Virus record (IMG/VR): IMGVR_UViG_3300048583_000179
Location: 1 to 63,447 of that record
Strand: one strand, 5' to 3'
From: a virus
Lineage: Duplodnaviria > Caudoviricetes
DNA: 63,447 bases
How positions within the stretch are numbered: the stretch's first letter is position 1; every line of letters starts with the position of its first letter. The notes beneath the pieces are model-generated. The model did not search any database, was not told the DNA's origin, and was given only the letters and a program-made list of their open reading frames with translations. Positions 1 through 63,447 of the stretch are shown here, piece by piece. A program made the translations under genes and the position numbers.

Positions 1-127
1 TGAAGGTGGGATCAGCGGCGTCAACGAGCATGCGGTCGTTGGCATCGTCCACGGCCACCGTCTTGGAACCGAGCGTCTGGGCCGAGTAGCCACCGACAGC
101 GAGCTCATTGGTAAGCTCGCTGTAGAA
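1..127. repeat. Terminal direct repeat, copy 1 (assembly overlap of a circular contig)
   Basis: 1-127 is identical to 63321-63447; an ORF reads through the join; 127 is a common assembler k-mer. Confidence 0.95.
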
Positions 128-247
128 GTCGTGGTCCTTGTTGGCCACGTACCCGGCCTGAAGAAGCGACATCTTGATCGTACCGGAGAGGAAGTCACCG
201 GCACCAGTCAGATCGACCTGCCCGCGTTGATAGCAGAATTGTGCCAT
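1..247 (-). CDS. 5' part of a junction-spanning small virion structural protein (continues at 63320-63151)
   Basis: ATG at 247 gives MAQFCYQRGQVDLTGAGDFLSGTIKMSLLQAGYVANKDHDFYSELTNELAVGGYSAQTLGSKTVAVDDANDR..., in frame with the 63151 ORF; resembles a widespread phage structural protein. Confidence 0.75.
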   Translation of the reverse strand, partial: MAQFCYQRGQVDLTGAGDFLSGTIKMSLLQAGYVANKDHDFYSELTNELAVGGYSAQTLGSKTVAVDDANDRMLVDAADPTF

Positions 248-250
248 GGG

Positions 251-616
251 TTACTTCTCCATCAGCTCGCCGAGGGTGGTCCCGTTTGGACGGCCCATGA
301 TTCGGCCCGGGAGGTAGAGAAACTCGTGGGTCTTTCCAGCGAACTTCTTAGTCAGCTCCTGAGACCGTGCCGCCACCCACTCCACCTTGTAGCCCGCCGC
401 GACCTTGGCAAAGCCTTCGCCCTGAAGCAGCGCAGCGTACAGCTCCCCACCGCTTGCCTTGAGGACGTCGTTACCGCTGAAGTCGATGAACTTGTGCCGT
501 GCGGTGGGATCTACTGCCGGGTCGCGCTTGGCCTGACCCTTGTTTCCTGCTTCGACGTTGTAGACGAGGTATTCATCCCCGTCGCATCGAAGGATATCAC
601 CAACCTTGATTTCCAT
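251..616 (-). CDS. Hypothetical protein, first gene of the fibre/appendage cassette
   Basis: 121-aa ORF with strongly GC3-biased codons, directly behind the 656-684 promoter. Confidence 0.7.
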   Translation of the reverse strand: MEIKVGDILRCDGDEYLVYNVEAGNKGQAKRDPAVDPTARHKFIDFSGNDVLKASGGELYAALLQGEGFAKVAAGYKVEWVAARSQELTKKFAGKTHEFLYLPGRIMGRPNGTTLGELMEK

Positions 617-655
617 GCTCGCCTCTGGCGTCGGGGGTGGCTGAAAACAAAGATC

Positions 656-684
656 AGTATATAACCGCCGCGCCCAAAACGCAA
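656..684 (-). promoter_or_regulatory. sigma70-like promoter TTGCGT-N17-TATACT
   Basis: Near-consensus hexamers with 17-bp spacer in an intergenic gap. Confidence 0.7.
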
Positions 685-688
685 GAGA

Positions 689-1138
689 CTACGACTTCAT
701 TTTATTCTTAAGTTCCACAGGCCACTTCACACTTCGTTGCGGCTCTTCGGTCCAACCGAACTGCCCGTAATGCTCAGGGTCTTTGTAGAGGAGTACGGCT
801 CTGTGGCTGGAGTGGATATAGTCATCCCCCAGCCATTTTGGCAGTTCATGTGTACAAAATGGCAGGATTCCTTCCTCAAGGCGGCTTACGAACCATTCAG
901 CTAGACTGTCCCTGTAGCCTCGCCATGCCCATTCGTAGCACATAGCGAGCGCGTACTTGGCGAGGGCAGCTTCATGGCCCTTCCACATGCGAACTGCCGG
1001 ATGATGCTTCCACCCGGTTGACTCCCAGTTCAATGTCATGAGGATTTGCTTGCACTCAACCCGTTGCTTGCCGAGTCGTAGCCTGTCCAGAACCTTGGCA
1101 CTTTCTGTGAAGTCGGGGTAAGGAAGAAACGTCTGCAT
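689..1138 (-). CDS. Pyrimidine-dimer DNA glycosylase / endonuclease V-like protein (MSMEG_6728 family)
   Basis: MQTFLPYPDF...LDRLRLGKQRVECKQIL...HHPAVRMWKGHE...HSSHRAVLLYKDPEHY family signature. Confidence 0.9.
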   Translation of the reverse strand: MQTFLPYPDFTESAKVLDRLRLGKQRVECKQILMTLNWESTGWKHHPAVRMWKGHEAALAKYALAMCYEWAWRGYRDSLAEWFVSRLEEGILPFCTHELPKWLGDDYIHSSHRAVLLYKDPEHYGQFGWTEEPQRSVKWPVELKNKMKS

Positions 1139-1273
1139 GCCTACTCCTTAAGATAATGATGCCGTAGTACCGCTGTTAGTAAGGTAGCTTCATAGAGGCA
1201 TGCTGGACAGTGTCTTGGATCCTGACTTTCAATACACATGAACAGTTTTCCGTGGAGCTGAATGCTGATAATG

Positions 1274-1813
1274 TCAATCAGGCTCAGCTCGTTTGAACCG
1301 CCATCCGGCCCTTTGGAGCTCGTGTCGTTCATCAACTGCTTTCTCCAGTGCGATGCGGCGACCCGCCGGTACAAGGCGAGGGTAGGTGAATTCTACGTGG
1401 GCAAGGCGCAGTTCAAAAAGAAACTTCAGCACCCGCTTGGCACTCTCTTTTCCTATCTCAAAGCACTCCCTGTTCATTGGGTCTATTGCGTGGCAGTTCA
1501 CACCGTGGATGCACCGTGGGTTTGAATAGGCTAGGACCTTAACTGCTTTAGCCAGTTCATATACACGGCGGCGGCTTTCACCGGCCCAATACGTATCTCC
1601 ATCATAACGCCATTGGAGAGGATCGGGAGCTTCTCCTCGGTGTTCGCCGCCATTTCCATTGCTTTCAATACCGCGAGGGGCGGGAGCGGGAACTCCAGCG
1701 AGTTGCTCAAAGATTCTCTCCAGTTCTGGATCAAGGCGCGGCTTGCCGTCCTGCTTGCGCCGGAAGCGTTCAAGTTCAGCTCGATAAACATCTTCCGGAC
1801 TTTTCTTGCTCAC
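1274..1813 (-). CDS. Hypothetical protein
   Basis: 179-aa ORF, tightly packed in a minus-strand operon. Confidence 0.6.
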   Translation of the reverse strand: MSKKSPEDVYRAELERFRRKQDGKPRLDPELERIFEQLAGVPAPAPRGIESNGNGGEHRGEAPDPLQWRYDGDTYWAGESRRRVYELAKAVKVLAYSNPRCIHGVNCHAIDPMNRECFEIGKESAKRVLKFLFELRLAHVEFTYPRLVPAGRRIALEKAVDERHELQRAGWRFKRAEPD

Positions 1814-1818
1814 GGTTC

Positions 1819-2184
1819 CTAAAGCGCGTCGGCGATTTCTTGTTGCTTGCGGGAAACGGCGCGTTGCTCTACGCTAAAGTTCGTGATGTAGAGCAAGCTG
1901 CAATAGCTGCTCATGGAGTCAGTGAACATGGCCACCCGACCATCCCCAAAGACCGCATAGGCGCAGAACTGAAGCGGCTTGCCCGCTTCAGTCGTTGCTT
2001 TGCTTTCGTACGGCAGCACGGCAAGGCTATCAATCGTCAACGCCTTGCCGCCGCCCCGCGTCAGCTCAAACTCAGGCTCTGTGATCGTATAATCGCTGCA
2101 CCCCACCACCACGAAACTGACTATCAAACTCACGAGGACGACAAGCAAGGTGGTCAGCAGGATTTTACGATCCTCATTTACCAT
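1819..2184 (-). CDS. Putative lipoprotein / membrane-anchored protein
   Basis: Hydrophobic N-terminus ending in lipobox-like VVG-C. Confidence 0.55.
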   Translation of the reverse strand: MVNEDRKILLTTLLVVLVSLIVSFVVVGCSDYTITEPEFELTRGGGKALTIDSLAVLPYESKATTEAGKPLQFCAYAVFGDGRVAMFTDSMSSYCSLLYITNFSVEQRAVSRKQQEIADAL

Positions 2185-3365
2185 CTCTTCCCCCGGATTG
2201 CGCGATAGAAGGTTTCGTCACACCGTGGATAGTTTCCAACACCGTACATTCCCCACGAATGGGCACTGTCCAGTACCGCGACGCAGATCGTGGCACCTGC
2301 TGTGTCGATCGCTTCCATGCAGCTTCGCAGGTCAATGATTTGCGCGACGCCGCTTCCATAGGCAGCCTGACGACAGAGCGTATCTGCACGAGCGCTGATG
2401 CGATTGGGCAGCCATCCCCCTACGATAATGATAGTGCCTCGCCGAGCGATTGCGGAGTCTTTGACTGCCATGAAGATACCGTCCTTCCACGGCTGCCAGT
2501 GCTTATACGAAGCCACCGTTCCAAGGCAATCACCTGTCGGGGCCGTCGGGGTAGTCGCCGCTGGAACGAATGCCCACGACAACTGGAACGTTCCACCGCC
2601 ATCGTTGTTGAACCAGTCAACATGAATGGTGTGGGTGGCGTTCGTCAGCACGATCTGCTTGGTGAACGTTGTCGGAGCCAACGGTCGGTAATACTCTTCA
2701 AGCACTACCCCATCGACTAGCACGCGGAACCCATCGTCGCTGCGAATAGTGAACGTGTAGGTTCCCGCTGCCCAGACACCTGTTCCGTCCCACTGCGAGG
2801 ACTCTTCCTTTGGACTGCTGTAGCTGATGGCTCCGATGCTCGCGGTTGTGCTGTCTGGAGTTCTCGCCCACATGGAATCGCTTGCGGTACCCTTTGTGGG
2901 ATAGATAGAATACCACTTGCGCGTCCACGAGATGGCCGTTGCTGGAACCGTGGGCGTTGACCCGCCCGCGCCAAGCCTCACAGGGACACCGCCCTTGTAG
3001 GGCACCACACAGGCCGACCGGACTTCAGTGTTGCCGTAGTGAGGCGTCCAGTACATCACCTTGCTCCGGGTAGACCCGGCTGCCCTGACCCGCTTGGCCC
3101 CCTGCGCTGACTCCGGGCTACCGTTCTTGTCCACGTTGCGCCCGGTGGCGACCCAGTTCTGGGTGATTACGAAGCTGTCTGCAGTGAAGCCAGACACCGA
3201 CCACTTTAGGGTCTGCTTCACACTATCTCCGGCCGGGGTAAAGGTATTCACCCAGGACGAAGTCATGGACTGTGCCTCAGCGGGACAGCTTGAGAACACT
3301 AGAGCGAGAAACGCTCCGAACAGCAGGGTCAGGAAGATCGTGACGTTTCTAATGTTCTTCTCCAT
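2178..3365 (-). CDS. Secreted protein with PA14-like carbohydrate-binding domain
   Basis: Signal peptide (...CPAEA-Q); GTYTFTIRSDDGFRVLVDG...HTIHVDWFNNDGGGTFQLSW is a PA14 motif. Confidence 0.8.
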   Translation of the reverse strand: MEKNIRNVTIFLTLLFGAFLALVFSSCPAEAQSMTSSWVNTFTPAGDSVKQTLKWSVSGFTADSFVITQNWVATGRNVDKNGSPESAQGAKRVRAAGSTRSKVMYWTPHYGNTEVRSACVVPYKGGVPVRLGAGGSTPTVPATAISWTRKWYSIYPTKGTASDSMWARTPDSTTASIGAISYSSPKEESSQWDGTGVWAAGTYTFTIRSDDGFRVLVDGVVLEEYYRPLAPTTFTKQIVLTNATHTIHVDWFNNDGGGTFQLSWAFVPAATTPTAPTGDCLGTVASYKHWQPWKDGIFMAVKDSAIARRGTIIIVGGWLPNRISARADTLCRQAAYGSGVAQIIDLRSCMEAIDTAGATICVAVLDSAHSWGMYGVGNYPRCDETFYRAIRGKRW

Positions 3366-3428
3366 GTCATCCTCTAAAAGGTTCGGGTGCCGTGCAAGTT
3401 AGCACAGCACCCGAAAGTTTGACTAGAC

Positions 3429-3809
3429 CTAGAACGGGGTAGGTTCGGACAGCCGCTTTTCGCCCCGTAGAATGGAGCGGGCTAGCTCGATGTTCGGCTT
3501 GCGATACCGCTGTCTGTCTATGCGCTCAACTGCACCGGGCCATTGAGCCGCGAATACGTACCATTTCGTATCTCCTCGGGCAAAATTACATCCGGCACAA
3601 GCGCACACCAGATTCTTTGACTTGTGGGTTCCGCCATGTTCCCTCGGGCGCAGATGGTCTAGGGTGATGTCCTTTGGATCAGCGTCCCGTAAGTCAGCGC
3701 TGCAATACTGACAGGTGAATCCGTCACGAATGTACAGGGCAAGACGGCGCGACCTGACGATCCACTTGCTTGTGCGGCCACTTCGCCTCTTCCATTGCTC
3801 CCTATTCAT
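3429..3809 (-). CDS. HNH endonuclease
   Basis: RDGFTCQYC...TLDHLRPREHGGTHKSKNLVCACAGCN; start re-called at ATG 3809, overlapping the upstream stop. Confidence 0.9.
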   Translation of the reverse strand: MNREQWKRRSGRTSKWIVRSRRLALYIRDGFTCQYCSADLRDADPKDITLDHLRPREHGGTHKSKNLVCACAGCNFARGDTKWYVFAAQWPGAVERIDRQRYRKPNIELARSILRGEKRLSEPTPF

Positions 3810-4290
3810 TGGCGGCGTCGCGCAGTCTTTCGGCGAATGTGGGGTTGCTTTGGAACAGTCTATTGAGGACGTCGTGATTAGCGGCGAGTATGCTTCGCCG
3901 AACAGCCCCATATCGAACAAGTACGACCGCACCGTTTCTAAGTAGAGCGTTGATGATGGGTGCGATGGCGGGGGTTTTGATGGCGTCTGGTCGGTTGACA
4001 TCAACTTCGCAGGTAATGATCTTGGGTGCGCCATCGATTTGCCCTTCCCTTTCCCAAAAGATAACCCGACTTCTGTCCGGCCGAGCGTCTTCGTTCCCTA
4101 CTCCGTAGACCCACGCACAATGAAACGTGCGGCAGCTTTCGGGTCGCTCTTCGTAGATCGTGCAACCGACGCCCACGTTGCAGTGATCACACTTTGTTCC
4201 AGCAGGCTTATTCAACTCGTTCACACCCACCACCGTGCAGCAATAGGTGCATCCTCCGCAGTCACGAACTGGCAGCGGTGTGTCGCTCAC
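3802..4290 (-). CDS. YkgJ-like cysteine-cluster (Zn/Fe-chelating) protein
   Basis: CGGCTYCC...KCDHC...CTIYEERPESCRTFHCAW motif. Confidence 0.8.
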   Translation of the reverse strand: MSDTPLPVRDCGGCTYCCTVVGVNELNKPAGTKCDHCNVGVGCTIYEERPESCRTFHCAWVYGVGNEDARPDRSRVIFWEREGQIDGAPKIITCEVDVNRPDAIKTPAIAPIINALLRNGAVVLVRYGAVRRSILAANHDVLNRLFQSNPTFAERLRDAANE

Positions 4291-5110
4291 GATTGTGCTC
4301 CTTCATGGCCTTCAAGTTAGCCTTGAACTCGGTATCCTGCTCCAAGCGCTCGGTCATCATGACCTGTGCCTCTTCGCGGGTGGGAAACTCGCGCAGGTAA
4401 ATCGGCTCCATTTCAAAGGTTCTATCCGGGCCGTAGAAGTACATCCAGTCGTTGACCATCTTGACAAAATTGTCGTCGTGGTGCGGCGGCGTCCAGCACC
4501 CGCTTCGGCAAATGAATACGTGGCGAATGCGGTGCTGTTCGTCAAGCCCCGGCCAGTCGACCATCCTGTGGATTTCTACTGCTTTGCAGTTCGGCTCCGC
4601 GTCGTCGCCGGGGTCTTTCCACTTGGGGTACAACTGAACGATCTTGGTGCCGGGGCACTCTTGTTCGTACAGGCGCAACCAGTTTCCACAGTGAAGCTGT
4701 GTACGACTGCCGAAGCAGTCGTGATGCGCGTCAATGTTGAGTAGGACGTCAGGTGGGCTGCGATAGGCTTGGCTGCGCTTGAAGAACTGGCGGGTTTTGC
4801 TGAGGAAGAAGCTGTAGGCCCATTCATGGCTGTCAGCGTATCCTAGCTGACCCGTTCTATGGTTGTCAAGGTAGAGTCCTTTGCCTTGCAGTGCAGTGAA
4901 CAAGCTTTTGAAATCCGGCGAGAAGTCGGCGTAGATGGCGGGGTCTGTTTCGGTGTAAAGATCCAGGTTGGCGTACCGAATGCCCCAGATCATCATTAGA
5001 AACAGGGCTTTGTTCTCTTCATTGTGACCCCAGTCCCACAACGGATCTTCCCGTGTGAAGAAGTCCATGTCTATGCTGAGGTCTACAGTCTTGGGCTTGG
5101 TTGTCTTCAC
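4262..5110 (-). CDS. Putative metallohydrolase, arginase/UPF0489-like
   Basis: SIDMDFF, DSH, LLNIDAHHD and FICRSGCWTPP motifs. Confidence 0.55.
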   Translation of the reverse strand: MKTTKPKTVDLSIDMDFFTREDPLWDWGHNEENKALFLMMIWGIRYANLDLYTETDPAIYADFSPDFKSLFTALQGKGLYLDNHRTGQLGYADSHEWAYSFFLSKTRQFFKRSQAYRSPPDVLLNIDAHHDCFGSRTQLHCGNWLRLYEQECPGTKIVQLYPKWKDPGDDAEPNCKAVEIHRMVDWPGLDEQHRIRHVFICRSGCWTPPHHDDNFVKMVNDWMYFYGPDRTFEMEPIYLREFPTREEAQVMMTERLEQDTEFKANLKAMKEHNRERHTAASS

Positions 5111-5238
5111 TTGGGCTTCCCAACCTTCGGGCTATCTGGGTTCTTGGCTGCGAAGCGCTGAATGCGGGCCTTGCGATGCTTGCTTCCACCGTTCTGCTGC
5201 GTAGCCTTTCGCTGCGCAGCCCTCGCCTTCTTACCCAT
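5107..5238 (-). CDS. Small basic peptide
   Basis: MGKKARAAQRKATQ...; overlaps both neighbours as in a coupled operon. Confidence 0.45.
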   Translation of the reverse strand: MGKKARAAQRKATQQNGGSKHRKARIQRFAAKNPDSPKVGKPK

Positions 5239-5629
5239 GCTTGATGCCCTCGTACTTGAAGCCGTGGTTGCATCCCTTGAGCCAAGGATGGCAGACGTGA
5301 GTGGTGCCATCGTTGATGTCCACCTTCTGCCAGTCGGTCAGCGGCACCACCGCATCTTCACCACATTGCGTGCAGGTGAACCGCTCGCCCCGGTACAGCT
5401 CCTCCACCTGCTCCACGTACGACTCAAACGCTTCCCGTGCCTTCTTGGCGGGGAAGCGTGCGTCCAGCCCCAACTCCTTCTTGACGAGCATCAGGGCGGA
5501 CACGCCCCGGCTCATCTTGATGCCCTTCGCCTCCAGCCGCATGGCCCCCCGAAGGGCGAGCAAGCGGTAGAGGTTGATGCTGACGGCCCCACGGATTGTG
5601 ACGCTTACGGGCGTTGATTCGATTGTCAT
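5231..5629 (-). CDS. Hypothetical early protein with Cys/His motifs
   Basis: ORF preceded by CTAACAGACCGGGGGGTAC leader; CTQC...CHPWLKGC. Confidence 0.7.
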   Translation of the reverse strand: MTIESTPVSVTIRGAVSINLYRLLALRGAMRLEAKGIKMSRGVSALMLVKKELGLDARFPAKKAREAFESYVEQVEELYRGERFTCTQCGEDAVVPLTDWQKVDINDGTTHVCHPWLKGCNHGFKYEGIKHG

Positions 5630-5653
5630 TGTACCCCCCGGTCTGTTAGTTGA

Positions 5654-5893
5654 CTACCAAACTTCCTGCGGAAACTCACGGCGCAGCTTTCGCATCAGGC
5701 GTGTCACGGCGGGCTGCACCTCCTCGGCGTCATCCAGGTTCATGTCGCGACCAAGGTGCTCGCGAAACCATGCGCGCATTTCACTGCGACCCACGCGCCC
5801 GGCAGCCAGTACCTCATCCACGTTGCGGGCGGGTTGGCGCTCGCGCCACCGCCGCTCCAGCTCTGCTACGTAAGCATCGTGCCATGAAGCCAT
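5654..5893 (-). CDS. Hypothetical early protein
   Basis: Preceded by CTAACAGGGGG leader and promoter. Confidence 0.7.
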   Translation of the reverse strand: MASWHDAYVAELERRWRERQPARNVDEVLAAGRVGRSEMRAWFREHLGRDMNLDDAEEVQPAVTRLMRKLRREFPQEVW

Positions 5894-5934
5894 CGATGGT
5901 CCCCCTGTTAGAGTGGCCCCGTTGCCACTACCCC

Positions 5935-5963
5935 AAGCTACCTCAACCGCACCGTCTGCGCAA
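5935..5963 (-). promoter_or_regulatory. sigma70-like early promoter TTGCGC-N17-TAGCTT
   Basis: Member of a repeated promoter family, followed by GTGGC-AACGGG-GCCAC hairpin and leader motif. Confidence 0.7.
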
Positions 5964-6029
5964 GCCTGTACGCCTCGCCAACTTACGCCGACAGCGGGGT
6001 CGGGGTGCAGGTCGGGCTAGCGGGGGGCA

Positions 6030-6296
6030 CTACGGCAGAGGGTCATCAGGGACGCTCCGCTGACCGACCTGCATCGGAATACCTGCGTCGGCCGTTAGCT
6101 TCCGTGCCCATGCGAAGCACATGCTCGCATGCGTTTGAAGACGCTGCGCCATATCTTTTCGGCGTTGACTGCGGCTTTCTACTTCAAGCTCCCAGCCGAG
6201 CTGACGAAGCGCGACAAACCGTTGGGTATACTTTCCTTCTATCTCCGCAAGGCGGTTGCCGTAGGTGCTAAGAATAAACTCCTCTATTTCAGTCAT
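6030..6296 (-). CDS. Hypothetical protein
   Basis: MTEIEEFILS...; overlaps upstream stop. Confidence 0.45.
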   Translation of the reverse strand: MTEIEEFILSTYGNRLAEIEGKYTQRFVALRQLGWELEVESRSQRRKDMAQRLQTHASMCFAWARKLTADAGIPMQVGQRSVPDDPLP

Positions 6297-6573
6297 ACCC
6301 TGTTCCACGAATTGGGGGGCAGGTGACACGAGGTAGATCCCTGGCGTTGAGCTTGGCGACGATTGCCGCTCGTTCCCCTGGAGTGGGAGGCTTCACCACT
6401 GCTGGATTTCTCGCAGCGTGCAGCCTGTTGATTTCGTGCTGCACCGTCCACCAGAAGTCGCCGTGATGTTTGACGCGAGAATGTGCGACCTTGATAGCTG
6501 CTTCAAAACCGTGTTTCTGGTAGAGGTCCCACGCAGTTCGCTGGAGGCAAACCCTGCCCGCCTGTAGCCCCAT
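6289..6573 (-). CDS. Hypothetical early protein
   Basis: Preceded by CAACAGGGGGC leader. Confidence 0.6.
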   Translation of the reverse strand: MGLQAGRVCLQRTAWDLYQKHGFEAAIKVAHSRVKHHGDFWWTVQHEINRLHAARNPAVVKPPTPGERAAIVAKLNARDLPRVTCPPIRGTGYD

Positions 6574-6692
6574 ACCGCCCCCTGTTGAGGTCGCAGTGAT
6601 GGCCCTGTGACCGTCGGTGGGTACAAGAGCGGCCCGGTAGCCCGTACAACCGGGGTGAGCTACCGAGCCGTTAACGAAGTAGGGGGGTACTC

Positions 6693-6824
6693 CTACCTCG
6701 TCAATCCTTGTACGATAGAGCTGAGCACCACGTACCCTGCAAAGGCCACGACGATGACCATGCCGGTGAGAATGAATAGAAAAGCGTACTGCCCTGTGAG
6801 CTCCTGCTGTTGCGTCTGATCCAT
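6693..6824 (-). CDS. Small single-TM membrane protein (43 aa, not in ORF track)
   Basis: MDQTQQQELTGQYAFLFILTGMVIVVAFAGYVVLSSIVQGLTR*, with AAGGGGGT RBS. Confidence 0.6.
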   Translation of the reverse strand: MDQTQQQELTGQYAFLFILTGMVIVVAFAGYVVLSSIVQGLTR

Positions 6825-6898
6825 CGTACTGACCCCCTTCTAAGTGGCCCCCCGACTACTGTAAGGTACTGCCGTGAAGGTATTCACGAAAGCTTTGA

Positions 6899-6969
6899 CT
6901 GCCCCCCTTGGATTCGAACCAAGATTAACGGATCCAAAGTCCGCTGTCCTGCCATTGGACGAGGGGGCA
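6899..6969 (-). tRNA. tRNA-Gln(UUG)
   Basis: TGCCCCCTCGTCCAATGGCAGGACAGCGGACTTTGGATCCGTTAATCTTGGTTCGAATCCAAGGGGGGCAG folds as a cloverleaf; anticodon TTG; followed by TCA rather than CCA. Confidence 0.92.
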
Positions 6970-6977
6970 CCCTGCTG

Positions 6978-7199
6978 TCAAGTCAACTCCTTGAGCTGCT
7001 CTTCCAGCTCGGTACGAAGGGCGACCAGCCGATGCAGTTCAGCCTCTGCCTGACCCACCCTCGCCGTCATGAGGTTGACTTGTGCCTCAAGTAGCCGACG
7101 CTTGAGGTCCTTCTCCTTTGCCTCCACCTTGAGGCGGGCTGCCAGTCGTCGACCGGCTCGGTTGAGCTTCACCTCGCTACCCTGCTTGAAGAATGTCAT
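6978..7199 (-). CDS. Small coiled-coil early protein
   Basis: Preceded by CTAACAGGGAGGT leader and a TAGCTT -10 box at 7244-7249. Confidence 0.7.
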   Translation of the reverse strand: MTFFKQGSEVKLNRAGRRLAARLKVEAKEKDLKRRLLEAQVNLMTARVGQAEAELHRLVALRTELEEQLKELT

Positions 7200-7435
7200 G
7201 GTACACCTCCCTGTTAGATGACTGTCCTTTGTGGTAGCCTGTAAAGCTACCTCAACTGACTGTCAGGCGACAGGGGGCTGCTTTTCGCACCAGTCACCGC
7301 GGGCTTCGTATCGATCTCGTCGGTTGTGGCCAATGCTCGCACCCGCCGCTTCGCGCCAGTGCTGCGCAGCCTTCTTCCAGTCGTTGAGCTTTTCAGCCGC
7401 AACGGCAAGATCTTCGTAGTACCCCGGAGGATGCC

Positions 7436-7777
7436 TCACGGCAGCTTGTAGCAGCGAACGTGAATGTAGCCGTAGCTGAGCATGGCGTCGATCTGGTAGA
7501 TCCCGTCGCCAAAGGCCCAGAGGTTGCCGTTCTGCAGCTCCCATTCGGCGACTGCCTTGCGCAGCCGGGGAACACCCACCTTGTTGATCCAGGTAAGCAG
7601 CTCGTCGGCATCGGCGGCATTCTTTTCGTCGTAGCCCCACCACGTCTGGCGATTGAATACGATGTCGAGCACGGGCGGAGATACCCGAGTTTCGTGAATG
7701 GCCCGGCAGCTCCATCCCTTGGTGATTTCCTTGGGAAGCTGCATGCCGTAGGCGAATTCAGGAGTGGACGTACCCAT
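7436..7777 (-). CDS. Hypothetical early protein
   Basis: 113-aa ORF in a packed operon. Confidence 0.65.
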   Translation of the reverse strand: MGTSTPEFAYGMQLPKEITKGWSCRAIHETRVSPPVLDIVFNRQTWWGYDEKNAADADELLTWINKVGVPRLRKAVAEWELQNGNLWAFGDGIYQIDAMLSYGYIHVRCYKLP

Positions 7778-7958
7778 TTTCTTCTACCCCCAAGAGGATG
7801 TTAGGCAGGTGAATGAACACGCACTTCATGAGGTGGGAGTACGACAGCTTGATGGTAGGGCCGTATCGCTGGCACTGCTCAATCAACGCGGAGTGCTGCT
7901 CGGGCGTCACTGGAATAGCTTCCCCGCTGCGGAAGTCGCGCCACACGATATCGGTCAT
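7758..7958 (-). CDS. Hypothetical early protein
   Basis: 66-aa ORF ending ...LLGVEENGYVHS. Confidence 0.6.
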   Translation of the reverse strand: MTDIVWRDFRSGEAIPVTPEQHSALIEQCQRYGPTIKLSYSHLMKCVFIHLPNILLGVEENGYVHS

Positions 7959-8109
7959 CTGGGCACCTTCACCGTTACCCGCTCCCGCGCGAGCTCGGGG
8001 TACTTGTCAAACATCTGCGCCTTGGCGTCGTCGCTGTCGCGGGCCACAAACTCCTGTGACTTAAGCAGGAGCCCGTCGCGATCGCGCACGACGATGATAT
8101 ACCGCTTGC

Positions 8110-8280
8110 TCACTTCACCTCCTTGACGAAGCACAGGTATTCGCTTGGTGATCGCAGGTAGGACCAGAAGCTCTTGCCGAACTCGTATAGCGCGACGCGG
8201 TAGGTGGGCGCGTAGATCTGCGCCCGTGCCACCACTCTGTTCATGCGCTTGTTGCGGACCGAGATCTCGTAGGTTTTCAT
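8110..8280 (-). CDS. Hypothetical early protein
   Basis: MKTYEISVRNKR...; starts immediately after the upstream stop. Confidence 0.55.
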   Translation of the reverse strand: MKTYEISVRNKRMNRVVARAQIYAPTYRVALYEFGKSFWSYLRSPSEYLCFVKEVK

Positions 8281-8281
8281 G

Positions 8282-8644
8282 TCAGTCCATCCGGCTGCGG
8301 GCGTGGGCGACGATTCCGTACTTGTTGAGGATACGGGCGAAGGCGTGCGCATACGCTTCCTTCTTTTCCATGCTCTGGTTAAACTCGCCCACCCACACGC
8401 AGAGGCCCGTGGGGTAGTCGGGTCGGGCGCGGCCCGTCTTCTTAGCCCACCTGCCGAACGGAGTGTTGCCCGCGAAGTTCACCCACGCGAACCCGCACAC
8501 ACCGTCGCTGTACGGACCGTAGAGTGTGCCGTTGCTGTCCAGCACTGTCATCGGCCGGGGCGCGTGCGCGCTTCCGGCGGCGAGGCCTTCCAGGTGCGCC
8601 TCGTTGAAAATGGTGGCAAAGCTTGCTGAGGCTACGACGGACAT
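8282..8644 (-). CDS. Conserved phage hypothetical protein (CGFAWV...QS..KEAYA..FA motif)
   Basis: Start re-called at ATG 8644 after CTAATAGGAGG; motif recalled from diverse phages. Confidence 0.75.
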   Translation of the reverse strand: MSVVASASFATIFNEAHLEGLAAGSAHAPRPMTVLDSNGTLYGPYSDGVCGFAWVNFAGNTPFGRWAKKTGRARPDYPTGLCVWVGEFNQSMEKKEAYAHAFARILNKYGIVAHARSRMD

Positions 8645-8685
8645 GGATCCTCCTATTAGATGGTGGCCCCCGTTGGCCACATGGT

Positions 8686-8714
8686 AAGCTAGCTCAATTT
8701 GAATCCCCGCGCAA
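8686..8714 (-). promoter_or_regulatory. sigma70-like early promoter TTGCGC-N17-TAGCTT
   Basis: Repeated promoter family, followed by GTGGCC-AACGG-GGGCCAC hairpin. Confidence 0.7.
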
Positions 8715-8936
8715 GCGCAGGTTATTCGGTTTGACGTGGGCCAAGTTCTCCGCCCCCTCCATCTTCACTGCGATGCGACTCGTCGTGTAGCCCATCACCA
8801 CTCCGGGTCGGTCGGGCCGCTTTCTTCCAGCCTTGCTCTGGCTGAAAATGACTTTAGCCCCGATGCGGAAGTGTCGCTTATCCAGCTCCGTGAGCCGCTG
8901 AATCTTATGCGTGGGCACCTGTCCTCCTGTATTCAA
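8694..8936 (-). CDS. Small SH3/KOW-like hypothetical protein
   Basis: FRIGAKVIF...GVVMGYT..RIAVKMEG...HVKPNNL beta-barrel pattern. Confidence 0.55.
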   Translation of the reverse strand: MNTGGQVPTHKIQRLTELDKRHFRIGAKVIFSQSKAGRKRPDRPGVVMGYTTSRIAVKMEGAENLAHVKPNNLRLRGDSN

Positions 8937-9102
8937 TTTCGTTTTGGATGATCATGAGCTGCTTGTCCAGCCCGTCGCAGATCGGGCAGACTACCCTGTC
9001 GCCCCTCTTGGCGGCACAGTTGTTGATAGTGTTCTCGTACCTCCGCTTCTGCGTGCTGAGGAAGAGCCACGTCCTCTTAGATAGGTTCCAGTGAAGCATT
9101 GT

Positions 9103-9333
9103 CTACTCCAGAAGCCATGTCAGCTTGCGAAGGCTGACGGGGTAGTTGGCGAAGACTGCGTTGCAGAAGAGGGCAGCGTCGGTGATGCGCCACGCTTCGA
9201 ACTCTACCACAACAAGGATCTTGTCAAACGGCTTGGCCACCGTTACCTTCTTGGCGAAGTGCCTCGCCGCTGCTGCCTTGATCGGGGCGTCGTTAACATC
9301 GTCGCCCTGAAGGATCACGTCTACCATAATCAT
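9103..9333 (-). CDS. Hypothetical early protein
   Basis: 76-aa ORF with GAGGGGGG RBS upstream. Confidence 0.55.
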   Translation of the reverse strand: MIMVDVILQGDDVNDAPIKAAAARHFAKKVTVAKPFDKILVVVEFEAWRITDAALFCNAVFANYPVSLRKLTWLLE

Positions 9334-9454
9334 AGCCAGTCGATGCCCCCCTCAACTAAAGATTTGATAAACCGATCGAAGCTCTTCCTATGGATCCACG
9401 GCCAGAGAAGGCCGAGTGGCCCTGCGATGAGCAGGGCCACATACTGCCACTTCT

Positions 9455-9793
9455 TCACCCGGCCATCTCTTGCTTGGCCTTCACCCGCATTTCGTTGAGG
9501 ATGGGCTTGAGCTGCTTGGCGATCCAGCGGCTTTCCAGCTCATCGCTGCTGCCCACGTTGGTCTTCAGCCCAATGCGCCGGGCCACGTCGCCCACGGTGA
9601 TGCCGACGTCGTACCCGTTGAGCTTGTTCCAGAGTGCGTAGCGCACGAACCAGTCCACGTAGTTCTTTTCCGTGATGGTACCGATGCCAGTGGCCATGCA
9701 GCCGAAGATGATGTCCCGCGTCTTGACCCACTCGTCCCCGTCCTTGATCGCATCAACTTCAGCGACCGCTGTTAGATCCCAATTGAGCGCCAT
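9455..9793 (-). CDS. Conserved phage hypothetical protein
   Basis: MALNWDL...GIGTITEKN...RRIGLKTNV; start re-called after CAGGGGGTAC. Confidence 0.75.
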   Translation of the reverse strand: MALNWDLTAVAEVDAIKDGDEWVKTRDIIFGCMATGIGTITEKNYVDWFVRYALWNKLNGYDVGITVGDVARRIGLKTNVGSSDELESRWIAKQLKPILNEMRVKAKQEMAG

Positions 9794-9983
9794 GGATGTA
9801 CCCCCTGATGAATGCGGCAGCTTCCTTCGGCCCACGGGCTGTGTGCAGAACGAAACCTGCCTGTGTGGAAATGATGAACAACGTGCAGCCGTACTCGGGC
9901 TTCCTCGGCCTGACCCACAGGGAGGCGGTCTTTGCGAGCCCCGCCACTTCGGGCCATGGGTTGTGCCTGATCTTAGTTCCCAA
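9759..9983 (-). CDS. Hypothetical early protein (TTG start)
   Basis: Preceded by CTAACAGGGGGTAC. Confidence 0.6.
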   Translation of the reverse strand: MGTKIRHNPWPEVAGLAKTASLWVRPRKPEYGCTLFIISTQAGFVLHTARGPKEAAAFIRGYIHGAQLGSNSGR

Positions 9984-10035
9984 GGTACCCCCTGTTAGTG
10001 AGGACGGCTGCGAGTGCCCCCCGTGGGCACATGGT

Positions 10036-10064
10036 AAGGTAGCTCATCAACCTTCAACCTGCAA
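10036..10064 (-). promoter_or_regulatory. sigma70-like early promoter TTGCAG-N17-TACCTT
   Basis: Repeated promoter family, followed by GTGCCC...GGGCAC hairpin. Confidence 0.65.
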
Positions 10065-10380
10065 GTAGCGTGATAACTGCGTCGAGCTTGTCGAACGTCA
10101 GCTTGATCTCACCCCGTGATGACCAGTGGCGCGTGAGGTCGTAGTGGATCAGGGGCAGGTACGTTCCCCGATCGGTGAGGAAACATGCGGTGAGGCTGAG
10201 GTAGGGGGCATAGTGTTCGGACAGGCGAGGCGACGTCCACCCGTTGGCGTAAATCCCCTCCTTGACGTCGACAACGATGCCGTCCGCGTTGAACACCCAG
10301 ATGACATCGTCCGTCGGCTTGAAGGTGTTGCCGTGCTCGGCGAGCCAGCGAAGCCCGGCGTCAGTGGTGATTGGTTTCAT
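10054..10380 (-). CDS. Hypothetical early protein
   Basis: MKPITTDAG...; start overlaps upstream stop. Confidence 0.6.
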   Translation of the reverse strand: MKPITTDAGLRWLAEHGNTFKPTDDVIWVFNADGIVVDVKEGIYANGWTSPRLSEHYAPYLSLTACFLTDRGTYLPLIHYDLTRHWSSRGEIKLTFDKLDAVITLLAG

Positions 10381-10691
10381 GTCAGGGCCGACAGGGCTGT
10401 GAACCAGCCACAGGTGCAGATTCCACGGGTGGGGATATCGCATGTAGCCGTGTGACCTCCGTAGGTGGCGATGATGGTTTCCATCTTCTTCAGCCTGCCC
10501 TGGAGCTCAAGCGCCGAGTTATACAGGGCAGGGGGCAGGTCGGGGGGCAGTGGTTTGACGTCGCCACGCGTCCGTGCGGACGGGCCAAAACAGGTGTGAT
10601 GGGCCGTGTACAGGCAGCCGCACCCGTCGCACTGACGGGCCTTGAGGTGGCTGTCGCCTTCCAGCCTGAGTAGGAATGCTTTATCGGCCAT
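10377..10691 (-). CDS. Hypothetical Cys/His-rich early protein
   Basis: CDGCGC..HHTC and HTATC..CTC motifs. Confidence 0.55.
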   Translation of the reverse strand: MADKAFLLRLEGDSHLKARQCDGCGCLYTAHHTCFGPSARTRGDVKPLPPDLPPALYNSALELQGRLKKMETIIATYGGHTATCDIPTRGICTCGWFTALSALT

Positions 10692-10974
10692 CTTCGGTTG
10701 TCCTCCGGTCAAGGTTGATCAGCATGGGTGGGCCGGACAGTAGTTCGCGCACGAGCCCAAACAGGTTCGTGTCGACACTCGTTATGAGGTGGATGGTGAA
10801 GTGGTATTTCGCTGGTCCATCGGCATCGGACCAGTGCGGCGGGTAGGTCGTCACCAGTTGCGTAAAGGTGACGTAGGCGTCGGTCATCCGCACGATCTTG
10901 CGCAGGACCACATCGTGTACATCCTCGCACGTCGCGCGGTTCGGGTAGCTGTTTCCCTGGATAGTGATGTTCAT
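10681..10974 (-). CDS. Hypothetical early protein
   Basis: Coupled ORF with GGGAGGA RBS. Confidence 0.6.
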   Translation of the reverse strand: MNITIQGNSYPNRATCEDVHDVVLRKIVRMTDAYVTFTQLVTTYPPHWSDADGPAKYHFTIHLITSVDTNLFGLVRELLSGPPMLINLDRRTTEDGR

Positions 10975-11213
10975 TCGTCGTCCTCCCTTTCGAAGAAGTT
11001 GATTTCCTTAGCCCCCCAGAGGATGGCCACTGCGCCCACGCAGCGAGCCGCCATGTCCTCGGCGAACGTGATACCAATGATCCGCTCGGTAGGGTGTTTC
11101 ATGGTGTGATCGTAAGCGTTCGTTCCACCCTGCCGTTCGGCCGCTTCGAGCACTGCGTCTATGCCCTTCCTCGGCGCCTTCCCGTCGAACACCATGCGTA
11201 GCCGGGTCTTCAT
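10971..11213 (-). CDS. Hypothetical early protein
   Basis: MKTRLRMVFDG...; preceded by CTAACAGTGAGGT. Confidence 0.6.
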   Translation of the reverse strand: MKTRLRMVFDGKAPRKGIDAVLEAAERQGGTNAYDHTMKHPTERIIGITFAEDMAARCVGAVAILWGAKEINFFEREDDE

Positions 11214-11367
11214 TAAAACCTCACTGTTAGAAGTAGGAAGGGGTTGCTGCGCGAGAGCTCCTTGCAGACGGCCCACCGGGCGTTGGACTTCTTCATGTGA
11301 TGGCCCATGTTTTCGAGCAGCGTCTGGTTGAAGCCTTCCATCGCCTCGGGCTTCTTTACGATGTTGA

Positions 11368-11502
11368 TCACAGCTCCTCCAGTACGGCCGACTTGACGGT
11401 CGTCACCTTCAGGAAGAACTGCTGCGCCTTGCGGGCGCGTTCAGCGGTGGGGTAAGTCAGCGGGTACGATGCGCCAGTGTAAAACGTGAGGATTAGCTTC
11501 AT
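11368..11502 (-). CDS. Small early protein (44 aa, not in ORF track)
   Basis: MKLILTFYTGASYPLTYPTAERARKAQQFF...; preceded by CTAATAGGGGGT. Confidence 0.6.
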   Translation of the reverse strand: MKLILTFYTGASYPLTYPTAERARKAQQFFLKVTTVKSAVLEEL

Positions 11503-11556
11503 TTGGCACCCCCTATTAGGACACTACCGTTTGATGGCCCCCGTTGGCCATGGTGT

Positions 11557-11585
11557 AAGGTAGCTCATCGACTAAGTCTGCGCAA
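11557..11585 (-). promoter_or_regulatory. sigma70-like early promoter TTGCGC-N17-TACCTT
   Basis: Repeated family; -35 box lies in one arm of the 11580-11626 inverted repeat. Confidence 0.7.
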
Positions 11586-11626
11586 GGGGTACGGAAAAGG
11601 TACTTCTCTTTCCGTACCCCTTGCGC
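11580..11626. repeat. 18-bp perfect inverted repeat
   Basis: GCGCAAGGGGTACGGAAA-N11-TTTCCGTACCCCTTGCGC. Confidence 0.85.
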
Positions 11627-11730
11627 TCATTAACGCCCTTTCTCGTACCGGGGGTGACTAAGATGTTGGCTCTTCTTAAAGACTTGCTTACGGCTCTTTA
11701 TCAAGTATCGGGTTTTCAGTGTCATCTACC

Positions 11731-11818
11731 TATTGGCTATTGCCCCTATATAGGGTTACTATAACCGATCAAAATGTTTTCTAAAAAATTCGGAATGTGC
11801 CAATAGGGGTAATAGGGT
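11731..11818. repeat. AT-rich duplicated element, copy 1 (candidate replication origin)
   Basis: CCTATATAGGGTTACTATAACCGATCAAAA (11745-11774) is identical to 38675-38704; flanked by TATTGG/CCAATA. Confidence 0.7.
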
Positions 11819-12051
11819 AGAGGGGTAACTGGGAGTACTGTAAAGGGTTACGATGCGTATTGGAGATAGGTACAGTGATAATGCTCTACCGATAATGGGG
11901 TAATAACACTGAAGGACCGCGAGCGGGATCAGGGTTCGTAGTGTTGTTATATCAGTGTCTAGAACGTATATTAGGTCGCAGTTATCGGGACGGCCCGGGC
12001 ATCGCCGCGAGGTGAAGACGACCTTGACCTTGCACACACGTAGAGGTAACA

Positions 12052-12468
12052 ATGCGTGAGCATGCCATTTTGGCACGGTATGCCAAGCAGGCAGCCGACC
12101 TGCCAATCCTGTTGCACCGGATAGAGAACCGAGTTCACAAGGGAACACCCGACTACCTCTGGACTTCTCAGGGGTTCACAGCGTTCCTTGAAATGAAGAG
12201 CTACGATACGGGTCACTGGGTGTCACCCGAGCAGGCGATCTTCATGAGAAAGTGGACTGAAGCAGGAGGGCATGCCGGAGTATTGGCAAGCGGGAGAAGT
12301 CTGGAGTGGGACTACTACCCTGCCTTGGCCGACCACAGTTGGGTAAAGAAGATCCAAGATCGCAAAATCGCTCCAGCCTTCAGCTTTCCGGTCTTCAACT
12401 ACTCGGCTCTTCTCCAGATTATCGCTCTTCACCGTGAGCTCGTTCCTACAATCTCTGGGTCTCCCTAA
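12052..12468 (+). CDS. VRR-NUC / PD-(D/E)XK nuclease (resolvase-like)
   Basis: RIENRVHKGTPD...AFLEMK...SPEQAIF..KW..AGG. Confidence 0.8.
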   Translation: MREHAILARYAKQAADLPILLHRIENRVHKGTPDYLWTSQGFTAFLEMKSYDTGHWVSPEQAIFMRKWTEAGGHAGVLASGRSLEWDYYPALADHSWVKKIQDRKIAPAFSFPVFNYSALLQIIALHRELVPTISGSP

Positions 12469-12580
12469 TCAGGTCTCCCCAATCAACTCCGAGAAGACGA
12501 CTCCAAGACGCGTAACCGCGTTCCAAATCTGGATTTCTCGTAGTACAGGTTGGGGAAGAATTGAACTCGCCTAGGGGAAT

Positions 12581-12604
12581 GAAACAGGGGGCCGAAGCCC
12601 CCTG
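12581..12604 (-). terminator. Intrinsic terminator after the 12625-13023 gene
   Basis: CAGGGGGC-TTCG-GCCCCCTG-TTTC on the minus strand. Confidence 0.75.
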
Positions 12605-12624
12605 CGTCATCCACCCCTTTGTCC

Positions 12625-13023
12625 TCAGGCCGGAGTGGCAGCCTCCACCGCCTTGGCCTTCGCGGCAGCCGCCGCCTCGCGCCGCTCCGCGAGGATGGCC
12701 GCGCAGCCGGGGCACCACGCCTCAGCCGCCTCGTGGCCCGGGATCGCCCCGCCCGGCGCGTAGGCCGCGTCCTTGGCCTCCTTCCGGCTGTTGAAGTGGG
12801 CGACAGTGCCGTGCGCCTCGCAGATGTTGACGAACGTGGTGCCCGGCGCGATGGGGCGGTAGCTGTTGATGCGAACGCCCGTGCTGCGGTTGACGCGCGA
12901 CCGGAACCTGTTGTGCGAGCCGCACGCCTCGGGGTCGGTGAGGACCCGCTCGGCGGGCGCGACGGTGGTCACCGGGGTCTCGGTGGTGGTTTCCGTCGCG
13001 GTGGTCTTCTGCTTCTTCGACAT
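12625..13023 (-). CDS. Zn-finger-like early protein, normally encoded paralog of 16294-16761
   Basis: Thr-rich N-tail, VNICEAHG...YAPGG...AWCPGCA; highly GC3-biased codons; own promoter and terminator. Confidence 0.8.
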   Translation of the reverse strand: MSKKQKTTATETTTETPVTTVAPAERVLTDPEACGSHNRFRSRVNRSTGVRINSYRPIAPGTTFVNICEAHGTVAHFNSRKEAKDAAYAPGGAIPGHEAAEAWCPGCAAILAERREAAAAAKAKAVEAATPA

Positions 13024-13078
13024 AGTGTACCCCCCCTGTTAGTGTGAGCCGCCCAGCGTCGTGCTGTAGCGTACACCA

Positions 13079-13107
13079 ATAATACTTCAACGCCACGTCG
13101 GACGCAA
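13079..13107 (-). promoter_or_regulatory. sigma70-like promoter TTGCGT-N17-TATTAT
   Basis: Near consensus; upstream of CTAACAGGGGGGGTAC leader. Confidence 0.75.
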
Positions 13108-13386
13108 TACCCGTTGAGGTCTTGTTACAGTTTGCCCCGGACTAAGTCTGCCCTCCACTTCTAGCAATCTCCGCGGGTGCGTGTTCTTATAATCGCTGCG
13201 GGCTCGCGCTCATATTGTCGCCTCTTCCTCGTGCTCTAGACTTCTCCTTCTAGATTTCTCACCCGGTGGCTCCGGCCAGCCCGAGTGCGGGGAGAACGAG
13301 ATAACGACAAGGCCCGACCGAGACCGAGAAAGGGCTAACAGGCTACGCCGAAGTGAGAAAGTGCTACGCTGATGAATACTGGGGGC

Positions 13387-13415
13387 TGGCGTGACGAATG
13401 GGTGGGGGCTATATT
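13387..13415 (+). promoter_or_regulatory. sigma70-like promoter TGGCGT-N17-TATATT
   Basis: Shares CTGGCGTGACGA...GCTATATT with the 43313-43341 promoter; followed by GTGCGC hairpin and leader. Confidence 0.7.
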
Positions 13416-13458
13416 GGGGGGTGCGCACCAACGCGCACCACACTAACAGGGGGTAGGT

Positions 13459-13824
13459 ATGTACGTGCCAACCTTGCAAAACAACGCCGTGCCGTGGCAG
13501 GTGCAGGTAGTGGCCATGGTGCCCAACAGCACCCCCGTTGCCCTACTGGGCAACTTGCAGCATGCCATGTATGCTGCCGCTGCCCCGTGGCACGGTAGCA
13601 TGGTGGCCAGTGTGGGCAACGCCACGGGGGAAAATGGGTGGTTGGAAGTTGCGTTTACCGCCCACATGCACCCCGCCTACATGCTGGTGGACAATGCGCA
13701 AGCGGTTACCCCCCGGCTAGTGCAACAGGGCGGGGAAATACTGGCGCAGTGGGTGGGGCACCTACATGCCATGCTGCCGGGGGCCGTGCTGTACCAAGCC
13801 AAGTTGGAAAACCCCAACTACTAG
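13459..13824 (+). CDS. Hypothetical immediate-early protein encoded in TC-free DNA
   Basis: CTAACAGGGGGT leader; zero TC and only 5 GA, all starting Asp/Glu codons. Confidence 0.8.
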   Translation: MYVPTLQNNAVPWQVQVVAMVPNSTPVALLGNLQHAMYAAAAPWHGSMVASVGNATGENGWLEVAFTAHMHPAYMLVDNAQAVTPRLVQQGGEILAQWVGHLHAMLPGAVLYQAKLENPNY

Positions 13825-13871
13825 GGGTAACCGGGTGGGGGGTAACCCCCACCCACCATACAGGGGGTACA

Positions 13872-14171
13872 ATGGAAGAAGCAACAGGGTGGTTGGTCTC
13901 AGTTACCATGCCGTACAGCCTAACTGAAGACAGGCACGTACAGGCTCTTCAAACCCTCACCAATTTCACTTCGCACATGCCAGACTTCTCCGAGGGAGAC
14001 GGGGGCACAAGCAGCGAAGAAGGGCGGGGCATGGTGTACGTGGAAGAAGTGTACAGCACCAGTCTCGGCCACGCCATGCAGTACCTCCAGCTCGCCCTGT
14101 CTCTGGGGGCGTACTGCGGGGATGTGGTGCCAGCCCGTATCGACGAAGAAGGGATACCCGTGGAGATGTAG
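13872..14171 (+). CDS. Small acidic early protein
   Basis: ATG after CATACAGGGGGTAC; MEEATGW...; no Lys, many Asp/Glu. Confidence 0.75.
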   Translation: MEEATGWLVSVTMPYSLTEDRHVQALQTLTNFTSHMPDFSEGDGGTSSEEGRGMVYVEEVYSTSLGHAMQYLQLALSLGAYCGDVVPARIDEEGIPVEM

Positions 14172-14276
14172 CGGGGGCGGGGCGAGAGCTCTCGCCCCGC
14201 CCCTTAGTAGGTGGGTACGAGAAAGGGCGATTGTTCTCTGGAGATGACCACTCCCCATCAAGACTTCTCAAGCCAC

Positions 14277-14305
14277 TTGCGTGGCGACTCAACGGGTGCT
14301 AGCTT
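14277..14305 (+). promoter_or_regulatory. sigma70-like promoter TTGCGT-N17-TAGCTT
   Basis: Repeated family; spacer contains GACTCAA. Confidence 0.7.
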
Positions 14306-14349
14306 ACAGTGTAGGGTAGTACAGCGATTCCAACCTAATAGGGGGTACC

Positions 14350-14628
14350 ATGCGCGAACCGGCCTACCTGTACCTGCAACTCTCGCCCAAGCCGGGCACC
14401 ACCGCAGAAGAAATTATTGCCTACTGGCAGCGGTTGGATTCCCTCGCGGTTACCATGTGCGGCGAAGGTGCGCAGCAGCACATGGCCAATTGGACGAACC
14501 ACGGCTACCTTGATTTTTGGGTGGCCCACCCCAACAGCGATACTTTGGGCCGGTTGAAAGCGGCATGGTTGGCCGTGCCCGCACCCGGCGAAACCGGGGC
14601 AGTAGTAGACGAAGGCGAAGGCGACTAA
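14350..14628 (+). CDS. Small acidic early protein
   Basis: CTAATAGGGGGTAC leader; own promoter. Confidence 0.75.
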   Translation: MREPAYLYLQLSPKPGTTAEEIIAYWQRLDSLAVTMCGEGAQQHMANWTNHGYLDFWVAHPNSDTLGRLKAAWLAVPAPGETGAVVDEGEGD

Positions 14629-14724
14629 TAGCAAACACCGGGGCGGCAGTTCTCGCCCCGGTAGGTGCCCACAGGGCGAGAAGTCTAGACCCCATCAGGC
14701 CCGATCGCGACTTCTCCGAGCCCC

Positions 14725-14753
14725 TTGTGTGCGGACTCAACGCGAGGTATTAT
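14725..14753 (+). promoter_or_regulatory. sigma70-like promoter TTGTGT-N17-TATTAT
   Basis: Repeated family; spacer contains GACTCAA. Confidence 0.7.
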
Positions 14754-14797
14754 ACAGGGTAGGCAATAGGCAACATCCTCACCTAACAGGGGGCACC

Positions 14798-15076
14798 ATG
14801 CCAGTCATCACTTTACCACAGGCCAAGTACACAACGTTCTACTTGGACAACGCAAGAGATTACACGTTGGACGAGTTTGCCCGTGTGGCCGCAGAGCACG
14901 AGATCCTGTGCGGCTACCTGCCGTGGGCCACGCCCGACGAGGACTTGGGCACCGTGGGAGAGTACTGGTTCCTCACGTTTACCAAGGCCCAACAGGCAGT
15001 GGTGGACGGGATGAACGGGTACCCCAGTGTCCTCGACTGGGTGACGGACGAGGGACCGTTTGACCTAAACATGTAG
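14798..15076 (+). CDS. Small acidic, aromatic-rich early protein
   Basis: Start re-called after CTAACAGGGGGC; MPVITLPQAKY... Confidence 0.75.
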   Translation: MPVITLPQAKYTTFYLDNARDYTLDEFARVAAEHEILCGYLPWATPDEDLGTVGEYWFLTFTKAQQAVVDGMNGYPSVLDWVTDEGPFDLNM

Positions 15077-15229
15077 GACTCGTGGGCGGGTGGGGGCTCG
15101 TGCCCTCGCCTCGCCGGTGTGTTCTTCAGAGAAAGGGTGACTGTGAGCTCCTGCCCTGAGCTCCTGTTCAAGACTTCTCGCCCCTGTGCTCCGGCGAAGA
15201 GCGCCGACTCACGCCGGCGCTGCTGACTC

Positions 15230-15394
15230 TTACTGCCGCCTCTTCGCCCGCTCTACCTGCCGACGGAGGTTGCGGAGGGTGGGGCTGACGTGATCCGACG
15301 GAGGCATGCGCAGTGCCCAGAAGACCATGCCGTAGTACAGGATGACTGCGAGCACGATGCCGAGCACCACGCGAATGTTGATGTCGTTGACCAT
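15230..15394 (-). CDS. Small single-TM protein (54 aa, not in ORF track)
   Basis: MVNDINIRVVLGIVLAVILYYGMVFWALR...; CTAACAGGAG leader. Confidence 0.65.
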   Translation of the reverse strand: MVNDINIRVVLGIVLAVILYYGMVFWALRMPPSDHVSPTLRNLRRQVERAKRRQ

Positions 15395-15447
15395 GGGGTG
15401 GATCTCCTGTTAGTGGTGGGGGGCTTGCGCCCCCCGGTTGATGGCGA

Positions 15448-15762
15448 CTACTGCGGGCCGTAGAAGCCGCGCAGCACGAGGTCCTGGTACCGCAGGGTGT
15501 ACGGCAGCTGAACGAGCTGGGTAATGGGACCGGTGATCCCCTTGTACGGGCGCACCCACAGGGTCTCACCGAGCAGTTCGTTGCCCCGGTATTCCTGCAG
15601 CGACACCCACAGCCCGTGACCGGGGTAGGTTTCGTCGCCGCTGAACCCCGCCACGCCCACCCAGTTCGCGCCCGCATGCACGGTGGTAATGCCCGTCATC
15701 TTGAACGCGGTGCGGGCTTCCTCGTCGGCTGCCAACAGCCTTGCCACCTTCACCTGTGCCAT
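15448..15762 (-). CDS. Hypothetical early protein
   Basis: CTAACAGGGGGTAC leader; own promoter. Confidence 0.75.
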   Translation of the reverse strand: MAQVKVARLLAADEEARTAFKMTGITTVHAGANWVGVAGFSGDETYPGHGLWVSLQEYRGNELLGETLWVRPYKGITGPITQLVQLPYTLRYQDLVLRGFYGPQ

Positions 15763-15803
15763 ACCGTACCCCCTGTTAGAGCGGCCCTTATTGGCCGCAC
15801 CTA

Positions 15804-15832
15804 AGTATACCTCGCATTGAGTCGTCGCGCCA
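15804..15832 (-). promoter_or_regulatory. sigma70-like promoter TGGCGC-N17-TATACT
   Basis: Repeated family; spacer contains GACTCAA; GCGGCC hairpin follows. Confidence 0.7.
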
Positions 15833-16098
15833 GTAGGCAGTTATCCTCCTGCAATCGCCCCTCCACGAAGCTCAACATCTCGGGTCAGGCGGTGACGACA
15901 GCCGGATGCGTGTCCTGCAATCTCTGCTCGGCCGAGCTCAAATCTAGATGTCTCGCTCCGGCGACATCGGGATCGGTCTCGGTCACACTATCTCGCCCGG
16001 TGGCGCTACAATCGCTGGACTCCATCGTTCAATTCCTCGTCATCTAACTCTCGCGTTCTCCCCTGTGGCGCGGGCGCAACACCCTGCTGTTGGGCGCA

Positions 16099-16185
16099 CG
16101 CCACATGTGGCGTGCCCGCTACGGTGCCAGGGCCACATGTGGCGCGGGTGCAACAAGCGGGTGTTGGGCGCACGCCACATGTGGC
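16099..16185. repeat. Three copies of the palindrome GCCACATGTGGC
   Basis: 16100-16111, 16132-16143, 16174-16185; copies 1 and 3 lie in a 24-bp direct repeat. Confidence 0.9.
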
Positions 16186-16206
16186 ACGCACGCACACCAC
16201 GGGGCA

Positions 16207-16278
16207 TAGCAAGGCCCGTGCCCCCTTGCGGGCACGGGCCTTGCTACCTGCCGCCCCCCGCCCCTTGCGGCGGGGGGC
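16207..16278 (-). terminator. Two tandem GC-rich hairpins (GCAAGG loops) downstream of 16294-16761
   Basis: 17-bp stem at 16207-16246 and 10-bp stem at 16253-16278; no U-tract. Confidence 0.55.
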
Positions 16279-16293
16279 TTTGCTACCGGGCTG

Positions 16294-16761
16294 CTAGGCC
16301 AGTGGTACGGCCCCGTGGGCTAGGGGGTTGGTGGCCCCTGCCGTGGCGGGGTTGGTGGCCACCACATGCGCTGCGCACCCCGCACACCATGCGGCGGGCG
16401 CGCCCGGTGCCTTGCCACTGGGGCCGCCCGGCACATACACCCCCTGCTTGGCGGTGCCCCGCGTAAGGTACCCCACGGCGTACCCGTGGGTGCCGCACAC
16501 GTTTACCCACAGGGGGCTGCCACCAAACGGGCGCAACATGTAAATGGTGGCGCCCGTTTGCTGGCACTTGCGCACCGGGCGGGCAGTGGCGGGCATGCCC
16601 TTGCCCGTGGCCAGTGCGGCGGCAACCGTGGCCAACTGGGTAGCCGTGGGGGTGCTTGTGGTGGCCGTGGGGGCGGTTGCCGCCACTGGGGCCGGGGTTG
16701 CCACTGGGGTGGCCGTGGGGGCGGCAGGGGCCGCCGTGGGGGTGCTGCGCTGCTTGGCCAT
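16294..16761 (-). CDS. Asp/Glu-free Zn-finger-like immediate-early protein
   Basis: 155 aa with no D or E; VNVCGTHG...YVPGG...AWCAGCA; own promoter and CTAATAGGTAGGT leader. Confidence 0.82.
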   Translation of the reverse strand: MAKQRSTPTAAPAAPTATPVATPAPVAATAPTATTSTPTATQLATVAAALATGKGMPATARPVRKCQQTGATIYMLRPFGGSPLWVNVCGTHGYAVGYLTRGTAKQGVYVPGGPSGKAPGAPAAWCAGCAAHVVATNPATAGATNPLAHGAVPLA

Positions 16762-16803
16762 GTGTACCTACCTATTAGGGCGGGCGGCATTGCCCGCACC
16801 CCC

Positions 16804-16831
16804 AAGTTAACCCATTTGCAACACTACGCAA
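16804..16831 (-). promoter_or_regulatory. sigma70-like promoter TTGCGT-N16-TAACTT
   Basis: Repeated family; lies inside the TC/GA-free island. Confidence 0.6.
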
Positions 16832-17031
16832 GGGGTGCGGCGGCACCCCCCAGTTACCCCACCCCCCACCCCCAAAAACGCGGCCCGCCCGCCCGCTGCC
16901 AGTCAGACCCAGCCCATGCGCCGATTTGAAAAATCCAACCCCAAAGCCCGCATGACGATGTTCATTGGTCTATAAAGATAAACGGGAGCCCCAGAATCAG
17001 GGCTCCCCGATTTTCTACGAGAGTTTAGGTA

Positions 17032-17289
17032 CTACATTCGTGAGGCGAGCCAGACATTGTACAAGGCCCGAGCGATTCCGGTCACCAGTGCGTAGCCGAC
17101 AGTTAGGCCCGCACCGAGCACTACCGATATCGTAAAGAGCGCGAGGTTCGAGGCAACCACGGACGGCTTCCCCGCATCCGACAAAGTGCGAGCCTTCTTG
17201 ATAAGGTCTTGAAACTCCGTGTCGTTCATGTGTCGCTCCACGATGTGAAGGTGCCCCTGCGCATCAATGCGATAGCTATTCAGCTGCAT
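17032..17289 (-). CDS. Small membrane protein
   Basis: MQLNSYRID... with C-terminal hydrophobic helix. Confidence 0.55.
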   Translation of the reverse strand: MQLNSYRIDAQGHLHIVERHMNDTEFQDLIKKARTLSDAGKPSVVASNLALFTISVVLGAGLTVGYALVTGIARALYNVWLASRM

Positions 17290-17491
17290 AGAGGATTTCC
17301 TGGAGGGCGCGGTGCAAGTCCCCCAGAAGCTCATCCCGCTTCACCGGGGCACGGTTCACTAGGACGAAGGCTTGCGTCCGCTGATGCTTGGGCAGTGCAG
17401 CGACGATCAAGGGAAGCATCAATGCAACGGCTTTCCCGAAGTCTTTTCCACCAAGCTTCTCAGCCTCTTTGTACCCCGCCATGAAATCCAA
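17276..17491 (-). CDS. Hypothetical protein
   Basis: 71-aa ORF divergent from terS. Confidence 0.5.
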   Translation of the reverse strand: MDFMAGYKEAEKLGGKDFGKAVALMLPLIVAALPKHQRTQAFVLVNRAPVKRDELLGDLHRALQEILYAAE

Positions 17492-17564
17492 GAGCTTCTC
17501 CGGTAAGGGTTACCCCCAATATAGGCGTCTTGCCTCACGAGCGACAGGGTGTGTAGTTTGTAGC

Positions 17565-18407
17565 ATGCCCGACGAAAGTTCACTTATGCCGTATGGTGGC
17601 GACAACCCCTGTGGGGCGCAGGTTCGTAGCAACGACGCGAAGTACGACGTCTGTATGATGCCCGCCGGATATCGCACGGATCACGTAGGCGAAGGTCGCT
17701 GCTACCTTCACGGGGGTAATGCCCTCGTAAAGAGTGGCAGGTACAGCAAGATCCTCAAGGTGGAACTGCAGGAAGCGATTGAGCGGCATGCGAATGATCC
17801 GGACGTGCTCAACATGGAGCCGGAACTCGCCACGGCGCGAGCGCTGTTCGAAGACTTCATTAATCGGTACGACGAGAACTCGGAAGCGCTCCTCGCATGG
17901 CATCTCAGCTATAAAGACGTCCAGATCACACCCGAGCGGCACAAGCTCATTCAGTTCATCATAAAAGCCGCCGAACAGCACTTCGCGGACCTCGCAGGTC
18001 AAGGCGAGGAGGTCGAGGAGTGGAAAAAGGTGTGGCTGAAGGAAGCCAAGACGCTCGCGTACAAAATCGGCGAAAGTTTGTCGGAGAACCGCAAGCCTCC
18101 ATACATCATGGACATCGCCGACGGGTACAAGTTCTTGGCCGAAATCACCAAGATCGTCGAAAGGATTGAAAAGGTACGGGCGCAGAACGCCATTAGTCGA
18201 CGGAACTTCTTGCGGGTTATGAGCGAAATGGGCCGCGTCACCAACACGGTACTCGACGTCGCGGGCGGCTCCCTGCATGCGTTTGACGCCGACGGAAATC
18301 CTATTACGGTGTACGATTCTGAAGGTCGGCAGGTCAACTTCGTCGAAGTCTTCGAACGAGCGAAGGCTCGTATCCAGGATCAATGGCTGACGATCCGCGT
18401 CGAGTAA
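17565..18407 (+). CDS. Terminase small subunit (HGG Zn-motif type)
   Basis: PCGA...CMMPAGYRTDHVGEGRCYLHGG...SGRYSK; directly upstream of TerL; start re-called at ATG 17565. Confidence 0.7.
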   Translation: MPDESSLMPYGGDNPCGAQVRSNDAKYDVCMMPAGYRTDHVGEGRCYLHGGNALVKSGRYSKILKVELQEAIERHANDPDVLNMEPELATARALFEDFINRYDENSEALLAWHLSYKDVQITPERHKLIQFIIKAAEQHFADLAGQGEEVEEWKKVWLKEAKTLAYKIGESLSENRKPPYIMDIADGYKFLAEITKIVERIEKVRAQNAISRRNFLRVMSEMGRVTNTVLDVAGGSLHAFDADGNPITVYDSEGRQVNFVEVFERAKARIQDQWLTIRVE

Positions 18408-18709
18408 TGGGCCTCCCCGAACGGGTTAGCATCAATAAGAACAGCCCGTTCTATTTGCACGACATCCACATGATGTGGATCTATTTGAACGACGTGTTGG
18501 TGTCGGGGGTAGTCGAAGCCAATCGGCCGATGGGGTGGCTCATCAAGTACGAAACCGACGATCAAAATAGGTTGGTGCGCGACGCGAAGGGCAACCCCTG
18601 CCTCCGTCTCCTGCGGGGGAGGGTAGAGTTCAAGGTCAAGGTCTTCGCGCACGATCATCCAAAGGTATTCTTTAGTGACTACGCTCAAGGATCTACTAGG
18701 CAAGAATAA
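18407..18709 (+). CDS. Hypothetical protein
   Basis: ATG overlaps the terS stop. Confidence 0.6.
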   Translation: MGLPERVSINKNSPFYLHDIHMMWIYLNDVLVSGVVEANRPMGWLIKYETDDQNRLVRDAKGNPCLRLLRGRVEFKVKVFAHDHPKVFFSDYAQGSTRQE

Positions 18710-20234
18710 GCTTGGTAGTGAAAAGACGATGGTCGAGGGCGTGGCCGAGGCAATGCGCCAAGTTCGGTCACCCGGTCGTACGGATGGCGATCCAGGGGCC
18801 GACAGACCGCTCACGTTCATTGAGTTCGTCAATAAAGTGAATCCTCGGTTCGTGTGGCACAAGCACAACATCAAACTCGCCAACGTATTGCAGAAGGCAA
18901 TTGATGGGGGGTTCGGTCCACGGGCGCGCATTATGATCTGCATGCCGCCCCGTCATGGTAAGACGGAGGAAGTCAGTAAGCTTTTCGCCGGGTATTGGCT
19001 CTATCGGTACCCCGACGAGTGGGTGGGCCTCAGCACCTATGTCGCTGAGCTCAGCGCGGCGATCTCCAGCACGGCACAGGAATACTACGTCAAGGCGGAC
19101 GGCAAGCTGGACGAAAGTCATACCGCCTCTCGGCACTGGCAGACCTCATCTGGTGGCGGCATGTGGGCGGCGGGCGTCGGCGGTCCAATCACTGGTAAGG
19201 GCTTCAATCTTGGCATTATCGACGACCCGATCAAAAACGCCGAGGAAAGCAACTCGGAAACGATCGGTCAGCGCAATCAGGAATGGTATCAGTCAACGTT
19301 CTACACGCGCGAAGCGTTTAGCCATACCTGTATCATCGTGATGAATACCCGGTGGCCGGGGCCGGGCGACATCATTGGCTGGCTGTTCGAAAACGAGGAG
19401 CAAGCCATTATCGACGAAATGGTGGACGATGCCGAAAAGTGGCATTGTGTCATTCTACCTGCCATTTACGATCCGGACCAGTTCCCGACCCTACCAAGCA
19501 CCTGTACGCTAGAGCCCGACTGGCGTAAGCCGGGCGAGGCGCTCTTTCCCGAGCGGTACGGCACCGATCGGTTGCGCAAGATCAAACGGACACAGGGTAC
19601 GTATTACTGGGCCTCACTGTATCAGCAGAACCCGACGGACCGCGAAGGTCACCGCTTCAAGCGCATCTGGTTTCAAAACAAGTTTGTGGATCGGGCACCC
19701 GAAAGCTTCAGTAAGGATATCGCGTACTTTGACCACGGGGGCGGCGAAAACCGCGACAACGATCCCACGGTTGGCGTGCGCATGCGGCGGGTGAGTAGCA
19801 CCGAGTATTATATTGTAGACGTCGTTCGCAGAAAGCTGTCGCCAGAAAAGCGGGATCAGTTCATTCGGCAGACGGCCGAGCGGTGGGGCAAGAAGGTCAC
19901 CTACTGGGGGATGCAGGAAGGTGGCAGTGCGGGTAAGGATCAGGCGAGAACCTTCCGTGCGCTGCTTGAAGGGTTTGAGGTTTATACGGAACGGGTCACT
20001 GGGGAAAAGGATATCCGTGGCGATCCGTTCCAAGCGGCGTGCGAGGCAGGGTTTATTCATCTTGTGCGCGGGCCGTGGAATACTGAGTTCCTTGATGAGC
20101 TGGTAACCTTGTGGACAGGAAAACACGACGATCAGGGGGAGTGCGCGGCTGGAGCATACAACAAGCTGTCATTCCTATATCGCCGTAAGCGGAAGCCGCC
20201 CGGTAGTCGTAGCTACTCAACACTTGGGCACTGA
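18675..20234 (+). CDS. terL: Terminase large subunit
   Basis: Walker A MPPRHGKT, GIIDDPIKN, MNTRW, YQQNP, C-terminal GKHDDQ nuclease motif. Confidence 0.95.
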   Translation: MTTLKDLLGKNKLGSEKTMVEGVAEAMRQVRSPGRTDGDPGADRPLTFIEFVNKVNPRFVWHKHNIKLANVLQKAIDGGFGPRARIMICMPPRHGKTEEVSKLFAGYWLYRYPDEWVGLSTYVAELSAAISSTAQEYYVKADGKLDESHTASRHWQTSSGGGMWAAGVGGPITGKGFNLGIIDDPIKNAEESNSETIGQRNQEWYQSTFYTREAFSHTCIIVMNTRWPGPGDIIGWLFENEEQAIIDEMVDDAEKWHCVILPAIYDPDQFPTLPSTCTLEPDWRKPGEALFPERYGTDRLRKIKRTQGTYYWASLYQQNPTDREGHRFKRIWFQNKFVDRAPESFSKDIAYFDHGGGENRDNDPTVGVRMRRVSSTEYYIVDVVRRKLSPEKRDQFIRQTAERWGKKVTYWGMQEGGSAGKDQARTFRALLEGFEVYTERVTGEKDIRGDPFQAACEAGFIHLVRGPWNTEFLDELVTLWTGKHDDQGECAAGAYNKLSFLYRRKRKPPGSRSYSTLGH

Positions 20235-20245
20235 GGTTTTCGCCG

Positions 20246-20917
20246 ATGCGACATGGGAGCCGTATCCCGCACTGGGACACGCGAAATAGCGAGTATGATC
20301 TAGTAAGGCATGCGCCGGATCTAGCGCATCGCCCCCTAAGCGAACTCAAAGGGGTTCGCAAATATCAACAGCGGTGGTGGGGCCATCAAGTGAACGACAG
20401 TATGTCTATGGCATACGCGCTGCTTCACTTGATGAGCATGGACAACCCGCATCACCCTCCGTTTGGCCCGGCCCTGAACGTCAGCATTCTACACAGCAAG
20501 CTCATGTACGAGGATCGGATGCAGGGGCGCATCCACCTCAACGGGGCCACGCTGCTCTCGGCGTGCCGGGTAGCGCAGCGGTTGGACTGGGTGGGCGATT
20601 ACTACTGGGCGACCGACACACAGGCCGCTTTGAACTACCTGCACGACGTCGGCCCCTTGCTGTGCAGCACGAAGTGGTACGACTCACTGTTTGATCGGGA
20701 TCAGCATAGCTACTGCGAAATCCAGCCCGGCGCAACCGAAGTCGCGGGCCTCGTGTACTGCGTTAGCGGTATCTACCCCCGAACGGGGCTAGTCCGTCTT
20801 GCGCAGACGTGGGGCGATGGTTACTATTTCATGTCTTTTAATACGTTTGATCAGCTCGTAAGAGACGGTGGGGAAATCGCACTTCTGCGTGGCCTACCCA
20901 CAAGAGGTCAAGAATGA
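20246..20917 (+). CDS. Papain-like (C1) peptidase-fold protein, apparently inactive
   Basis: GAT..SAC, YYWA, GPLL...KWYDSLF, QTWG pattern with catalytic C/H/N replaced. Confidence 0.55.
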   Translation: MRHGSRIPHWDTRNSEYDLVRHAPDLAHRPLSELKGVRKYQQRWWGHQVNDSMSMAYALLHLMSMDNPHHPPFGPALNVSILHSKLMYEDRMQGRIHLNGATLLSACRVAQRLDWVGDYYWATDTQAALNYLHDVGPLLCSTKWYDSLFDRDQHSYCEIQPGATEVAGLVYCVSGIYPRTGLVRLAQTWGDGYYFMSFNTFDQLVRDGGEIALLRGLPTRGQE

Positions 20918-22737
20918 CTGCACCGTTTTTCAATTACAAGCAGCCGGGCGAAGTCAGCATCGCCATGGCGCAAACGCTGATCGGCGAGCATCTCTGGGAC
21001 GGGGCCAAGGTCAACGCGAAGTTCATGGAAGGCGACCATTGGCAAGAAGGGGTAGGCTGGATTGGCCCCATGCCAAACGCGACAGAGGAAGGGTACGCGG
21101 CCACCAAGGCGTTGATTGAAAAAGGGTTCATTAGCAAGAATGCCATCAAGGAAGTAGTTGATCGACACGTCAACGGCCTTCTAGGGTTGCCCCCCGAGTG
21201 GGGGTTTACTCCCATCAAGGCGTTGAAGGAAAACGAAGAGATCAGCCCCGCAGACCAAGCCCTCATTGACGAGGCCGAAGCGGCAGTCACTCAGTGGTGG
21301 GACAAGCGAGACGCCCACAATCTAATCAAGGACGTTGCGACCAAAGCCCTTTGGGCAGGTCGTGGACTGAGCCGCGTCTATGTTCCGAGTGGCCTGTTGG
21401 TTGACGTTGTGGTGGCTGCGCCGGACGGGCAAGCGACTACGATTCGGGGTGTGGCCGTCCCAAATGGGGATGTGAATAAGGCACTGGAGCTCATTTGGAT
21501 TGAGTCGCCTAAGCCCGATGTGAGCACCGTGTACGAGGTCTTCGAAACAAAAGAAGAAATCGGCATGGTGATTACCGCCCCAAGCGCGACCAGCACGGTC
21601 AACACGACGCTGTCCACGCAACAGCTAGAGCTCACCTACCTTGAAAAGCAAGCCATCGCTGACAAGGTTATGACGGTGCTCGCGCTGAAGCGGCTGGAGC
21701 AACAGGCCGAGAGCATCGTAAAGATGGACTTGGGCGGGCGCATCACGATGTTTGAAATGAAGCGCGAGCCGCTCATTACCGAGCAGGTTCAGTCCATGCA
21801 GCGGGCCATCAACCTCGCCATCAGCGTGGTGCCCCGCACGATCGTCACTGGAGGCTTCTTGGAGCGCATCATTCTCAACGGGCAAATGCCCGGCGAGTGG
21901 GTTGAGGATGCCAAGACCAAGGAGAAGCGGTTTGTGCCCGGAAAGCTCAGCATGGGCGCGGGCACGACGAATTTTATTTCGGGCGTTGAGCACGAGGACC
22001 AGAGCACTGGCACCACGAAGCTTGCCGACCCCGAAGTGGTTATTCGTGAGCCGACCGACCCGTCGTTCGCCGTCAAGGGTGAGCGGGCACTGTACCGCGA
22101 TCTGCTTGAGGAAGTGGACCAAGTTCACATCCTGATGAGTGCGGATGCGGTGGCAAGCGGTGTAGCCCGCGAACAAGCTCGCGTTGACTTTATGCTGAGC
22201 CTGAACAAGACTCGGCCGCAAGTTGAGGTCATGGGCCGCTGGATGCTTGAAACCGTGTTGGCCATGGCCGAGGTCTTCGCTGGCACGCCGGGCAAATACA
22301 CGAGCAAGCTCAAGGCATACTTCCGCTGCAAGCCGGACTTCGGGCCGATTAGTAGCGACGAGCGCAACCAGACGGTGCAGGAAGTTGAAAAAGGAATGAA
22401 GAGCCGTGAGCGCGGTATGAACGAGCTCGGGGTTGACGACGTTGACGCTGAGCTTGCAAAGATCAACAGCCAACCGGATGCCCAAGTTGACTTGGTCAAG
22501 CGACAGGGAGAAGCACTCAAGGCGCTCGTTGACGCTACCGTGCCCTTGGAAATCGCAATGGAGCTCGTTGGGTTTGATCCGGAAGTGGTTCAGAAGGCTG
22601 CCGCTAAGGCAGAAGAAGCCAAGCAAAAGGAGCTAGATGCTCAGGTTGAGATGGCCGAAGCGCAAGGGGCCATTGATACTGATAAGGCAGTGGCAACGGC
22701 CAAGGCGAAGCCCGCCGTTCCGCCTCCTGCTATGTAG
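20914..22737 (+). CDS. Portal protein
   Basis: 607 aa, between terminase and scaffold; GDHWQ..GWIGP, SKNAIKEVVDRH, SGVAREQAR motifs. Confidence 0.8.
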   Translation: MTAPFFNYKQPGEVSIAMAQTLIGEHLWDGAKVNAKFMEGDHWQEGVGWIGPMPNATEEGYAATKALIEKGFISKNAIKEVVDRHVNGLLGLPPEWGFTPIKALKENEEISPADQALIDEAEAAVTQWWDKRDAHNLIKDVATKALWAGRGLSRVYVPSGLLVDVVVAAPDGQATTIRGVAVPNGDVNKALELIWIESPKPDVSTVYEVFETKEEIGMVITAPSATSTVNTTLSTQQLELTYLEKQAIADKVMTVLALKRLEQQAESIVKMDLGGRITMFEMKREPLITEQVQSMQRAINLAISVVPRTIVTGGFLERIILNGQMPGEWVEDAKTKEKRFVPGKLSMGAGTTNFISGVEHEDQSTGTTKLADPEVVIREPTDPSFAVKGERALYRDLLEEVDQVHILMSADAVASGVAREQARVDFMLSLNKTRPQVEVMGRWMLETVLAMAEVFAGTPGKYTSKLKAYFRCKPDFGPISSDERNQTVQEVEKGMKSRERGMNELGVDDVDAELAKINSQPDAQVDLVKRQGEALKALVDATVPLEIAMELVGFDPEVVQKAAAKAEEAKQKELDAQVEMAEAQGAIDTDKAVATAKAKPAVPPPAM

Positions 22738-22740
22738 GTC

Positions 22741-22769
22741 TTGCGCATTATCCGCAGTCCTGTTATAGT
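22741..22769 (+). promoter_or_regulatory. sigma70-like promoter TTGCGC-N17-TATAGT for the head genes
   Basis: Near consensus in the intergenic gap. Confidence 0.65.
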
Positions 22770-22795
22770 TTCGTCTACTTCTTGGGAGAACGTGT

Positions 22796-23560
22796 ATGCG
22801 ACTCTGGGTCAGCCGGTTTCTTGACAAGGACGCTACGGGTGGCGGCGGCAACGCCCCGTCGCTCAGCGATGAGGATCTTCAAAAGAAGATAGAAGCGATC
22901 ATCAATCGTCAAGGTGGTGGCGATCCAATGGCGGCTATCGGCATCCTGCTGAAGGACAATGCCGATGTGCGTGCCAAGAACCGTAAGCTGGCTGAAGAGC
23001 TGACTCAGGCCAAGCCCTTCATTGTCAACGCTGAGGACAGTAAGATTCTTACCGAGTTCAAGAAGCTTGGCAAGACGCTTGAGGAACTTCAGCGGGAGTC
23101 CACCGAGCTCACCACCTTGCGCGAAACTCAACAGCGTAGTACGTTTAAGGAGCTGGTGAGTACCGCTGCCAAGGCGCACGGCTGGAACTCTGAAGTGCTG
23201 GAAGACCAGATCACACTCCGTGGCATGCACGTGGAAATGAAGGATGTACATGTCAAGAACGGTGACAAGACTGAAGTGCGCCGTGTGCCCTATGTACGGC
23301 CGAAGAGCGATGCCTCTGCTCCGCTGCAAAGCGCAGAAGAGTGGGTGGCTACGCTTCCAAAGCCGTACCTTGACGCCCTCAAGGTAGGGACGCAGGACAC
23401 CGGTGAATCCGCGCAAGGCACGACCGTAGTAACGCAGTTCCCGTCCCAATCTTCGGCGGATCGGCAAGGCCAACCCCGACTGGTGGACAATCTACTCAAG
23501 ACGCAGTATGTCCCGCCCAAGGTGGGCATTACTGCGCCGACTGCCACTCAAGGAGCCTGA
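22796..23560 (+). CDS. Capsid scaffolding protein
   Basis: Coiled-coil protein between portal and capsid genes. Confidence 0.7.
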   Translation: MRLWVSRFLDKDATGGGGNAPSLSDEDLQKKIEAIINRQGGGDPMAAIGILLKDNADVRAKNRKLAEELTQAKPFIVNAEDSKILTEFKKLGKTLEELQRESTELTTLRETQQRSTFKELVSTAAKAHGWNSEVLEDQITLRGMHVEMKDVHVKNGDKTEVRRVPYVRPKSDASAPLQSAEEWVATLPKPYLDALKVGTQDTGESAQGTTVVTQFPSQSSADRQGQPRLVDNLLKTQYVPPKVGITAPTATQGA

Positions 23561-23563
23561 TCC

Positions 23564-24187
23564 ATGGCACGTGACATGCAGATCCGCGGCCCGTACCTCA
23601 CTGCTCCGCAGTGGGCGGGTAGCGACCTTGGAGATCACGATCTCCTGCCGGGCGGAGCGAAGGTTCTCGCTTCCGCGTTCAACGCGCCCGATGCCGTCGT
23701 CGTGACGGTGGGTGCTGCGGGTGCCCTCGCCGCTGCGACTTCCGTTCCGGTGGACGCGCTGTCCGGCGCGATTCCGTCGGGCACGGTGCTGCACTTCGGC
23801 ACCAACAAGTTCGCCGTTCTCACGGCTGCTGCCGCTGCGGGTGCAACCTCCCTCGCGGTGACCGCCATTCCCACCGCACTGGTGGACAACGACACCGCGA
23901 CGTATGCGGGCGTTCAGCGCAAGAGCCTTCCCTCGGGCACCATCGTGGGCCGCACCATCGCCGAGCGCGATGCGGGCACTGCGTTTGGCCCGGCGGCGTC
24001 CACTGACGACGAGGTCTATATCGTCGCCTTCGAGGTGCCGGACATCACTCAGGTGAACGACGTGGACCTCGTGCTGCACAAGCGCGTCGTCTTCGAGAAC
24101 TTCCTGCCCGGCTGGACTGGGCTCGCCTCGCTGCTCAAGGACAAGGTCCGGGAGCTCTACCACTGCACTGTCGGCTTCGACTACTAA
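23564..24187 (+). CDS. Head decoration / cement protein
   Basis: Ala-rich, highly biased codons, immediately before MCP; PSGTIVGRT motif. Confidence 0.7.
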   Translation: MARDMQIRGPYLTAPQWAGSDLGDHDLLPGGAKVLASAFNAPDAVVVTVGAAGALAAATSVPVDALSGAIPSGTVLHFGTNKFAVLTAAAAAGATSLAVTAIPTALVDNDTATYAGVQRKSLPSGTIVGRTIAERDAGTAFGPAASTDDEVYIVAFEVPDITQVNDVDLVLHKRVVFENFLPGWTGLASLLKDKVRELYHCTVGFDY

Positions 24188-24210
24188 GTCGGCCGGGGAG
24201 ACACTGAGCA

Positions 24211-25305
24211 ATGGATCTCGGAACTCTGGTCACTCGGCTGCGGGATGAAGGTCAACTCCGCGACCTGACCAACGATCGCCGGGTGCAGTTCGGCACCCAG
24301 ACCCGTCGCTACCTCGGAGCTACCCTGCTCCCGGAGCGCATGGTCGAAGAGAACATGTACGAGGAGACGCAGGTGCGGTACCGCACCCTCGTCGCCAACA
24401 GCGGCTCGCGGTACAGCCCTGTGCAGAAGAAGCGTGGTTCGCTCATCGGTAACTTCGATGTCAAGCTGGCCGATAGCGATATCGGTGACGAGCTGACGTC
24501 GCGGGATCACGATGCGCTGATCAAGCTGCTTCAGTCAAACCGTAGCATGGACGCGATGGCTTCTATGCTCAACTGGGTGGACGCGGCGCTCAACCGCCCG
24601 CTGCTCGAGTGGAACGAGAAGGCTCGCTGGGACGCCATCGTCAACGCTGCCGTGGAACTTCGCGGCAACAACAAGTACGAGGAGACCGTCAACTACAGCA
24701 ACCCGGCAGGTCACCGGGCCAATGCTGCGGGCACGTGGAGCACCGACGCCTACGACCCGTTTGACGACATCTTCGCGATGGCGACGCTGATGCAGGACAA
24801 GGGCTACACCCTTGGCCGTATCATCACGAGCCGCACCGTGCTGAACATCATGGCGGGCAACGACAAGGTTCGTACCCGCACGGGCGTCGTCAAGGTCAAC
24901 GCTGCGTCTGGCAACTTCGTTGTCAGCGGCAGCCGGGCCTCGTGGATGCAGATCAACGGTGCGCTCGCCGAAAACGGACTGCCGCCGATCGAGATCTACG
25001 ACGAGCTGTACCGTACGAACACGGGCACCGGGCGCTTCCTGCCGAACAACGTGATGGTGCTGATCGCGGCCACGGGCCGTGACGAGCTCATCGACCTCGG
25101 CGACGCCTCGCAGAACATCCTGCTCCCCAACGTGCTCGGCTACACCGCGATCGGTCGCGCGGCGGGCCAGTCGTCGGCGGGCCGGGTGATCCGCACCGAG
25201 CGGTACGAGAGCAAGCCGCCCCGTATCGAGGGCGAGGGTTGGCAGACCAGCCTCCCGGTCATTCTTGACCCCGAGGCGATCTGCGTCATCAAGGCGATCG
25301 CGTAA
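24211..25305 (+). CDS. Major capsid protein (lambda gpE-like)
   Basis: 364 aa, strongest codon bias; WS....DPFDDI and C-terminal QTSLPVILDPEAI. Confidence 0.88.
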   Translation: MDLGTLVTRLRDEGQLRDLTNDRRVQFGTQTRRYLGATLLPERMVEENMYEETQVRYRTLVANSGSRYSPVQKKRGSLIGNFDVKLADSDIGDELTSRDHDALIKLLQSNRSMDAMASMLNWVDAALNRPLLEWNEKARWDAIVNAAVELRGNNKYEETVNYSNPAGHRANAAGTWSTDAYDPFDDIFAMATLMQDKGYTLGRIITSRTVLNIMAGNDKVRTRTGVVKVNAASGNFVVSGSRASWMQINGALAENGLPPIEIYDELYRTNTGTGRFLPNNVMVLIAATGRDELIDLGDASQNILLPNVLGYTAIGRAAGQSSAGRVIRTERYESKPPRIEGEGWQTSLPVILDPEAICVIKAIA

Positions 25306-25320
25306 CACAACGGAGCGGCT

Positions 25321-25352
25321 GTTGGGCGAGGTAACACATCACCTCGCCCAAC
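25321..25352 (+). terminator. Hairpin after MCP
   Basis: GTTGGGCGAGGT-N8-ACCTCGCCCAAC. Confidence 0.55.
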
Positions 25353-25381
25353 GGGCCTCCACACTCTTTTCGGAGCTACCC

Positions 25382-25612
25382 ATGGCCAAAAAGGTCACCC
25401 TCACCGAAACGCACATTTTCGCAGGCATCGTCTACCTGCCCGGTGAGTATGTAGTGCCTGACGACTTTCGCATTGCGAAGGGTGCGGGCAAGGTGGTAAA
25501 CGACAAGGTTGACAACAAGCTCATTGCCGCGCCCTCTCAAGAGGTCTTTAAGCCGAAGCTGGACGAGACCGAAGAGGCTGAGGAAACCGAGGACGACGAA
25601 GAAGAGGAGTAG
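25382..25612 (+). CDS. Small head-associated protein with acidic tail
   Basis: Start re-called at MAKKVTL after GGAG. Confidence 0.65.
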   Translation: MAKKVTLTETHIFAGIVYLPGEYVVPDDFRIAKGAGKVVNDKVDNKLIAAPSQEVFKPKLDETEEAEETEDDEEEE

Positions 25613-25615
25613 CGC

Positions 25616-26023
25616 ATGGCTAGCGATTGGACCGCTGAGGACTTCCTAGCCCCAAAGGGGAACATTGTGCCCGCAATGTTCCCCTCAGATTCGTCTATCG
25701 TAATGGAAGAGCGGGTGGATGAGTACATCTCCGCCGCAGAAGTAGAAGCGTCTGCCCTGACCGGGGCTGACCTCAACCGTGCCGTGTATCACTACGTCTA
25801 CTGGAAGGCGTATAGTGCCGCCTTCGTTCGCATGTCGGCCACCCCGACCACGAACATTCTAGCTGACCAAGGCACGATCGGCTTTACGCAGGGTCAAATC
25901 AATTCCTTTAGGGACTTGGCCAAGGAACACGAGCAGCTCTTCAACAACGCAGTGGCAGAAGTCAATAGCTCTATCGCCGTTGCGCCCGTGACGCGGTCTA
26001 TCTCCAACACGTTCACGTACTGA
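25616..26023 (+). CDS. Head-tail adaptor protein
   Basis: Size and synteny. Confidence 0.65.
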   Translation: MASDWTAEDFLAPKGNIVPAMFPSDSSIVMEERVDEYISAAEVEASALTGADLNRAVYHYVYWKAYSAAFVRMSATPTTNILADQGTIGFTQGQINSFRDLAKEHEQLFNNAVAEVNSSIAVAPVTRSISNTFTY

Positions 26024-26427
26024 TGCTGCCCGTTCATTACCCCGACATCCTTGCCACCCTCAAGTCTCTGAACGCTTACAACTTGCCTCACGACTGCGCA
26101 ATTCAGTCACCCGTCCGTGTGGAAAACTCCGGCGGGAACTACACCGAGTCATGGACTACCCAGTCCACAAAGAAGTGTCGCCTTGCTCCAAGTGATGTTG
26201 GCGCGAGCCCAAATGAAGCGGGCCAAGGTGCCAAGGTTGTCAGTCAAGTGCGGTGGTTTGTCTTCTTTGAAGAGTCGGTGCCTGTTACCGTCAATCAACG
26301 CTTGGTGGTCACTGGGCTGGACGGCACGGGTACGTGGACAAAGACGCTTGACATCCTGGCCGTCATGGAACCCCGAACGAACCGGGCCATGACCAAAGTG
26401 CTCTGCCTGGAAACCGTCAGTGGCTAA
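26023..26427 (+). CDS. Head closure / stopper protein
   Basis: SGGNYTESW...CRL...LDILAV pattern and synteny. Confidence 0.7.
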   Translation: MLPVHYPDILATLKSLNAYNLPHDCAIQSPVRVENSGGNYTESWTTQSTKKCRLAPSDVGASPNEAGQGAKVVSQVRWFVFFEESVPVTVNQRLVVTGLDGTGTWTKTLDILAVMEPRTNRAMTKVLCLETVSG

Positions 26428-26860
26428 CGTTCGCAATGTCCGTGGCGTCAAGACGACGGTGGGCAACATTGACGCCATCGTTGCGAACTTTTACGCTACG
26501 GACAAGAAGGTGCAAGCAGCGGTTCGCCGCGTGGTCAAGCGCAATGGTAAGGATGTTCAGCGCTTGACGAAGAGCTTGGCCCCGGTAGACACGGGTAAGA
26601 TGAAGCGCAACGTTCGCCTTGAGTTTAGCGAAAGCGGGCTGCGCTTCGAAGTGGGCTGGTGGAACGAAGACTTTATTGAGGACGAGCACTTCTACCCATT
26701 CTACCAAGAGTTCGGTTCAGCGCGTAATGCTGCGCAGCCGAGCCTTGGCCCGGCCTACGACATGAACCGACCCATTTATCAGGCGGAGCTTCGGGCAGAG
26801 ATCAAGAAGGCTGTGGCGTCCGTGCGCAAGAAGGTTAACGACCCCAAGCGGAAACAATAA
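26420..26860 (+). CDS. HK97 gp10-like neck/tail completion protein
   Basis: APVDTGKMKRN...YQEFGS...AQPSLGPAY. Confidence 0.85.
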   Translation: MANVRNVRGVKTTVGNIDAIVANFYATDKKVQAAVRRVVKRNGKDVQRLTKSLAPVDTGKMKRNVRLEFSESGLRFEVGWWNEDFIEDEHFYPFYQEFGSARNAAQPSLGPAYDMNRPIYQAELRAEIKKAVASVRKKVNDPKRKQ

Positions 26861-26861
26861 C

Positions 26862-27290
26862 ATGGCACGGTCGGCTGTAAACGCGCTAGAGAGCGCCGTG
26901 GTCTCCGCTCTAAAGCTTAATGCCACCTTGGTCGGGCTAGTAGGTGCATCGGGTTTTTATAACGGGAGCGCGCCGACTACGGCTGCCTACCCCCACATCG
27001 TTTTGGGCGATGCGAGCGAAGTAGACCTCAAGTGGTTTCAAACCAAGATTGGAAAGCGGGTTGTGCTCACGGGGCACATCTGGACGCTGACTTACGGGGG
27101 CGTCGTTGGCAAGTCGCAAGCGATGTCTATCTACGAGCAGTTGGAAACGACCTTAAACGGTACGACTCTTGTGGTTACGAGCCAAACCATGTTGCGCGGA
27201 TCGTGTAATCTTGTTAGTGTAGTGCCTGACCCCAATGGTAAGCTGATGCACGGCGTGTTCCGGTACGAAGCAGAGGTTCTAAATGCTTGA
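26862..27290 (+). CDS. Tail terminator (DUF3168-like)
   Basis: AYPHIVLGD...HIWT...HGVFRY. Confidence 0.75.
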   Translation: MARSAVNALESAVVSALKLNATLVGLVGASGFYNGSAPTTAAYPHIVLGDASEVDLKWFQTKIGKRVVLTGHIWTLTYGGVVGKSQAMSIYEQLETTLNGTTLVVTSQTMLRGSCNLVSVVPDPNGKLMHGVFRYEAEVLNA

Positions 27291-27456
27291 GGTACTGGAA
27301 GCACAGCTTATCGCGTTGAAGCAGCAAGTTGACTCAGCCCTGCAAATCCTGCAATTGCTCAAGGAGCAAGCCCCGGCTGAGCCAGCACCGCCCGAAGAGG
27401 TTGCGGAGCAGCTACGTCAACGCATACGAACGTTTGGGGACACCGTAACCCCCTAA
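27283..27456 (+). CDS. Small hypothetical protein (57 aa, not in ORF track)
   Basis: MLEVLEAQLIALKQQVDSALQIL...; GAGG RBS; fills the gap between genes. Confidence 0.5.
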   Translation: MLEVLEAQLIALKQQVDSALQILQLLKEQAPAEPAPPEEVAEQLRQRIRTFGDTVTP

Positions 27457-27498
27457 GCCAAGGGCTTGGACTTCTAACAACAAGCAGCAGGAGCAGCC

Positions 27499-27912
27499 AT
27501 GCCCCCGATTCAAGGCGACGCATTTCGGATGAAGGCCAACACGACGGGCGTTACGTTCGTTGTTGTGGCTAGCTTCAACCAGTTCGGCAAGGACGTCGAT
27601 CGTCCGAGCACGGACTACCCGGTGTTCGATCAGGCGACCCCGTACAGCATCGCGGGTGCGCGTGGTCAGACGATCAGCTTCGGCGGTCTGTACGATCCGA
27701 CCGATGCCGGTCAGGAAGCCCTTCTCGACGCTGAGGCGGCGAACACCCCGATCAAGATTCAGGTGCTGTTCGACGGCACCAACGGGTTTGAGCAGACCAT
27801 CAGCATCACCAAGGTCGGCTTCAGCACCACCCCGGAAGGGTACCAGGAAATCACCTTCGAGGCCAAGGGCACCACGGATCCGGTCATCACCGGCACCGGC
27901 CCAATTCTCTAG
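27499..27912 (+). CDS. Major tail tube protein
   Basis: Biased codons; ISFGGLYDPTDAGQEALL motif; synteny. Confidence 0.8.
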   Translation: MPPIQGDAFRMKANTTGVTFVVVASFNQFGKDVDRPSTDYPVFDQATPYSIAGARGQTISFGGLYDPTDAGQEALLDAEAANTPIKIQVLFDGTNGFEQTISITKVGFSTTPEGYQEITFEAKGTTDPVITGTGPIL

Positions 27913-27975
27913 GGTGGGCATTGGCCGGGGCACTTCCGCCCCGGCCATCTCCCCATGTAGCTTGAGGCGAATACC

Positions 27976-28398
27976 ATGTCAGAAGTTGAGCTGAAGGTAG
28001 AAAACGGTGGGCTTCTGGACAAGGAGTCCATTCTCAAGAACACCCGGCTTCGCGTGGAGAAGGTGGATGTGCCGGAGTGGGGCGGCTCGGTGCTCGTCAA
28101 GGAAATGACGGCTTCAGAGCGCGACCGCTTTGAGGCCAGCCTCCTGAAGAACACTTGGGACGGCAAGGGCAAGGAAATGTCCACTGAGGATATTCGTGCC
28201 AAACTGTGCGCCCTCGTGATTGTCAACGCCAAGCACGAACCGATCTTCCGTGAGGCAGACATTCCGGCACTGGGCTCCATGAGCGCGGGTGCGCTTGACC
28301 GGGTGTATGCCGTGGCCATGCGCCTCAGCGGGCTGAGCAAGGGTGACGTGGAGGAGCTGGCAAAAAACTCTCAGAGCGACCGTGGCGACGGGCAATAA
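27976..28398 (+). CDS. Tail assembly chaperone (gpG-like)
   Basis: VDVPEWGGSVLVKEMTASERDRFE...LSGL...VEELAKN. Confidence 0.85.
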   Translation: MSEVELKVENGGLLDKESILKNTRLRVEKVDVPEWGGSVLVKEMTASERDRFEASLLKNTWDGKGKEMSTEDIRAKLCALVIVNAKHEPIFREADIPALGSMSAGALDRVYAVAMRLSGLSKGDVEELAKNSQSDRGDGQ

Positions 28399-28580
28399 TC
28401 CAGCTCGCGGTCGAAAAGTTCCATGTTCCACCAAGGGTCATGCTGGAGGAGTGGGACCTCACTACCACCGAAGTGCTAGAAATCTTGGCGGAGTACAACC
28501 TTCAGGCGAAAGAGCAGTACGAGCGTCAAAAGCGCACTGACGATCTAAACAAAGGCATCGGTCGCCGACGAAGGAAGTAA
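28362..28580 (+). CDS. -1 frameshift extension of the chaperone (gpGT), slippery site A AAA AAC
   Basis: The -1 frame reads KLSERPWRRAIIQLAVEKF...GRRRRK* and stops at 28580, immediately before the TMP ATG. Confidence 0.8.
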   Translation, partial: KKLSERPWRRAIIQLAVEKFHVPPRVMLEEWDLTTTEVLEILAEYNLQAKEQYERQKRTDDLNKGIGRRRRK

Positions 28581-31500
28581 ATGGCCACGATCGCACAGCT
28601 AATTGTTGAAGTCGGTGCAGACACGGCAAGCCTCCGCCAAGGGCTTGATAGAAGCGTCGGCTACCTGAAAGAGTTCGCTCGTAAGAGCGGCAGGGTGGCC
28701 GTCGCTTCAGAGATTTTTGGTGGCTTCAGCCGCAAAGACCCCTTCGGCCCTGAACGTAAAGGCGCGGCAGTTGCCCTAGAGGAGCTTCGTAAAGACTTCG
28801 CGAAAACGCAAACGCGCATTCGCGAGGACTTCGCTAGAAACCTGATCAACAAAGAGCAATTTCTAGCCAAGGGTAAGGAAGCGGCCCAGAAGTTTAATCA
28901 GGGCATCCTTACCGAACTGGACACGCTCAAGGGAAAGAGTGGCCCTGCCTTTGACCGCCTTCGGGCGGGGTGGGTAAGCCAGTTCAAGGACATCGGCGAT
29001 CGTGCCGGTGCTGCCATGAAGGCTAACCTGCTGAAGCAAGCCACGTCGCAGGTAGAGCTCGGCCAGAATCTGACGCGCAATGTGAGCTTGCCCATTGCTG
29101 CCGCACTCACTGGCGCTGGAATCGTGGCAAGCGACTTTGAGTTTAAAATGCTCAAGGTCGGTGCGACTCTTGACGCCACGCAAAAAGATTTTGAAAAGCT
29201 AGAGGACGCTGCCCGAGACCAGACCAACGTCATTGAGTTTGGTAACAATGCTGTTCAGTCCGCCGAAGCCCTACAGATCTTGGCACAGGCGGGCTATGAC
29301 GTTGAACAGGCCATCGGCATTCTTCCAACAGCCCTGAAGCTGGCCACCGTTGAACAGGTGGACCTCACTACCGCCACAAACATCGCCACGGGTGCCATCG
29401 CGGCGTTTAAGTTTGAGGCACAGGACGCGGGCTTCGTAGCCGACGTTCTGGCAAAGGCGAGCATTGACAGCAAGGCCACACTGACCGACCTTGGTACGTC
29501 CATGACGTATGTCGGCGGCGTTGCAAACAACCTCGGCCTTAACTTTATTGAAACAACGGCAGCCCTAGAAGCACTGGCTGAACAAAACTTCCGGGGTACC
29601 CTTGCAGGTACCGCGCTTCGCGGCATTCTAACGAAGCTTGCCTCGCCAACAAAGAAGCAAGCTTCGGTACTGAAAGAGCTAGGCATTCAAACCAAGGATG
29701 CCGAAGGCCGACTGCTCTCGTTCAGTAAGATCGTTAAGCAGTTTGAGGATGCAAGCGTCAAGTTCGGTAAATACCGCACCGCTGCGAAAGAGCTCGAGCT
29801 GTTCGCGCAGCGAGCAGGTCCAGGTTTCGCCGCCATCATTGCCGTCGGCAGCGAGAACCTTAAGAAGTGGGAAAACGATCTGGCGAGTAGCGCCGGAACC
29901 CTAGAAAGCATCAACAAGAAGCAGATTTCAGGGGCCACAGGCGCGTTCCTGAAGCTGAAGGCGTCCATCATTGAGCTTGCCATTTCCATTGGCGAGTCTG
30001 GGCTGCTGGACGCTATTCGTGCTGTGGCAAACGCCTTTTCTACCTTCGTAAAGTTTGTATCAAAGCTTCCGGAGCCGCTCAAGCAGATCCTACTTGCCCT
30101 GACCGTTATCGCAGCCGCCGCTGGACCTGTCATCACAGCATTTGGTCTACTCGGCCTTGCTTCATTGACGCTTGGGGCGGGCATGGTTGCACTGGGCATC
30201 AGCCTAGGAACCGTGGCTAGCTTCTTCTTGGGTGGGGCGGCGCTGTTCGCTGGAATTGTCGCGCTGATTGCCCTGTTCAAGGACCAAAAGAAGGAAACCG
30301 AAAGCCTTGACGAAGCTACCAAGCGTTACCAGAACACCCTGAAGGGGTTGGATGGGGAGCAGCTTCGGTACGAGGCCACGCTTCAGCAGACCTACCTCAA
30401 CAACGTAACTCGTGACCGTGAGCGGCTTACCGCTAGCCTAAAGAGCCTTGAAACTGAGCGAGATCGCCTCAAGGTAATTGAACGAGCCAACCGCACGCTT
30501 GCCATTGGCAGTGAGAAAGACCTCGTTGGCCAGAAGGCTGCTGCCGACCTTCGCAAGAACGCTGAGGCCATTAAGGCGACCAAGGCGGCGATTGATGCGG
30601 CGTCCAAGGCTCAGGACACGTTCCGTGCCCGAACCTTTGCGGCTACTACTCAATGGGCACAGTATAACAGAATTCGGGCTTTGTTCAACCCGAATCTGCC
30701 TGATGGAAATGAACCTGATCTTGCCCCGTCCAATAAGAAGCTGGACAGGCTGAAGCAAGAGCAGACAGCCCTAGAGGCAATTCTCGCGTTTACGAAGGAA
30801 GCAATTGAGAAGTTCAACACCCTGCAAAGCACCGGGGTGATCGATATCGGCCTACGGCTTCAGGGCCAAGTTGCCATTGAAGAGCAGCTTAAGACACTTA
30901 AGGGGCTGCTTGAGGGTCAGCTTACGCTTGCCCTTACTCTTGAGCTGACCGGAACCGGGCCAGGCAGTGCCTTGGGCACGGCGAATGAAATCCAACGGGT
31001 TATCGCCGAGGTTCAAAAGGCTCTTGACGAAGCCGCTAAGAAAAAGATCAACCTGAACTTTGACAAGAGCTTTGCCGTCATTGATGTGCCGACGGTTAAT
31101 CTTCAGGTTGAGCAAATTCGAAAGATTGGTGACGAGTACAAGGCGGTCTACGACAAGCTCAAGTTCGCCACGGCAGCGGGCGACAAGGTAGGCATTGAGC
31201 TTGCCAATGCTCAGCTAAAGGCGGTTGAGGAGCAGGTCAAAGCCCTCGTCGGCGTAATCAATGCGCGGCTGCTGCTAAATAAGACGCTTACCGAGGCTGA
31301 GAAGCTTGCGCTTCAGCGCGAAATCATTCAGGTGCTGGAGGACGCGGGCATCAAGACCGACGAGGTTAAGGAAAAGGCAGCGGGATGGCTTGGCGTGCTC
31401 GCCAGTGTGCGTGTTGCCCTGCGCGGCATTCGCAATGCCGGGCGCGGGCTGGAAGTCATCAGTGAAACGGTAGATAACGCGATCAGCTCAATTGAAACGA

Positions 31501-32903
31501 TGCTGCTTGCTGTGAAGCAGCTCAACAAGGCGTTTGACACCGCGAACAACGGGCTGGGTAAGATTGACTACGCTGCCGCTGCCAGTAGCCTTATCGGTGC
31601 GATTGGTGCGGCGGTAGGCTTCTTCTCCAGTATTCTAAACGGCGGCGAGTCTGAAACCGACAAGCTCATTCGCGAGAACAACGAGCGGCTTGCCGAACTG
31701 CGCGATGGTCTTGACAGGTTCCAAGTCAACCTCGGTAGCACCGCTGACGCTGTCAAGGCAATTGCTAACCTTGAGCAGAACGGCTTTGATACCGCCATCG
31801 GTAACAGGCTGTTCAAACTTGACGTAGAAAAGAACAGGGCATCGCTAGACGCAGTGCTTGCGCCCTTCGATCTAACGATTTCCAAGCTGAACAAGATTGC
31901 CGAAGAGTACGGCATTACCCTGATTAAGGATGGCAAGATTCAGGGTAAAGCGTTTGAGCAGCTTAAGGAAGCGGCGGAGCTCGCAGCCCTTGAGCTGTCC
32001 AAGTTCAGCAGTGATCTACAGGGCATTGTCACCCTGCAGGAAGTCCGTAACAAGCTTCAGGGCATTCCGGACACCGCTGAGCAGCAGGTAAAGGATCAGC
32101 TTGCTATTCTTGCGCAGGTTGCCCCTGACCTGTACGCTGCCCTGAACATTCCGGCGTTTGAAACCATTACGCCGGAAGCTGCCGCCGCCATCAAGGCGTC
32201 CCTGCTCAACCTTGTCAACCTAATTGACGCCGGGCTCATTGACTACTCGGACTTTGGCGACTTCGCCAGTGCCGATGAGTTCCTACAGTACGTCGGCAAG
32301 ATGGCCGACAGCCTCGGTACCCTGACTGATGCGACTGACGCAGCGGTGGCTAGCCTGTTGAACGTGCCGACCGGGTACAAGATTGAGCGGGCGCGCTTCG
32401 CTGCGCAAATTGCCAAGGATATCGAAACCATTGGCGACGGCATTATCGTGCGCCCGCCCGTGACTACGGTTGATGACACGGCGGGTGGCCGGGGTGTCTT
32501 TGACGGCTTGGACAAGCTGGAAGACATCTTTCGCAAGATCTACGAGCAGAATGTGGCGGGTGCCCCGGCTCAACAGGCGGCACTACTGGACACCATCGCC
32601 ACGAGCACCCCGACCGACCTGCTTGACCAACTGACGCGGGTGCAGTCGGCCTTCACACTGGGTCTGCAGGATAGTACGTCGGCCATTGTGTCGGCCCTGC
32701 AAGGGCTGATTAGCGGTGGAACCGATAGCAGCGGCTTGACCGGAGCTGGGGGTGGCGGTAACCTAGTTCTCAATGTTACCGTAAATGGCGACAGCGCCAA
32801 TGCCAAGCAGACAGGCACTCAAATCGCTGACGTCGTGCTCAGCACCCTGCGTAGAAAGAGCGTCACCCGCTTTGGTACCTCCAGCAAGTGGGGAACCCTG
32901 TAA
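28581..32903 (+). CDS. Tape measure protein (TP901-like core)
   Basis: 1440 aa, helical; AEALQILAQAG, AGTALRGILTKLASP; TM segments. Confidence 0.95.
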   Translation: MATIAQLIVEVGADTASLRQGLDRSVGYLKEFARKSGRVAVASEIFGGFSRKDPFGPERKGAAVALEELRKDFAKTQTRIREDFARNLINKEQFLAKGKEAAQKFNQGILTELDTLKGKSGPAFDRLRAGWVSQFKDIGDRAGAAMKANLLKQATSQVELGQNLTRNVSLPIAAALTGAGIVASDFEFKMLKVGATLDATQKDFEKLEDAARDQTNVIEFGNNAVQSAEALQILAQAGYDVEQAIGILPTALKLATVEQVDLTTATNIATGAIAAFKFEAQDAGFVADVLAKASIDSKATLTDLGTSMTYVGGVANNLGLNFIETTAALEALAEQNFRGTLAGTALRGILTKLASPTKKQASVLKELGIQTKDAEGRLLSFSKIVKQFEDASVKFGKYRTAAKELELFAQRAGPGFAAIIAVGSENLKKWENDLASSAGTLESINKKQISGATGAFLKLKASIIELAISIGESGLLDAIRAVANAFSTFVKFVSKLPEPLKQILLALTVIAAAAGPVITAFGLLGLASLTLGAGMVALGISLGTVASFFLGGAALFAGIVALIALFKDQKKETESLDEATKRYQNTLKGLDGEQLRYEATLQQTYLNNVTRDRERLTASLKSLETERDRLKVIERANRTLAIGSEKDLVGQKAAADLRKNAEAIKATKAAIDAASKAQDTFRARTFAATTQWAQYNRIRALFNPNLPDGNEPDLAPSNKKLDRLKQEQTALEAILAFTKEAIEKFNTLQSTGVIDIGLRLQGQVAIEEQLKTLKGLLEGQLTLALTLELTGTGPGSALGTANEIQRVIAEVQKALDEAAKKKINLNFDKSFAVIDVPTVNLQVEQIRKIGDEYKAVYDKLKFATAAGDKVGIELANAQLKAVEEQVKALVGVINARLLLNKTLTEAEKLALQREIIQVLEDAGIKTDEVKEKAAGWLGVLASVRVALRGIRNAGRGLEVISETVDNAISSIETMLLAVKQLNKAFDTANNGLGKIDYAAAASSLIGAIGAAVGFFSSILNGGESETDKLIRENNERLAELRDGLDRFQVNLGSTADAVKAIANLEQNGFDTAIGNRLFKLDVEKNRASLDAVLAPFDLTISKLNKIAEEYGITLIKDGKIQGKAFEQLKEAAELAALELSKFSSDLQGIVTLQEVRNKLQGIPDTAEQQVKDQLAILAQVAPDLYAALNIPAFETITPEAAAAIKASLLNLVNLIDAGLIDYSDFGDFASADEFLQYVGKMADSLGTLTDATDAAVASLLNVPTGYKIERARFAAQIAKDIETIGDGIIVRPPVTTVDDTAGGRGVFDGLDKLEDIFRKIYEQNVAGAPAQQAALLDTIATSTPTDLLDQLTRVQSAFTLGLQDSTSAIVSALQGLISGGTDSSGLTGAGGGGNLVLNVTVNGDSANAKQTGTQIADVVLSTLRRKSVTRFGTSSKWGTL

Positions 32904-33248
32904 ATGGCTTTTCTCGTCGTAGGTGCCGTAACGGTTCCTGTTCAGCAAGAGGGCGCTACTCAGCGCCCCGATGCGGTGGTAGGTTCGGTACGACGCACCT
33001 TTGGCAACCGCCTCGTGTCAAGTCTGCGAACCCCCAAGCGCGAGTGGGAGTTTGACACGAGGCCGCTGACAGCCGCTGAAGAAACTACGCTCAAGGCAGC
33101 CATCGGCCTCGGTACAACGGTAACCGTTACGGGCGACGGTGTGGGCGGAGGCAGCGTCAGCGCCAAGGTCTTCATTGATGCCGTTGAATACGTGCCTAAG
33201 GGCACCGGGTTTGAGCGGGTGCTGACGCTTGTCGTGCAGGAAGTCTAA
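32904..33248 (+). CDS. Distal tail protein
   Basis: Position after TMP; beta-rich. Confidence 0.6.
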   Translation: MAFLVVGAVTVPVQQEGATQRPDAVVGSVRRTFGNRLVSSLRTPKREWEFDTRPLTAAEETTLKAAIGLGTTVTVTGDGVGGGSVSAKVFIDAVEYVPKGTGFERVLTLVVQEV

Positions 33249-34639
33249 TGCCGATGTACCACGGGTTCACCGACAACGATAAAGCCCTCATTCTAACAGG
33301 GAACTTTGACACTCACCTGTGGCTTAGAATCCACAGGTTCAACGGGGCAACGTGGTCGTTCATTGACGTTGAAAGCTCGGCCATCGGGTACGACCCTACG
33401 ATTTCTGCGCAACTCAGTTACGACATTGACTCTCCAGCCGGTTCGGCAACGATCATTCTCCAGTTGTTTGAGAACGGGGAGTCAATCAGCCCGCTGAACT
33501 TTGATTCACCTGTAAACACCGGGTCCGATGAGCTCTTTCGCCCCGGCAAGCGAATTGAGCTTTACGCCTGTGTGGTACCAAAGGGCAATGCGATTCCAGC
33601 AAAGACGCTCAGCCCCGTAGGCTACCCCACGATTCCGGACTATACGTGGCACCGCATGTTCGGCGGGCGCATTGACAATGTGTCAATGAGCGGTGACGAC
33701 CTTACCTTGTCGTGCCGAAGCTACGAATGGTTGCTGCTGGACAGGTTCATTGAGGACGTCACCAAGTACGGGGGTGGCGACCCTGTTGAAACGGTGATGC
33801 AAAACATCGTTACCCAGTGGCTCACTGCTGACCCGATGCCCGGTGGCACCCCCGCATTCTACAGCACTGTCGTCACCCCGACAAGCCCGCTGTGGAACAT
33901 CAACGACTACGCGCAGCAAGCACAGCCGATTATGGAAGCCTTGCGCGTACTCGCGCAGCAGATCGGTTGGGATATTCGCTACTTTGAAACGGACGGCTTG
34001 GCAGACCCAGAGCTTACGTTCTACGACCCTGACCGGGTGTCCTACACTCCCGGAGCGCTCTACGGGTACGACATTGCCATGGACTTCTACTACGAGTTCG
34101 CACCCATTGAAATCAATGGTGACGACATTCGTAACGTAATTGAAGGCCGTCTCGCTTCTGACAAGACAATCTACACGGTGAGCGATGCGGCAAGCATCGC
34201 CAAGTACGGTCGGCGGTTCATGCGGATTGTTGAAGACGCCAACAGCAACATCGACACCGCCGGTGAAATGAACGACATGTTGGACATTATCTTGTCCGAC
34301 CTTCGTGAGCCCAGAGCTACGGCTACGGTTCGCTGCCCGTTTTACCCGGTTCGGCTCAACAGCATTCTACGTGTGAATGGCGACGGGCTGGGGTACGCCG
34401 AGCTCTCTATTCAGGGCTTTGAATTCAGCATCACAGGCTATCAGCACAACTTTTCAAACGGTGAGTGCGAAACCACGATCCAGCTGCGTGCGGACGCCCC
34501 GGTGTCCGGTAGTCGCTGGTGGACGCAGCAAGAAGGCGAAGCAACCCAGTTCGTTGAAACAGTCGCGCCAACCATCGGTATCACGGCCCCGGAAGGTACC
34601 CTCTGGATCCAGTGCTCTGACTTGAGCTTCCCGCCATGA
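33248..34639 (+). CDS. Baseplate hub / tail tip protein
   Basis: MFGGRIDNV...DAASIAKYGRRFM hub motif. Confidence 0.7.
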   Translation: MPMYHGFTDNDKALILTGNFDTHLWLRIHRFNGATWSFIDVESSAIGYDPTISAQLSYDIDSPAGSATIILQLFENGESISPLNFDSPVNTGSDELFRPGKRIELYACVVPKGNAIPAKTLSPVGYPTIPDYTWHRMFGGRIDNVSMSGDDLTLSCRSYEWLLLDRFIEDVTKYGGGDPVETVMQNIVTQWLTADPMPGGTPAFYSTVVTPTSPLWNINDYAQQAQPIMEALRVLAQQIGWDIRYFETDGLADPELTFYDPDRVSYTPGALYGYDIAMDFYYEFAPIEINGDDIRNVIEGRLASDKTIYTVSDAASIAKYGRRFMRIVEDANSNIDTAGEMNDMLDIILSDLREPRATATVRCPFYPVRLNSILRVNGDGLGYAELSIQGFEFSITGYQHNFSNGECETTIQLRADAPVSGSRWWTQQEGEATQFVETVAPTIGITAPEGTLWIQCSDLSFPP

Positions 34640-36414
34640 GTGGTGTTCTTTTCTTTGACGGTCTAACGGGCACCGTGGGCACTCGTCAAGGAGTGCCCGA
34701 GCTTTTGGAGAACTTCTCTGGTGTTTACCAGAACATCGTGTGGGGTGTTGACAACGATGGTCTTGGAGAAGGACTGGACCACATCACGTGGTATGCCCCG
34801 GACTACAACGGGGCGGGGTACATCAATCAAAACGCGGTCGCGTGGGCACCAACGGAGGTTGTGAGTCACAGGTGGTTTAGCTACAGCATGGATCTTGTAG
34901 ACCAGAGTGCCCCGGTTACGATCCGGATGCACTTCAGGTGCCACAGCCAAGGCGCGGGCAGCTTCAGCAACGGGCTTGTCGGTATTCGCGTAGGCACCAC
35001 ACTTGATGGAACTGACAACAGCCTTGGCGAAGCATTTCTAACCGCCTCTGAAGTTGAAAACGGGGTTGGCAGAACCCTGACGGTTTCGTTTACCGCCCCG
35101 GCTGATGCCGAAGCGTATGTTAGCGAAGCCTACATCATGATCGGTATCTTTGAGGTCACGGCAGGTCTAGCGCCGTTTACGATTGAAGTAGATAACGCGA
35201 TGTATGAGGCCGGACCGGGCCTTGCCGCGAACCCCTACGGCACAGGAGCCCCCGGTCCCCTTCCAACCTTTACCGACCGTCCCTACAATTACGGTAGAGT
35301 TGAATACGGTGCGTTTGGCCCCGGTGGATCCCAAGCGATTAAGATGTGGGGCTACACGCCGAATGCTGAGCACCGGCTCGACCCCGGCATTGACGCGGGC
35401 GCTGTCGGCGTTCGCTTCATTCTAGACGCGCTGCCCAATAGCGGTGATGAACGCTGTATCCTTTGGTGCGGTGATGGCCTTCAGTACACCGAGCTTCGCA
35501 TTACAAGTGCCGGTGACTACAAGCTCTACAAGTCGGGCGCGTACACAGCGCTCTTTAGCAACTACGTCGCAGGGACGACCCGCTACGTAGAGCTTTGGAG
35601 CCGCGAGTTTCTGGGCAACAGCGAATGTCTTCTTTACATTGAAGGTAGCTACGCTGGAACGCTATCACGACCCGGAACAACTGGGTCGTTCCGGGGCGGC
35701 GGCTTTGGCGACCGGTATGTGAATGATATCTACGACAACGTCGGGTGTACGTTCCAAGACTTCTATGTCAAAGACATGGTCAGTGACACGACCCTGTTGG
35801 GGCCGAATGTCAAGATGGCTCACTTTGACTTCTGTGCGGGTGCCCCCGGTGTTGATGGCTATGCGCTACCCACCTTCACTTTGACAGGTGGCAGCATTCT
35901 CGCGGTTGCTCCAGACATTACCCATTCAATGAACGGCGTAGAGGTTAGCCACGAATGGGATTCAGCTGAGACAGGTGCGTTGATTAACCTGTCCATGAAG
36001 TACTCGGGCACGCAGTCCACTGTCAAAACAAACCACTCATCCAGCGCCCCTCGGTGCTCGTACGAATACGACCCGACCATCTTTGACTGGAAGAGTAACT
36101 TTTATCCACACGAGGTTGCGCCGGGCAGCGTCGCGTGGACTGACGCTGTTCTTTCTGCCAGTACCGTTATCGTCACCGCAGGTGGAACAGGTACCCTAGT
36201 TCTACACAAGACGGGTATCCGAGTTCTATACACTGGAACGTTGACTGCCGACTACTCAAGCTGTGGCGGAGCGGTTGGGTGCGGTGATCTTCTTGTGAGG
36301 CGTAACGGCGACTGGCGGTTGCCGTCCAATGTCTACGTTAAGAAGAACCTGGACTGGCGTAACGCTGAGCACCTTTTTGTACGGGATAAGGGACAATGGT
36401 GGCAGATTTTCTAG
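34636..36414 (+). CDS. Tail tip / receptor-binding protein
   Basis: Beta-sandwich-like domains; C-terminal repeated (V)xxNGxW motifs. Confidence 0.6.
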   Translation: MSGVLFFDGLTGTVGTRQGVPELLENFSGVYQNIVWGVDNDGLGEGLDHITWYAPDYNGAGYINQNAVAWAPTEVVSHRWFSYSMDLVDQSAPVTIRMHFRCHSQGAGSFSNGLVGIRVGTTLDGTDNSLGEAFLTASEVENGVGRTLTVSFTAPADAEAYVSEAYIMIGIFEVTAGLAPFTIEVDNAMYEAGPGLAANPYGTGAPGPLPTFTDRPYNYGRVEYGAFGPGGSQAIKMWGYTPNAEHRLDPGIDAGAVGVRFILDALPNSGDERCILWCGDGLQYTELRITSAGDYKLYKSGAYTALFSNYVAGTTRYVELWSREFLGNSECLLYIEGSYAGTLSRPGTTGSFRGGGFGDRYVNDIYDNVGCTFQDFYVKDMVSDTTLLGPNVKMAHFDFCAGAPGVDGYALPTFTLTGGSILAVAPDITHSMNGVEVSHEWDSAETGALINLSMKYSGTQSTVKTNHSSSAPRCSYEYDPTIFDWKSNFYPHEVAPGSVAWTDAVLSASTVIVTAGGTGTLVLHKTGIRVLYTGTLTADYSSCGGAVGCGDLLVRRNGDWRLPSNVYVKKNLDWRNAEHLFVRDKGQWWQIF

Positions 36415-36423
36415 TCTTGCCCT

Positions 36424-36951
36424 GTGTCGCCCTTTCGTGTACATTACGGGTACTTGCCGGGAGTCTTCGTGTTTGATATCATCAGCGGTATCTCACACTG
36501 GTTTCAAAAGGCTTACGGCATGGCGATCGCAACCATTGTCGGTGGAGAAGTAGCGGTGTTGACCGGAATTATTTCACTTCGGCAACTACCAGATGCGGCC
36601 CACCGCATTGCCTCTATTGACGTGCTTGTTGGCCTCTTGCTCAGCACAGTGATTATCGGTGTTGGCGCATGGGGCATCAACCAGTTCACTAAGTTCAAAG
36701 ACGAAGCCACCCATCAAGCCGCCACGGATCGTGAGGCCGCGACTAAGGCTCTTACGGAAGCCAAGGCACAGTTCATGGAAGCGGTTCATGAGCTGAAGAG
36801 CAAGGTGGAGCGGGTGGATGCCGCCCTGACTGGCTTTGACGGTGACGGTGGTGTTCTTGGAGAAGTTCGGAAGCTCGGGACTCAGATAGAGATGCAGAAC
36901 AAAGAGCGGGCACAGCTTCTGGATTACATTCTTCGAGAGCGAGGCCACTGA
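36424..36951 (+). CDS. Membrane protein (holin/antiholin-like; start uncertain)
   Basis: Two hydrophobic helices plus coiled coil, first gene of the lysis cassette. Confidence 0.55.
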   Translation: MSPFRVHYGYLPGVFVFDIISGISHWFQKAYGMAIATIVGGEVAVLTGIISLRQLPDAAHRIASIDVLVGLLLSTVIIGVGAWGINQFTKFKDEATHQAATDREAATKALTEAKAQFMEAVHELKSKVERVDAALTGFDGDGGVLGEVRKLGTQIEMQNKERAQLLDYILRERGH

Positions 36952-37193
36952 TGGCAAACGAATGGCACGAAAAGATGGGCGGGCGCAAGTTCCTCATTGC
37001 GATTCTTGGCATGGGCATGGGGTTCGCCCTTGCTCTTCTGGCGAAGCTGAGCGCTGAGTTTAGCAATGTGATCATGGTGAGCACCGCAAGCTTCATGGCG
37101 GGCAACACCATCACTACTCGTGAGGCCATTCGCCACCCGGCCACCCCGCCCGCCCCCACTGAGCCGCCCGTGGATCCAACCCATGAAGGCTAG
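36951..37193 (+). CDS. Putative holin
   Basis: GGRKFLIA...two TM helices...FMAGN. Confidence 0.65.
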   Translation: MANEWHEKMGGRKFLIAILGMGMGFALALLAKLSAEFSNVIMVSTASFMAGNTITTREAIRHPATPPAPTEPPVDPTHEG

Positions 37194-37746
37194 TTACCTT
37201 TTCGGAGACCTTGCGCTCATTACCCCGTGCCCGTGGCTTGAGGGCACGGGCATCAGCACTAGGGTAGAAATGATCGTACGGGCAGCCCACGCCTGTATCG
37301 GCGTTCGTGAGAACCCACTGGGTAGCAACCGTGGCCCACAGGTTGATCGATGGCTGCGCGAGTCTGGTCTTGACGCCAGTGTCATCACCGCTGGAAACGG
37401 CTACTGGTGTGCGGCATGGGCCGGGGCGATGTGGAAGTTTGCCGGTATTCAAATGCCGGTGGGCTACTACGACTGTGATGTGCTGTGGCGATGGGCGCGT
37501 GAGACCAAGCGATTTGTAAAGAAACCCGGCCTCGGCTATATGGTTCTGTACGGAAATGCAAAGAAGCCGGACGCGAACCATGTGGGCATTGTTGTTGAAA
37601 ATGTGCAAAACCCTGTCATCACCGTGGAAGCCAATACCACGATTGAAGGCAGTGCGTTTGAACGCAACGGTACCGCTGTCGCTGTCAAGCTAATTCAACC
37701 CTCTGACCCGGTACTGGGGTACATCAGTGTTGAATCTGTGGCGTAA
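37183..37746 (+). CDS. Endolysin, CHAP-like amidase/peptidase
   Basis: IGVRENPLGSNRG...YWCAAW...HVGIV...TVEANT; start re-called at ATG 37183. Confidence 0.85.
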   Translation: MKASYLFGDLALITPCPWLEGTGISTRVEMIVRAAHACIGVRENPLGSNRGPQVDRWLRESGLDASVITAGNGYWCAAWAGAMWKFAGIQMPVGYYDCDVLWRWARETKRFVKKPGLGYMVLYGNAKKPDANHVGIVVENVQNPVITVEANTTIEGSAFERNGTAVAVKLIQPSDPVLGYISVESVA

Positions 37747-38371
37747 GTATCGCATGTGGGTGCTGCTCGGCTTTCTAATCATTGTGCTGCTCGTGCTTGT
37801 TGAATGGGGAGTGTACCTGTTCGGCGAGTACAAGAACGTCAAGAAAATCCGGCAACAGTTTGAGGAACAGAACGAAAAGCTTGAGCAGCAGACAGATGAG
37901 ATCAACCAATTGCTCAAGCACAATCAACGCGTCACAATTTACCTTGACAGCCTGAAGGGTGCGGTGCGCGTGCGCGACACTGCAATCGCGGGCCTGAAGG
38001 CTGATAAACGAGCCCTTCAAAAGCGTCTTGCCGACGCGCCCTCCGCTTTCGACAGCGTTCCCATTCTTGTGTCCATTGTTTCAAACCTTGAGAACACGGT
38101 TGTGAAACAGGACTCAACGATTCGTGACGAGCGTGCCCGCGCCGACTCGGCTGAGAGTTCCAGATACCAAGCCCTTGCCCGGCTGACTGAAGTTCGGGAC
38201 ACGCTCAACAGTGTTCGCAAAGCGAACGACGCCCTCCAGAAGCTCTGTACAAAGAAGCAACCCTTTATTCGTATTGACGGAGGGGTGGGGTTGGCCACGC
38301 TGCCCTTCAACAACTGGGAAACTGGACCCGCCATTACGCTCACAGCGCGGGTCTTTAGCTTGCGGCTGTGA
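37727..38371 (+). CDS. Spanin-like protein
   Basis: N-terminal TM, long coiled coil, C-terminal beta strands; follows the endolysin. Confidence 0.6.
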   Translation: MLNLWRKYRMWVLLGFLIIVLLVLVEWGVYLFGEYKNVKKIRQQFEEQNEKLEQQTDEINQLLKHNQRVTIYLDSLKGAVRVRDTAIAGLKADKRALQKRLADAPSAFDSVPILVSIVSNLENTVVKQDSTIRDERARADSAESSRYQALARLTEVRDTLNSVRKANDALQKLCTKKQPFIRIDGGVGLATLPFNNWETGPAITLTARVFSLRL

Positions 38372-38376
38372 ACTAG

Positions 38377-38565
38377 ATGTGGTATATTGCACAGTGGGCC
38401 GGGCAGCGTCCCTGTCGCCCCGAAGACATCTTTTGGTTTGATATCAAGCGGTACTGGGTTCATGCCGTGGGGCACTACTTCATTCCATGTGTAATAGCCG
38501 GGACAACCTTCTTCGCGTTGCACTGTACGCGCCAGTGGTGGCGCAACAGGCCCGGCCAGACGTAA
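38377..38565 (+). CDS. Small hypothetical membrane protein
   Basis: 62-aa ORF, Trp-rich. Confidence 0.35.
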   Translation: MWYIAQWAGQRPCRPEDIFWFDIKRYWVHAVGHYFIPCVIAGTTFFALHCTRQWWRNRPGQT

Positions 38566-38661
38566 ATCCAGCGTCGCTACCGACCCTCAGGGACACAAAC
38601 CCCATGGGGGTCGGGTTGTTTGGTGGGGGGCAAACGGCACGCGCCAGAGGGGCATTCGGCG

Positions 38662-38746
38662 TATTGGCCTATTGCCTATATAGGGTTACTATAACCGATC
38701 AAAAAGTTTTTTCCAAAAATGGTTCGGTAATAGGCCAATAGGGTAA
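38662..38746. repeat. AT-rich duplicated element, copy 2 (candidate replication origin)
   Basis: 30-bp identity to 11745-11774 plus similar flanks. Confidence 0.7.
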
Positions 38747-38817
38747 CTCCTAAGCTTAAGGGCTGCCAACACATACGAGCAGTTATTACCCCGAAAGGGT
38801 AGCTAATAGTTCCAATA

Positions 38818-40524
38818 ATGCACATACTACCAGAAGGCTCTAATCAGGCGCGTATAAAAACCTCCCTCGGGGGTGGTGTACTGGACACCCTACGTTCAGT
38901 ACCGGGGGGCGTTACGTGGGCTGATCGGGATGCCATTGTAGACCTCATCCCAGACAACGTTGAGTACCTGCAAACCAAGTTCCCTGATGCTGAATGGGAT
39001 CCAAGCTTTGCGGAGATCTTTGCTGTCTGGGCACGCGACGCTGAAGAGGCTAAGGACGCTGAAGCCAAGCGCGTCGCCGCACTAGACCTTGATGGGGATG
39101 ACTTTGAATACGGCACGGCACCGGACACCCATCAGCGTATTGGGTTTCTACTAGGTCGCGACCTGCCCGGCTTCATGTACTTCATGGAACCCGGCACGGG
39201 CAAGAGCAAGATCCTCGTAGACACTGCTGCCCATTTGTACAAGACGGGCAAGATCAAGGGCATACTCATTGCGGCTGAGAACGGCTTGCACCTTGAGTGG
39301 CCCGCCGAGTTCGCCAAGCATGCGCCGAAGTGGCTTCGCTACCGGGCGGAGATTTACCGGAGCGGCATGGGCAAGAAGCGCAAGGAGGCGATGGCCGACC
39401 TTGTAAAGACGGACTGCCTTCGCCTTGTAATGCTCAACCTTGAAGCACTCAGCCACAAGAGCGGCAGGGACTTTGCGGAGTGGTTCCTTAAGAGCCAACC
39501 CACCCTGTTCTGCGTTGACGAAAGCCAGCTTATCGGCGTGCCCAGTTCTACACGCACCCGTAATGCTGTGACGTTGGCAAAGCTCGCACCCTACCGCCGC
39601 ATCCTCAGCGGCACCCCCGTAGCCGAAGGCATTGAACGCTTGTATAGTCAGTGCCGCTTTACCGACGACAACATTCTACGCCTGACCCGTTACAGCACGT
39701 TCAAGCACTACTTCACCAAGCAGGTTGGGCGGTGGAATAAGATTGTTGGCTACAAGAACGTGGACGAGCTCATGCGTCGCATTGGCCCGTACAGCTACTT
39801 CAAGGAAAAGAAGGACTGTATGGATCTACCGGAACGGACCTTCGAGCGTCTGACGGTGGAAATGTCGGACGAGCAAGCCCGCATGTACGGGGAGCTCAAG
39901 TCCCAGTACACGGTAGAAGTTCTCGAGGGTAAATGGGTGGAAGCTGAGCTTGCAGTAGCTAGGCTCGTCAAGCTTCAGCAGATTGCCAGTGGGTTCGTGC
40001 GGGTTGAGGGCGAAAACGTTATCTTCAGCAACACCCCCCGGCTCAAAGTCATGGTCAGCATGGCCGAACAGGCCCGCCGGAAGATAGTCATCTGGTGTGC
40101 CTTCAAAGCCAACGTGGAAATGATCCATGAAGCCCTCGACGAAGGGGGTATTGGCTCAGCCCTGTATTACGGCGAACAAGACGCCATTGAAAATAGCGAA
40201 GCCCTACGCGAGTGGCGAAAGCCAACTGGCCCGAAGGCATTGGTGCTTACGCTGAAGAAGGGCATTCGCGGCCTTACTATGAACGAGGCCGATACCATGT
40301 TCTACTACAGCCACACATGGAGCAACGAAGCCCGCACCCAGTCGCTAGAGCGAAACTACAGGCGCGGGCAAGACTTGCCCACCACAGTCTTTGACTTCGT
40401 GGCACCCGGAACCGTAGATGTCAAAATTCTACGGGCGCTGGAAAAGAAGCAGTCAATCAAAGAGCTTCTAAAGTCACCCCAGACGGTGAAGGAATGGCTC
40501 GATATCCCTCTGGAAGTTCGCTAA
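38818..40524 (+). CDS. SNF2-family helicase
   Basis: FMEPGTGKS, VDES, ILSGTP, KLQQIASGF, QSLERNYRRGQ. Confidence 0.9.
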   Translation: MHILPEGSNQARIKTSLGGGVLDTLRSVPGGVTWADRDAIVDLIPDNVEYLQTKFPDAEWDPSFAEIFAVWARDAEEAKDAEAKRVAALDLDGDDFEYGTAPDTHQRIGFLLGRDLPGFMYFMEPGTGKSKILVDTAAHLYKTGKIKGILIAAENGLHLEWPAEFAKHAPKWLRYRAEIYRSGMGKKRKEAMADLVKTDCLRLVMLNLEALSHKSGRDFAEWFLKSQPTLFCVDESQLIGVPSSTRTRNAVTLAKLAPYRRILSGTPVAEGIERLYSQCRFTDDNILRLTRYSTFKHYFTKQVGRWNKIVGYKNVDELMRRIGPYSYFKEKKDCMDLPERTFERLTVEMSDEQARMYGELKSQYTVEVLEGKWVEAELAVARLVKLQQIASGFVRVEGENVIFSNTPRLKVMVSMAEQARRKIVIWCAFKANVEMIHEALDEGGIGSALYYGEQDAIENSEALREWRKPTGPKALVLTLKKGIRGLTMNEADTMFYYSHTWSNEARTQSLERNYRRGQDLPTTVFDFVAPGTVDVKILRALEKKQSIKELLKSPQTVKEWLDIPLEVR

Positions 40525-40729
40525 GGTTGCAGATAAAGAAGTCATCCTTAGTGTACACCCCAAGCTTCTCAGCTTCTTGAAATTTCCAGCTCAGCGGGTT
40601 GTCGACTTTGACGGTGCCACCTACATGTTTCATTAGGCGACCGCTCGGGTCGTAGTACCGCTTGCCCTTCATACGAATAGTGCCGTCCGGCCACACCTGT
40701 CTCTTGCCCTGAAATCTAACGCTTCCCAT
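40457..40729 (-). CDS. Small protein resembling a Mu-transposase C-terminal beta-barrel
   Basis: RQVWPDGTIRMKGKRYY...LMKHVGGTVKV...GVYTKDDFFICN. Confidence 0.45.
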   Translation of the reverse strand: MGSVRFQGKRQVWPDGTIRMKGKRYYDPSGRLMKHVGGTVKVDNPLSWKFQEAEKLGVYTKDDFFICNLSELPEGYRAIPSPSGVTLEAL

Positions 40730-40941
40730 TATTTCTCCTCGCCGCGCAGGGCGGCACGGGCTACTTCATGCGGGTCTGTGCCCGCGTAAGGTTCGCCGCA
40801 GTCGCATACGATGACTTCGCAATCGTCGCAAACCGTTTGCAACGCCTTGCGCAGTCGCTCGACCTCGGCGCGGAGGGCGGCAACTTCGTCTAGTAACGAA
40901 TCCTGCCCGGCGTTGAAACCTTCATCGTATTCGCTGGTCAT
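40729..40941 (-). CDS. Hypothetical protein
   Basis: 70-aa ORF; LRAEVERLRKAL...ARAAL phage-type motif. Confidence 0.6.
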   Translation of the reverse strand: MTSEYDEGFNAGQDSLLDEVAALRAEVERLRKALQTVCDDCEVIVCDCGEPYAGTDPHEVARAALRGEEK

Positions 40942-41059
40942 TTTTCTTTTCCAAACGCTCGCGTCATAAGGTTATTCCAACGATGCTTGCGGTCATGAGC
41001 ATTCATTGCTACGCCAATTCCTAGCAGCACAAGAAGTACGATAAGTCTCCAGTGCTTAA

Positions 41060-42928
41060 TCACACGCACTCACCCCAACTGTTGCCGATGGCGAGGTCAA
41101 CCAGCATTGGAACACGAAGCTGTACCACGTCCCGCATGATTTGAACTGCTCGCTGGACACTACCGTCTTGCGGGTCGTTCAGGCCCAGTTCGTCGTGTAC
41201 AGGCACGAGCGGTGGCACCTTAAATTCTTTCCAGTACTCAATCATGGCGAGCTTGGTTTGGTCGGCGGCACTGCCTTGGATTAGGGCGTTGAGTGCCTTG
41301 TAGGTAAAGCCATACCCCTCAGTTTCGGGCACGCCTTCCTGGTAGAAGCGACACTTGCGCCCGCCCAGTGTGAGAATATAGCCACGCTTCTTTGCTCGCC
41401 GCTTGCACTCGTCTGACAAGTCCTTAACGAAGGCCATCTTGTCAAAGTACGTGTCAATCAACGCTTGGCCTTCCGGCCCGGCCACTTCAAGCGGCCGACC
41501 CCGAACAGTCTTCCACTCGGTGGGCAGCCCAAGCTGATGACAGGTACTCGCACCCCCGCGCCCGTACATCAGGGCAAGGTTCATAATCTTTGCGGGCTTG
41601 CGCCCGATGCCCATGATCTGTGCCGTCAGGGTGTGCATGTCCGTAGTTACATCTTCGTTGTATGCCTTGACAAAGGCTTCAACGCTACGGAACCCGGCGA
41701 CTGATGCGTAGTGAACAGCCAATCGCGGTTCCTGTTGGCTGTAGTCGCAGCTCGCCCACTTACAGCCCTCTTCCGGTAGAAATATTTCCCGGATTAGCTT
41801 GCCGCTGAACGGGTCTTTTTCTAGGTTGGGCGGGTTCATTACATTGGGGTTCCGGGCCGACATGCGCCCGCTGACGGCCCCACCGTCTTCGCCACGCGCC
41901 AATGGAATAATTTCTGGGTGGATACGCCCGCTGACTTGCTTCTGGATAAAGAAGCCTTCAACGAAAGTGCTCACCGTCTTCATCGGCTTGCGGGCAGCAA
42001 CGATCAGCTTGGCCACCGGATCTTCATGGGCTAAGAGCCAGTCCTGCGTAAAGCTAGGCTTCTTTGTCTTTGGTGTTAGCGGGTAGGTCACACCGTGCTT
42101 GTCAAACAGCTTGGCAATATCTTCGCCACTGTTGACGTTAACGTGGAACCCGGCAGCCCGGTTAATCTCAGTCTGGGCCTCTTCGGCCATGCGGTGCAGC
42201 GTCTTGCGAGCAGGTTCCAGCTTGTCGGCATCAATGCGTATGCCGCGACGGCGCATGTCCAGTAGCACGTCCTGAAGCTCAATCTCCATGTTGTACACGC
42301 GCCACAGATCTTCAGCCGTCAAGTGCTCTTCCAGCACAAGCCACAGCGCACGGGTACGGGCGGCATCGTCTTCACCGTACTCGCCCACCTGTTCGGGGCG
42401 CAGCCGCCAGATCAAGCCCTTGTCAGGCTTCTTGTCCTTGCGCCCAAGCTTTTGACTGAGCTCAAGCAGTGCCCGGTTCATACCCTCTTGTGACTTACCC
42501 TTGCCCGTATAGTGGATGGCGAGGTTGTCAAGGCTGTAGCTGTCCCGGTACTCGTTCAGCAGGGGGGCAGCCGTCTGGGTGTCATGAACACGATGGAAGT
42601 GGATGCCTTCGGTGCTAAACCATCCACGGTCGTACATTGCGTTGTGAAAGACCCACTGTACATCGTCACCATGGGCATAGTGCCGAATCCACCTGAAGAC
42701 AAGGTCGGGATCAAAGTTGCCGCCCGGTTCGTGGCGAACCGGCCAATAGCCCTTGCCGCCTTCCCATGCGACACCTACGCCCACGATGTACCCGCGCTCG
42801 TCCATGGGCAAGCTACTGAAGCACCATCCCGGCCCGCGACCCGGCTCAATGTGGGGGTCACGGGTTTCGGTGTCAATGGCTACGAGGCCACTAAGGCGCG
42901 GAAACTCTGCGGGGGGTGTCCAGCTCAT
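41060..42928 (-). CDS. DNA polymerase, family A, with 3'-5' exonuclease
   Basis: AIDTET, FHNAMYD, SGRMSARNPN, CDYSQQEPR, KIMNLALMYG, NALIQGSAAD, VHDEL. Confidence 0.96.
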   Translation of the reverse strand: MSWTPPAEFPRLSGLVAIDTETRDPHIEPGRGPGWCFSSLPMDERGYIVGVGVAWEGGKGYWPVRHEPGGNFDPDLVFRWIRHYAHGDDVQWVFHNAMYDRGWFSTEGIHFHRVHDTQTAAPLLNEYRDSYSLDNLAIHYTGKGKSQEGMNRALLELSQKLGRKDKKPDKGLIWRLRPEQVGEYGEDDAARTRALWLVLEEHLTAEDLWRVYNMEIELQDVLLDMRRRGIRIDADKLEPARKTLHRMAEEAQTEINRAAGFHVNVNSGEDIAKLFDKHGVTYPLTPKTKKPSFTQDWLLAHEDPVAKLIVAARKPMKTVSTFVEGFFIQKQVSGRIHPEIIPLARGEDGGAVSGRMSARNPNVMNPPNLEKDPFSGKLIREIFLPEEGCKWASCDYSQQEPRLAVHYASVAGFRSVEAFVKAYNEDVTTDMHTLTAQIMGIGRKPAKIMNLALMYGRGGASTCHQLGLPTEWKTVRGRPLEVAGPEGQALIDTYFDKMAFVKDLSDECKRRAKKRGYILTLGGRKCRFYQEGVPETEGYGFTYKALNALIQGSAADQTKLAMIEYWKEFKVPPLVPVHDELGLNDPQDGSVQRAVQIMRDVVQLRVPMLVDLAIGNSWGECV

Positions 42929-43031
42929 GATAGCACAAGCAGCACGGCAAATGCGATGAGGCCAATGCCGATGGACAGCATCATAAGCCCGGTGACCGTG
43001 TAATACACGAAGCCAATGAGGCGGTAAATCA

Positions 43032-43274
43032 TTACTCGTCCACTACGAACAGGGCGACGAGCACAGCGGCTTCAGCGTGCTTGCCGTCGGCGATGAGTGC
43101 GGTGTGGATGCGCTTCAGCTTTTTGTCCAAGTCAAACAGGTATTGCAGGGTTTCTACTTTGCTGACGTTCAACATAGCGGTGGTTTCATCCTGTTCCTGT
43201 TTGTCCTCGGCCTCCATTACGGTGGCGTCAAACAAGTCCTGCAGATCGTCCATTTGCGTGGAATTAAGAAACAT
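43032..43274 (-). CDS. Small acidic protein
   Basis: CATAGGGGGTAC leader and own promoter. Confidence 0.65.
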   Translation of the reverse strand: MFLNSTQMDDLQDLFDATVMEAEDKQEQDETTAMLNVSKVETLQYLFDLDKKLKRIHTALIADGKHAEAAVLVALFVVDE

Positions 43275-43312
43275 GGGTACCCCCTATGAAAGTGGCGTGT
43301 GGCCTACCCTGC

Positions 43313-43341
43313 AATATAGCAGGGTGAGGCTCGTCACGCCA
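43313..43341 (-). promoter_or_regulatory. sigma70-like promoter TGGCGT-N17-TATATT
   Basis: Matches 13387-13415; upstream of the polymerase operon. Confidence 0.65.
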
Positions 43342-43502
43342 GTGTTAGGCGGTCGTAGAGGCTAGGGTAGCGATCTACGATTTCCATCAACCGTTGGTGC
43401 AAATTCCGGTTGATCCTACCTGTGATCTGCTGTCCACCCGGCGTGCTGCTCCACTCAAACAAGTCTTCTGCACTATGCGCGATGAGGCTACCGATTGCGA
43501 CG

Positions 43503-43901
43503 CTATTGGGTTTTATGAGCCCCAGTGGGGTCGTCATGCGGATCTCCCTCGTAGAGTGGGCTGACTTCTTCAAGAGGGAACGGATCTTGGATCGCGAGGA
43601 TGCCTTGCGCATATGCTTCTGCCTCAATCAAGATAAGGTAGCGTCGCAGGTCGCGAATGCTTTCAATGGCTGACTCCCCACCTTCGTCAACCCGTGCAAT
43701 AGCCTTGAACACGTCGTACCCGCATGCCTTGGCCTGTTCCTCAAGCCTGTCGGCCTTACGAATACTGACCATGAAGGCACCCGGCCCACCCCGCTTTTTC
43801 CAACTTGCACCATAGGCGATATCTTTGGCAAGGACGGCTTCCGCATCAGCCTCTGCCACCATGCGGATGAAGTCGCGGTAGCTTGTGTCGTTGTTGTCCA
43901 C
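43503..43901 (-). CDS. Nucleotide-modification-associated MazG-like protein (Nmad1/DUF1599-like)
   Basis: KDIAYGASWKKRG...RKADRL...ESIRDLRRYLILIE; adjacent to the synthase. Confidence 0.7.
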   Translation of the reverse strand: MDNNDTSYRDFIRMVAEADAEAVLAKDIAYGASWKKRGGPGAFMVSIRKADRLEEQAKACGYDVFKAIARVDEGGESAIESIRDLRRYLILIEAEAYAQGILAIQDPFPLEEVSPLYEGDPHDDPTGAHKTQ

Positions 43902-44905
43902 TAGACCTCCTTCCAGGTACGCCGCTCAAGCCATTCCACGCACGCCTTGCGCCAGTCCTCGGCGCGGCACTCCTCAGCGGCAATGATGGCAAGTCCCTTG
44001 TTGCCTTGCTTGTAGAACTCCCAACTGTCAAACAGCGGGGTCACCACATACTGAAAGTACGGGGTTTGATAGTCCTCAGTGGGGTTGATGCCCTGTGCCT
44101 CGTTGGTAAATTCGCGCAGGTCGCGATCCCACTGGGCCTGAGTAACGTCGCCTGTGAATAGGGGGTAGGGGCGCACCAAGCCATTCTCATACGGGTCAAC
44201 ACGGAAAGACCCATGCTGAACAACGTTGTCCAGCTCATGCTTTTCCCAGACGTCCGTGTAGGCGTGGAAGTTGCCGCTCACCTGCTCGTACCACCCCACC
44301 TCGGCCTGAACGCACCCCGCCACATACTCTTGGATAACGCTGAAGTGAACTGCATTGGCCCCGAACGTGCCCCAAATCATATCGTTGCTGCGGTTGAACA
44401 CCAACATGTTCAGGCGGTTGGCGGGGTCAACCTCTAGCTTGATGCCCACATTGCAGGGGATGTCATTGCTGTTGGCCCCTACATCCTTTGGAAAGTAGAT
44501 GGGCACGTACACCCGCCGACTGTACCTGTCCTTCTGTAGCATGGTGACGGCTTCAGCCAACATGTCGCCGCCAGTGTCACGACGCATGCGGAACCCGTAG
44601 GCACCGTAGAAGTACTCACCGTCGTCACTGTACTTGGCGATCTGGCTATTGAACTGGGCAAGCCAACGAACGTCCTTGCGCCCGGCCAAGATCCACAGGC
44701 TTTCAAACAGGTGGAAGTACGGGTTGGCATCACGGTCCTCACCGAACAGCACCCGCTCCATGGGCCGACGGTAGGTTGTCACCACGGGCTCGTTCGCCAC
44801 ATAGGCCGACCCGTTACGGGTCTTTTGAATGTAGCCGTAGTAGTGAAGCAACCGTGCTCCGAGCACGTATGCCTCGTTTACATTCCGTGCATTAATGGTG
44901 TGCAT
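43901..44905 (-). CDS. Thymidylate-synthase-fold enzyme, probable dUMP hydroxymethylase
   Basis: RDANPYFHLFE, DIPCN, NRSNDMIWG..GANAVHFS, NFHAY, as in YuA/M6-type enzymes. Confidence 0.85.
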   Translation of the reverse strand: MHTINARNVNEAYVLGARLLHYYGYIQKTRNGSAYVANEPVVTTYRRPMERVLFGEDRDANPYFHLFESLWILAGRKDVRWLAQFNSQIAKYSDDGEYFYGAYGFRMRRDTGGDMLAEAVTMLQKDRYSRRVYVPIYFPKDVGANSNDIPCNVGIKLEVDPANRLNMLVFNRSNDMIWGTFGANAVHFSVIQEYVAGCVQAEVGWYEQVSGNFHAYTDVWEKHELDNVVQHGSFRVDPYENGLVRPYPLFTGDVTQAQWDRDLREFTNEAQGINPTEDYQTPYFQYVVTPLFDSWEFYKQGNKGLAIIAAEECRAEDWRKACVEWLERRTWKEV

Positions 44906-45025
44906 TCAGTCTCCTTAGGTAAAGAGGGCCACTAGGTAACCGCCCCTAGTATAAGCAGTAGAACACCCCAAAGACAAGCCCCAAGAAATGCCCAAAGCAT
45001 TGCGCACCTCGGGGTTACGTTGCAA

Positions 45026-45970
45026 CTAGGACGCGGCTTTCCGCCAGTCATACGTCACCTTGGGTCGCCCCTCGCCGGTTTTGGCTCGCAGGTACTTGTC
45101 AGTTTCGCACAAGCTGTGTTCAATGTCCCGCATTTCTAGAGAACCCGGAATGTGATTACCCAACGGGCTACCGACATCATTGGCCACGGCAAGCAGCCCC
45201 CGCATAAGGGCTAGGGCCGTTTGCTGTCGCAGAGGGGCATCAGCGATGCGCCCTGCCAGTCTATTTAGCCCCCGCAGTGCCCCCGGCCCGGCATTAGCCC
45301 ATGTCATGATGTCTGGAGCATTGCGAAGGTACCGTGTCCACCGAAGGTCGGTGACCACTTCGTAGGCAATGAACGGCCCGAAGCCATTGTAGTTGCGAAA
45401 CCACTTCCAGACCTGCTCCAATGAATATTGGGTGCCGCCATTCACAGCAGGGTCAAACAGTTCATCAAAGTCACGGCTTTCGCCCGCACGAGTGGCGTCC
45501 CAGATTGGCTTCAGCACATGGGTAAAGACGAAGTCTTCCTTTGGCATGCTCTTACCCCCGTTCGTAATGAGGTAGGCATTACCAAAGGTCTTCAGCCCGT
45601 TGGCCTGACGGCCCGTATAGATTGACTTCCATTGGTCGTAGTCAAACTCATCTGGCAGGGCGGTTTCGCGTAGTAGCTGACGCAGCGTACCGGGCCAATT
45701 CGTATTCCGCGCCATGGCGAGTAGAAACCACAGGTTGTGGTGCTTCGCGTAGGGCTTACGAATATTTTCTTCAATCCAGATGGTGACGGTGTCCAGCTCG
45801 CGAAACACGTTGCAGAATCTATAATCGCGGAGAATAGGGTCATCCGTCCACGGACCCGAATTCCCACTCTTCCTCCGTAGGTAGATCTTGTGCCGCTCGT
45901 TGATCCAGTAGAAGAAGGGCTCGGCGTCCAGCTCCCATTCTTCATCGTCTACTGGGATGGTTACTTTCAT
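45026..45970 (-). CDS. 5-hmdU DNA kinase helical-domain protein (aGPT-PPlase1 family)
   Basis: FFYWINERH..Y...GPWTDDPIL..YRFCNVFRELD, GFGPFIAYEVVTDL, GPGALRGL, DIEHSLCETDKY. Confidence 0.88.
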   Translation of the reverse strand: MKVTIPVDDEEWELDAEPFFYWINERHKIYLRRKSGNSGPWTDDPILRDYRFCNVFRELDTVTIWIEENIRKPYAKHHNLWFLLAMARNTNWPGTLRQLLRETALPDEFDYDQWKSIYTGRQANGLKTFGNAYLITNGGKSMPKEDFVFTHVLKPIWDATRAGESRDFDELFDPAVNGGTQYSLEQVWKWFRNYNGFGPFIAYEVVTDLRWTRYLRNAPDIMTWANAGPGALRGLNRLAGRIADAPLRQQTALALMRGLLAVANDVGSPLGNHIPGSLEMRDIEHSLCETDKYLRAKTGEGRPKVTYDWRKAAS

Positions 45971-46242
45971 ATACGAGGCTTTCTTTTAGGGGGCGTTCCA
46001 AGCTGTGTCAGCACTTCGGTCAGTACGGTCAACGCGTCTTTGTGCCGTACTCCATCAGCTACGAGGGCTTCAGTTTCCAGCCACTTTTGTTGAAACATGG
46101 CTGTCGGTATCTTAAAGAGTAGAGGCCGTACCGCATCCAAGCGAGCTTGATTGCACCGTAGACAGTTGTCCACGAGGCAATAGTCATCGCACAAGGCGTT
46201 ACGAAACGCCTCAAGGATTTGGGCCTCCAGGTCCTCTTTCAC
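45967..46242 (-). CDS. Hypothetical protein
   Basis: Coupled ORF inside the modification cluster. Confidence 0.55.
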   Translation of the reverse strand: MKEDLEAQILEAFRNALCDDYCLVDNCLRCNQARLDAVRPLLFKIPTAMFQQKWLETEALVADGVRHKDALTVLTEVLTQLGTPPKRKPRI

Positions 46243-46829
46243 AAACCGAGAAGCTCAATGGTGTGTTCCACTGCCATCTCGTGATTGATCCACACCCACG
46301 GCACCCCGTCGGCCTTGGCTTTCTGTTCGCACCGCAGGACGTCATTGTACATCTTTTCCGTGTTGTGCGTGTTGAACTGGCGGGACTTGCCCTTGTTCTC
46401 ACGGCGGTCGCCTACCCGCTGAATAGCCTTGTCAAGCGGCGTGTCCAGTGCCGCGAGTACCATGCGGCCCGGATACTCGTTCAGGGCCATATCAGCGTAC
46501 CGCTGATAAATGTGGCTAATGAGCAAGCCTTCGAACAGTACCTTGTGCCCCATGGCCCGCAGAGTGCGAACCCTGTCCTGAATGATGTCTTGTGCCCGGC
46601 CCTTCTCAGTAATGCCGTCACAGCCCCCGCAGTCGTTTTGGTAGTCGCCGACGATGGCGAGCTTGGGGGTGGCGGTCATGTACCAGTCGTACTTGATCTT
46701 CTTTTTACCTGCGCTGTTGCCGATGGCCGGAAACTCGGGCTTCATGTCAAACGCTTTGATAAGCTCCGTCATCAGCGTTGACTTGCCGCTGCCACTTGTA
46801 CCACGGATGTTGATGATGTCGTACGGCAC
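46239..46829 (-). CDS. P-loop kinase of thymidine-hypermodification clusters
   Basis: IINIRGTSGSGKST, GDY...CGGCDGI, VLFEGLLIS, LDTP...RV..RR. Confidence 0.85.
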   Translation of the reverse strand: MPYDIINIRGTSGSGKSTLMTELIKAFDMKPEFPAIGNSAGKKKIKYDWYMTATPKLAIVGDYQNDCGGCDGITEKGRAQDIIQDRVRTLRAMGHKVLFEGLLISHIYQRYADMALNEYPGRMVLAALDTPLDKAIQRVGDRRENKGKSRQFNTHNTEKMYNDVLRCEQKAKADGVPWVWINHEMAVEHTIELLGL

Positions 46830-46915
46830 GACCCCCTCCTCGTTGAATGAAGTACAGGGTGCCCCACTAGTAGAGCACCCTGCACCCGCTTCGCTCCGCC
46901 CTGATGAGGCGTGGC

Positions 46916-47704
46916 TTACTCGGCCGTGGCTTCGCCGGAGTCATCAGCACCGACAGCCGCCTTGGCCTTCTTAGCCTTCTTTGGCTTGGCAGCCTTCGGT
47001 TCCGCGCCCTCCTCGGCCTCAGCAGCCTTCGCCTTCGGCGGCTTCGGCGGCTCGGGGATCACGTGCTCCAGCGGGGCACGGAGGCCCGTGGGCAGCACGA
47101 GCTGATAGTACACCCGGCCATCCACGATGCTGGACTTGATGCCGTAGCCGTGCACCTTGTAGACGCGGCCCGACAGAGCGCGGCCCTTGCGCTCCAGCGC
47201 CGACTTCAGGTCATCCGCGAAGACACCCGCGTACAGCAGGTCGATCATGTGAGCGATCTTGCTGCCCTGCCGCGCCGCCTTGATCTGGTCCAGCGCCTTC
47301 GGCTCGATCTGCGTCAGGTGCGGGCCACGGGGCGTCGCCTCCGCGCCCTCCGCCTTCGGCTTACGGTTGCGCTTCTTCTTGCCGCCCTCTTCCACGGCCT
47401 CGGTCGCCTCGTTGCTCTCGCTTGCACTCATGTTGTACACCGCTCCGTATCCCGCCATAATGGCGTTTTCGTGTGAAGTGAACCGCTTGATCTTGATCGT
47501 GTGCGTGTGGTTGAACGCACCCAGCAGAATTGACATGGGCACTTCTTCCAAGTGCTCACGGTTACGCTGCCAGAGAATCCACCGACCCTCCTTGGGATTA
47601 TGGGTTGTGACGCGAGCGTCTGGCGGCACTCGCGTCACCCGGAACTTGCCTTCCGGGATGCGCTCAATGAGCAATGACGTGTGAGTTGCTGGATACTGAA
47701 CCAT
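46916..47704 (-). CDS. Putative DNA-binding protein with Lys/Ala-rich tail
   Basis: wHTH-like core (RQGSKIAHMIDLL...HGYGIKS); PKKAKKAK tail; CTAACAGAGGGGT leader. Confidence 0.6.
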   Translation of the reverse strand: MVQYPATHTSLLIERIPEGKFRVTRVPPDARVTTHNPKEGRWILWQRNREHLEEVPMSILLGAFNHTHTIKIKRFTSHENAIMAGYGAVYNMSASESNEATEAVEEGGKKKRNRKPKAEGAEATPRGPHLTQIEPKALDQIKAARQGSKIAHMIDLLYAGVFADDLKSALERKGRALSGRVYKVHGYGIKSSIVDGRVYYQLVLPTGLRAPLEHVIPEPPKPPKAKAAEAEEGAEPKAAKPKKAKKAKAAVGADDSGEATAE

Positions 47705-47776
47705 CGTTACGTGTACCCCTCTGTTAGAAAGCCCTTGGCTTCTAGCTACTGAAACGTCGGCACCACCTACCCCACT

Positions 47777-47805
47777 AATATAGCTCCGGGTGACAATACA
47801 GGCAA
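47777..47805 (-). promoter_or_regulatory. sigma70-like promoter TTGCCT-N17-TATATT driving the modification cluster
   Basis: Near consensus; -35 box inside the 47797-47828 inverted repeat. Confidence 0.7.
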
Positions 47806-47831
47806 GGGGGAGTTTTCCCTTGCCTGTACAG

Positions 47832-48275
47832 TTAGGCCGGACTAATGAAGCAAGTCAGGGTGATTTGCTTGGCTGAGCCAGTGTAGCTTTCCAGCACGCC
47901 CATGATCAAATCGCCTTCGGCAACTGCCGTGGTGATATCGGTCATTACCGATGAATCGTAGGCCACATCGGCGGTGAGGTTGGGCTTGGTTGAGCCAACC
48001 CCAAAGATGCTGACGCCATTCTTTAGAATGTCAAACTGGGCGTCACAGGCTACGTCAGCATCAACCATAAAGCGGGAGAAGCTGCCCGCCCCATTGGCAC
48101 GAACGCGACTTGCTTGACCGGGAACGAGCACCCCGGCATAGTAGGCATCACCCCATTCAAAGACAGCGGCGAACTTGCGCGTGCCTACCCCGGTCGCGCC
48201 TTGCGGGCCAACGGCAGCGACGGTGATAGCAACCGCTGCCGGAACCTGAGTTACAATCGTAATGGGATCGCTCAT
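47832..48275 (-). CDS. Putative virion fibre-associated protein
   Basis: VGPQGATG collagen-like start; FDILKNGVSIF...KP...AVAEGD domain typical of phage fibres. Confidence 0.55.
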   Translation of the reverse strand: MSDPITIVTQVPAAVAITVAAVGPQGATGVGTRKFAAVFEWGDAYYAGVLVPGQASRVRANGAGSFSRFMVDADVACDAQFDILKNGVSIFGVGSTKPNLTADVAYDSSVMTDITTAVAEGDLIMGVLESYTGSAKQITLTCFISPA

Positions 48276-48628
48276 GGCCGGGTCACGTCCTTGGTGAGCT
48301 TGATCTTGCCCGCCATGAGAGTGCGCTTTTCTGAGCCGTTGAGGTACTGGACGTCCCAGTACATAGGCTTCTTTGGAAGACCCTGCGTTTGCGTGGCGGT
48401 CAGGCCCAGAGTGAACTTGCCCGCCGGACCATCGGTGATAGTGGTAGTGAAGGTTTCCAGCGCCGGGTCATCCGCATCCTGCTTCAAGCGAACCTGAGCA
48501 GTGATGTTGTAGCCTGTGATGTTGACCGGGGTTGCCGCAGGTTGTTCCCAAATGAATTCCTGCAGGAACGTATCGCCCCTATAGATGGCCAAGTCAACTG
48601 AGGCGGGCAACAGCTCAATCAGCGTCAT
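48272..48628 (-). CDS. BppU-N-like fibre anchor protein
   Basis: DLAIYRGDTF...NITGY...AQVR...GKFTLGLTATQT...YWDVQ...GKIKLTKDVTR. Confidence 0.65.
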   Translation of the reverse strand: MTLIELLPASVDLAIYRGDTFLQEFIWEQPAATPVNITGYNITAQVRLKQDADDPALETFTTTITDGPAGKFTLGLTATQTQGLPKKPMYWDVQYLNGSEKRTLMAGKIKLTKDVTRP

Positions 48629-48779
48629 TGGGCTCTTTCTCCTTTGTGATGTAGCTGTCGTCGTCCAGTATGTCAGCCAACATACAGCCTGTGCTGCAAT
48701 GCTGAAAGCCTAGATAGGCTTCGATGACCTTGCCACAGGTGAGACAAATGTAGTCACCATCCTCATCGCGTTGCAACAT
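48615..48779 (-). CDS. Small Cys-rich protein
   Basis: CLTCGK...HCSTGC; GGGGT RBS. Confidence 0.45.
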   Translation of the reverse strand: MLQRDEDGDYICLTCGKVIEAYLGFQHCSTGCMLADILDDDSYITKEKEPNDAD

Positions 48780-48789
48780 CTGACCCCCA

Positions 48790-50268
48790 TTAGTTGAAGC
48801 TCCAGAAGTAGCGGGTTTGGGGATCCACGATAAAGAGCTCTTCGCGGGCACGGGTTGCTGCGACATACTGCACTCTTAGTTCAGCGTCGGGGTCGGTTAT
48901 GGCCCCTTGTGCCACCCGAGCCCCAATGTCGGTAATGATGGCCACCTTGTCGGCCTGAGCCCCCTTTACGCTGTGAGCCGTGCCAATGCGCACCCGGCCC
49001 GGTTCGCTTAGACTTTCGCCAGACTTACGCAGAAGCCGAATATATTCACGGTCGCTGCTGCTCATGGCGGTGAGCCCTTCCATCCAGTTGGGGCGGGCGT
49101 CGCCACTAAACAAGTTGGTCCAGACGACAACATCTGGCAAGGTGTCGGCATGAACAGGGTGGCGGGTTACGAAGCTGAGGATGTTGCGCGCCTCAACCTT
49201 AGACACTTGCTTGCCGTTTCGAAGGCGTTCATATGCGAGGGCTGCCTTGACCGCAGGGCTGCTCCAAGACCAACGTCCGTCGGACAGCGAATAAACAACC
49301 CCCTGTGATCTGGCCACTTCTCTAAGCGCGTCAAGCTGATAGTTATTTCGGGCGATAAGGAGCCATGTTGATCTTCCTCGTAGGTCAAGGTAATCAACAT
49401 TGGGAATATAAGATACGCTTCCTTCTTCAGCACGAGCGGCGTATTGTTTTGGTACTCGTGATTGAATTCCACTAGAGATTCGATCGGCAAGTTCCTTAAC
49501 ACGCGCTGGAAGACGGTGAGACACCGGGAGCACAGTCCGTGTTCCTTTGATCCGCCACAGCATTTCAGTATCCGCTCCACTCCATCCGTAAACCGCTTGA
49601 TCGTCGTCTCCTGCGAGGTGAACGTACTCGGCATCTTTACTTACTCCACGCAACAGGTTCCACTGGGCACTATTCGTATCCTGTGCCTCGTCAACAATGA
49701 GCACTTTAACCCCACTCAAGGTGCGCGTTCTAGCCTCGTCAATCATGTCGCAGAAGTCTACCAGCCCGTTGACTTCTTTGAACCGGGCGTACTTGATAGC
49801 CACATGGTTGAGTACTTCCCAAGATAGGTTATCAAGGTTGGCCCGCTGCCACTCTTCGCGCAGGGGCGTTGCCCGGTTCTTGGCATTGTTAATCAGCGTC
49901 AGGCACTTGTCGCCAACGGTGCCCTCCCACGGTTGGCCCTCTTGGTTTGGCCCCATCTTAAAGTCAAGGCCCGCCTGTTCACCAAAGATGGCAAGGTGCT
50001 TCTGGCCAAATACATCTTCTCGGCTTAGGCCAAGCAGGTGATAGGCAGTGGCGTGGATCGTACGGAAGTGAACAAAAGAATCAGCCGAGTAGCTTGGAAA
50101 CGCCTCGCGGGCGCGCGTCACCGCTTCTAGTACCGCCCGTCGGCTGAAGCTTACGAAGGCGATTTGCTCCGGGGCGTACCCTTTGGACAGGTAGCCCTCA
50201 AGTGTACGTAGCAGGTACTCGGTCTTACCTGTACCCGGTGGGCCGTAGATAATTTCAGTTTGCCGCAT
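48790..50268 (-). CDS. UvrD/Rep-family helicase
   Basis: YGPPGTGKT, RTIH, VDEAQD, AGDDDQAVY, HSVKG, YVAATRA. Confidence 0.92.
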   Translation of the reverse strand: MRQTEIIYGPPGTGKTEYLLRTLEGYLSKGYAPEQIAFVSFSRRAVLEAVTRAREAFPSYSADSFVHFRTIHATAYHLLGLSREDVFGQKHLAIFGEQAGLDFKMGPNQEGQPWEGTVGDKCLTLINNAKNRATPLREEWQRANLDNLSWEVLNHVAIKYARFKEVNGLVDFCDMIDEARTRTLSGVKVLIVDEAQDTNSAQWNLLRGVSKDAEYVHLAGDDDQAVYGWSGADTEMLWRIKGTRTVLPVSHRLPARVKELADRISSGIQSRVPKQYAARAEEGSVSYIPNVDYLDLRGRSTWLLIARNNYQLDALREVARSQGVVYSLSDGRWSWSSPAVKAALAYERLRNGKQVSKVEARNILSFVTRHPVHADTLPDVVVWTNLFSGDARPNWMEGLTAMSSSDREYIRLLRKSGESLSEPGRVRIGTAHSVKGAQADKVAIITDIGARVAQGAITDPDAELRVQYVAATRAREELFIVDPQTRYFWSFN

Positions 50269-50726
50269 CACTTAAACCTCTTCTGCCGTGCGGCATTGAC
50301 AGCGGTCGTGTAGACCGGGTCGTTTTCTAGGTACCTACGCACCTGATCCATTTTGCCCGTGACGGGGTACTTGGTGAGCACGGCTCCATAATCGCCATAC
50401 CACCCTTTCCCAGTCATAACCGAATAGGCGGTGAAGTCTGGAAGCCCTATCAGGGCAACCACAGGCGCACCTGTCTTTTCCGACAGGCGTCGCGCTTTTT
50501 CGTATGCGTCACCGCCCATGTGTTCCGGGGTTGGCTTCACTTCCGCATAGCAGCGAAAGTCCTCAAGCCAGAAGTCAGGTATGTAAGTGAGGTCGCCTAG
50601 GTCAAAGGGTTCCGGCTCGTAGGTGTACCGCAGCTTCATAGCGGTAAAGAATATCGCCCATCGGGCCTCTAGCCGACTACGAAACTTGGTGCCCCGATAC
50701 ACAGTCGGGATAGCTTCCAGTGCCAT
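50268..50726 (-). CDS. PD-(D/E)XK nuclease
   Basis: YRGTKFRSRLEARWA...YEPE...YIPDF...EVKP. Confidence 0.8.
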   Translation of the reverse strand: MALEAIPTVYRGTKFRSRLEARWAIFFTAMKLRYTYEPEPFDLGDLTYIPDFWLEDFRCYAEVKPTPEHMGGDAYEKARRLSEKTGAPVVALIGLPDFTAYSVMTGKGWYGDYGAVLTKYPVTGKMDQVRRYLENDPVYTTAVNAARQKRFK

Positions 50727-50729
50727 TGC

Positions 50730-52286
50730 CTAGAACTCCTCGGTTGGCTTGGCTGCCGCCACCTTGGGCTTAGACTCAAGCACTACTGGGTCTTCTACTT
50801 TAACCCCCCAGACGTTGACACCCTTGCCCGCCACATTCCAAAACTTCTTTTCCGAGCCGCGCTGATGCAGCAACAGCGACACGGCTTGTTGATTCTTATA
50901 GCTGATGCGGTGGTTGTCAAGGAAGGTGTACAAGTCAGTGATACGAAACCAGACAACATTGCCGTCACGGTACGGCTTGCCGCCAACGAAAATCTCTTCA
51001 CGGCTTGCGGCGTACACCTTCTGTGTACAGAACTTAATGATCCATTCCCAAAGCTGCCCGGTGGGACTAGCCTCTTCCGGCATCTGCACGATGTCGGCGG
51101 TTGGCACGATACGGTTCAAGTACGACAACCACTTCTTGGGCGTCATAGCTGGAAACGGCACGATGCCAATCTGTGACATGCATTGCTTGTTGAACTCGTC
51201 CTTGCCGTAAAACTGCGCCGTGTTCATCTGCACCCGCTTGCCGTCAATTTCCATGGTCCAGATTGGCTCTTCACCGGGGCCATGGTCGTAGCGGGTCAAC
51301 GCCTGTATCTCGTACTCGCGATAGGCGTCCTCGTCGTTGCCAATGTCACCGATCCCAAACTGGCGAGCGAGACATGCGCTTCTTTGGCAGTACGAATTGA
51401 TGGGGGGCAGCTTGCAGCGATAGGTGTAACTCTTACGGCTGACCGACTTCTTCAAGTGCTCAATTTCTTCTGAGCCCAGCTTGGCCATCGCCGTATTGTA
51501 CTGATCGACTTGGTCTTTCCAGCTGTCCGGGTACCGCTTCTTCAGGTACACTACAACGTTGAACATGCCGTCATTGCGCGTGCCTTCAACGAAACCGCCT
51601 TGTGCTTCAAGCTGCTGAAGGCAGGGTGGCCCTTCGTAGAACAGGTCACTTGTCTGCACAATCCACGACTTCATTAGCTTGGCGGGCGGCACCCGTGCCG
51701 CTTGGGCGGCAGTAAGGAACTGCGCCAGCGACGCCGGGCGACCGTCTATTACGGCATAGCGCTCCGTAGCATACGCCTTATGGTACGGCAGGTTGATATA
51801 GTTTCCAATGTCGTCTTCGTTGAAGCGACTGGTCTGCTTTGGAAACTTTTCCGTCTTGCTGGACATGCCCAACATGGCCGACCACTCAGTCAGCCTGTCC
51901 TGCATTACACGGGCGGGAACAGGGTCGGTGCAAAAGCAGTAGAAGTGACCGCCGCCGCTCTTACTGCGACACAGCACAAGCGGCAGACCCTTTTCTTTAA
52001 TGGTCTGTTCTGCCTTCACGTGATCCATGCGTGGGTTATCGTAGTCAATTGCGCCGAACATGACCGTGTCATCTTCGCGCAACATGATAATCCCAATGGT
52101 CGGACCCGTGCCGTCAAGATGTGCTACAAAGTGATCGTGTTGTACTTGACCACGAACGACACGGTTTTTGGTTTCTACTTTCCCGGCTTTGGTGAGCTGC
52201 CCGGTCAGCTTTGTTTCGCCGTATGCCTTAGTGTATCCGTCGAACAGGGCCGCGAAGCGGCGAACATCCAGTTCGTCCAATTGCAT
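50730..52286 (-). CDS. Archaeo-eukaryotic-type primase / replication protein
   Basis: FGAIDYD, RSKSGGGH, GNYINLPY, GPPCL...GTRND (PriCT-like). Confidence 0.85.
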   Translation of the reverse strand: MQLDELDVRRFAALFDGYTKAYGETKLTGQLTKAGKVETKNRVVRGQVQHDHFVAHLDGTGPTIGIIMLREDDTVMFGAIDYDNPRMDHVKAEQTIKEKGLPLVLCRSKSGGGHFYCFCTDPVPARVMQDRLTEWSAMLGMSSKTEKFPKQTSRFNEDDIGNYINLPYHKAYATERYAVIDGRPASLAQFLTAAQAARVPPAKLMKSWIVQTSDLFYEGPPCLQQLEAQGGFVEGTRNDGMFNVVVYLKKRYPDSWKDQVDQYNTAMAKLGSEEIEHLKKSVSRKSYTYRCKLPPINSYCQRSACLARQFGIGDIGNDEDAYREYEIQALTRYDHGPGEEPIWTMEIDGKRVQMNTAQFYGKDEFNKQCMSQIGIVPFPAMTPKKWLSYLNRIVPTADIVQMPEEASPTGQLWEWIIKFCTQKVYAASREEIFVGGKPYRDGNVVWFRITDLYTFLDNHRISYKNQQAVSLLLHQRGSEKKFWNVAGKGVNVWGVKVEDPVVLESKPKVAAAKPTEEF

Positions 52287-52370
52287 GGTGAAGCCGCATA
52301 GAATTTTATGGGGGTGCAGACCCCCCGGCCCTTGCGAACCGGGGGGCTGTACGAAGCTGAACTGAAGGTG

Positions 52371-53219
52371 TTAGAATGCCTTGTCGGACACAACTTCGGC
52401 CTTGGCCTCGGCCTCGAACTCTTCCAGCTTAACCTTGGCCCGGCCCGCCGTGACCAGATCCCGGAACTCGCGGGCGGCGAGGTAGGTGTTGCCTCCGTTG
52501 GGAAGCGTGACCAGATCCGGGCCGTACTCGATCTTGACACCCATCCAGCTGCCCTGATCGTTGCTCTCGGGCACCGTGGTGAAGCGGTACGCCTTGTAGA
52601 ACGGTGCCGGGCGGAAGGGCACCCCGGTCGTGGGGTGCCCGATTTGCAAGGTGCTGATCAGGCTGTTGAAACGGCGGGACTTCTTGAGCTGCGACCCGTA
52701 CAGGTTGACCACGACTTGGCTGAACCCACCATTGTCGTTGACAATGAAGCCGTAGTACATACCGGACTGCACGAGGTGATTGCCGTTGGGCAACACGAGC
52801 TTGCCCTTGTCGTCGCGGGTGGCCGACTTCATAACGCTGTCGTCCATGCCGTGGTCCTTCACCAGACCGCCGCCCGTATCGCGCGGACGCCACTCGGTGT
52901 AGGACGGGCGGAACGCGCACGGCACGAAGAGGAAGCCCGTCTCCCCCTTCCAGTGCTCCATGGTCACGTTGTTGAAGAAGTCACCCTCTTCCAGCCCCTG
53001 AATGTACTCCGCTGCCCGCTTGTCAATCTGCGGGGACATCTTCTGGGCCACCTTCACAAACGGGATGGCCACATCCTCGGCCCTAAACCCAAGATCCTGC
53101 TGCGCATCCTCCATCAGCAGCGAGGGGTCCAGCGCCGCCGCGAGGGCGGTTGTCTGCGAGGCTCCCGGTGCCGCCACAGCCGTTCCGGGTGTCTTGGCGG
53201 AATCAGCCTTGCTTGCCAT
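52371..53219 (-). CDS. Putative ssDNA-binding protein
   Basis: DVAIPFVKVAQKMSPQ, EWRPR..GGG, SQLKKSRRFN, ESNDQGSW; acidic C-terminus ending in F. Confidence 0.7.
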   Translation of the reverse strand: MASKADSAKTPGTAVAAPGASQTTALAAALDPSLLMEDAQQDLGFRAEDVAIPFVKVAQKMSPQIDKRAAEYIQGLEEGDFFNNVTMEHWKGETGFLFVPCAFRPSYTEWRPRDTGGGLVKDHGMDDSVMKSATRDDKGKLVLPNGNHLVQSGMYYGFIVNDNGGFSQVVVNLYGSQLKKSRRFNSLISTLQIGHPTTGVPFRPAPFYKAYRFTTVPESNDQGSWMGVKIEYGPDLVTLPNGGNTYLAAREFRDLVTAGRAKVKLEEFEAEAKAEVVSDKAF

Positions 53220-53245
53220 GATTTGCTCCTTGAGCGTTTGGTTGG

Positions 53246-53809
53246 CTACTCTTCATCATCAGTGGTTGTTTGGCCCGCGACTACGGCCCGCTGCCCCACA
53301 AAGATGTGAAGCAGGTCGTGGGGCAGGTCAGCCCCGGTGGGAACGACCTTCTTAACCCATGCCTTCAGGGTAGAAGGATGAACACCTTCCTTGACGGTGG
53401 TGCGGCCTCCGCGATTTTCTGCGATGGCGGCGAGGCCCATGGCCTCCGACCGCATTTCACGGTCAAACGCTGCTTCCACCGTGTACTTGATGAGGTTACC
53501 GTGGCCGTTGTCCAACAGCCACTTCATTGCATCGGCATGGCCCGCCTTGGGAATGCGGGCGCTGACAATGTTTTCCAGGTTGACGGTGCTGCCGCCGATG
53601 GTTACCGTGTGAATGTTATCGGCAAGCATGGCCCCCGGCAGCGTCACTTCCTGTAGCTCGCGCAGCTTTGCCTTGGCTTCCTTCAGCTTGGCTTCCTGCT
53701 CGGCCACATACTGCACTCCCTTGATTACGCGCACCGCGAGATCCAGCGTCGCCTTACTGGCGTGGCCCTTGCTGTCTGCTGCGAAGTCAATCGTAGCACT
53801 GTTAGTCAT
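53246..53809 (-). CDS. Conserved replication-module protein
   Basis: WLLDNGHGNLIK...VHPSTLKAWVK motif. Confidence 0.7.
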   Translation of the reverse strand: MTNSATIDFAADSKGHASKATLDLAVRVIKGVQYVAEQEAKLKEAKAKLRELQEVTLPGAMLADNIHTVTIGGSTVNLENIVSARIPKAGHADAMKWLLDNGHGNLIKYTVEAAFDREMRSEAMGLAAIAENRGGRTTVKEGVHPSTLKAWVKKVVPTGADLPHDLLHIFVGQRAVVAGQTTTDDEE

Positions 53810-54198
53810 GATGCCGCCTGTTGAATTCCTGAGTAAATGGTCATCCAGACTGGGTTGTACTTCGCCCCGATGTCGGTACGCTGCCCGTTCGGTAGCTTAG
53901 GTCGATCGTACTTCAGCCACCGCACCCGCTGTACGCCTCGGCGTTCCAGCACGATACCTGCCATGAGGGCGGCAAGGCTGTCACCACCTGCCCACACGAG
54001 GTAGTCCACCTCGGGGTCAAACGCTTCCAACCGATCAATGACAATCTGCAAACACTTGTCCGGTCGCTGGCTTGGCGTATCGCCTGAGCGGATAACGGTT
54101 ACTACTTCACCGTATTCATCCAGCTTGTCCAGCTTGGGCGTCCGACCATTACGATCCACGGTCGGTTGTGCAATGAGGTACACCTTCGGCTTGCGCAT
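53806..54198 (-). CDS. Conserved hypothetical protein
   Basis: PKVY...EYGEV...FDPEVDYLVWAGGD...WLKYDR; start re-called. Confidence 0.65.
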   Translation of the reverse strand: MRKPKVYLIAQPTVDRNGRTPKLDKLDEYGEVVTVIRSGDTPSQRPDKCLQIVIDRLEAFDPEVDYLVWAGGDSLAALMAGIVLERRGVQRVRWLKYDRPKLPNGQRTDIGAKYNPVWMTIYSGIQQAAS

Positions 54199-54265
54199 AA
54201 CTTGTGACCCTGTTCCGGTTACTGCCGCATACAAGGTAGCACTCACCCCCCTTTCGCGTAAGGTG

Positions 54266-54472
54266 TTAGACATCACCGGGCCTCTTCTTGGCCAGTAGGT
54301 TGTCCTTGTACCACTCCAGCTTCCTTGACAACGGGTTCCATACTTGAACAGCGTCGGCAGTAAACCCGTTGATGTCTACCTGAATCCAGCCGTCCAGCCA
54401 CAACCTGTCGCCTAGCTTCATGCCGTTGCGGGCTACGAGCTCCGTCCTACCGCACTTCGGGCAATTGTTCAT
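54266..54472 (-). CDS. Hypothetical protein
   Basis: CPKC N-terminus; coupled start. Confidence 0.5.
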   Translation of the reverse strand: MNNCPKCGRTELVARNGMKLGDRLWLDGWIQVDINGFTADAVQVWNPLSRKLEWYKDNLLAKKRPGDV

Positions 54473-54705
54473 GGCCGTAGCCCCTGAACGATAACCAGCT
54501 CGTCTAGCCTGAACTGGTTTTCGCCGTAGTTGTCCTGCTCTTCCTGCGTCAGTGCTTTTTCAATGGCTGCCACTGCTTCGTGGAGTGAGGCGTAGCCACT
54601 TGCGAATGGGTAGTTCGGGTGTCCGACATCCCAAGGATACTGACGCTTGGGCTCCACCAAACGACCACGAGGGGTGCGCCGATAGACTTCGTAAAGAACC
54701 CTCAT
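54469..54705 (-). CDS. Hypothetical protein
   Basis: MRVLYEVYRR...; ATG overlaps helicase stop. Confidence 0.55.
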   Translation of the reverse strand: MRVLYEVYRRTPRGRLVEPKRQYPWDVGHPNYPFASGYASLHEAVAAIEKALTQEEQDNYGENQFRLDELVIVQGLRP

Positions 54706-56210
54706 AGCCCCACCACTTCCACGAGCTCGGACTTGGCGCGAGTTGCCGCCACGTACATGAGGTTGATTTCCTGGCCCATTTGCCAGTCCTGCCGGGCGTA
54801 CTTGGACGGCTGATACAGATTGCGTCCGAACCAATACACCCGCTCCCACTCGCGGCCCTTGGCCTTGTGGATAGTGCTAAGGGTGAGCCGCTTGGGCTGC
54901 CCGTAGGTGTCGTCAAACATGGTGTTGAGTCGCTCGCGCAGGTCGCCCACGGTTTCCACCGTGTCCATCATTACGAACAGGGTTTCCACCCGGTCGCTGA
55001 GCGCGTCGGCCCGCTGTTCCTGCCCCTTGGCGAGCAACCGCTGCCGCTCGCGGTCCAGGTACTCTTCCAGCTTGGCCCGCAGCACGGTGAGGTCTGTAGT
55101 CTTGTACTTGTTCACCAGTACGAGCAGCCCCTTGCCGATTTCCTTGCCCTCAACGTGGCACGGAATGCCCCGCCGAATGAAGTGGAATGCGAGGCTGACA
55201 AGCGGCTTCGTGTTGCGGCACAGCACGGCAGATTCTGGCCCCAAGCTATCGCGGTCCAGCTTGCGGAACTCGGGCTCCATCATTTCCCGAACTGCTCCTT
55301 CAGGCGCGGTAGGTGCCGCCTCAATGTGGTTGACCCACTGCTTCGCGTGCCGAACGACCGCCTTGGGGCAGCGATAGGTGATGGTCAGCGGCAGGTACGA
55401 GCAGTTAAACTCGCGGCCAATGATGTCAAGGCTGTCGTGGTTGGCCCCGGTAAAGCCGTAGATTGCTTGGTGCCTGTCGCCCACCGCAATCAAGCGCCCG
55501 CCCGCACGTAGCATCTTCTTGGCGAGGGCGCGGCGACTATTGTTGGTGTCCTGAGCCTCGTCAATCAAGACCCAGTCGTTTTCCCACATTTTGAGGTCGT
55601 GGATCAGCGGGCCGTAAATCATGTCGTCAAAGTCAATGAGCTTGCTGTTGGCGTCCACCCCGGCCCGCAGCAGCCGAATGCTCCAGTCAATGCCGTCGCT
55701 GATCATTTGGTCAACGTCCAGCGGCCCCGCACCCTCAGTGGCGAGGGTTTCGTCCAGCTCGAAGTGGTCTACGAAGTAGTTCCACTGGCTAAGGTCGTCA
55801 AACGGGGTAAGGAACCCCACCCCCGCCTGTTTGGCGAGGCTGACACCCTTGACAGCGAAGTTGCGCAGGGGCAGCGGCATGTTGATCTGCTCCGCCAACT
55901 GCATGGACTTCTTTTCGTCCAGCGGCACCTTGCCGAACGCCTTCAGCATCGCCTTGTAGCCGAAGCTGTGGAACGTGCCCGCGCTCACGTTGCGACCGAT
56001 GCCCATGGTAGCCATGCGGTCTTTGATTTCGTCGGCGATTTTCTTGTTGTACGCGCAGAACGCGACGCTGCCTTGCAGCAGCTCCAACATGTGAAGCAGG
56101 GTAGTCGTCTTGCCGCTACCCGCCACCGCTTCGACAATGCCTGAGCCTTTGCCATTCGTGGCAAAGTCAAAGACTGCCTGTTGCTGTGGACTGGGGACAA
56201 ACTGGGCCAT
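54702..56210 (-). CDS. Second UvrD-like SF1 helicase
   Basis: EAVAGSGKTTT, IDEAQD, VGDRHQAIYGF, STIHKAKGRE, YVAATRA. Confidence 0.92.
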   Translation of the reverse strand: MAQFVPSPQQQAVFDFATNGKGSGIVEAVAGSGKTTTLLHMLELLQGSVAFCAYNKKIADEIKDRMATMGIGRNVSAGTFHSFGYKAMLKAFGKVPLDEKKSMQLAEQINMPLPLRNFAVKGVSLAKQAGVGFLTPFDDLSQWNYFVDHFELDETLATEGAGPLDVDQMISDGIDWSIRLLRAGVDANSKLIDFDDMIYGPLIHDLKMWENDWVLIDEAQDTNNSRRALAKKMLRAGGRLIAVGDRHQAIYGFTGANHDSLDIIGREFNCSYLPLTITYRCPKAVVRHAKQWVNHIEAAPTAPEGAVREMMEPEFRKLDRDSLGPESAVLCRNTKPLVSLAFHFIRRGIPCHVEGKEIGKGLLVLVNKYKTTDLTVLRAKLEEYLDRERQRLLAKGQEQRADALSDRVETLFVMMDTVETVGDLRERLNTMFDDTYGQPKRLTLSTIHKAKGREWERVYWFGRNLYQPSKYARQDWQMGQEINLMYVAATRAKSELVEVVGL

Positions 56211-56302
56211 GCAACCTCCTTCGTGTTAATGCCTACCTACTGAAACGGCACTACCTACACGCTACAATGTACTTCATTGCACCAGTCGGCGCAAGGTGGG
56301 CG

Positions 56303-59300
56303 TTAGTTCACCCACCTTGCCTTGACCCGACGCTTGCCAAGCAGGGGATCCGGCCCCGTGCTTGTGATACCCGCTGCGAAGGCATTGGCGTTTGTCACCG
56401 CGAGCAGGATGGTACGAATGCTAACCCCGGCAATACGAGTGACGGGAAGAGCTTCGGCGGTCGCAGTCGCAATACCTAGACTTCTCGCCGTGCCGCCCGG
56501 CGTGGACGTGACAGTGAACGCAACGACGTTGACCTGAGCAAGCCCAATCGGTCGCGACGTTGTGCCGAGAGTGCGAGTAACTGGGAACGCCTGTGCCGAA
56601 CCGACTGCAAGCGCGAGGCTGCGATTAACTGCGCCCGCCGTGCGCGTCACAGGCTGGGCTACCGCAGAAGTAGAGGCAAGGCCAAGCGTCTTTGTCACAG
56701 CACCCACCGTGCGCGTTACCGCTTGAGCGACAGCCGTTGCCACGGCAAGCGCGATCGTACGCGATTGACCGCCAAGCGTCACTCCAGTAGCAAACGCACT
56801 CGCCGTTGCGACGGCGAGGCTGATGCTGCGCGACACCGCACCAGAGGTACGGGTTACTGCGAATGGAACCGCACTGACAACCGCGAGACCAATCGTCTTT
56901 GCCGCTTCCCCAACGGTGCGCGTCACAGCGAACGCAGTGGCGGTTGCCGTTGCGATAGAAATAGAGCGGCTGATGCCGGTGGTCAGTGTCGCAGCGAACC
57001 CGGTCGCCGTTGCTTCGGCGAGGCCAACCGTGCGACTGACAACCGCAGTTACCGAGACGGCGAACCCTGTCGCCGTTGCTTCAGCAAGTCCAAGGGTGCG
57101 CGTCGTAGCTCCCACCGTGCGCGTCACAGCGAATGCGACAGCATTGGCAGCAGCGAGGCTGACTGCACGAGACGTGGCCCCCACGGTGCGAGTCACAGCA
57201 AACGCGCTCGCGGTAGCCGTCGCCAGCGACGTAGCCCGTGAAACGACCGCTGTACGAGCCACAGCCTGTGCGACGGCTGTGGCTGACGCCAATCCGATAG
57301 CCCGCTGCGTGGCACTCAGGCTGCGTGCCACCGCAAAAGCCGATGCCGTAGCCGACCCCAAACCGATAGCGCGGCTAGAGGTGCCGGGCGTTAGCGAGAG
57401 GGGCAACCCTTGGGCAGTAGCCGACGCCAACCCTAGCGCCCGGCTAACCGCCCCCACCGTGCGCGTCACAGCGAGCGCCTGTGCCGTCGCTGACGCCATC
57501 GAAGCTGCTACCGTTACTGTAGCGGTGCGGGCAACCGCTTGAGCAACTGCCGTGGCGACGGCGAGACCTGTTGCGAGGTTTGTCCCTCCAGCGGGTGCCG
57601 TAATTCCGGCAGCGAAGCCGACTGCCTGTGGCGTGCTGTCAACCACCACGTTGTCAACGTAAGCGTCGCCAACAGAAGTCGTATGGTAGACGCCGAACCC
57701 GGCGTATCCACTAGTCAACCTAGAAGCGTCCGTGTCGCTGAACGTTCCCCACGCCCCGCCATCAATACGATAGCGTAGAATAACTGAGGTTGGGGTATTC
57801 AGGGCCATGAACTCTACGTCTGAGTCAGCACCAGATGTGTAGCTGAGGACGTTGCTGTTCAGTACCGTAAACGACCCGGCGACGTTGCGAGCAAGTGCGA
57901 CCGCACTTCCAGTACCGTCTGAGTAGAGGTAGTAGGCAGTGTTCGTTCCGGGTGCGGCTCCAGCCCTGAGCGCCAGTGCCCAGTATTGACCAGTAGCCCC
58001 GCTGCGAACTCTTGCGCGAACCGCCTGTGGTCCAGTCGGTGCCCCCGGCCCTTCCCACCTGTAGTAGATATCCTGATTGGCGGTATCACCACGAACGCGA
58101 TTGTTCTCAATTACGAGGTTGCCACTTCCAACGAACCGAACCCAGTCAGCGTCGTACGCTTGCAGGTTTTGGTTAGAGGCTGAGAAGGTATCAACACCCG
58201 CAGCGACACTGACAACCGCCGTGCGGGTGACAGCTTGAGCGGCTGCCGTCGCCACAGCGAGGCCCGCAGTCCGGCTGACAACTGCCGTGCGAGTTGTCTT
58301 GAACGCTTGGGCAACGACGGCGTTCTCTGGAAACAATTCAAACTCATCAATCCAAACAGCGGTGCTCCCGGTGTCTTGGAACATGTGGAATGGAAATGCA
58401 AACCCGTCCGTAGGATCAAGGGGCGAGCCGCCCCACCCCGACACGTCCTGCGACCAGACAAGTGCGCCGTTGATCCAAAATCGTACGAGCAGGTCTTGGT
58501 ACGCAACTTCGACCGTGATCTCCTCACCCTCGGTGTAGGCATACGCGGTCGTATTTCCGTTTGAATCAAAGTACGTGCTGAACAGCGCCGAGCCAACCCT
58601 CAGGTAGCCCGTGTTCAGTGCGGTAACGCTGAAATCGAAGTAGTCGCCGTTCGTGTATTCAACTCGAAAGTAAGTGTCTGCAGATTCTCTACAGCTCATT
58701 TTCCAACGAGCGCGGAACTTCTTGCCACCCGTCAAGCTGTTCATCCGAGCACCGAAGTACGAGCCGCCGATGCTTCCAATCTCAAGCCGGTTGTTACGAA
58801 TGACCGCTGTTTGGTAGCCGTTCTGGTGCGCGACCCACGTTCCACCGATGTCCGCCGCCGTGCCGACCAAGTTCGTGCCGGTCGTGTCGGTGAACATGTC
58901 ACGAATGGCCGGACCACCGCCAGCGAGTCCAACAGTACGGCTGATCTCCGCCGTGCGGTTCACTGGAATAGCCACGGCACCGGACAGCTCGTTCGGGCCG
59001 TCAACGGGAGTCAGGCTACCCGTCAACGTTAGATTGGCTGTACCGCTTCTATCCAGTGTGTCGTTGTCACCGTGCCAGTTGAGGATCAGGTTGGTAGCGC
59101 TGATCGGGTCGCGCGACCACATTTGGCGCGTGGCCTCTTCCTCAGTAAGTAGGCGATCCCAGTAGTACACAGCGGCAATCGGCTCAACCCAGTTGGTTCC
59201 ACCGACCCGAAGTTCAGTTGGAGTCCAGCCGGTATCACCGCCGAAGCCACCCGTTGCCTTTTCAATTGCCGCAGCGTCAAGCTTTCTAATCCAAAGCTTG

Positions 59301-60622
59301 CACTCGGACGCAACCGTTGAGTAGAAAGCTAGAACGGCGTACCAGCCCTCAGAGTGGGCGATTTGGCACACGCTACCCCACGGGCTCAAGTTCAAGCGAA
59401 CATTGCCAAACGGGTCAATGCTCCACTCCCTGAAGTGGCCGCTTCCTCCATCATTCAAGCTTACGCCGACATCGTAGCCCGTAGCTGGAGGCGGCAGGTA
59501 CGCGATCGTAAAGCAGGTATGCCCGTTGATAGCGGGATAGTTAGTGCTGCGACTGAGGTAGTTGCCAGCACTCCATCCATCGCGGGCCATGAGATCTTGG
59601 CCCACAACCGATAGCCCCACCGCACGGCTGACAGCCCCCGACGTACGAGTGACAGGCTGAGCAACCGCCGTCGCACTGGCAAGGACAAGCGGGCGGTTCG
59701 AGGTTCCGGGAGTGATGCCCGCAGCCTGAGCAACCGCTGTCGCTGTGGCGAGTCCAATACCGGCATTCTGTGCCGCGCCCCCAACGGTGACGCCAAGGGC
59801 GAACGCTTCGACAAACGGGCGATCTACCTCTTCAAGACCGACTTCAGTATCGGTACCGACCGGGGTGTAGAGAACCGAAGCCCGCAGCGCAGTGACGCGA
59901 ACGTCATTGGCATAGGCCGGAGTTGACGTTGCCCACTTGTCCTTGATGAGGTACTTTAGCATCTGATGCTGTTCAACGTCAGACAGGATGCGGTCAAACG
60001 CTATGATTTCTGCGATCCAGCCGTCGAAGAATGCCGTACCACCGTAGCTTCGGCCGAGGTCAAAGTTCGTGGCCCACACCGGAACTTCTGTCGCGCCAAA
60101 GTAGCCGTAACTCTGGTAGATGCGCTGATGGTTGACGCCCGCCATGTGGTAGTCACGGGCACGGGCTTGCCAGTGAACATGCCATTGACTGAACGTGCTT
60201 CCACTATACCCGATGTTGTCCATGGCCGGGCGGTCGCTACGACCAAACGAATCGTAGATTGTACCGTCAGTCCATGGATAGTGCGAAACACTCGTGCTCG
60301 TGCCGACCGTCCATATACCGCTGTCCGACAGTCCGGCCGGAGTATTGTTGCGCTTCTTACAGAGCATCAGCAGCGTAACCGCCTTCAGGGCGCTGAAGGG
60401 GTTGGCGCAGCTCAGGTATTCGGAACTGGATGCGGTGAATTCTACGGTAGCGAGGCCGTTCTGTGTCGCACCGACTGACGGCTTACCGGATCCGGCTTGA
60501 ACGAAGTCGTTACCGTTACCGCTCTGGTCTGCCCATTCAGAGATGTCACCACCAGATTCAGTGATGCCAGCATCGCCCTTGAGCCAGAGTGTTAGGCCAT
60601 CAAGATCGGTAGGGACAGTCAT
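56303..60622 (-). CDS. Long fibre/appendage protein: several LamG/lectin-like domains on an Ala/Thr/Val repeat stalk
   Basis: N-terminal LWLKGDAG..WADQSGNGN...FDGWIAEII LamG-like domain; many ~23-25-aa GLATATAVAQAVTRT repeats. Confidence 0.8.
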   Translation of the reverse strand: MTVPTDLDGLTLWLKGDAGITESGGDISEWADQSGNGNDFVQAGSGKPSVGATQNGLATVEFTASSSEYLSCANPFSALKAVTLLMLCKKRNNTPAGLSDSGIWTVGTSTSVSHYPWTDGTIYDSFGRSDRPAMDNIGYSGSTFSQWHVHWQARARDYHMAGVNHQRIYQSYGYFGATEVPVWATNFDLGRSYGGTAFFDGWIAEIIAFDRILSDVEQHQMLKYLIKDKWATSTPAYANDVRVTALRASVLYTPVGTDTEVGLEEVDRPFVEAFALGVTVGGAAQNAGIGLATATAVAQAAGITPGTSNRPLVLASATAVAQPVTRTSGAVSRAVGLSVVGQDLMARDGWSAGNYLSRSTNYPAINGHTCFTIAYLPPPATGYDVGVSLNDGGSGHFREWSIDPFGNVRLNLSPWGSVCQIAHSEGWYAVLAFYSTVASECKLWIRKLDAAAIEKATGGFGGDTGWTPTELRVGGTNWVEPIAAVYYWDRLLTEEEATRQMWSRDPISATNLILNWHGDNDTLDRSGTANLTLTGSLTPVDGPNELSGAVAIPVNRTAEISRTVGLAGGGPAIRDMFTDTTGTNLVGTAADIGGTWVAHQNGYQTAVIRNNRLEIGSIGGSYFGARMNSLTGGKKFRARWKMSCRESADTYFRVEYTNGDYFDFSVTALNTGYLRVGSALFSTYFDSNGNTTAYAYTEGEEITVEVAYQDLLVRFWINGALVWSQDVSGWGGSPLDPTDGFAFPFHMFQDTGSTAVWIDEFELFPENAVVAQAFKTTRTAVVSRTAGLAVATAAAQAVTRTAVVSVAAGVDTFSASNQNLQAYDADWVRFVGSGNLVIENNRVRGDTANQDIYYRWEGPGAPTGPQAVRARVRSGATGQYWALALRAGAAPGTNTAYYLYSDGTGSAVALARNVAGSFTVLNSNVLSYTSGADSDVEFMALNTPTSVILRYRIDGGAWGTFSDTDASRLTSGYAGFGVYHTTSVGDAYVDNVVVDSTPQAVGFAAGITAPAGGTNLATGLAVATAVAQAVARTATVTVAASMASATAQALAVTRTVGAVSRALGLASATAQGLPLSLTPGTSSRAIGLGSATASAFAVARSLSATQRAIGLASATAVAQAVARTAVVSRATSLATATASAFAVTRTVGATSRAVSLAAANAVAFAVTRTVGATTRTLGLAEATATGFAVSVTAVVSRTVGLAEATATGFAATLTTGISRSISIATATATAFAVTRTVGEAAKTIGLAVVSAVPFAVTRTSGAVSRSISLAVATASAFATGVTLGGQSRTIALAVATAVAQAVTRTVGAVTKTLGLASTSAVAQPVTRTAGAVNRSLALAVGSAQAFPVTRTLGTTSRPIGLAQVNVVAFTVTSTPGGTARSLGIATATAEALPVTRIAGVSIRTILLAVTNANAFAAGITSTGPDPLLGKRRVKARWVN

Positions 60623-60625
60623 CGA

Positions 60626-61915
60626 TTATCCGTTTGTGACACGGAAGCCAAACTCAGCGGTATTGAAATTGTCCTCGTTCCACTTGCCGCCCTGAGGGGT
60701 TGCGATGACGATGTTACTGCCCTCGCCTAGAAAGGCGTAGAACCCGTTGTTGCCGGATGTCGGGTGCTGTGGGAGGCTGTACCTGTCGCTGTACACCGTC
60801 GTGCCGCCAGACTTCACAGCCGTATACATGGCCCACGGGTAGCCCGATCCGAGGTTCGTGCGGCAGAAGGGCATCACCTGTACGGCGACAATGTTGTCGC
60901 CAGAGGACAGGTCGGCCCCTGTGTACAGGTCAGTCAACGGCTGATCAAGACCACCGCTTTGAATGCGCGTGGTGTCATCATCCATTGTGGTGGCTTCGTC
61001 AAGTCGCAGGTAGTTGTCCGTTTCGTCCTGCCACTCAATCAACGAACCGTCGCCCGTCGGCGTCACAAAGGCGAACGACCAGTTCTCCAGAAATCCTTTA
61101 CCGGAGTTCGCCCAGTAAAAGTCCCTCAGCTCAAGGTTAAGTGTCGTCGTGCCGACGTAGGTGCCGCCGCCAATCGCAAACCCATTGATACGGTTATCGT
61201 CGGTGTGGCGTGTGTTGACACCAGTCAATGTCAGGACGTTACTTCCATCAACCTGAACCTTGACGCTGCCGTTACTGGGGTGGATTACAGCCTCCACCTC
61301 AATGCGACGCTCCGTGGTAAGGGCGGAGATCGCACTGGCTGTCGTACCCAAAAGAGTTCCTCCGGACTGTGCCGGGCCACGGTAGACGCTAACTTTGTCA
61401 TCAGCATCGTACGTTAGCTCAACCTGATACTCCCCACCGTCCAGAAACGCACCGATGCTGCGCTTCACCCCGTCGGAGGGCATGTACGCCTTGAAGCCCA
61501 TGACGTACCCGTTGCGCGAGGGTACGAACAGCTTGCAGTGGTGCTCGCCGTTCTGCGTGTTCAGCTTCGCCACACTGTTCAAGATCATGGTCGTGGCGGA
61601 CGTCTTGTGACGGAAATACACACGAGGGTCACCCGTGCTGTCACGGATGGGAAAGCTGATCATGCCACGGAGCGGAAACTTCTTCTTACCAACGAGGCCG
61701 ATGGGCTTGTTTTGCGACGCGAGTGAGATACCCATGGCAAAAGCACTCGCCGTGGCAGCGGCAAGGGAAATGCCCGCGCTCGTTGCCCCAACTGTTCTAC
61801 TGAGTGCGAACGGGGTAGCGGTCGCCGTGGCAAGCGAAATGGCCACGTTCTGAGCCGGAGGCCCAGACTGTTGCTGCGCCCCACCGGGTAGAAGTGGACC
61901 GTAGGCCCAAGCCAT
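60626..61915 (-). CDS. Virion fibre-associated protein
   Basis: Starts with the same repeat unit, then a lectin-like domain ending W...FNTAEFGF. Confidence 0.7.
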   Translation of the reverse strand: MAWAYGPLLPGGAQQQSGPPAQNVAISLATATATPFALSRTVGATSAGISLAAATASAFAMGISLASQNKPIGLVGKKKFPLRGMISFPIRDSTGDPRVYFRHKTSATTMILNSVAKLNTQNGEHHCKLFVPSRNGYVMGFKAYMPSDGVKRSIGAFLDGGEYQVELTYDADDKVSVYRGPAQSGGTLLGTTASAISALTTERRIEVEAVIHPSNGSVKVQVDGSNVLTLTGVNTRHTDDNRINGFAIGGGTYVGTTTLNLELRDFYWANSGKGFLENWSFAFVTPTGDGSLIEWQDETDNYLRLDEATTMDDDTTRIQSGGLDQPLTDLYTGADLSSGDNIVAVQVMPFCRTNLGSGYPWAMYTAVKSGGTTVYSDRYSLPQHPTSGNNGFYAFLGEGSNIVIATPQGGKWNEDNFNTAEFGFRVTNG

Positions 61916-61918
61916 TGA

Positions 61919-62266
61919 CTAGGCGACCTGTCGAATAGACCAGCCGATCGTGCGGTCCGTGCCGCTGATCTTGTCCAGCGTCATGTCCCAACCGTGCATC
62001 AGGATAAAGGTCGGACTGACCCAGTGCGGCGTCCCCTGCGCCCCATCGAACGTCCAGCGTTCCACGACCCGCTGCGTTCCAGCGCTCTGTACTTTTTCGT
62101 ACAGCTTGAGCTCGTACTGATCGCCCGCCGCCATGGCGTTGAGGTCTAGAAACAACTGGTAGATACCATCTGCCGTGATGGGAGTGAGGGTTGTACTCGC
62201 GTTAGGCAGCGAGTATTCCGTGGTGCCGATGCTCGCCGAGCTTTCATATGCGGCAGTGATCGCCAT
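61919..62266 (-). CDS. Small virion-associated protein
   Basis: Start re-called MAITAAYE... after GGAGG. Confidence 0.65.
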   Translation of the reverse strand: MAITAAYESSASIGTTEYSLPNASTTLTPITADGIYQLFLDLNAMAAGDQYELKLYEKVQSAGTQRVVERWTFDGAQGTPHWVSPTFILMHGWDMTLDKISGTDRTIGWSIRQVA

Positions 62267-62267
62267 G

Positions 62268-63110
62268 CTAGCCTCCGATGCCCACGGCGACGGCGTTGAA
62301 GCCCGTGGCTGCCGTGCCGGAACAGGTGCCCCGGACGTAGATGGTAGAACCCGCCGGAACAAAGCACGCGCCTTCGAATGGCAGAGGCGACGCAGTCGCC
62401 TCTGCGGTACCGGCGAGGCCAAGCCACAGGTTCTCAATGATCATGTGCTTGTTGCTGCCGTCACCGTAGGCGAGGTCAATGTGATATCCGAGTGACGTCG
62501 TAGTGCCGTTGTCGATCTGCACGCAGAGCTGCCACCACCACAGATCTTTCGCCGTGGTGCCCAGCGACACCCATGTGCCCTCGGCGTTGCTGTTGCCGGG
62601 GGTGAAGCTGACACCGTTGCTGTTGGTGATCGACCCAACGGTTTCGGCGTATTGCCCCGACCGCACCAGCTCGGGCTTGGACGGCTTGCCAAAGAAGGTT
62701 GCCACGACGCGGACGGTGCCCGCTGTGCCGTTGCTGCCCTGAATACGCGCAGCGACAGACGAGCCCGCCTTGATGGCAAGTGGAAAGTAGAAGTATCGGC
62801 CACCTGCGACTGCCGCTGCGCTCTGTCCACAGACGATGTTGGCAATGCGCTCCGTATAGCTCGTGCCGCCCGCTGGATCCACACCGATATCGAGCAGGTG
62901 GTTCTTCGCGTTGGCAGTCGTCGCACCACCACAGACCCAGAGCAGAATACCGTAAACGTCATTCGCGATGTTGGCGGACGAAGCGATGGCCGTCCACGAG
63001 CCCTCGGCGTTCGTCGCACCCGGTGTGACTGCCGTACCCGGTGAGGTGCCGGGGTTATTGTTGTTCGTGTACTTCCAACCAAATCGGTTGGGAATTGGCC
63101 CGGCGATCAT
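62268..63110 (-). CDS. Virion-associated protein with internal duplication
   Basis: TPGATNAEGSW...LDIGV...PLAIKAGS and TPGNSNAEGTW...IDLAYG...FVPAGS halves. Confidence 0.7.
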   Translation of the reverse strand: MIAGPIPNRFGWKYTNNNNPGTSPGTAVTPGATNAEGSWTAIASSANIANDVYGILLWVCGGATTANAKNHLLDIGVDPAGGTSYTERIANIVCGQSAAAVAGGRYFYFPLAIKAGSSVAARIQGSNGTAGTVRVVATFFGKPSKPELVRSGQYAETVGSITNSNGVSFTPGNSNAEGTWVSLGTTAKDLWWWQLCVQIDNGTTTSLGYHIDLAYGDGSNKHMIIENLWLGLAGTAEATASPLPFEGACFVPAGSTIYVRGTCSGTAATGFNAVAVGIGG

Positions 63111-63150
63111 GAATGCCCCTAGATGGGGGGCTTTCGCCCCCCGATTAGGT

Positions 63151-63447
63151 TTAGCAGTTCACGGCGTAGAGGCCGTTGGCATCGACGTTGATTGTGACGT
63201 TACCACCGTTGGTCGGCGTAGAGGTGACGTCGAACTGCGCGATCAGCGGGGAGGTAGTAGTGACTGTGGTGTCGCGCCAGACCACCGCCTGAGTGATCGT
63301 AGCACCAGACGCCAGCGAGCTGAAGGTGGGATCAGCGGCGTCAACGAGCATGCGGTCGTTGGCATCGTCCACGGCCACCGTCTTGGAACCGAGCGTCTGG
63401 GCCGAGTAGCCACCGACAGCGAGCTCATTGGTAAGCTCGCTGTAGAA
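63151..63447 (-). CDS. 3' part of the junction-spanning structural gene (starts at 247)
   Basis: ...DAADPTFSSL...SPLIAQFD...PTNGGNVTINVDANGLY. Confidence 0.75.
   Translation of the reverse strand, partial: FYSELTNELAVGGYSAQTLGSKTVAVDDANDRMLVDAADPTFSSLASGATITQAVVWRDTTVTTTSPLIAQFDVTSTPTNGGNVTINVDANGLYAVNC
63321..63447. repeat. Terminal direct repeat, copy 2
   Basis: Identical to 1-127. Confidence 0.95.

Follow-up and report, generated by a model that had tools for sequence, protein, structure and literature searches.

Why would 844 consecutive base pairs of a phage genome contain neither TC nor GA? The question arose from an initial annotation of the window, by which we mean the whole analysed stretch of 63,447 nucleotides from a tailed virus (IMG/VR record IMGVR_UViG_3300048583_000179). 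An occurrence scan and direct reading bore out the reported absence: between 16060 and 16903 there is not one complete TC or GA on either strand, and the neighbouring occurrences start at 16059 and 16903. Given the base composition of this stretch (island 1 hereafter) 84.6 would be expected, i.e. ~85 rather than the ~100 initially claimed. Across the genome, 200 bp hold 23.4 on average (sd 5.1), chance alone would give a longest gap of ~76 bp, and the probability of one 844-bp gap anywhere in the genome is ~1e-42 at the genome density and ~1e-39 for a stretch with the composition of the island. For the nine remaining strand-symmetric dinucleotide classes the longest gaps were 48-283 bp, each near expectation. 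The purge of TC/GA is real, far beyond chance and unique to TC/GA among the dinucleotide classes.

The sharp edges and the abundance of TG/CA that had been noticed were both recovered. Directly outside the island there are 12-16 TC per 100 bp on the left and 13 TC+GA per 100 bp on the right, and inside it TG/CA occurs 145 times, with TG making up 62% of the thymine contexts versus 32% genome-wide. AA/TT occurs 47 times in the 844 bp. In the remaining 98% of the genome, replication and structural genes included, TC has its normal density; what looked like a third island (38487-38741) turned out to be ordinary intergenic DNA. The features of island 1 and its left flank are as follows.

15800-16059, no strand: flank to the left of island 1, with TC very frequent on the plus strand (GA-rich on the minus strand)
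16060-16903, no strand: island 1, 844 bp without TC/GA on both strands, GC 72%
16064-16185, no strand: long imperfect palindrome of ~120 nt, formed from a 56-nt direct repeat, TC/GA-free, fold z -8.0 and -7.3
16207-16246, no strand: hairpin with a perfect 17-bp stem, just downstream of the island-1 stop codon
16253-16278, no strand: second G+C hairpin, followed on the plus strand by CTTTGCT
16294-16761, minus strand: island-1 gene, 155 aa (from the ORF list), TC/GA absent in all codon phases
16843-16868, minus strand: putative promoter-like G-run motif TGGGGGGTGGGGTAACTGGGGGGTGC, then a short hairpin; the inferred promoter

The purge covers a whole transcription unit, as was first described: the 155-aa ORF, the two strong hairpins and the palindrome array are all present, the latter with three CCACATGTGG palindromes at 16101, 16133 and 16175. 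The core of the promoter-like motif, TAACTKGGGGGTGC, has a second copy at 16796-16809, and the hairpin at 16253-16278 is terminator-like for rightward transcripts. Three -10-like motifs (TCCTRCAATC) lie on the plus strand of the left flank, at 15847, 15913 and 16004. A sigma-70 scan recovered no consensus promoter in this island or in the second one described below, and no Rfam family was found across 12000-18000. Ordinary 4- and 6-bp palindromes persist in the islands; in island 1 these include ACATGT (four times), TGGCCA (six times) and TGCGCA (four times).

A second island, missed in the initial annotation, and a normally coded paralog of the island-1 gene are found at lower coordinates.

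12625-13023, minus strand: paralog of the island-1 gene, 132 aa, 13 Asp/Glu, 43 TC+GA, GC ~73%
13397-13875, no strand: island 2 (partial), no TC on the plus strand, 6 GA, GC 62%
13399-13424, plus strand: putative promoter-like motif, island-2 copy TGGGTGGGGGCTATATTGGGGGGTGC, an imperfect inverted repeat of 16843-16868
13459-13824, plus strand: island-2 gene, 121 aa, its 5 GA being exactly its 5 Asp/Glu codons (phase 1)

Island 2 contains a 234-bp TC/GA gap (13396 to 13630), and its plus strand lacks TC over 626 bp (13271 to 13897). The sixth GA, besides the five within the gene, lies at the right edge in the second codon of the next gene. Both islands are stand-alone cassettes with a common promoter-like motif; they lie 2.2 kb apart and face each other. 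Three of the four matches to this motif in the genome (at most 2 mismatches) fall in the two islands, the fourth, with 2 mismatches, being located at 19901. The designation of the island-1 gene as the only one immediately readable does not hold, as the second cassette is purged alike. Seven small genes of the region carry a GA-free ribosome-binding motif, cTAACAGGGGGTAc, versus GGAG-type sites in the late genes, and the translation-start motif of the island-1 ORF is the same as that of the neighbouring genes. Outside the window, the island-2 protein is represented on one other contig (1924 bp) by an identical 74-aa fragment.

To specify the level of the constraint, observed counts were compared with 5000 synonymous shuffles. 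The island-1 gene has 0 TC/GA versus 27.0 +/- 4.2 in the shuffles (minimum 13) and the island-2 gene 5 versus 27.5 +/- 3.7, and the non-coding parts of island 1 have 0 versus 23.0 and 0 versus 14.7 expected. Where synonymous codons exist, only the TC-free ones are used in the island-1 gene (Ser is AGY only, Ile is ATT only and Phe is TTT only), and none of its 38 codons that start with A is preceded by a codon ending in G, versus 10 of 36 for the paralog. Since all three codon phases, the codon junctions and the non-coding DNA are purged, the constraint is one on the nucleic acid, and for the same reason a codon-level or tRNA-level explanation was rejected. Each TC/GA site seems costly, and the cost seems to be weighed against protein need, considering that the GAs left in island 2 coincide with its Asp/Glu codons and that the island-1 protein has lost all Asp/Glu, of which its paralog has 13. 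The island-1 protein is basic (0 Asp/Glu, 10 Lys/Arg) and has diverged further than any other member of its family, with 29-36% identity to the others, but it keeps the Cys-His-Cys-Cys columns of the family. High GC as a product of TC>CC mutation was rejected, as the unpurged paralog is equally GC-rich.

The purge had been ascribed to thymidine modification, and the corresponding genes were searched for.

43901-44905, minus strand: thymidylate-synthase homolog, candidate dUMP hydroxymethylase (Pfam Thymidylat_synt, E 4e-17)
45026-45970, minus strand: HMUDK_hel / aGPT-Pplase1 homolog (Pfam PF18723, E 1.9e-48)
46239-46829, minus strand: P-loop kinase, putative 5-hmdU DNA kinase, homolog of M6 gp54

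The thymidylate-synthase homolog is 40% identical to M6 gp58 over 336 aa, and the aGPT-Pplase1 homolog shows 45-48% identity to M6 gp55 and relatives; the literature searched held no statement on the function of aGPT-Pplase1. The kinase is 31% identical over 177 aa (E 9e-12) to M6 gp54, which is listed as a 5-hmdU DNA kinase in Table 1 of PMC8989533. Its score for Pfam HMUDK_HMUD1 (24 bits) is under the 27-bit cut-off, which makes it a distant member. With tblastn (E <= 0.01) no homolog of the aGPT-Pplase2 group transferase (queries M6 gp51 and Sonora gp039), of the PLP enzyme or of the rSAM enzyme was recovered in the window, and the neighbouring 262-aa ORF is unrelated to M6 gp51. A transferase that is very distant from, or non-homologous to, aGPT-Pplase2 may still be encoded. 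Of the 5-hmdU synthesis and kinase pathway recognised at first, the thymidylate-synthase-like enzyme, the kinase and the aGPT-Pplase1 homolog thus stand, but aGPT-Pplase2 was not found.

Modification of this kind is reported to depend on the base that follows the thymine, in TG or TC context (PMC6449724, PMC13458397, PMC12191111), and the contexts given in the initial annotation are indeed in print in the first two of these. More explicitly, Flodman 2019 (PMC6449724) deduced TG/TC from resistance to restriction, and in a 2026 NAR paper (PMC13458397) TG ranks above TC; the M6 kinase is reported to act at TG and the F8 context is likewise reported as TG. To see which context the window itself points to, we compared the avoidance of 6-mer palindromes by thymine context. 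The observed/expected ratios in the window were 0.95 for palindromes containing TC, 0.76 for TG, 0.70 for other T and 0.20 for GC-only palindromes (41 observed versus 202 expected). The TC class differed from the GC-only class with p 5e-6 (Mann-Whitney) and from TG plus other T with p 0.026, a modest signal from small classes and without an unmodified control phage of the same host. In M6, TG was spared (0.80) and TC (0.04) and other T (0.14) were not; in F8 the ratios were 0.99 for TG versus 0.70 for TC. The window was the only one of five genomes in which the TC class was least avoided. Palindrome avoidance thus points, indirectly, to TC as a protected context in this phage. On the other hand TCGA is the most depleted tetranucleotide in the window (110 observed versus 253 expected), which could mean that TC sites are unprotected; a parallel depletion, of TGCA, is seen in M6 and Sonora. 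A Chi-like motif, GNTGGTGG, was not enriched (12 observed versus 12.0 expected). The initial claim that T in TC is modified therefore keeps the indirect support of the unavoided TC palindromes, but in other phages the experimental evidence is best for TG, which is enriched in island 1. Given this enrichment, an exemption from modification works only if the kinase of this phage is TC-specific.

A search for relatives yielded little. Blastn of 15001-23000 against phages gave only a 92-bp match, to a Streptomyces phage, a TerL search of IMG/VR gave no close locus, and the best TerL relatives are cyanophages at ~34% identity. A scan of genome contigs for relatives found nothing. No homolog of the island-1 protein was found by tblastn, in IMG/VR or in a search of 5.8 billion proteins, and its paralog family has nine representatives in 1.8 billion proteins, one being the window's own. 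Two loci encode further family members, L001 from IMG/VR and L002 from a metagenome, and neither has an island; L001, a ~30% complete fragment, has no HMUDK_hel match, but as control genomes likewise had none, this absence carries no information. An exact 16-mer of the island motif in four IMG/VR contigs proved to represent low-GC chance matches without islands, and two further exact-motif scans of IMG/VR gave no match. Scanning the modified phages M6, Sonora and F8 (51 of the 66 kb of F8) in the same way recovered no dinucleotide-free island, which counts against the proposed link with modification; a stretch of F8 free of AT and of AC/GT, considered as an analogue, is a low-complexity repeat coding for a coiled coil.

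The island proteins matched no family in Pfam, PHROGs or NCBIfam, and an Atlas search on their function gave no lead. The model of the island-1 protein has a mean pLDDT of 66.8 (best VIA Z 4.3) and no Foldseek match at E <= 0.001. The island-2 protein, modelled from a single sequence (pLDDT 74), is predicted to adopt a generic ferredoxin-like beta-alpha-beta-beta-alpha-beta fold and matched only such domains. No phage RNA polymerase was found in the window; a 1439-aa ORF has no family match, and language-model features suggest, as a lead only, that it is lectin/Laminin_G-like. The contig carries a 127-bp overlap between prefix and suffix, and is therefore a circular metagenome assembly whose ends need not be the physical ones, so that the first-ejected end proposed initially at island 1 stands as a conjecture. 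Island 1 had been placed just upstream of terS, but terS is itself weakly identified (PHROG E 0.0066), and a 100-aa gene and a terminator-like hairpin intervene.

Considering the above, we tentatively favour the explanation that the cassettes are locally exempt from a thymine modification in TC context, or from its consequences, which we regard as quite possible. Both islands would be self-contained early cassettes, each consisting of a promoter-like motif, a 5' hairpin, a GA-free ribosome-binding site, a small gene and 3' hairpins, from which selection would have removed the duplex step 5'-TC-3'/5'-GA-3'. Our proposal is that a post-replicative modification, begun by the diverged 5-hmdU DNA kinase, takes place at the thymine in TC or does most of its harm there, and that this modification carries a cost in the cassettes. 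A TC-free cassette would then be locally unmodified in virion DNA and could be used at times when modified positions do harm. The harm might lie in hindered polymerase passage or protein binding or, with equal standing, in attack by nucleases or glycosylases of the host that are directed at hypermodified thymine. Early-acting host nucleases against T-hypermodified phages, and small phage inhibitors of these nucleases, are described in PMC12191111, and PMC11550810 reports only moderate effects on transcription through such bases by T7 RNA polymerase. The initial proposal that modification impedes host RNA polymerase is unsupported: the replication and structural genes are TC-normal and no phage RNA polymerase was found, so that modification cannot stop host transcription outright. 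The proteins that could still be made under these circumstances would be the basic Cys-His-Cys-Cys protein, which has a normally coded twin, and the small ferredoxin-fold protein. Several observations weigh against an exemption. The homologs of aGPT-Pplase2, the PLP enzyme and the rSAM enzyme are missing, which makes the end product, or even a bulky modification, uncertain; the islands are absent from M6, Sonora and F8; and the kinase is distant from M6 gp54.

The distribution of the islands among these phages fits a host-specific rather than a modification-tied pressure, and a DNA-level constraint unrelated to phage modification has to be weighed, in which the ordinary TC/GA step is the target of some host or phage factor, under whose action the cassettes must stay intact or unmarked. 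Candidate factors are a TC-specific cytosine deaminase, a TC-specific ssDNA nuclease akin to T4 endonuclease IV and a DarT-type ADP-ribosyltransferase. That the purge is strand-symmetric, includes non-coding DNA and has the boundaries of the cassettes agrees with such a factor, and strongly transcribed units would expose single strands. The other 98% of the genome would nevertheless stay exposed, no TC/GA-specific nuclease or deaminase candidate was present among 59 ORFs scanned, and the mutational products are missing: AA/TT is not in excess and the GC content is that of the unpurged paralog. We consider this explanation, which includes the alternative offered initially of avoiding a GA/TC-recognising host factor, unlikely but still in play. 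Quite unlikely, in our estimate, is a constraint on RNA, whereby transcripts without UC/GA survive an endoribonuclease with a dinucleotide-level preference, such as a host abortive-infection RNase, a CRISPR-associated collateral RNase or a shut-off RNase of the phage, and the two proteins are still made. Cas13 orthologs are RNases with dinucleotide preferences, UC and GA among them. The purged zones do track transcription units, beginning ~25-70 bp ahead of the presumed start and ending shortly after the 3' hairpins, strong hairpins cap the presumed transcript ends, the GA-free cTAACAGGGGGTAc sites set the small genes apart from the late genes, and a purged copy beside a normal paralog would fit a back-up for a hostile state. 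An RNase would, however, require that two unrelated dinucleotides are avoided in one strand, whereas a constraint on DNA requires a single duplex step. Moreover, the purge extends over the 136-bp palindrome array past the hairpins and over the sequence that precedes the motif, five GAs are tolerated in island 2, and the hairpins are not followed by U-tracts on the strand of the gene, so that transcripts probably continue into GA-rich sequence.

A non-adaptive origin, by local hypermutation or from a donor of odd composition and followed by purifying selection on essential residues, would account for the sharp edges, for the divergence of the island-1 protein and for a composition rich in Ala, Thr, Pro and Gly, as TC>CC and GA>GG changes would yield. 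We know of no donor source with such a composition. The paralog with normal TC/GA is equally GC-rich, so that the high GC does not stem from the purge; the GC content of island 2 is only 62%, the regulatory and ribosome-binding motifs of the cassettes are shared with unpurged neighbours, and a mutational process would spare precisely the Asp/Glu codons only under selection of equal strength. We regard such an origin as very improbable. An assembly chimera, synthetic DNA or sequencing error might be suspected in a metagenome-style circular assembly with a 127-bp overlap, but is scarcely credible: the island-1 ORF is intact, is paralogous to a neighbour, keeps the conserved Cys/His columns and has the local ribosome-binding motif, which make an assembly or low-complexity artefact unlikely, and there are two separate islands with the same motif, the second of which has its protein recorded in part, as the identical 74-aa piece, on another contig.

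Various known systems resemble the islands in part. The phages with a 5-hmdU kinase pathway (M6, ViI, PhiW-14, SH-Ab 15599 and F8) have, like this phage, homologs of the thymidylate-synthase-like enzyme, the P-loop kinase and aGPT-Pplase1. This phage differs from them in lacking an aGPT-Pplase2 homolog, in having islands, which M6, Sonora and F8 do not, and in the context implied, which is TC here and TG where documented. Restriction-site avoidance is similar in that selection removes words and leaves a DNA-level activity without targets, and its classical form occurs in this genome as well. The islands concern a dinucleotide, however, rather than a site of at least 4 bp; the avoidance is absolute but local (2% of the genome) and the protein sequence is altered. 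Eukaryotic viruses show dinucleotide depletion, of CpG in relation to ZAP and of TC in relation to APOBEC3, which is partial and genome-wide, and APOBEC leaves mutational products. The likeness is the shaping of viral sequence at dinucleotide level, as by a host activity directed at nucleic acid, with TC a known target, but here the depletion is total, local and in a bacteriophage, and the footprint of an APOBEC/DddA-like deaminase is missing, as there is no TT/AA excess and no shift to A+T. Early genes at the leading end of a genome, such as T7 gene 0.3 (Ocr) and the first-step-transfer region of T5, neutralise host defence before the remainder of the genome becomes accessible. The cassettes share with these the small genes with (putative) promoters of their own, an early-looking region beside packaging genes and the idea of a genome part kept safe until its product has acted, but they face each other at 2.2 kb in a circular assembly. 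Finally, mRNAs that lack a motif escape endoribonucleases, as do ACA-less mRNAs in the case of MazF, and GGAG is the corresponding word for T4 RegB. The transcript without a short word and the GA-free ribosome-binding motif of the local small genes are alike, but the islands lack two dinucleotides, on both strands and probably in untranscribed DNA too, and no RNase was identified in this analysis. In the literature searched we found no close precedent for such islands and no description of a phage-host activity with dinucleotide-level specificity that strips a protein of its acidic residues.

If the link with modification fails, the 844-bp unit still demands a dinucleotide-specific activity strong enough to strip all acidic residues from a protein. 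The palindrome-class test, which recovers the reported TG context of M6 from sequence alone, could cheaply predict modification contexts in uncultured phages. As for the phage itself, it is conceivable, although we hold this with reserve, that it writes 'do not modify here' by deleting the dinucleotide recognised by its kinase from two immediate-early cassettes, to the point of recasting one protein without Asp or Glu; the cassettes would be unmodified safe-harbour genes in a hypermodified genome. If true, hypermodification would be TC-specific in this lineage and would carry a large per-site cost for first-round expression or survival, for instance because host enzymes hunt modified thymine, and the two cassette proteins would be the counter-measure. 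If the exemption of the cassettes is real, the context in which a DNA hypermodification system acts would be readable from sequence by itself, the cost of hypermodification would be large enough to reshape proteins, and the two small proteins would be candidate first-line anti-defence or takeover factors.

We found that successive TC/GA start positions lie at 16059 and 16903, leaving 844 bases (16060-16903, island 1) without TC or GA, where about 85 would be expected from the base composition of the island itself. The TC/GA-free island described in the initial annotation thus holds, and its sharp edges are borne out by the counts on both sides (12-16 TC per 100 bp directly left, normal density directly right). 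Across the genome the mean TC/GA density is 23.4 per 200 bp and the expected longest gap is about 76 bp; the longest gaps of the other nine strand-symmetric dinucleotide classes are all near expectation. A partial counterpart (island 2, 13397-13875) contains zero TC and a handful of GA on the + strand, on which a TC-free run of 626 bp covers 13271-13897. TG is enriched in both islands. Both are also adjoined on the left by tracts of strong strand asymmetry, which on the + strand are TC-rich and then GA-rich for island 2 (13200-13396) and TC-rich for island 1 (15800-16059), and which have words in common that include GACCGAGACCGA.

Each island contains one small gene, and that of island 1 has a normally coded relative nearby:

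13459-13824, + strand, island 2 gene (121 aa)
16294-16761, - strand, island 1 gene (155 aa)
12625-13023, - strand, paralog of the island 1 gene

In the island 1 gene TC and GA are absent from every codon phase, A-starting codons follow G-ending codons in 0 of 38 cases (paralog: 10 of 36), and Ser is encoded by AGY only, Ile by ATT only and Phe by TTT only. When the protein was kept fixed and codons were drawn from genome usage (5000 draws), 27.0 +/- 4.2 TC/GA were expected against none observed, the lowest draw having 13; the corresponding values were 5 observed and 27.5 +/- 3.7 expected for the island 2 gene, and 43 and 41.4 for the paralog. The non-coding parts of island 1 are equally purged (0 versus 23.0 and 0 versus 14.7 expected). 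Given that the purge extends over all phases, codon junctions and non-coding DNA, and given the synonymous draws, a cause at the level of codons, tRNAs or amino acids is excluded. The constraint acts at the nucleic-acid level, with a strength sufficient to alter proteins. The five GAs remaining in the island 2 gene coincide exactly with its five Asp/Glu codons, and the island 1 protein has no Asp/Glu versus 13 in the paralog, to which it is 40% identical over 70 residues (E 4e-12). Its family is tiny (9 representatives among 1.8 billion proteins), with invariant columns of Cys, His, Cys and Cys and a basic stretch resembling RxRxNRQTG, and every other member does contain Asp/Glu. Family, fold and function searches gave no match for either island protein; the island 2 protein is modelled with a generic ferredoxin-like fold.

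The following elements accompany the two genes:

13399-13424, + strand, G-run motif at the start of island 2 (TGGGTGGGGGCTATATTGGGGGGTGC)
16843-16868, - strand, G-run motif at the start of island 1 (TGGGGGGTGGGGTAACTGGGGGGTGC)
downstream of the island 1 stop codon, hairpin with a perfect 17-bp stem
downstream of the island 1 stop codon, second G+C hairpin
16064-16185, long imperfect palindrome (about 120 nt) with three CCACATGTGG sites

The island 1 gene, both hairpins and the palindrome array all lie inside the purged zone, as the initial annotation had it. The structures 3' of the gene have fold z-scores of -8.0 and -7.3; the palindrome has no match in Rfam, and candidate roles for it are an array of operators, an element resembling an origin, or a structured RNA. 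The two G-run copies, both with a short hairpin behind them, constitute an imperfect inverted repeat flanking 3.47 kb of small genes in convergent arrangement, and three of the four genome matches to their core TAACTKGGGGGTGC (at most 2 mismatches) fall in the islands. Seven small genes within 12.6-16.8 kb have a GA-free translation-start region in common (cTAACAGGGGGTAc-ATG; cTAATAGGTAGGTAcac-ATG in island 1), and GGAG-type Shine-Dalgarno sites belong to the structural/late and replication genes. Left of island 1, three -10-like motifs (TCCTRCAATC) on the + strand are directed into the island. A simple sigma-70 scan showed no consensus promoter at the island elements, which may act as promoters, operators or terminators. 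The + strand operon after island 2 (13850-14800) consists of cassettes that repeat every 448-478 bp and share a start region, a 45-nt repeat and a palindromic hairpin (CGGGGCGAGAGCTCTCGCCCCG); the proteins that they encode are highly acidic and show no sequence relationship to one another.

The contig represents a complete phage (63,447 bp). Bases 1-127 are exactly identical to 63321-63447, indicating a circular, assembler-style metagenome-type contig of 63,320 unique bases in which position 1 is arbitrary. It carries a single tRNA-Gln (anticodon TTG, 6899-6969, - strand), a T4 endonuclease-V-type pyrimidine-dimer glycosylase (689-1138, -), an AEP (TOTE-type) primase domain (50730-52286, -), two UvrD-like helicases (48790-50271, -; 54702-56210, -) and an SNF2 helicase (38818-40524, +). 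An ORF of 1439 aa (56303-60622, -), placed among the replication genes and not in the tail module, was unmatched by sequence in Pfam, PHROG and PDB; its language-model neighbours, viral Laminin_G_3/lectin-like proteins (score 0.92-0.93), offer a lead only. Three genes relate to thymine modification:

43901-44905, thymidylate-synthase homolog, 40% identical to gp58 of Pseudomonas phage M6
45026-45970, HMUDK_hel/aGPT-Pplase1 homolog, 45-48% identical to M6 gp55 and relatives
46239-46829, P-loop kinase, 31% identical to M6 gp54

Together these homologs make a thymine-modification pathway plausible. According to the available part of PMC8989533, M6 gp54 is the 5-hmdU DNA kinase and gp51 (aGPT-Pplase2) the group transferase. 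The 5-hmdU synthesis and DNA-kinase pathway claimed earlier is matched by synthase, Pplase1 and kinase homologs and not by a transferase, as tblastn of the window gave no homolog of M6 gp51, gp52 or gp53. No kinase in the phage collection was more than about 35% identical to that of the window. The TG/TC contexts named in the initial annotation are indeed a published inference, drawn from restriction resistance of M6, ViI and PhiW-14 in the part of Flodman et al. 2019 available (PMC6449724), which also mentions TG as modified by the M6 kinase. With TG above TC in phage 15599 (2026 paper, PMC13458397, in part) and a TG motif in F8 (2025 preprint, PMC12191111, in part), TG is the best-documented context in these sources.

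To compare contexts, the 64 palindromic 6-mers were classed by the thymine contexts that they contain.

Observed/Markov-expected counts of palindromic 6-mers in five genomes (F8: 51 of 66 kb, 77% of genome; phiKMV: unmodified control)
M6: TC 0.04; TG 0.80; TC+TG 0.94; other T 0.14; GC-only 0.59
F8: TC 0.70; TG 0.99; TC+TG 0.98; other T 0.87; GC-only 0.75
Sonora: TC 0.60; TG 0.75; TC+TG 0.80; other T 0.89; GC-only 1.00
phiKMV: TC 0.32; TG 0.60; TC+TG 0.68; other T 0.46; GC-only 0.52
Window: TC 0.95; TG 0.76; TC+TG 0.96; other T 0.70; GC-only 0.20

In M6, TC-containing palindromes number 10 versus 225 expected and TG-containing ones 161 versus 201 (p 6e-4 between classes), which matches the prediction for TG sites protected by modification and constitutes a signature, from sequence alone, of the TG context reported; F8 deviates in the same direction, more weakly. 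Among the five genomes the TC class was least avoided in the window alone (TC versus TG plus other T, p 0.026; TC versus GC-only, p 5e-6), which lends modest, indirect support to TC as a protected context in this phage. GC-only palindromes are nearly absent from the window (GGGCCC 0 of 24 expected, GCCGGC 1 of 25, GGCGCC 2 of 20, CCCGGG 3 of 36), and its most depleted tetranucleotides are TCGA (110 observed versus 253 expected) followed by TGCA, which together suggests heavy restriction pressure on sites beyond the protection by thymine modification. The counterpart of TCGA in M6 and Sonora is TGCA (observed/expected 0.16 versus 0.73 in phiKMV), and the TCGA depletion may be read either as a parallel to theirs or as a caveat on the protection of TC.

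The scan of other phages proposed in the initial annotation gave no dinucleotide-free island in M6, Sonora, F8 (77% of genome) or phiKMV, where the lowest 400-bp stretches had 28-37 TC/GA or 21-36 CA/TG versus 0 here; phages with the kinase thus do not generally have such an island. Stretches of F8 ORF066 that are AT-free over at least 403 bp and AC/GT-free over at least 224 bp (48600-49000 of our F8 sequence L013, about 50600-51000 of the F8 record) were rejected as analogues, being low-complexity Glu/Lys/Ala-rich coding repeats. Known motif avoidance is kin to the purge, but the island differs by the locally absolute exclusion of a dinucleotide, of which no report for a phage was found in the literature searched.

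We favour a cause at the DNA level, because a single duplex step (TC:GA) is simpler than the two RNA dinucleotides that an RNase would have to make the phage avoid, and because the purge takes in probably untranscribed DNA; on both counts an RNA-level RNase seems quite unlikely. A DNA-level factor unrelated to thymine modification is considered unlikely. A non-adaptive origin of the islands is judged very improbable, and an artefact scarcely credible.

Among the candidates, only a link to the phage's own context-dependent thymine chemistry draws support from the window genome, in the form of the modification genes and the palindrome classes. Exemption of the cassettes from this modification is weakened by the TG enrichment in the islands, by the missing transferase and by the fate of the earlier proposal that modified T in TC obstructs host RNA polymerase: TC occurs in every other gene and no phage RNA polymerase was found in the window genome, so an absolute block of transcription is ruled out. 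In a softer version, attractive but unproven, every modified site would be costly, and heavily so only in the presence of a host enzyme that seeks out modified thymine; the available part of PMC12191111 describes host END nucleases with early action against T-hypermodified phages, and small phage inhibitors. Of the explanations weighed, we tentatively rank highest, though as somewhat less likely than not, that the islands are cassettes exempt from the phage's own context-dependent thymine modification.

Follow-up and report, generated by a model that had tools for sequence, protein, structure and literature searches.

Thymidine hypermodification is a main route by which phages escape restriction, and the clade-2 transferases of this chemistry are now well studied. 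A clade-1 paralogue (PF18723) is found in M6, ViI, PhiW-14, SP10, PaMx11 and SH-Ab 15599, and the full-text literature that we searched yielded no function assigned to this clade. In the M6/YuA-type (5-NedU) clusters of SN1 (Yuavirus), FP1 (Bordetella) and Pam3 (Pseudanabaena), genes for a kinase, a PF18723 protein, a thymidylate synthase (TS) homologue and a DNA polymerase are accompanied by those for an amino acid:DNA transferase (ADDT, PF18724), a PLP enzyme, a radical SAM enzyme, Nmad5, an HD nucleotidase and a dCMP deaminase. Among phages characterised by experiment, only Bacillus phage SP10 combines a kinase, PF18723 and a TS homologue while lacking PF18724 throughout its genome (none at E<=1, with Pam3 and SN1 positive as controls). 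Its kinase (PF18748) and PF18723 domains are fused in gp186, and the large neighbour gp185 is listed as radical SAM in PMC5889632. SP10 DNA contains alpha-glutamylthymidine, according to PMC8989533; the absence of PF18724 does not, therefore, imply an unfinished base.

The window analysed here, the whole 63,447-nucleotide stretch IMGVR_UViG_3300048583_000179, comprises an entire viral genome, with terminal repeats of 127 bp and a CheckV value of 100%. Positions 43503-46829, delimited as a gene row in the initial annotation, correspond to five minus-strand ORFs lying head-to-tail (Table 1), and the proposed identity of this row as a thymidine-hypermodification core is upheld by the TS homologue, the PF18723 protein and the P-loop kinase found in it. 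The genes for these three core proteins are intact and arranged as in M6, Pam3 and L030. The kinase, PF18723, TS and polymerase genes have the same order and strand as in SN1, FP1 and Pam3, with protein identities of 30-48% to those phages, whereas all of the additional genes of the latter clusters are missing. The window resembles SP10 in its make-up, but its kinase and PF18723 protein are encoded separately (27% identity to gp186) and it has no radical SAM gene. The polymerase gene lies downstream of the cluster, as it does in relatives. A promoter and terminator scan of 42800-48000 gave nothing above shuffles. The TC-free stretch described earlier was borne out by a check of the sequence; a tie between it and base modification is speculative. 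Close relatives of the phage as a whole did not emerge: region 17000-41000 had no megablast match among phages, and terminase identity to cyanophage siphoviruses reached no more than 35%. A search of sequencing runs listed one DNA dataset, stored as contigs, with 10% of the sampled words, and none for RNA.

Table 1. Features of the cluster and its flanks, in window coordinates.
Feature	Position	Strand	Basis
Family-A DNA polymerase	41060..42928	-	PF00476 E 8.9e-50; 37-38% identity to SN1/FP1 polymerases
132-aa all-helical protein, Pam3 gp54-like	43503..43901	-	40% identity to Pam3_54
dUMP hydroxymethylase-like TS homologue, 334 aa	43901..44905	-	PF00303, phrog_5131
Clade-1 aGPT-Pplase, PF18723 ('HMUDK_hel'), 314 aa	45026..45970	-	165.7 bits on PF18723 (cut-off 25; profile positions 6-277 of 281)
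91-aa small Cys4 protein	45967..46242	-	Two relatives only; no Pfam/PHROG match
P-loop 5-hmdU DNA kinase homologue, M6 gp54 type, 196 aa	46239..46829	-	Homology to L030/SN1/FP1 kinases
86-bp junction	46830..46915		Site of ADDT + FAD oxidoreductase cassette in L030
262-aa protein, possibly DUF3489-like DNA-binding, Lys/Ala-rich tail	46916..47704	-	L030 homologue at equivalent position

The nearest relative found is L030, a metagenome contig with a PaMx11-type cluster, to which the window is identical at 49% for PF18723, 42% for the primase, 40% for the TS homologue, 39% for the helicase, 38% for the polymerase and 36% for the kinase. The L030 genes run in the order DUF3489-like, ADDT, FAD, kinase, small ORF, PF18723, TS, HD, 154-aa and polymerase. 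Both loci have the DUF3489-like flanking gene and the small ORF between kinase and PF18723, whereas only L030 has genes for an ADDT (85.5 bits) and an FAD oxidoreductase ahead of that for the kinase, and one for a YfbR-like HD protein following that for the TS homologue; in the window, 86 bp stand at exactly the spot of the ADDT and FAD cassette. No match at E<=1, and hence no remnant, was found by tblastn of the window with the L030 ADDT, FAD and HD proteins. The gene for the 262-aa protein adjoins this empty cassette slot; within residues 41-225 of the query, its product and the L030 homologue are 25% identical (E 1.6e-7). DUF3489 is matched weakly by the L030 copy, and a protein atlas hit for the 262-aa protein scored 0.84, which we treat as a lead only.

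The TS homologue matches PF00303 (E 4e-17) and phrog_5131 (E 7.5e-96), and is 40% identical to the dUMP hydroxymethylases of SN1 and FP1. Among proteins of solved structure, the CMP hydroxymethylase MilA is the closest (E 4.8e-15), and thymidylate synthases score no better than E 2.7e-5; the catalytic Cys of the window protein aligns with that of MilA, with an Asn here where MilA has an Asp. These comparisons point, as had been proposed, to a dUMP-hydroxymethylase-like synthase, and place it closer to MilA than to the thymidylate synthases. A plain thymidylate synthase, with which nothing would be modified, was considered and discarded because of the MilA-versus-TS scores and because the gene is syntenic with those for the kinase and PF18723.

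Two kinases had been read in the cluster, of which the P-loop protein stands. It scores 24 bits on PF18748 (5-hmdU DNA kinase), just below the cut-off of 27, but matches the L030 kinase at E 9e-23, and that kinase itself reaches 63.8 bits on the same model. Identity to the kinases of SN1 and FP1, which occupy the M6 gp54 position, is 30-31%, and the protein is also homologous to the Pam3 kinase. Across nine aligned kinases, the Walker A residues R9, G10, G13, S14, G15 and K16 are invariant, as are G68, G69 and D71 of the CGGCD stretch. A PDB sequence search with this protein returned chance P-loop matches only. On sequence grounds, its assignment as a diverged P-loop 5-hmdU DNA kinase homologue is confirmed.

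The second presumed kinase is the PF18723 protein, the sole match to this family in the genome. Its AlphaFold2 model (pLDDT 87.9) is all-helical, of the HhH-glycosylase type, and has no P-loop. The top Foldseek match of the model is PUGT (8z2n_B, prob 0.98, E 0.051), and VIA Z values of 8-10 were obtained against PUGT, DUF2419, Mag1, EndoIII and Ogg, with DUF2419 (10.3), PUGT (10.1) and Mag1 (9.9) tied. PUGT is PaMx11 gp46 (PDB 8z2n), a 5-PmdU glycinyltransferase, and has E-x3-C and FGP[FW] motifs in common with the window protein at 10-14% identity; a His in the window protein replaces the metal-binding Thr of PUGT. In an alignment of 15 clade-1 sequences, E284, C288, E289 and K292 are invariant and H285 is conserved in at least 90%. 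The E284/C288 motif aligns with the ET..C motif of clade 2, again with His in place of Thr, and hhalign of the two clades brings both motifs and the FGP[FW] stretch into register (E 0.0037, probability 8.9%). The corresponding residues of gp46 are Glu243, a metal ligand, and Cys247, the nucleophile (PMC11472151); the roles of the Glu and Cys residues in the transferase are also described in PMC13458397. The Pfam ADDT model does not match the window protein, and a PDB sequence search with it gave nothing at E<=10. Judged by its motifs and predicted fold, the PF18723 protein is an HhH-fold remote paralogue of the amino acid:DNA transferases and not a kinase; since it keeps the E-x3-C motif, a transferase-like enzyme is probably present in the genome. 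A complex prediction for the kinase, the PF18723 protein and the 91-aa protein scored 0.00, which is evidence neither way.

The reported lack of a clade-2 amino acid:DNA transferase, of tailoring enzymes and of a dCMP deaminase holds for the complete genome. PF18724 gave no match at E<=10, and a purpose-built clade-2 HMM, run against 868 six-frame segments, matched only the PF18723 ORF (E 0.032, 9.1 bits). Nmad5, TAGT, radical SAM and dCMP deaminase genes are absent from the complete genome, and no PLP, FAD or acetyltransferase family was detected in Pfam scans of 101 window ORFs. A tblastn search with SN1, FP1 and L030 proteins found no PLP, radical SAM or FAD gene in the window, and the window has no HD nucleotidase, dCMP deaminase or recognised dTTPase. 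With the usual transferase missing, the PF18723 paralogue is the sole remaining candidate for finishing the base.

Clusters with this restricted make-up occur elsewhere. The Microbacterium phage SirVictor and the IMG/VR record G013 are complete genomes that have neither ADDT nor TAGT and, like the window, encode PF18723 together with a P-loop kinase and a TS homologue, although their PF18723 proteins are only 25-37% identical to that of the window, the SirVictor kinase belongs to Ploopntkinase3, and in G013 the kinase and TS genes are separated by a UDG-like one. Our searches turned up no record of the DNA chemistry of these two. ADDT-containing and ADDT-free rows intermingle in a tree of 26 PF18723 proteins. 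PF18723 and the TS homologue are the constant part of these clusters and the ADDT is the variable part. Among the IMG/VR records, 8 of 20 pair PF18723 with a TAGT glycosyltransferase and have no visible kinase, all eight being fragments; clade 1 may nevertheless not need a phosphorylated substrate. The survey as a whole yielded three recurring contexts for PF18723: kinase with ADDT, kinase alone, and TAGT glycosyltransferase without kinase.

Two small proteins complete the row. The 132-aa protein had been described as MazG-like, for which we found no support: it has no Pfam or PHROG match, no sequence match in the PDB, and its family has no hhalign profile match to the Pam3 MazG or the Pam3 NTP pyrophosphohydrolase. 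In a sample of 40 relatives, no Pfam domain covers this region. Its AlphaFold2 model is helical and too poor (pLDDT 49.8) for a fold search. The family comprises 2057 representative clusters at E<=0.001, with invariant Y30, S33, W34, R37, G39, R48, K49, R52, D84 and Y88, and in relatives its gene sits between those for the hydroxymethylase and the polymerase. The 91-aa protein is helical, with invariant C18, C22, C27 and C30 and an invariant basic C-terminal tail; its two relatives are 60-61% identical and lie on ~1 kb contigs. No protein atlas hit for it reached 0.9, and a metagenome scan found nothing. It is unlikely to be an enzyme, which makes the suggestion that it finishes the base a weak one.

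We consider it somewhat probable that the locus represents the conserved core of a 5-hmdU-derived pathway that lacks the variable cassette of transferase and tailoring genes and is finished by the clade-1 PF18723 enzyme. By homology, the TS homologue would supply 5-hmdUMP, the phage polymerase would incorporate it as 5-hmdU in DNA, and the P-loop kinase, like its assayed homologues, would convert this to 5-PmdU. PF18723 would then finish the base, a step that we infer in its entirety: Cys288 would attack C6 of the base, a metal held by Glu284, with His285 standing where the transferase has Thr, would aid departure of the phosphate, and the resulting exocyclic methylene would be captured. The product could well be an untailored small-molecule adduct of an amino acid or polyamine, as in SP10, with a chance only a little short of even; thymine formed by reduction is a more tentative but serious candidate. 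This 5-hmdU to thymidine conversion was described as 'still unknown' in a 2018 paper (PMC5889632), and we found no assignment of the step in later literature. Retention of the phosphate in the final base and some other outcome both seem improbable. That PF18723 acts on activated 5-hmdU in DNA, and that this phage displays the activity in isolation, we regard as evenly poised.

A clade-1 finisher is favoured by a complete genome in which PF18723 is the sole ADDT-like protein, by the invariant Glu and Cys together with the best Foldseek match to gp46/PUGT, and by the make-up of SP10 and the core-only SirVictor and G013 clusters. It is disfavoured by the fact that the activity of a clade-1 protein has never been demonstrated, and by the report, in PMC8989533, that glycine transfer in lysates did not require M6 gp55. 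The remoteness of the homology between the clades (by hhalign, the clade-2 HMM and Pfam), the His at the metal-binding position, the tie of PUGT with DUF2419 and Mag1, the kinase score under the Pfam cut-off, the lack of an HD nucleotidase, a dCMP deaminase and a recognised dTTPase, and the kinase-free TAGT pairings also count against it, and a very divergent SP10 transferase could escape the HMM.

If the phosphate were never displaced, the mature base would be 5-phospho- or pyrophospho-methyluracil, as the initial annotation envisaged, and PF18723 would only assist the kinase by binding DNA or flipping bases. The absence of PF18724, the fusion of PF18723 to the kinase in SP10, the Pfam name 'kinase, helical domain' and the lack of any catalytic activity of clade 1 in the literature that we searched all speak for this reading. 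A passive helper, however, would not need the transferase active-site Cys and Glu that do not vary in clade 1; DNA is phosphorylated in the absence of the helical domain by the M6 kinase, and by the SP10 kinase domain on its own (PMC8989533); PF18723 occurs without any kinase in the TAGT-paired records; and 5-PmdU is treated as an activated intermediate, for example in PMC11472151. A phosphorylated mature base is possible but rated quite unlikely.

The cluster might instead be on its way out, the ADDT cassette having been lost and the rest being no longer adaptive, so that the DNA ends with T and/or plain 5-hmdU. The cassette and HD nucleotidase that L030 has and the window lacks would fit such a remnant, as would the failure to recognise a dTTP-excluding enzyme in the window, but every ORF is intact with its catalytic residues kept, tblastn revealed no pseudogene remains, and core-only clusters recur in the unrelated complete genomes of G013, SirVictor and SP10. 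L030 is, moreover, only 36-49% identical in these proteins, which makes the split an old one, and we consider decay unlikely. It is very unlikely that the real transferase is another hypothetical protein, such as the 91-aa, 132-aa or 262-aa product. Many ORFs have no family, and the 132-aa family is large, unnamed and conserved across all related clusters; against this, that family is also present in Pam3 and L030, which are already equipped with an ADDT, the 91-aa protein is tiny, helical and nearly without relatives, the 262-aa protein looks DNA-binding, and the Pfam scans of the window ORFs revealed no other base-modifying family.

With only the hydroxymethylase, the kinase and clade 1 in a complete genome, the phage offers a natural minimal system in which to work out the role of clade 1, and three proteins with 5-hmdU DNA should suffice to reveal the activity. 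If PF18723 installs an untailored or new C5 substituent, the virion base would be one so far undescribed as a mature base; if it turns 5-hmdU in DNA into thymine, the long-missing enzyme for that step would have been found. Either would give a family that occurs in all known thymidine-hypermodifying phages its first assigned function, and the three contexts in which PF18723 occurs widen the chemistry to be expected of 5-hmdU-derived bases.

The interval 43503-46829 is filled by five minus-strand ORFs lying head to tail. The gene row described in the initial annotation is real, although its 'MazG-like' label and its reading of two kinases are not borne out. The thymidylate synthase (TS) homologue shares 40% identity with the dUMP hydroxymethylases of SN1 (a Yuavirus) and FP1 (a Bordetella phage), and among solved structures it is much nearer to the CMP hydroxymethylase MilA (E 4.8e-15) than to thymidylate synthases (E 2.7e-5 or worse), in agreement with its earlier assignment as a dUMP-hydroxymethylase-like synthase. 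The catalytic cysteine is kept in the alignment with MilA, and an asparagine occupies the position of the aspartate in this cytosine-specific enzyme, a replacement that presumably fits a uracil substrate.

The P-loop protein shares 36% identity (E 9e-23) with a kinase on the metagenome contig L030 that itself scores 63.8 bits on the 5-hmdU DNA kinase family PF18748; it is 30-31% identical to the kinases of SN1 and FP1, which hold the position of M6 gp54. Phosphorylation of 5-hmdU is reported for the P-loop proteins M6 gp54, ViI gp67 and gp243, PhiW-14 gp37 and SP10 gp186 (PMC8989533). The best PHROG of the window kinase, phrog_800, is labelled 'terminase small subunit', as is Bacillus phage SP10 gp186 in GenBank; for this family it is probably an annotation error carried over from record to record. 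The PF18723 protein had been counted as a second kinase, and the current Pfam name of its family is '5-hmdU DNA kinase, helical domain'; it belongs to 'clade 1' of the aGPT-Pplases and is paralogous to the clade-2 transferases.

Of the two small proteins in the row, the 132-residue one showed no match in Pfam, in PHROG or, by sequence, in the PDB, and no profile match to the MazG or the NTP pyrophosphohydrolase of Pam3. Its family numbers at least 2057 representative clusters (E ≤ 0.001) and has Y, S, W, R, K and D residues that are invariant; in 40 sampled members no Pfam domain covers this region, and AF2 gave a helical model of low reliability for the window protein (pLDDT 49.8). The family is conserved in Pam3- and L030-type clusters, where it adjoins the hydroxymethylase or the polymerase. 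The 91-residue ORF and its only two relatives found share four invariant cysteines and an invariant basic C-terminal tail (3/3 sequences).

Features of the window, with coordinates and principal matches
Feature	Coordinates	Strand	Description
132-aa protein	43503-43901	-	40% identity to Pam3 gp54, whose annotation is 'nucleotide modification'
TS homologue	43901-44905	-	334 aa; PF00303 E 4e-17; phrog_5131 E 7.5e-96
PF18723 protein	45026-45970	-	314 aa; 165.7 bits on PF18723
91-aa ORF	45967-46242	-	two relatives, ~60% identical, both on ~1-kb contigs
P-loop kinase homologue	46239-46829	-	196 aa; PF18748 24 bits, just below cut-off 27
DenV-like pyrimidine-dimer DNA glycosylase (T4 type)	689-1138	-	PF03013 E 4.7e-24
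TC-free stretch	13272-13896		626 bp
Subregion also without GA	13397-13629		
Stretch without TC or GA	16060-16902		844 bp
Possible ORF in 844-bp stretch	16294-16761	-	no Asp, no Glu
Primase	50730-52286		
Three successive Pam3 gp34-, gp33- and gp32-like genes	52371-54276	-	PF23977, PF23984, PF23992
UvrD-like helicase	54702-56210		
1439-aa ORF	56303-60622	-	no Pfam match; GC at second codon position 0.57

Among the relatives found, L030 comes closest in this module, with identities of 49% for the PF18723 protein, 42% for the primase, 40% for the TS homologue, 39% for the helicase, 38% for the polymerase and 36% for the kinase. Its genes run DUF3489-like, ADDT (the PF18724, clade-2 amino acid:DNA transferase), FAD oxidoreductase, kinase, small ORF, PF18723, TS, YfbR-like HD, 154-aa protein and polymerase. 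The window follows the same order, except that 86 bp stand at the place of the ADDT and FAD genes and the HD gene is missing; no remnants of these three genes are detectable. Ahead of the kinase, M6 carries ADDT-PLP-rSAM, the PaMx11-like PA_LZ03 carries ADDT-FAD-acetyltransferase, L030 carries ADDT-FAD and the window carries nothing; this region is therefore the variable part, and the constant core is kinase, PF18723 and TS.

The absences in the window carry weight because the genome is complete: the 63,447 bp make up the entire IMG/VR virus record, which carries 127-bp direct repeats at its ends and is rated 100% complete by CheckV. Searching the whole genome in six frames with HMMs yielded no PF18724 ADDT at E ≤ 10, and no Nmad5, TET-associated glycosyltransferase (TAGT), radical SAM or dCMP deaminase. 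A custom HMM built from ten clade-2 sequences, run unfiltered on all 868 six-frame segments of at least 40 aa, matched a single segment below E 0.5, namely the PF18723 ORF (E 0.032, 9.1 bits). No PLP, FAD, acetyltransferase or glycosyltransferase family came up when 101 window ORFs, both real and doubtful ones, were scanned with Pfam, and tblastn with 35 SN1 and FP1 proteins matched nothing beyond the polymerase, the TS homologue, the PF18723 protein and the kinase. The earlier observation that no clade-2 transferase, tailoring enzyme or dCMP deaminase is recognisable holds.

With a tape measure, capsid protein E, a tail completion protein and a T4-type terminase, the structural genes are of siphovirus type. 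There is no close isolate: megablast of 24 kb against phages gave no match, and the identity of the terminase to cyanophage siphovirus terminases does not exceed 35%. The Pam3-like gene trio lies between the primase and helicase genes, distant from the structural genes, which are on the plus strand. The 1439-aa ORF has an unusually high GC content at second codon positions, and the adjoining 429-aa and 280-aa ORFs are likewise without assignment. A DenV-like homologue also occurs in L006, a relative's PF18723 locus (7325-7819), ~330 bp upstream of PF18723 with one small ORF in between. TC and GA each occur at ~40-80 per kb elsewhere in the genome; the 844-bp stretch has neither dinucleotide, and TC is therefore absent there on both strands. 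This stretch contains 56-nt direct repeats, repeated GCCACATGTGGC palindromes and a perfect 17-nt hairpin, and has no Rfam match; no homologue of its possible ORF was found. Speculatively, the lack of TC might be connected with the sequence context of a T modification, or with a nuclease or deaminase specific for TC.

We classified 20 IMG/VR records with a PF18723 homologue. ADDT is present in nine and TAGT in nine, one of which (G007) has both; three (G008, G011 and G013) have neither, and G013 is complete, with a kinase found by blastp. PF18748 was found in 9/20. The eight TAGT-only records have no ADDT and no detected kinase, all eight being fragments of 29-80% completeness. Their TAGT (PF20691) loci are L004-L008, L012, L017 and L018 (for example L006:8992-9774), in several of which it adjoins PF18723 and the TS homologue. 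These eight records suggest a pathway to glycosylated 5-hmdU in which clade 1 also takes part; where the kinase is missing, clade 1 may use a substrate other than phosphorylated 5-hmdU (5-PmdU). The complete genome of Microbacterium phage SirVictor has PF18723, P-loop kinase and TS homologue without ADDT. In a tree of 26 PF18723 proteins, excluding L006, L018 and L020 (near-duplicates of L005, L004 and L021) and ViI-like phages (partial matches), ADDT-bearing and ADDT-less rows are interleaved; the window falls in no well-supported clade, its nearest rows by path being SN1 and FP1.

Alignment of 15 clade-1 proteins shows E284, C288, E289 and K292 to be invariant and H285 to be present in at least 90%; in 10 aligned clade-2 proteins the corresponding E and C are invariant, within an ET..C motif. 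In the clade-2 enzyme PaMx11 gp46 (PUGT), Glu243 and Thr244 are the metal ligands and Cys247 is the nucleophile that attacks C6 (PMC11472151), and equal residue roles and a metal requirement are reported for SH-Ab 15599 (PMC13458397). Alignment of the two clades with hhalign superposes both motifs and an FGP[FW] stretch, albeit weakly (E 0.0037, probability 8.9%). The AF2 model of the window PF18723 protein is good (pLDDT 87.9, pTM 0.86), and its top Foldseek match is gp46/PUGT (8z2n_B; probability 0.98, E 0.051, TM 0.41/0.44). In VIA-align, PUGT (Z 10.1, rmsd 4.1, 222 residues aligned) ties with the queuine-salvage enzyme DUF2419 (Z 10.3) and Mag1 (Z 9.9); the modelled fold by itself places the protein only in the 'HhH glycosylase superfamily'.

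A precedent is provided by SP10, whose DNA contains alpha-glutamylthymidine (PMC8989533). Its genome (143,986 bp) has no PF18724 match at E ≤ 1, in a search that clearly matched Pam3 and SN1, and its gp186 consists of PF18748 (E 2.8e-23) followed by PF18723 (E 2.4e-44). SP10, a phage known to finish a hypermodified thymine, thus has, like the window, a clade-1 domain and no PF18724. The interpretation in the initial annotation is partly supported, its step from a missing PF18724 to an unfinished base being removed by SP10, which does not prove that the clade-1 domain is a transferase.

Judged from homology, 5-hmdUMP would be synthesised, incorporated by the phage polymerase and phosphorylated in DNA. 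Purely by conjecture, the clade-1 enzyme would then expel the phosphate via Cys288 and a Glu284-bound metal, giving an exocyclic methylene that is subsequently captured. By analogy with SP10, and given the need for a selective benefit, we favour a small amine or amino acid as the capturing group, which would yield an untailored adduct. Retention of the phosphate on the mature base is possible, but would leave the invariant clade-1 active site unexplained. Alternatively, clade 1 may reduce the 5-hmdU-derived base to thymine, and two points favour this: for the phages that hold M6-type orthologues, the papers mention a single hypermodified base next to T, and the T-forming enzyme is still without assignment, a 2018 paper describing the conversion of 5-hmdU to thymidine as 'still unknown' (PMC5889632). 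Glycine transfer in a lysate mix is reported to be undiminished without M6 gp55 (PMC8989533), and a full-text literature search on the family names found no title or abstract assigning a clade-1 function. The cluster is a variant of a known pathway that isolates the clade-1 enzyme from the usual clade-2 transferase and tailoring genes.
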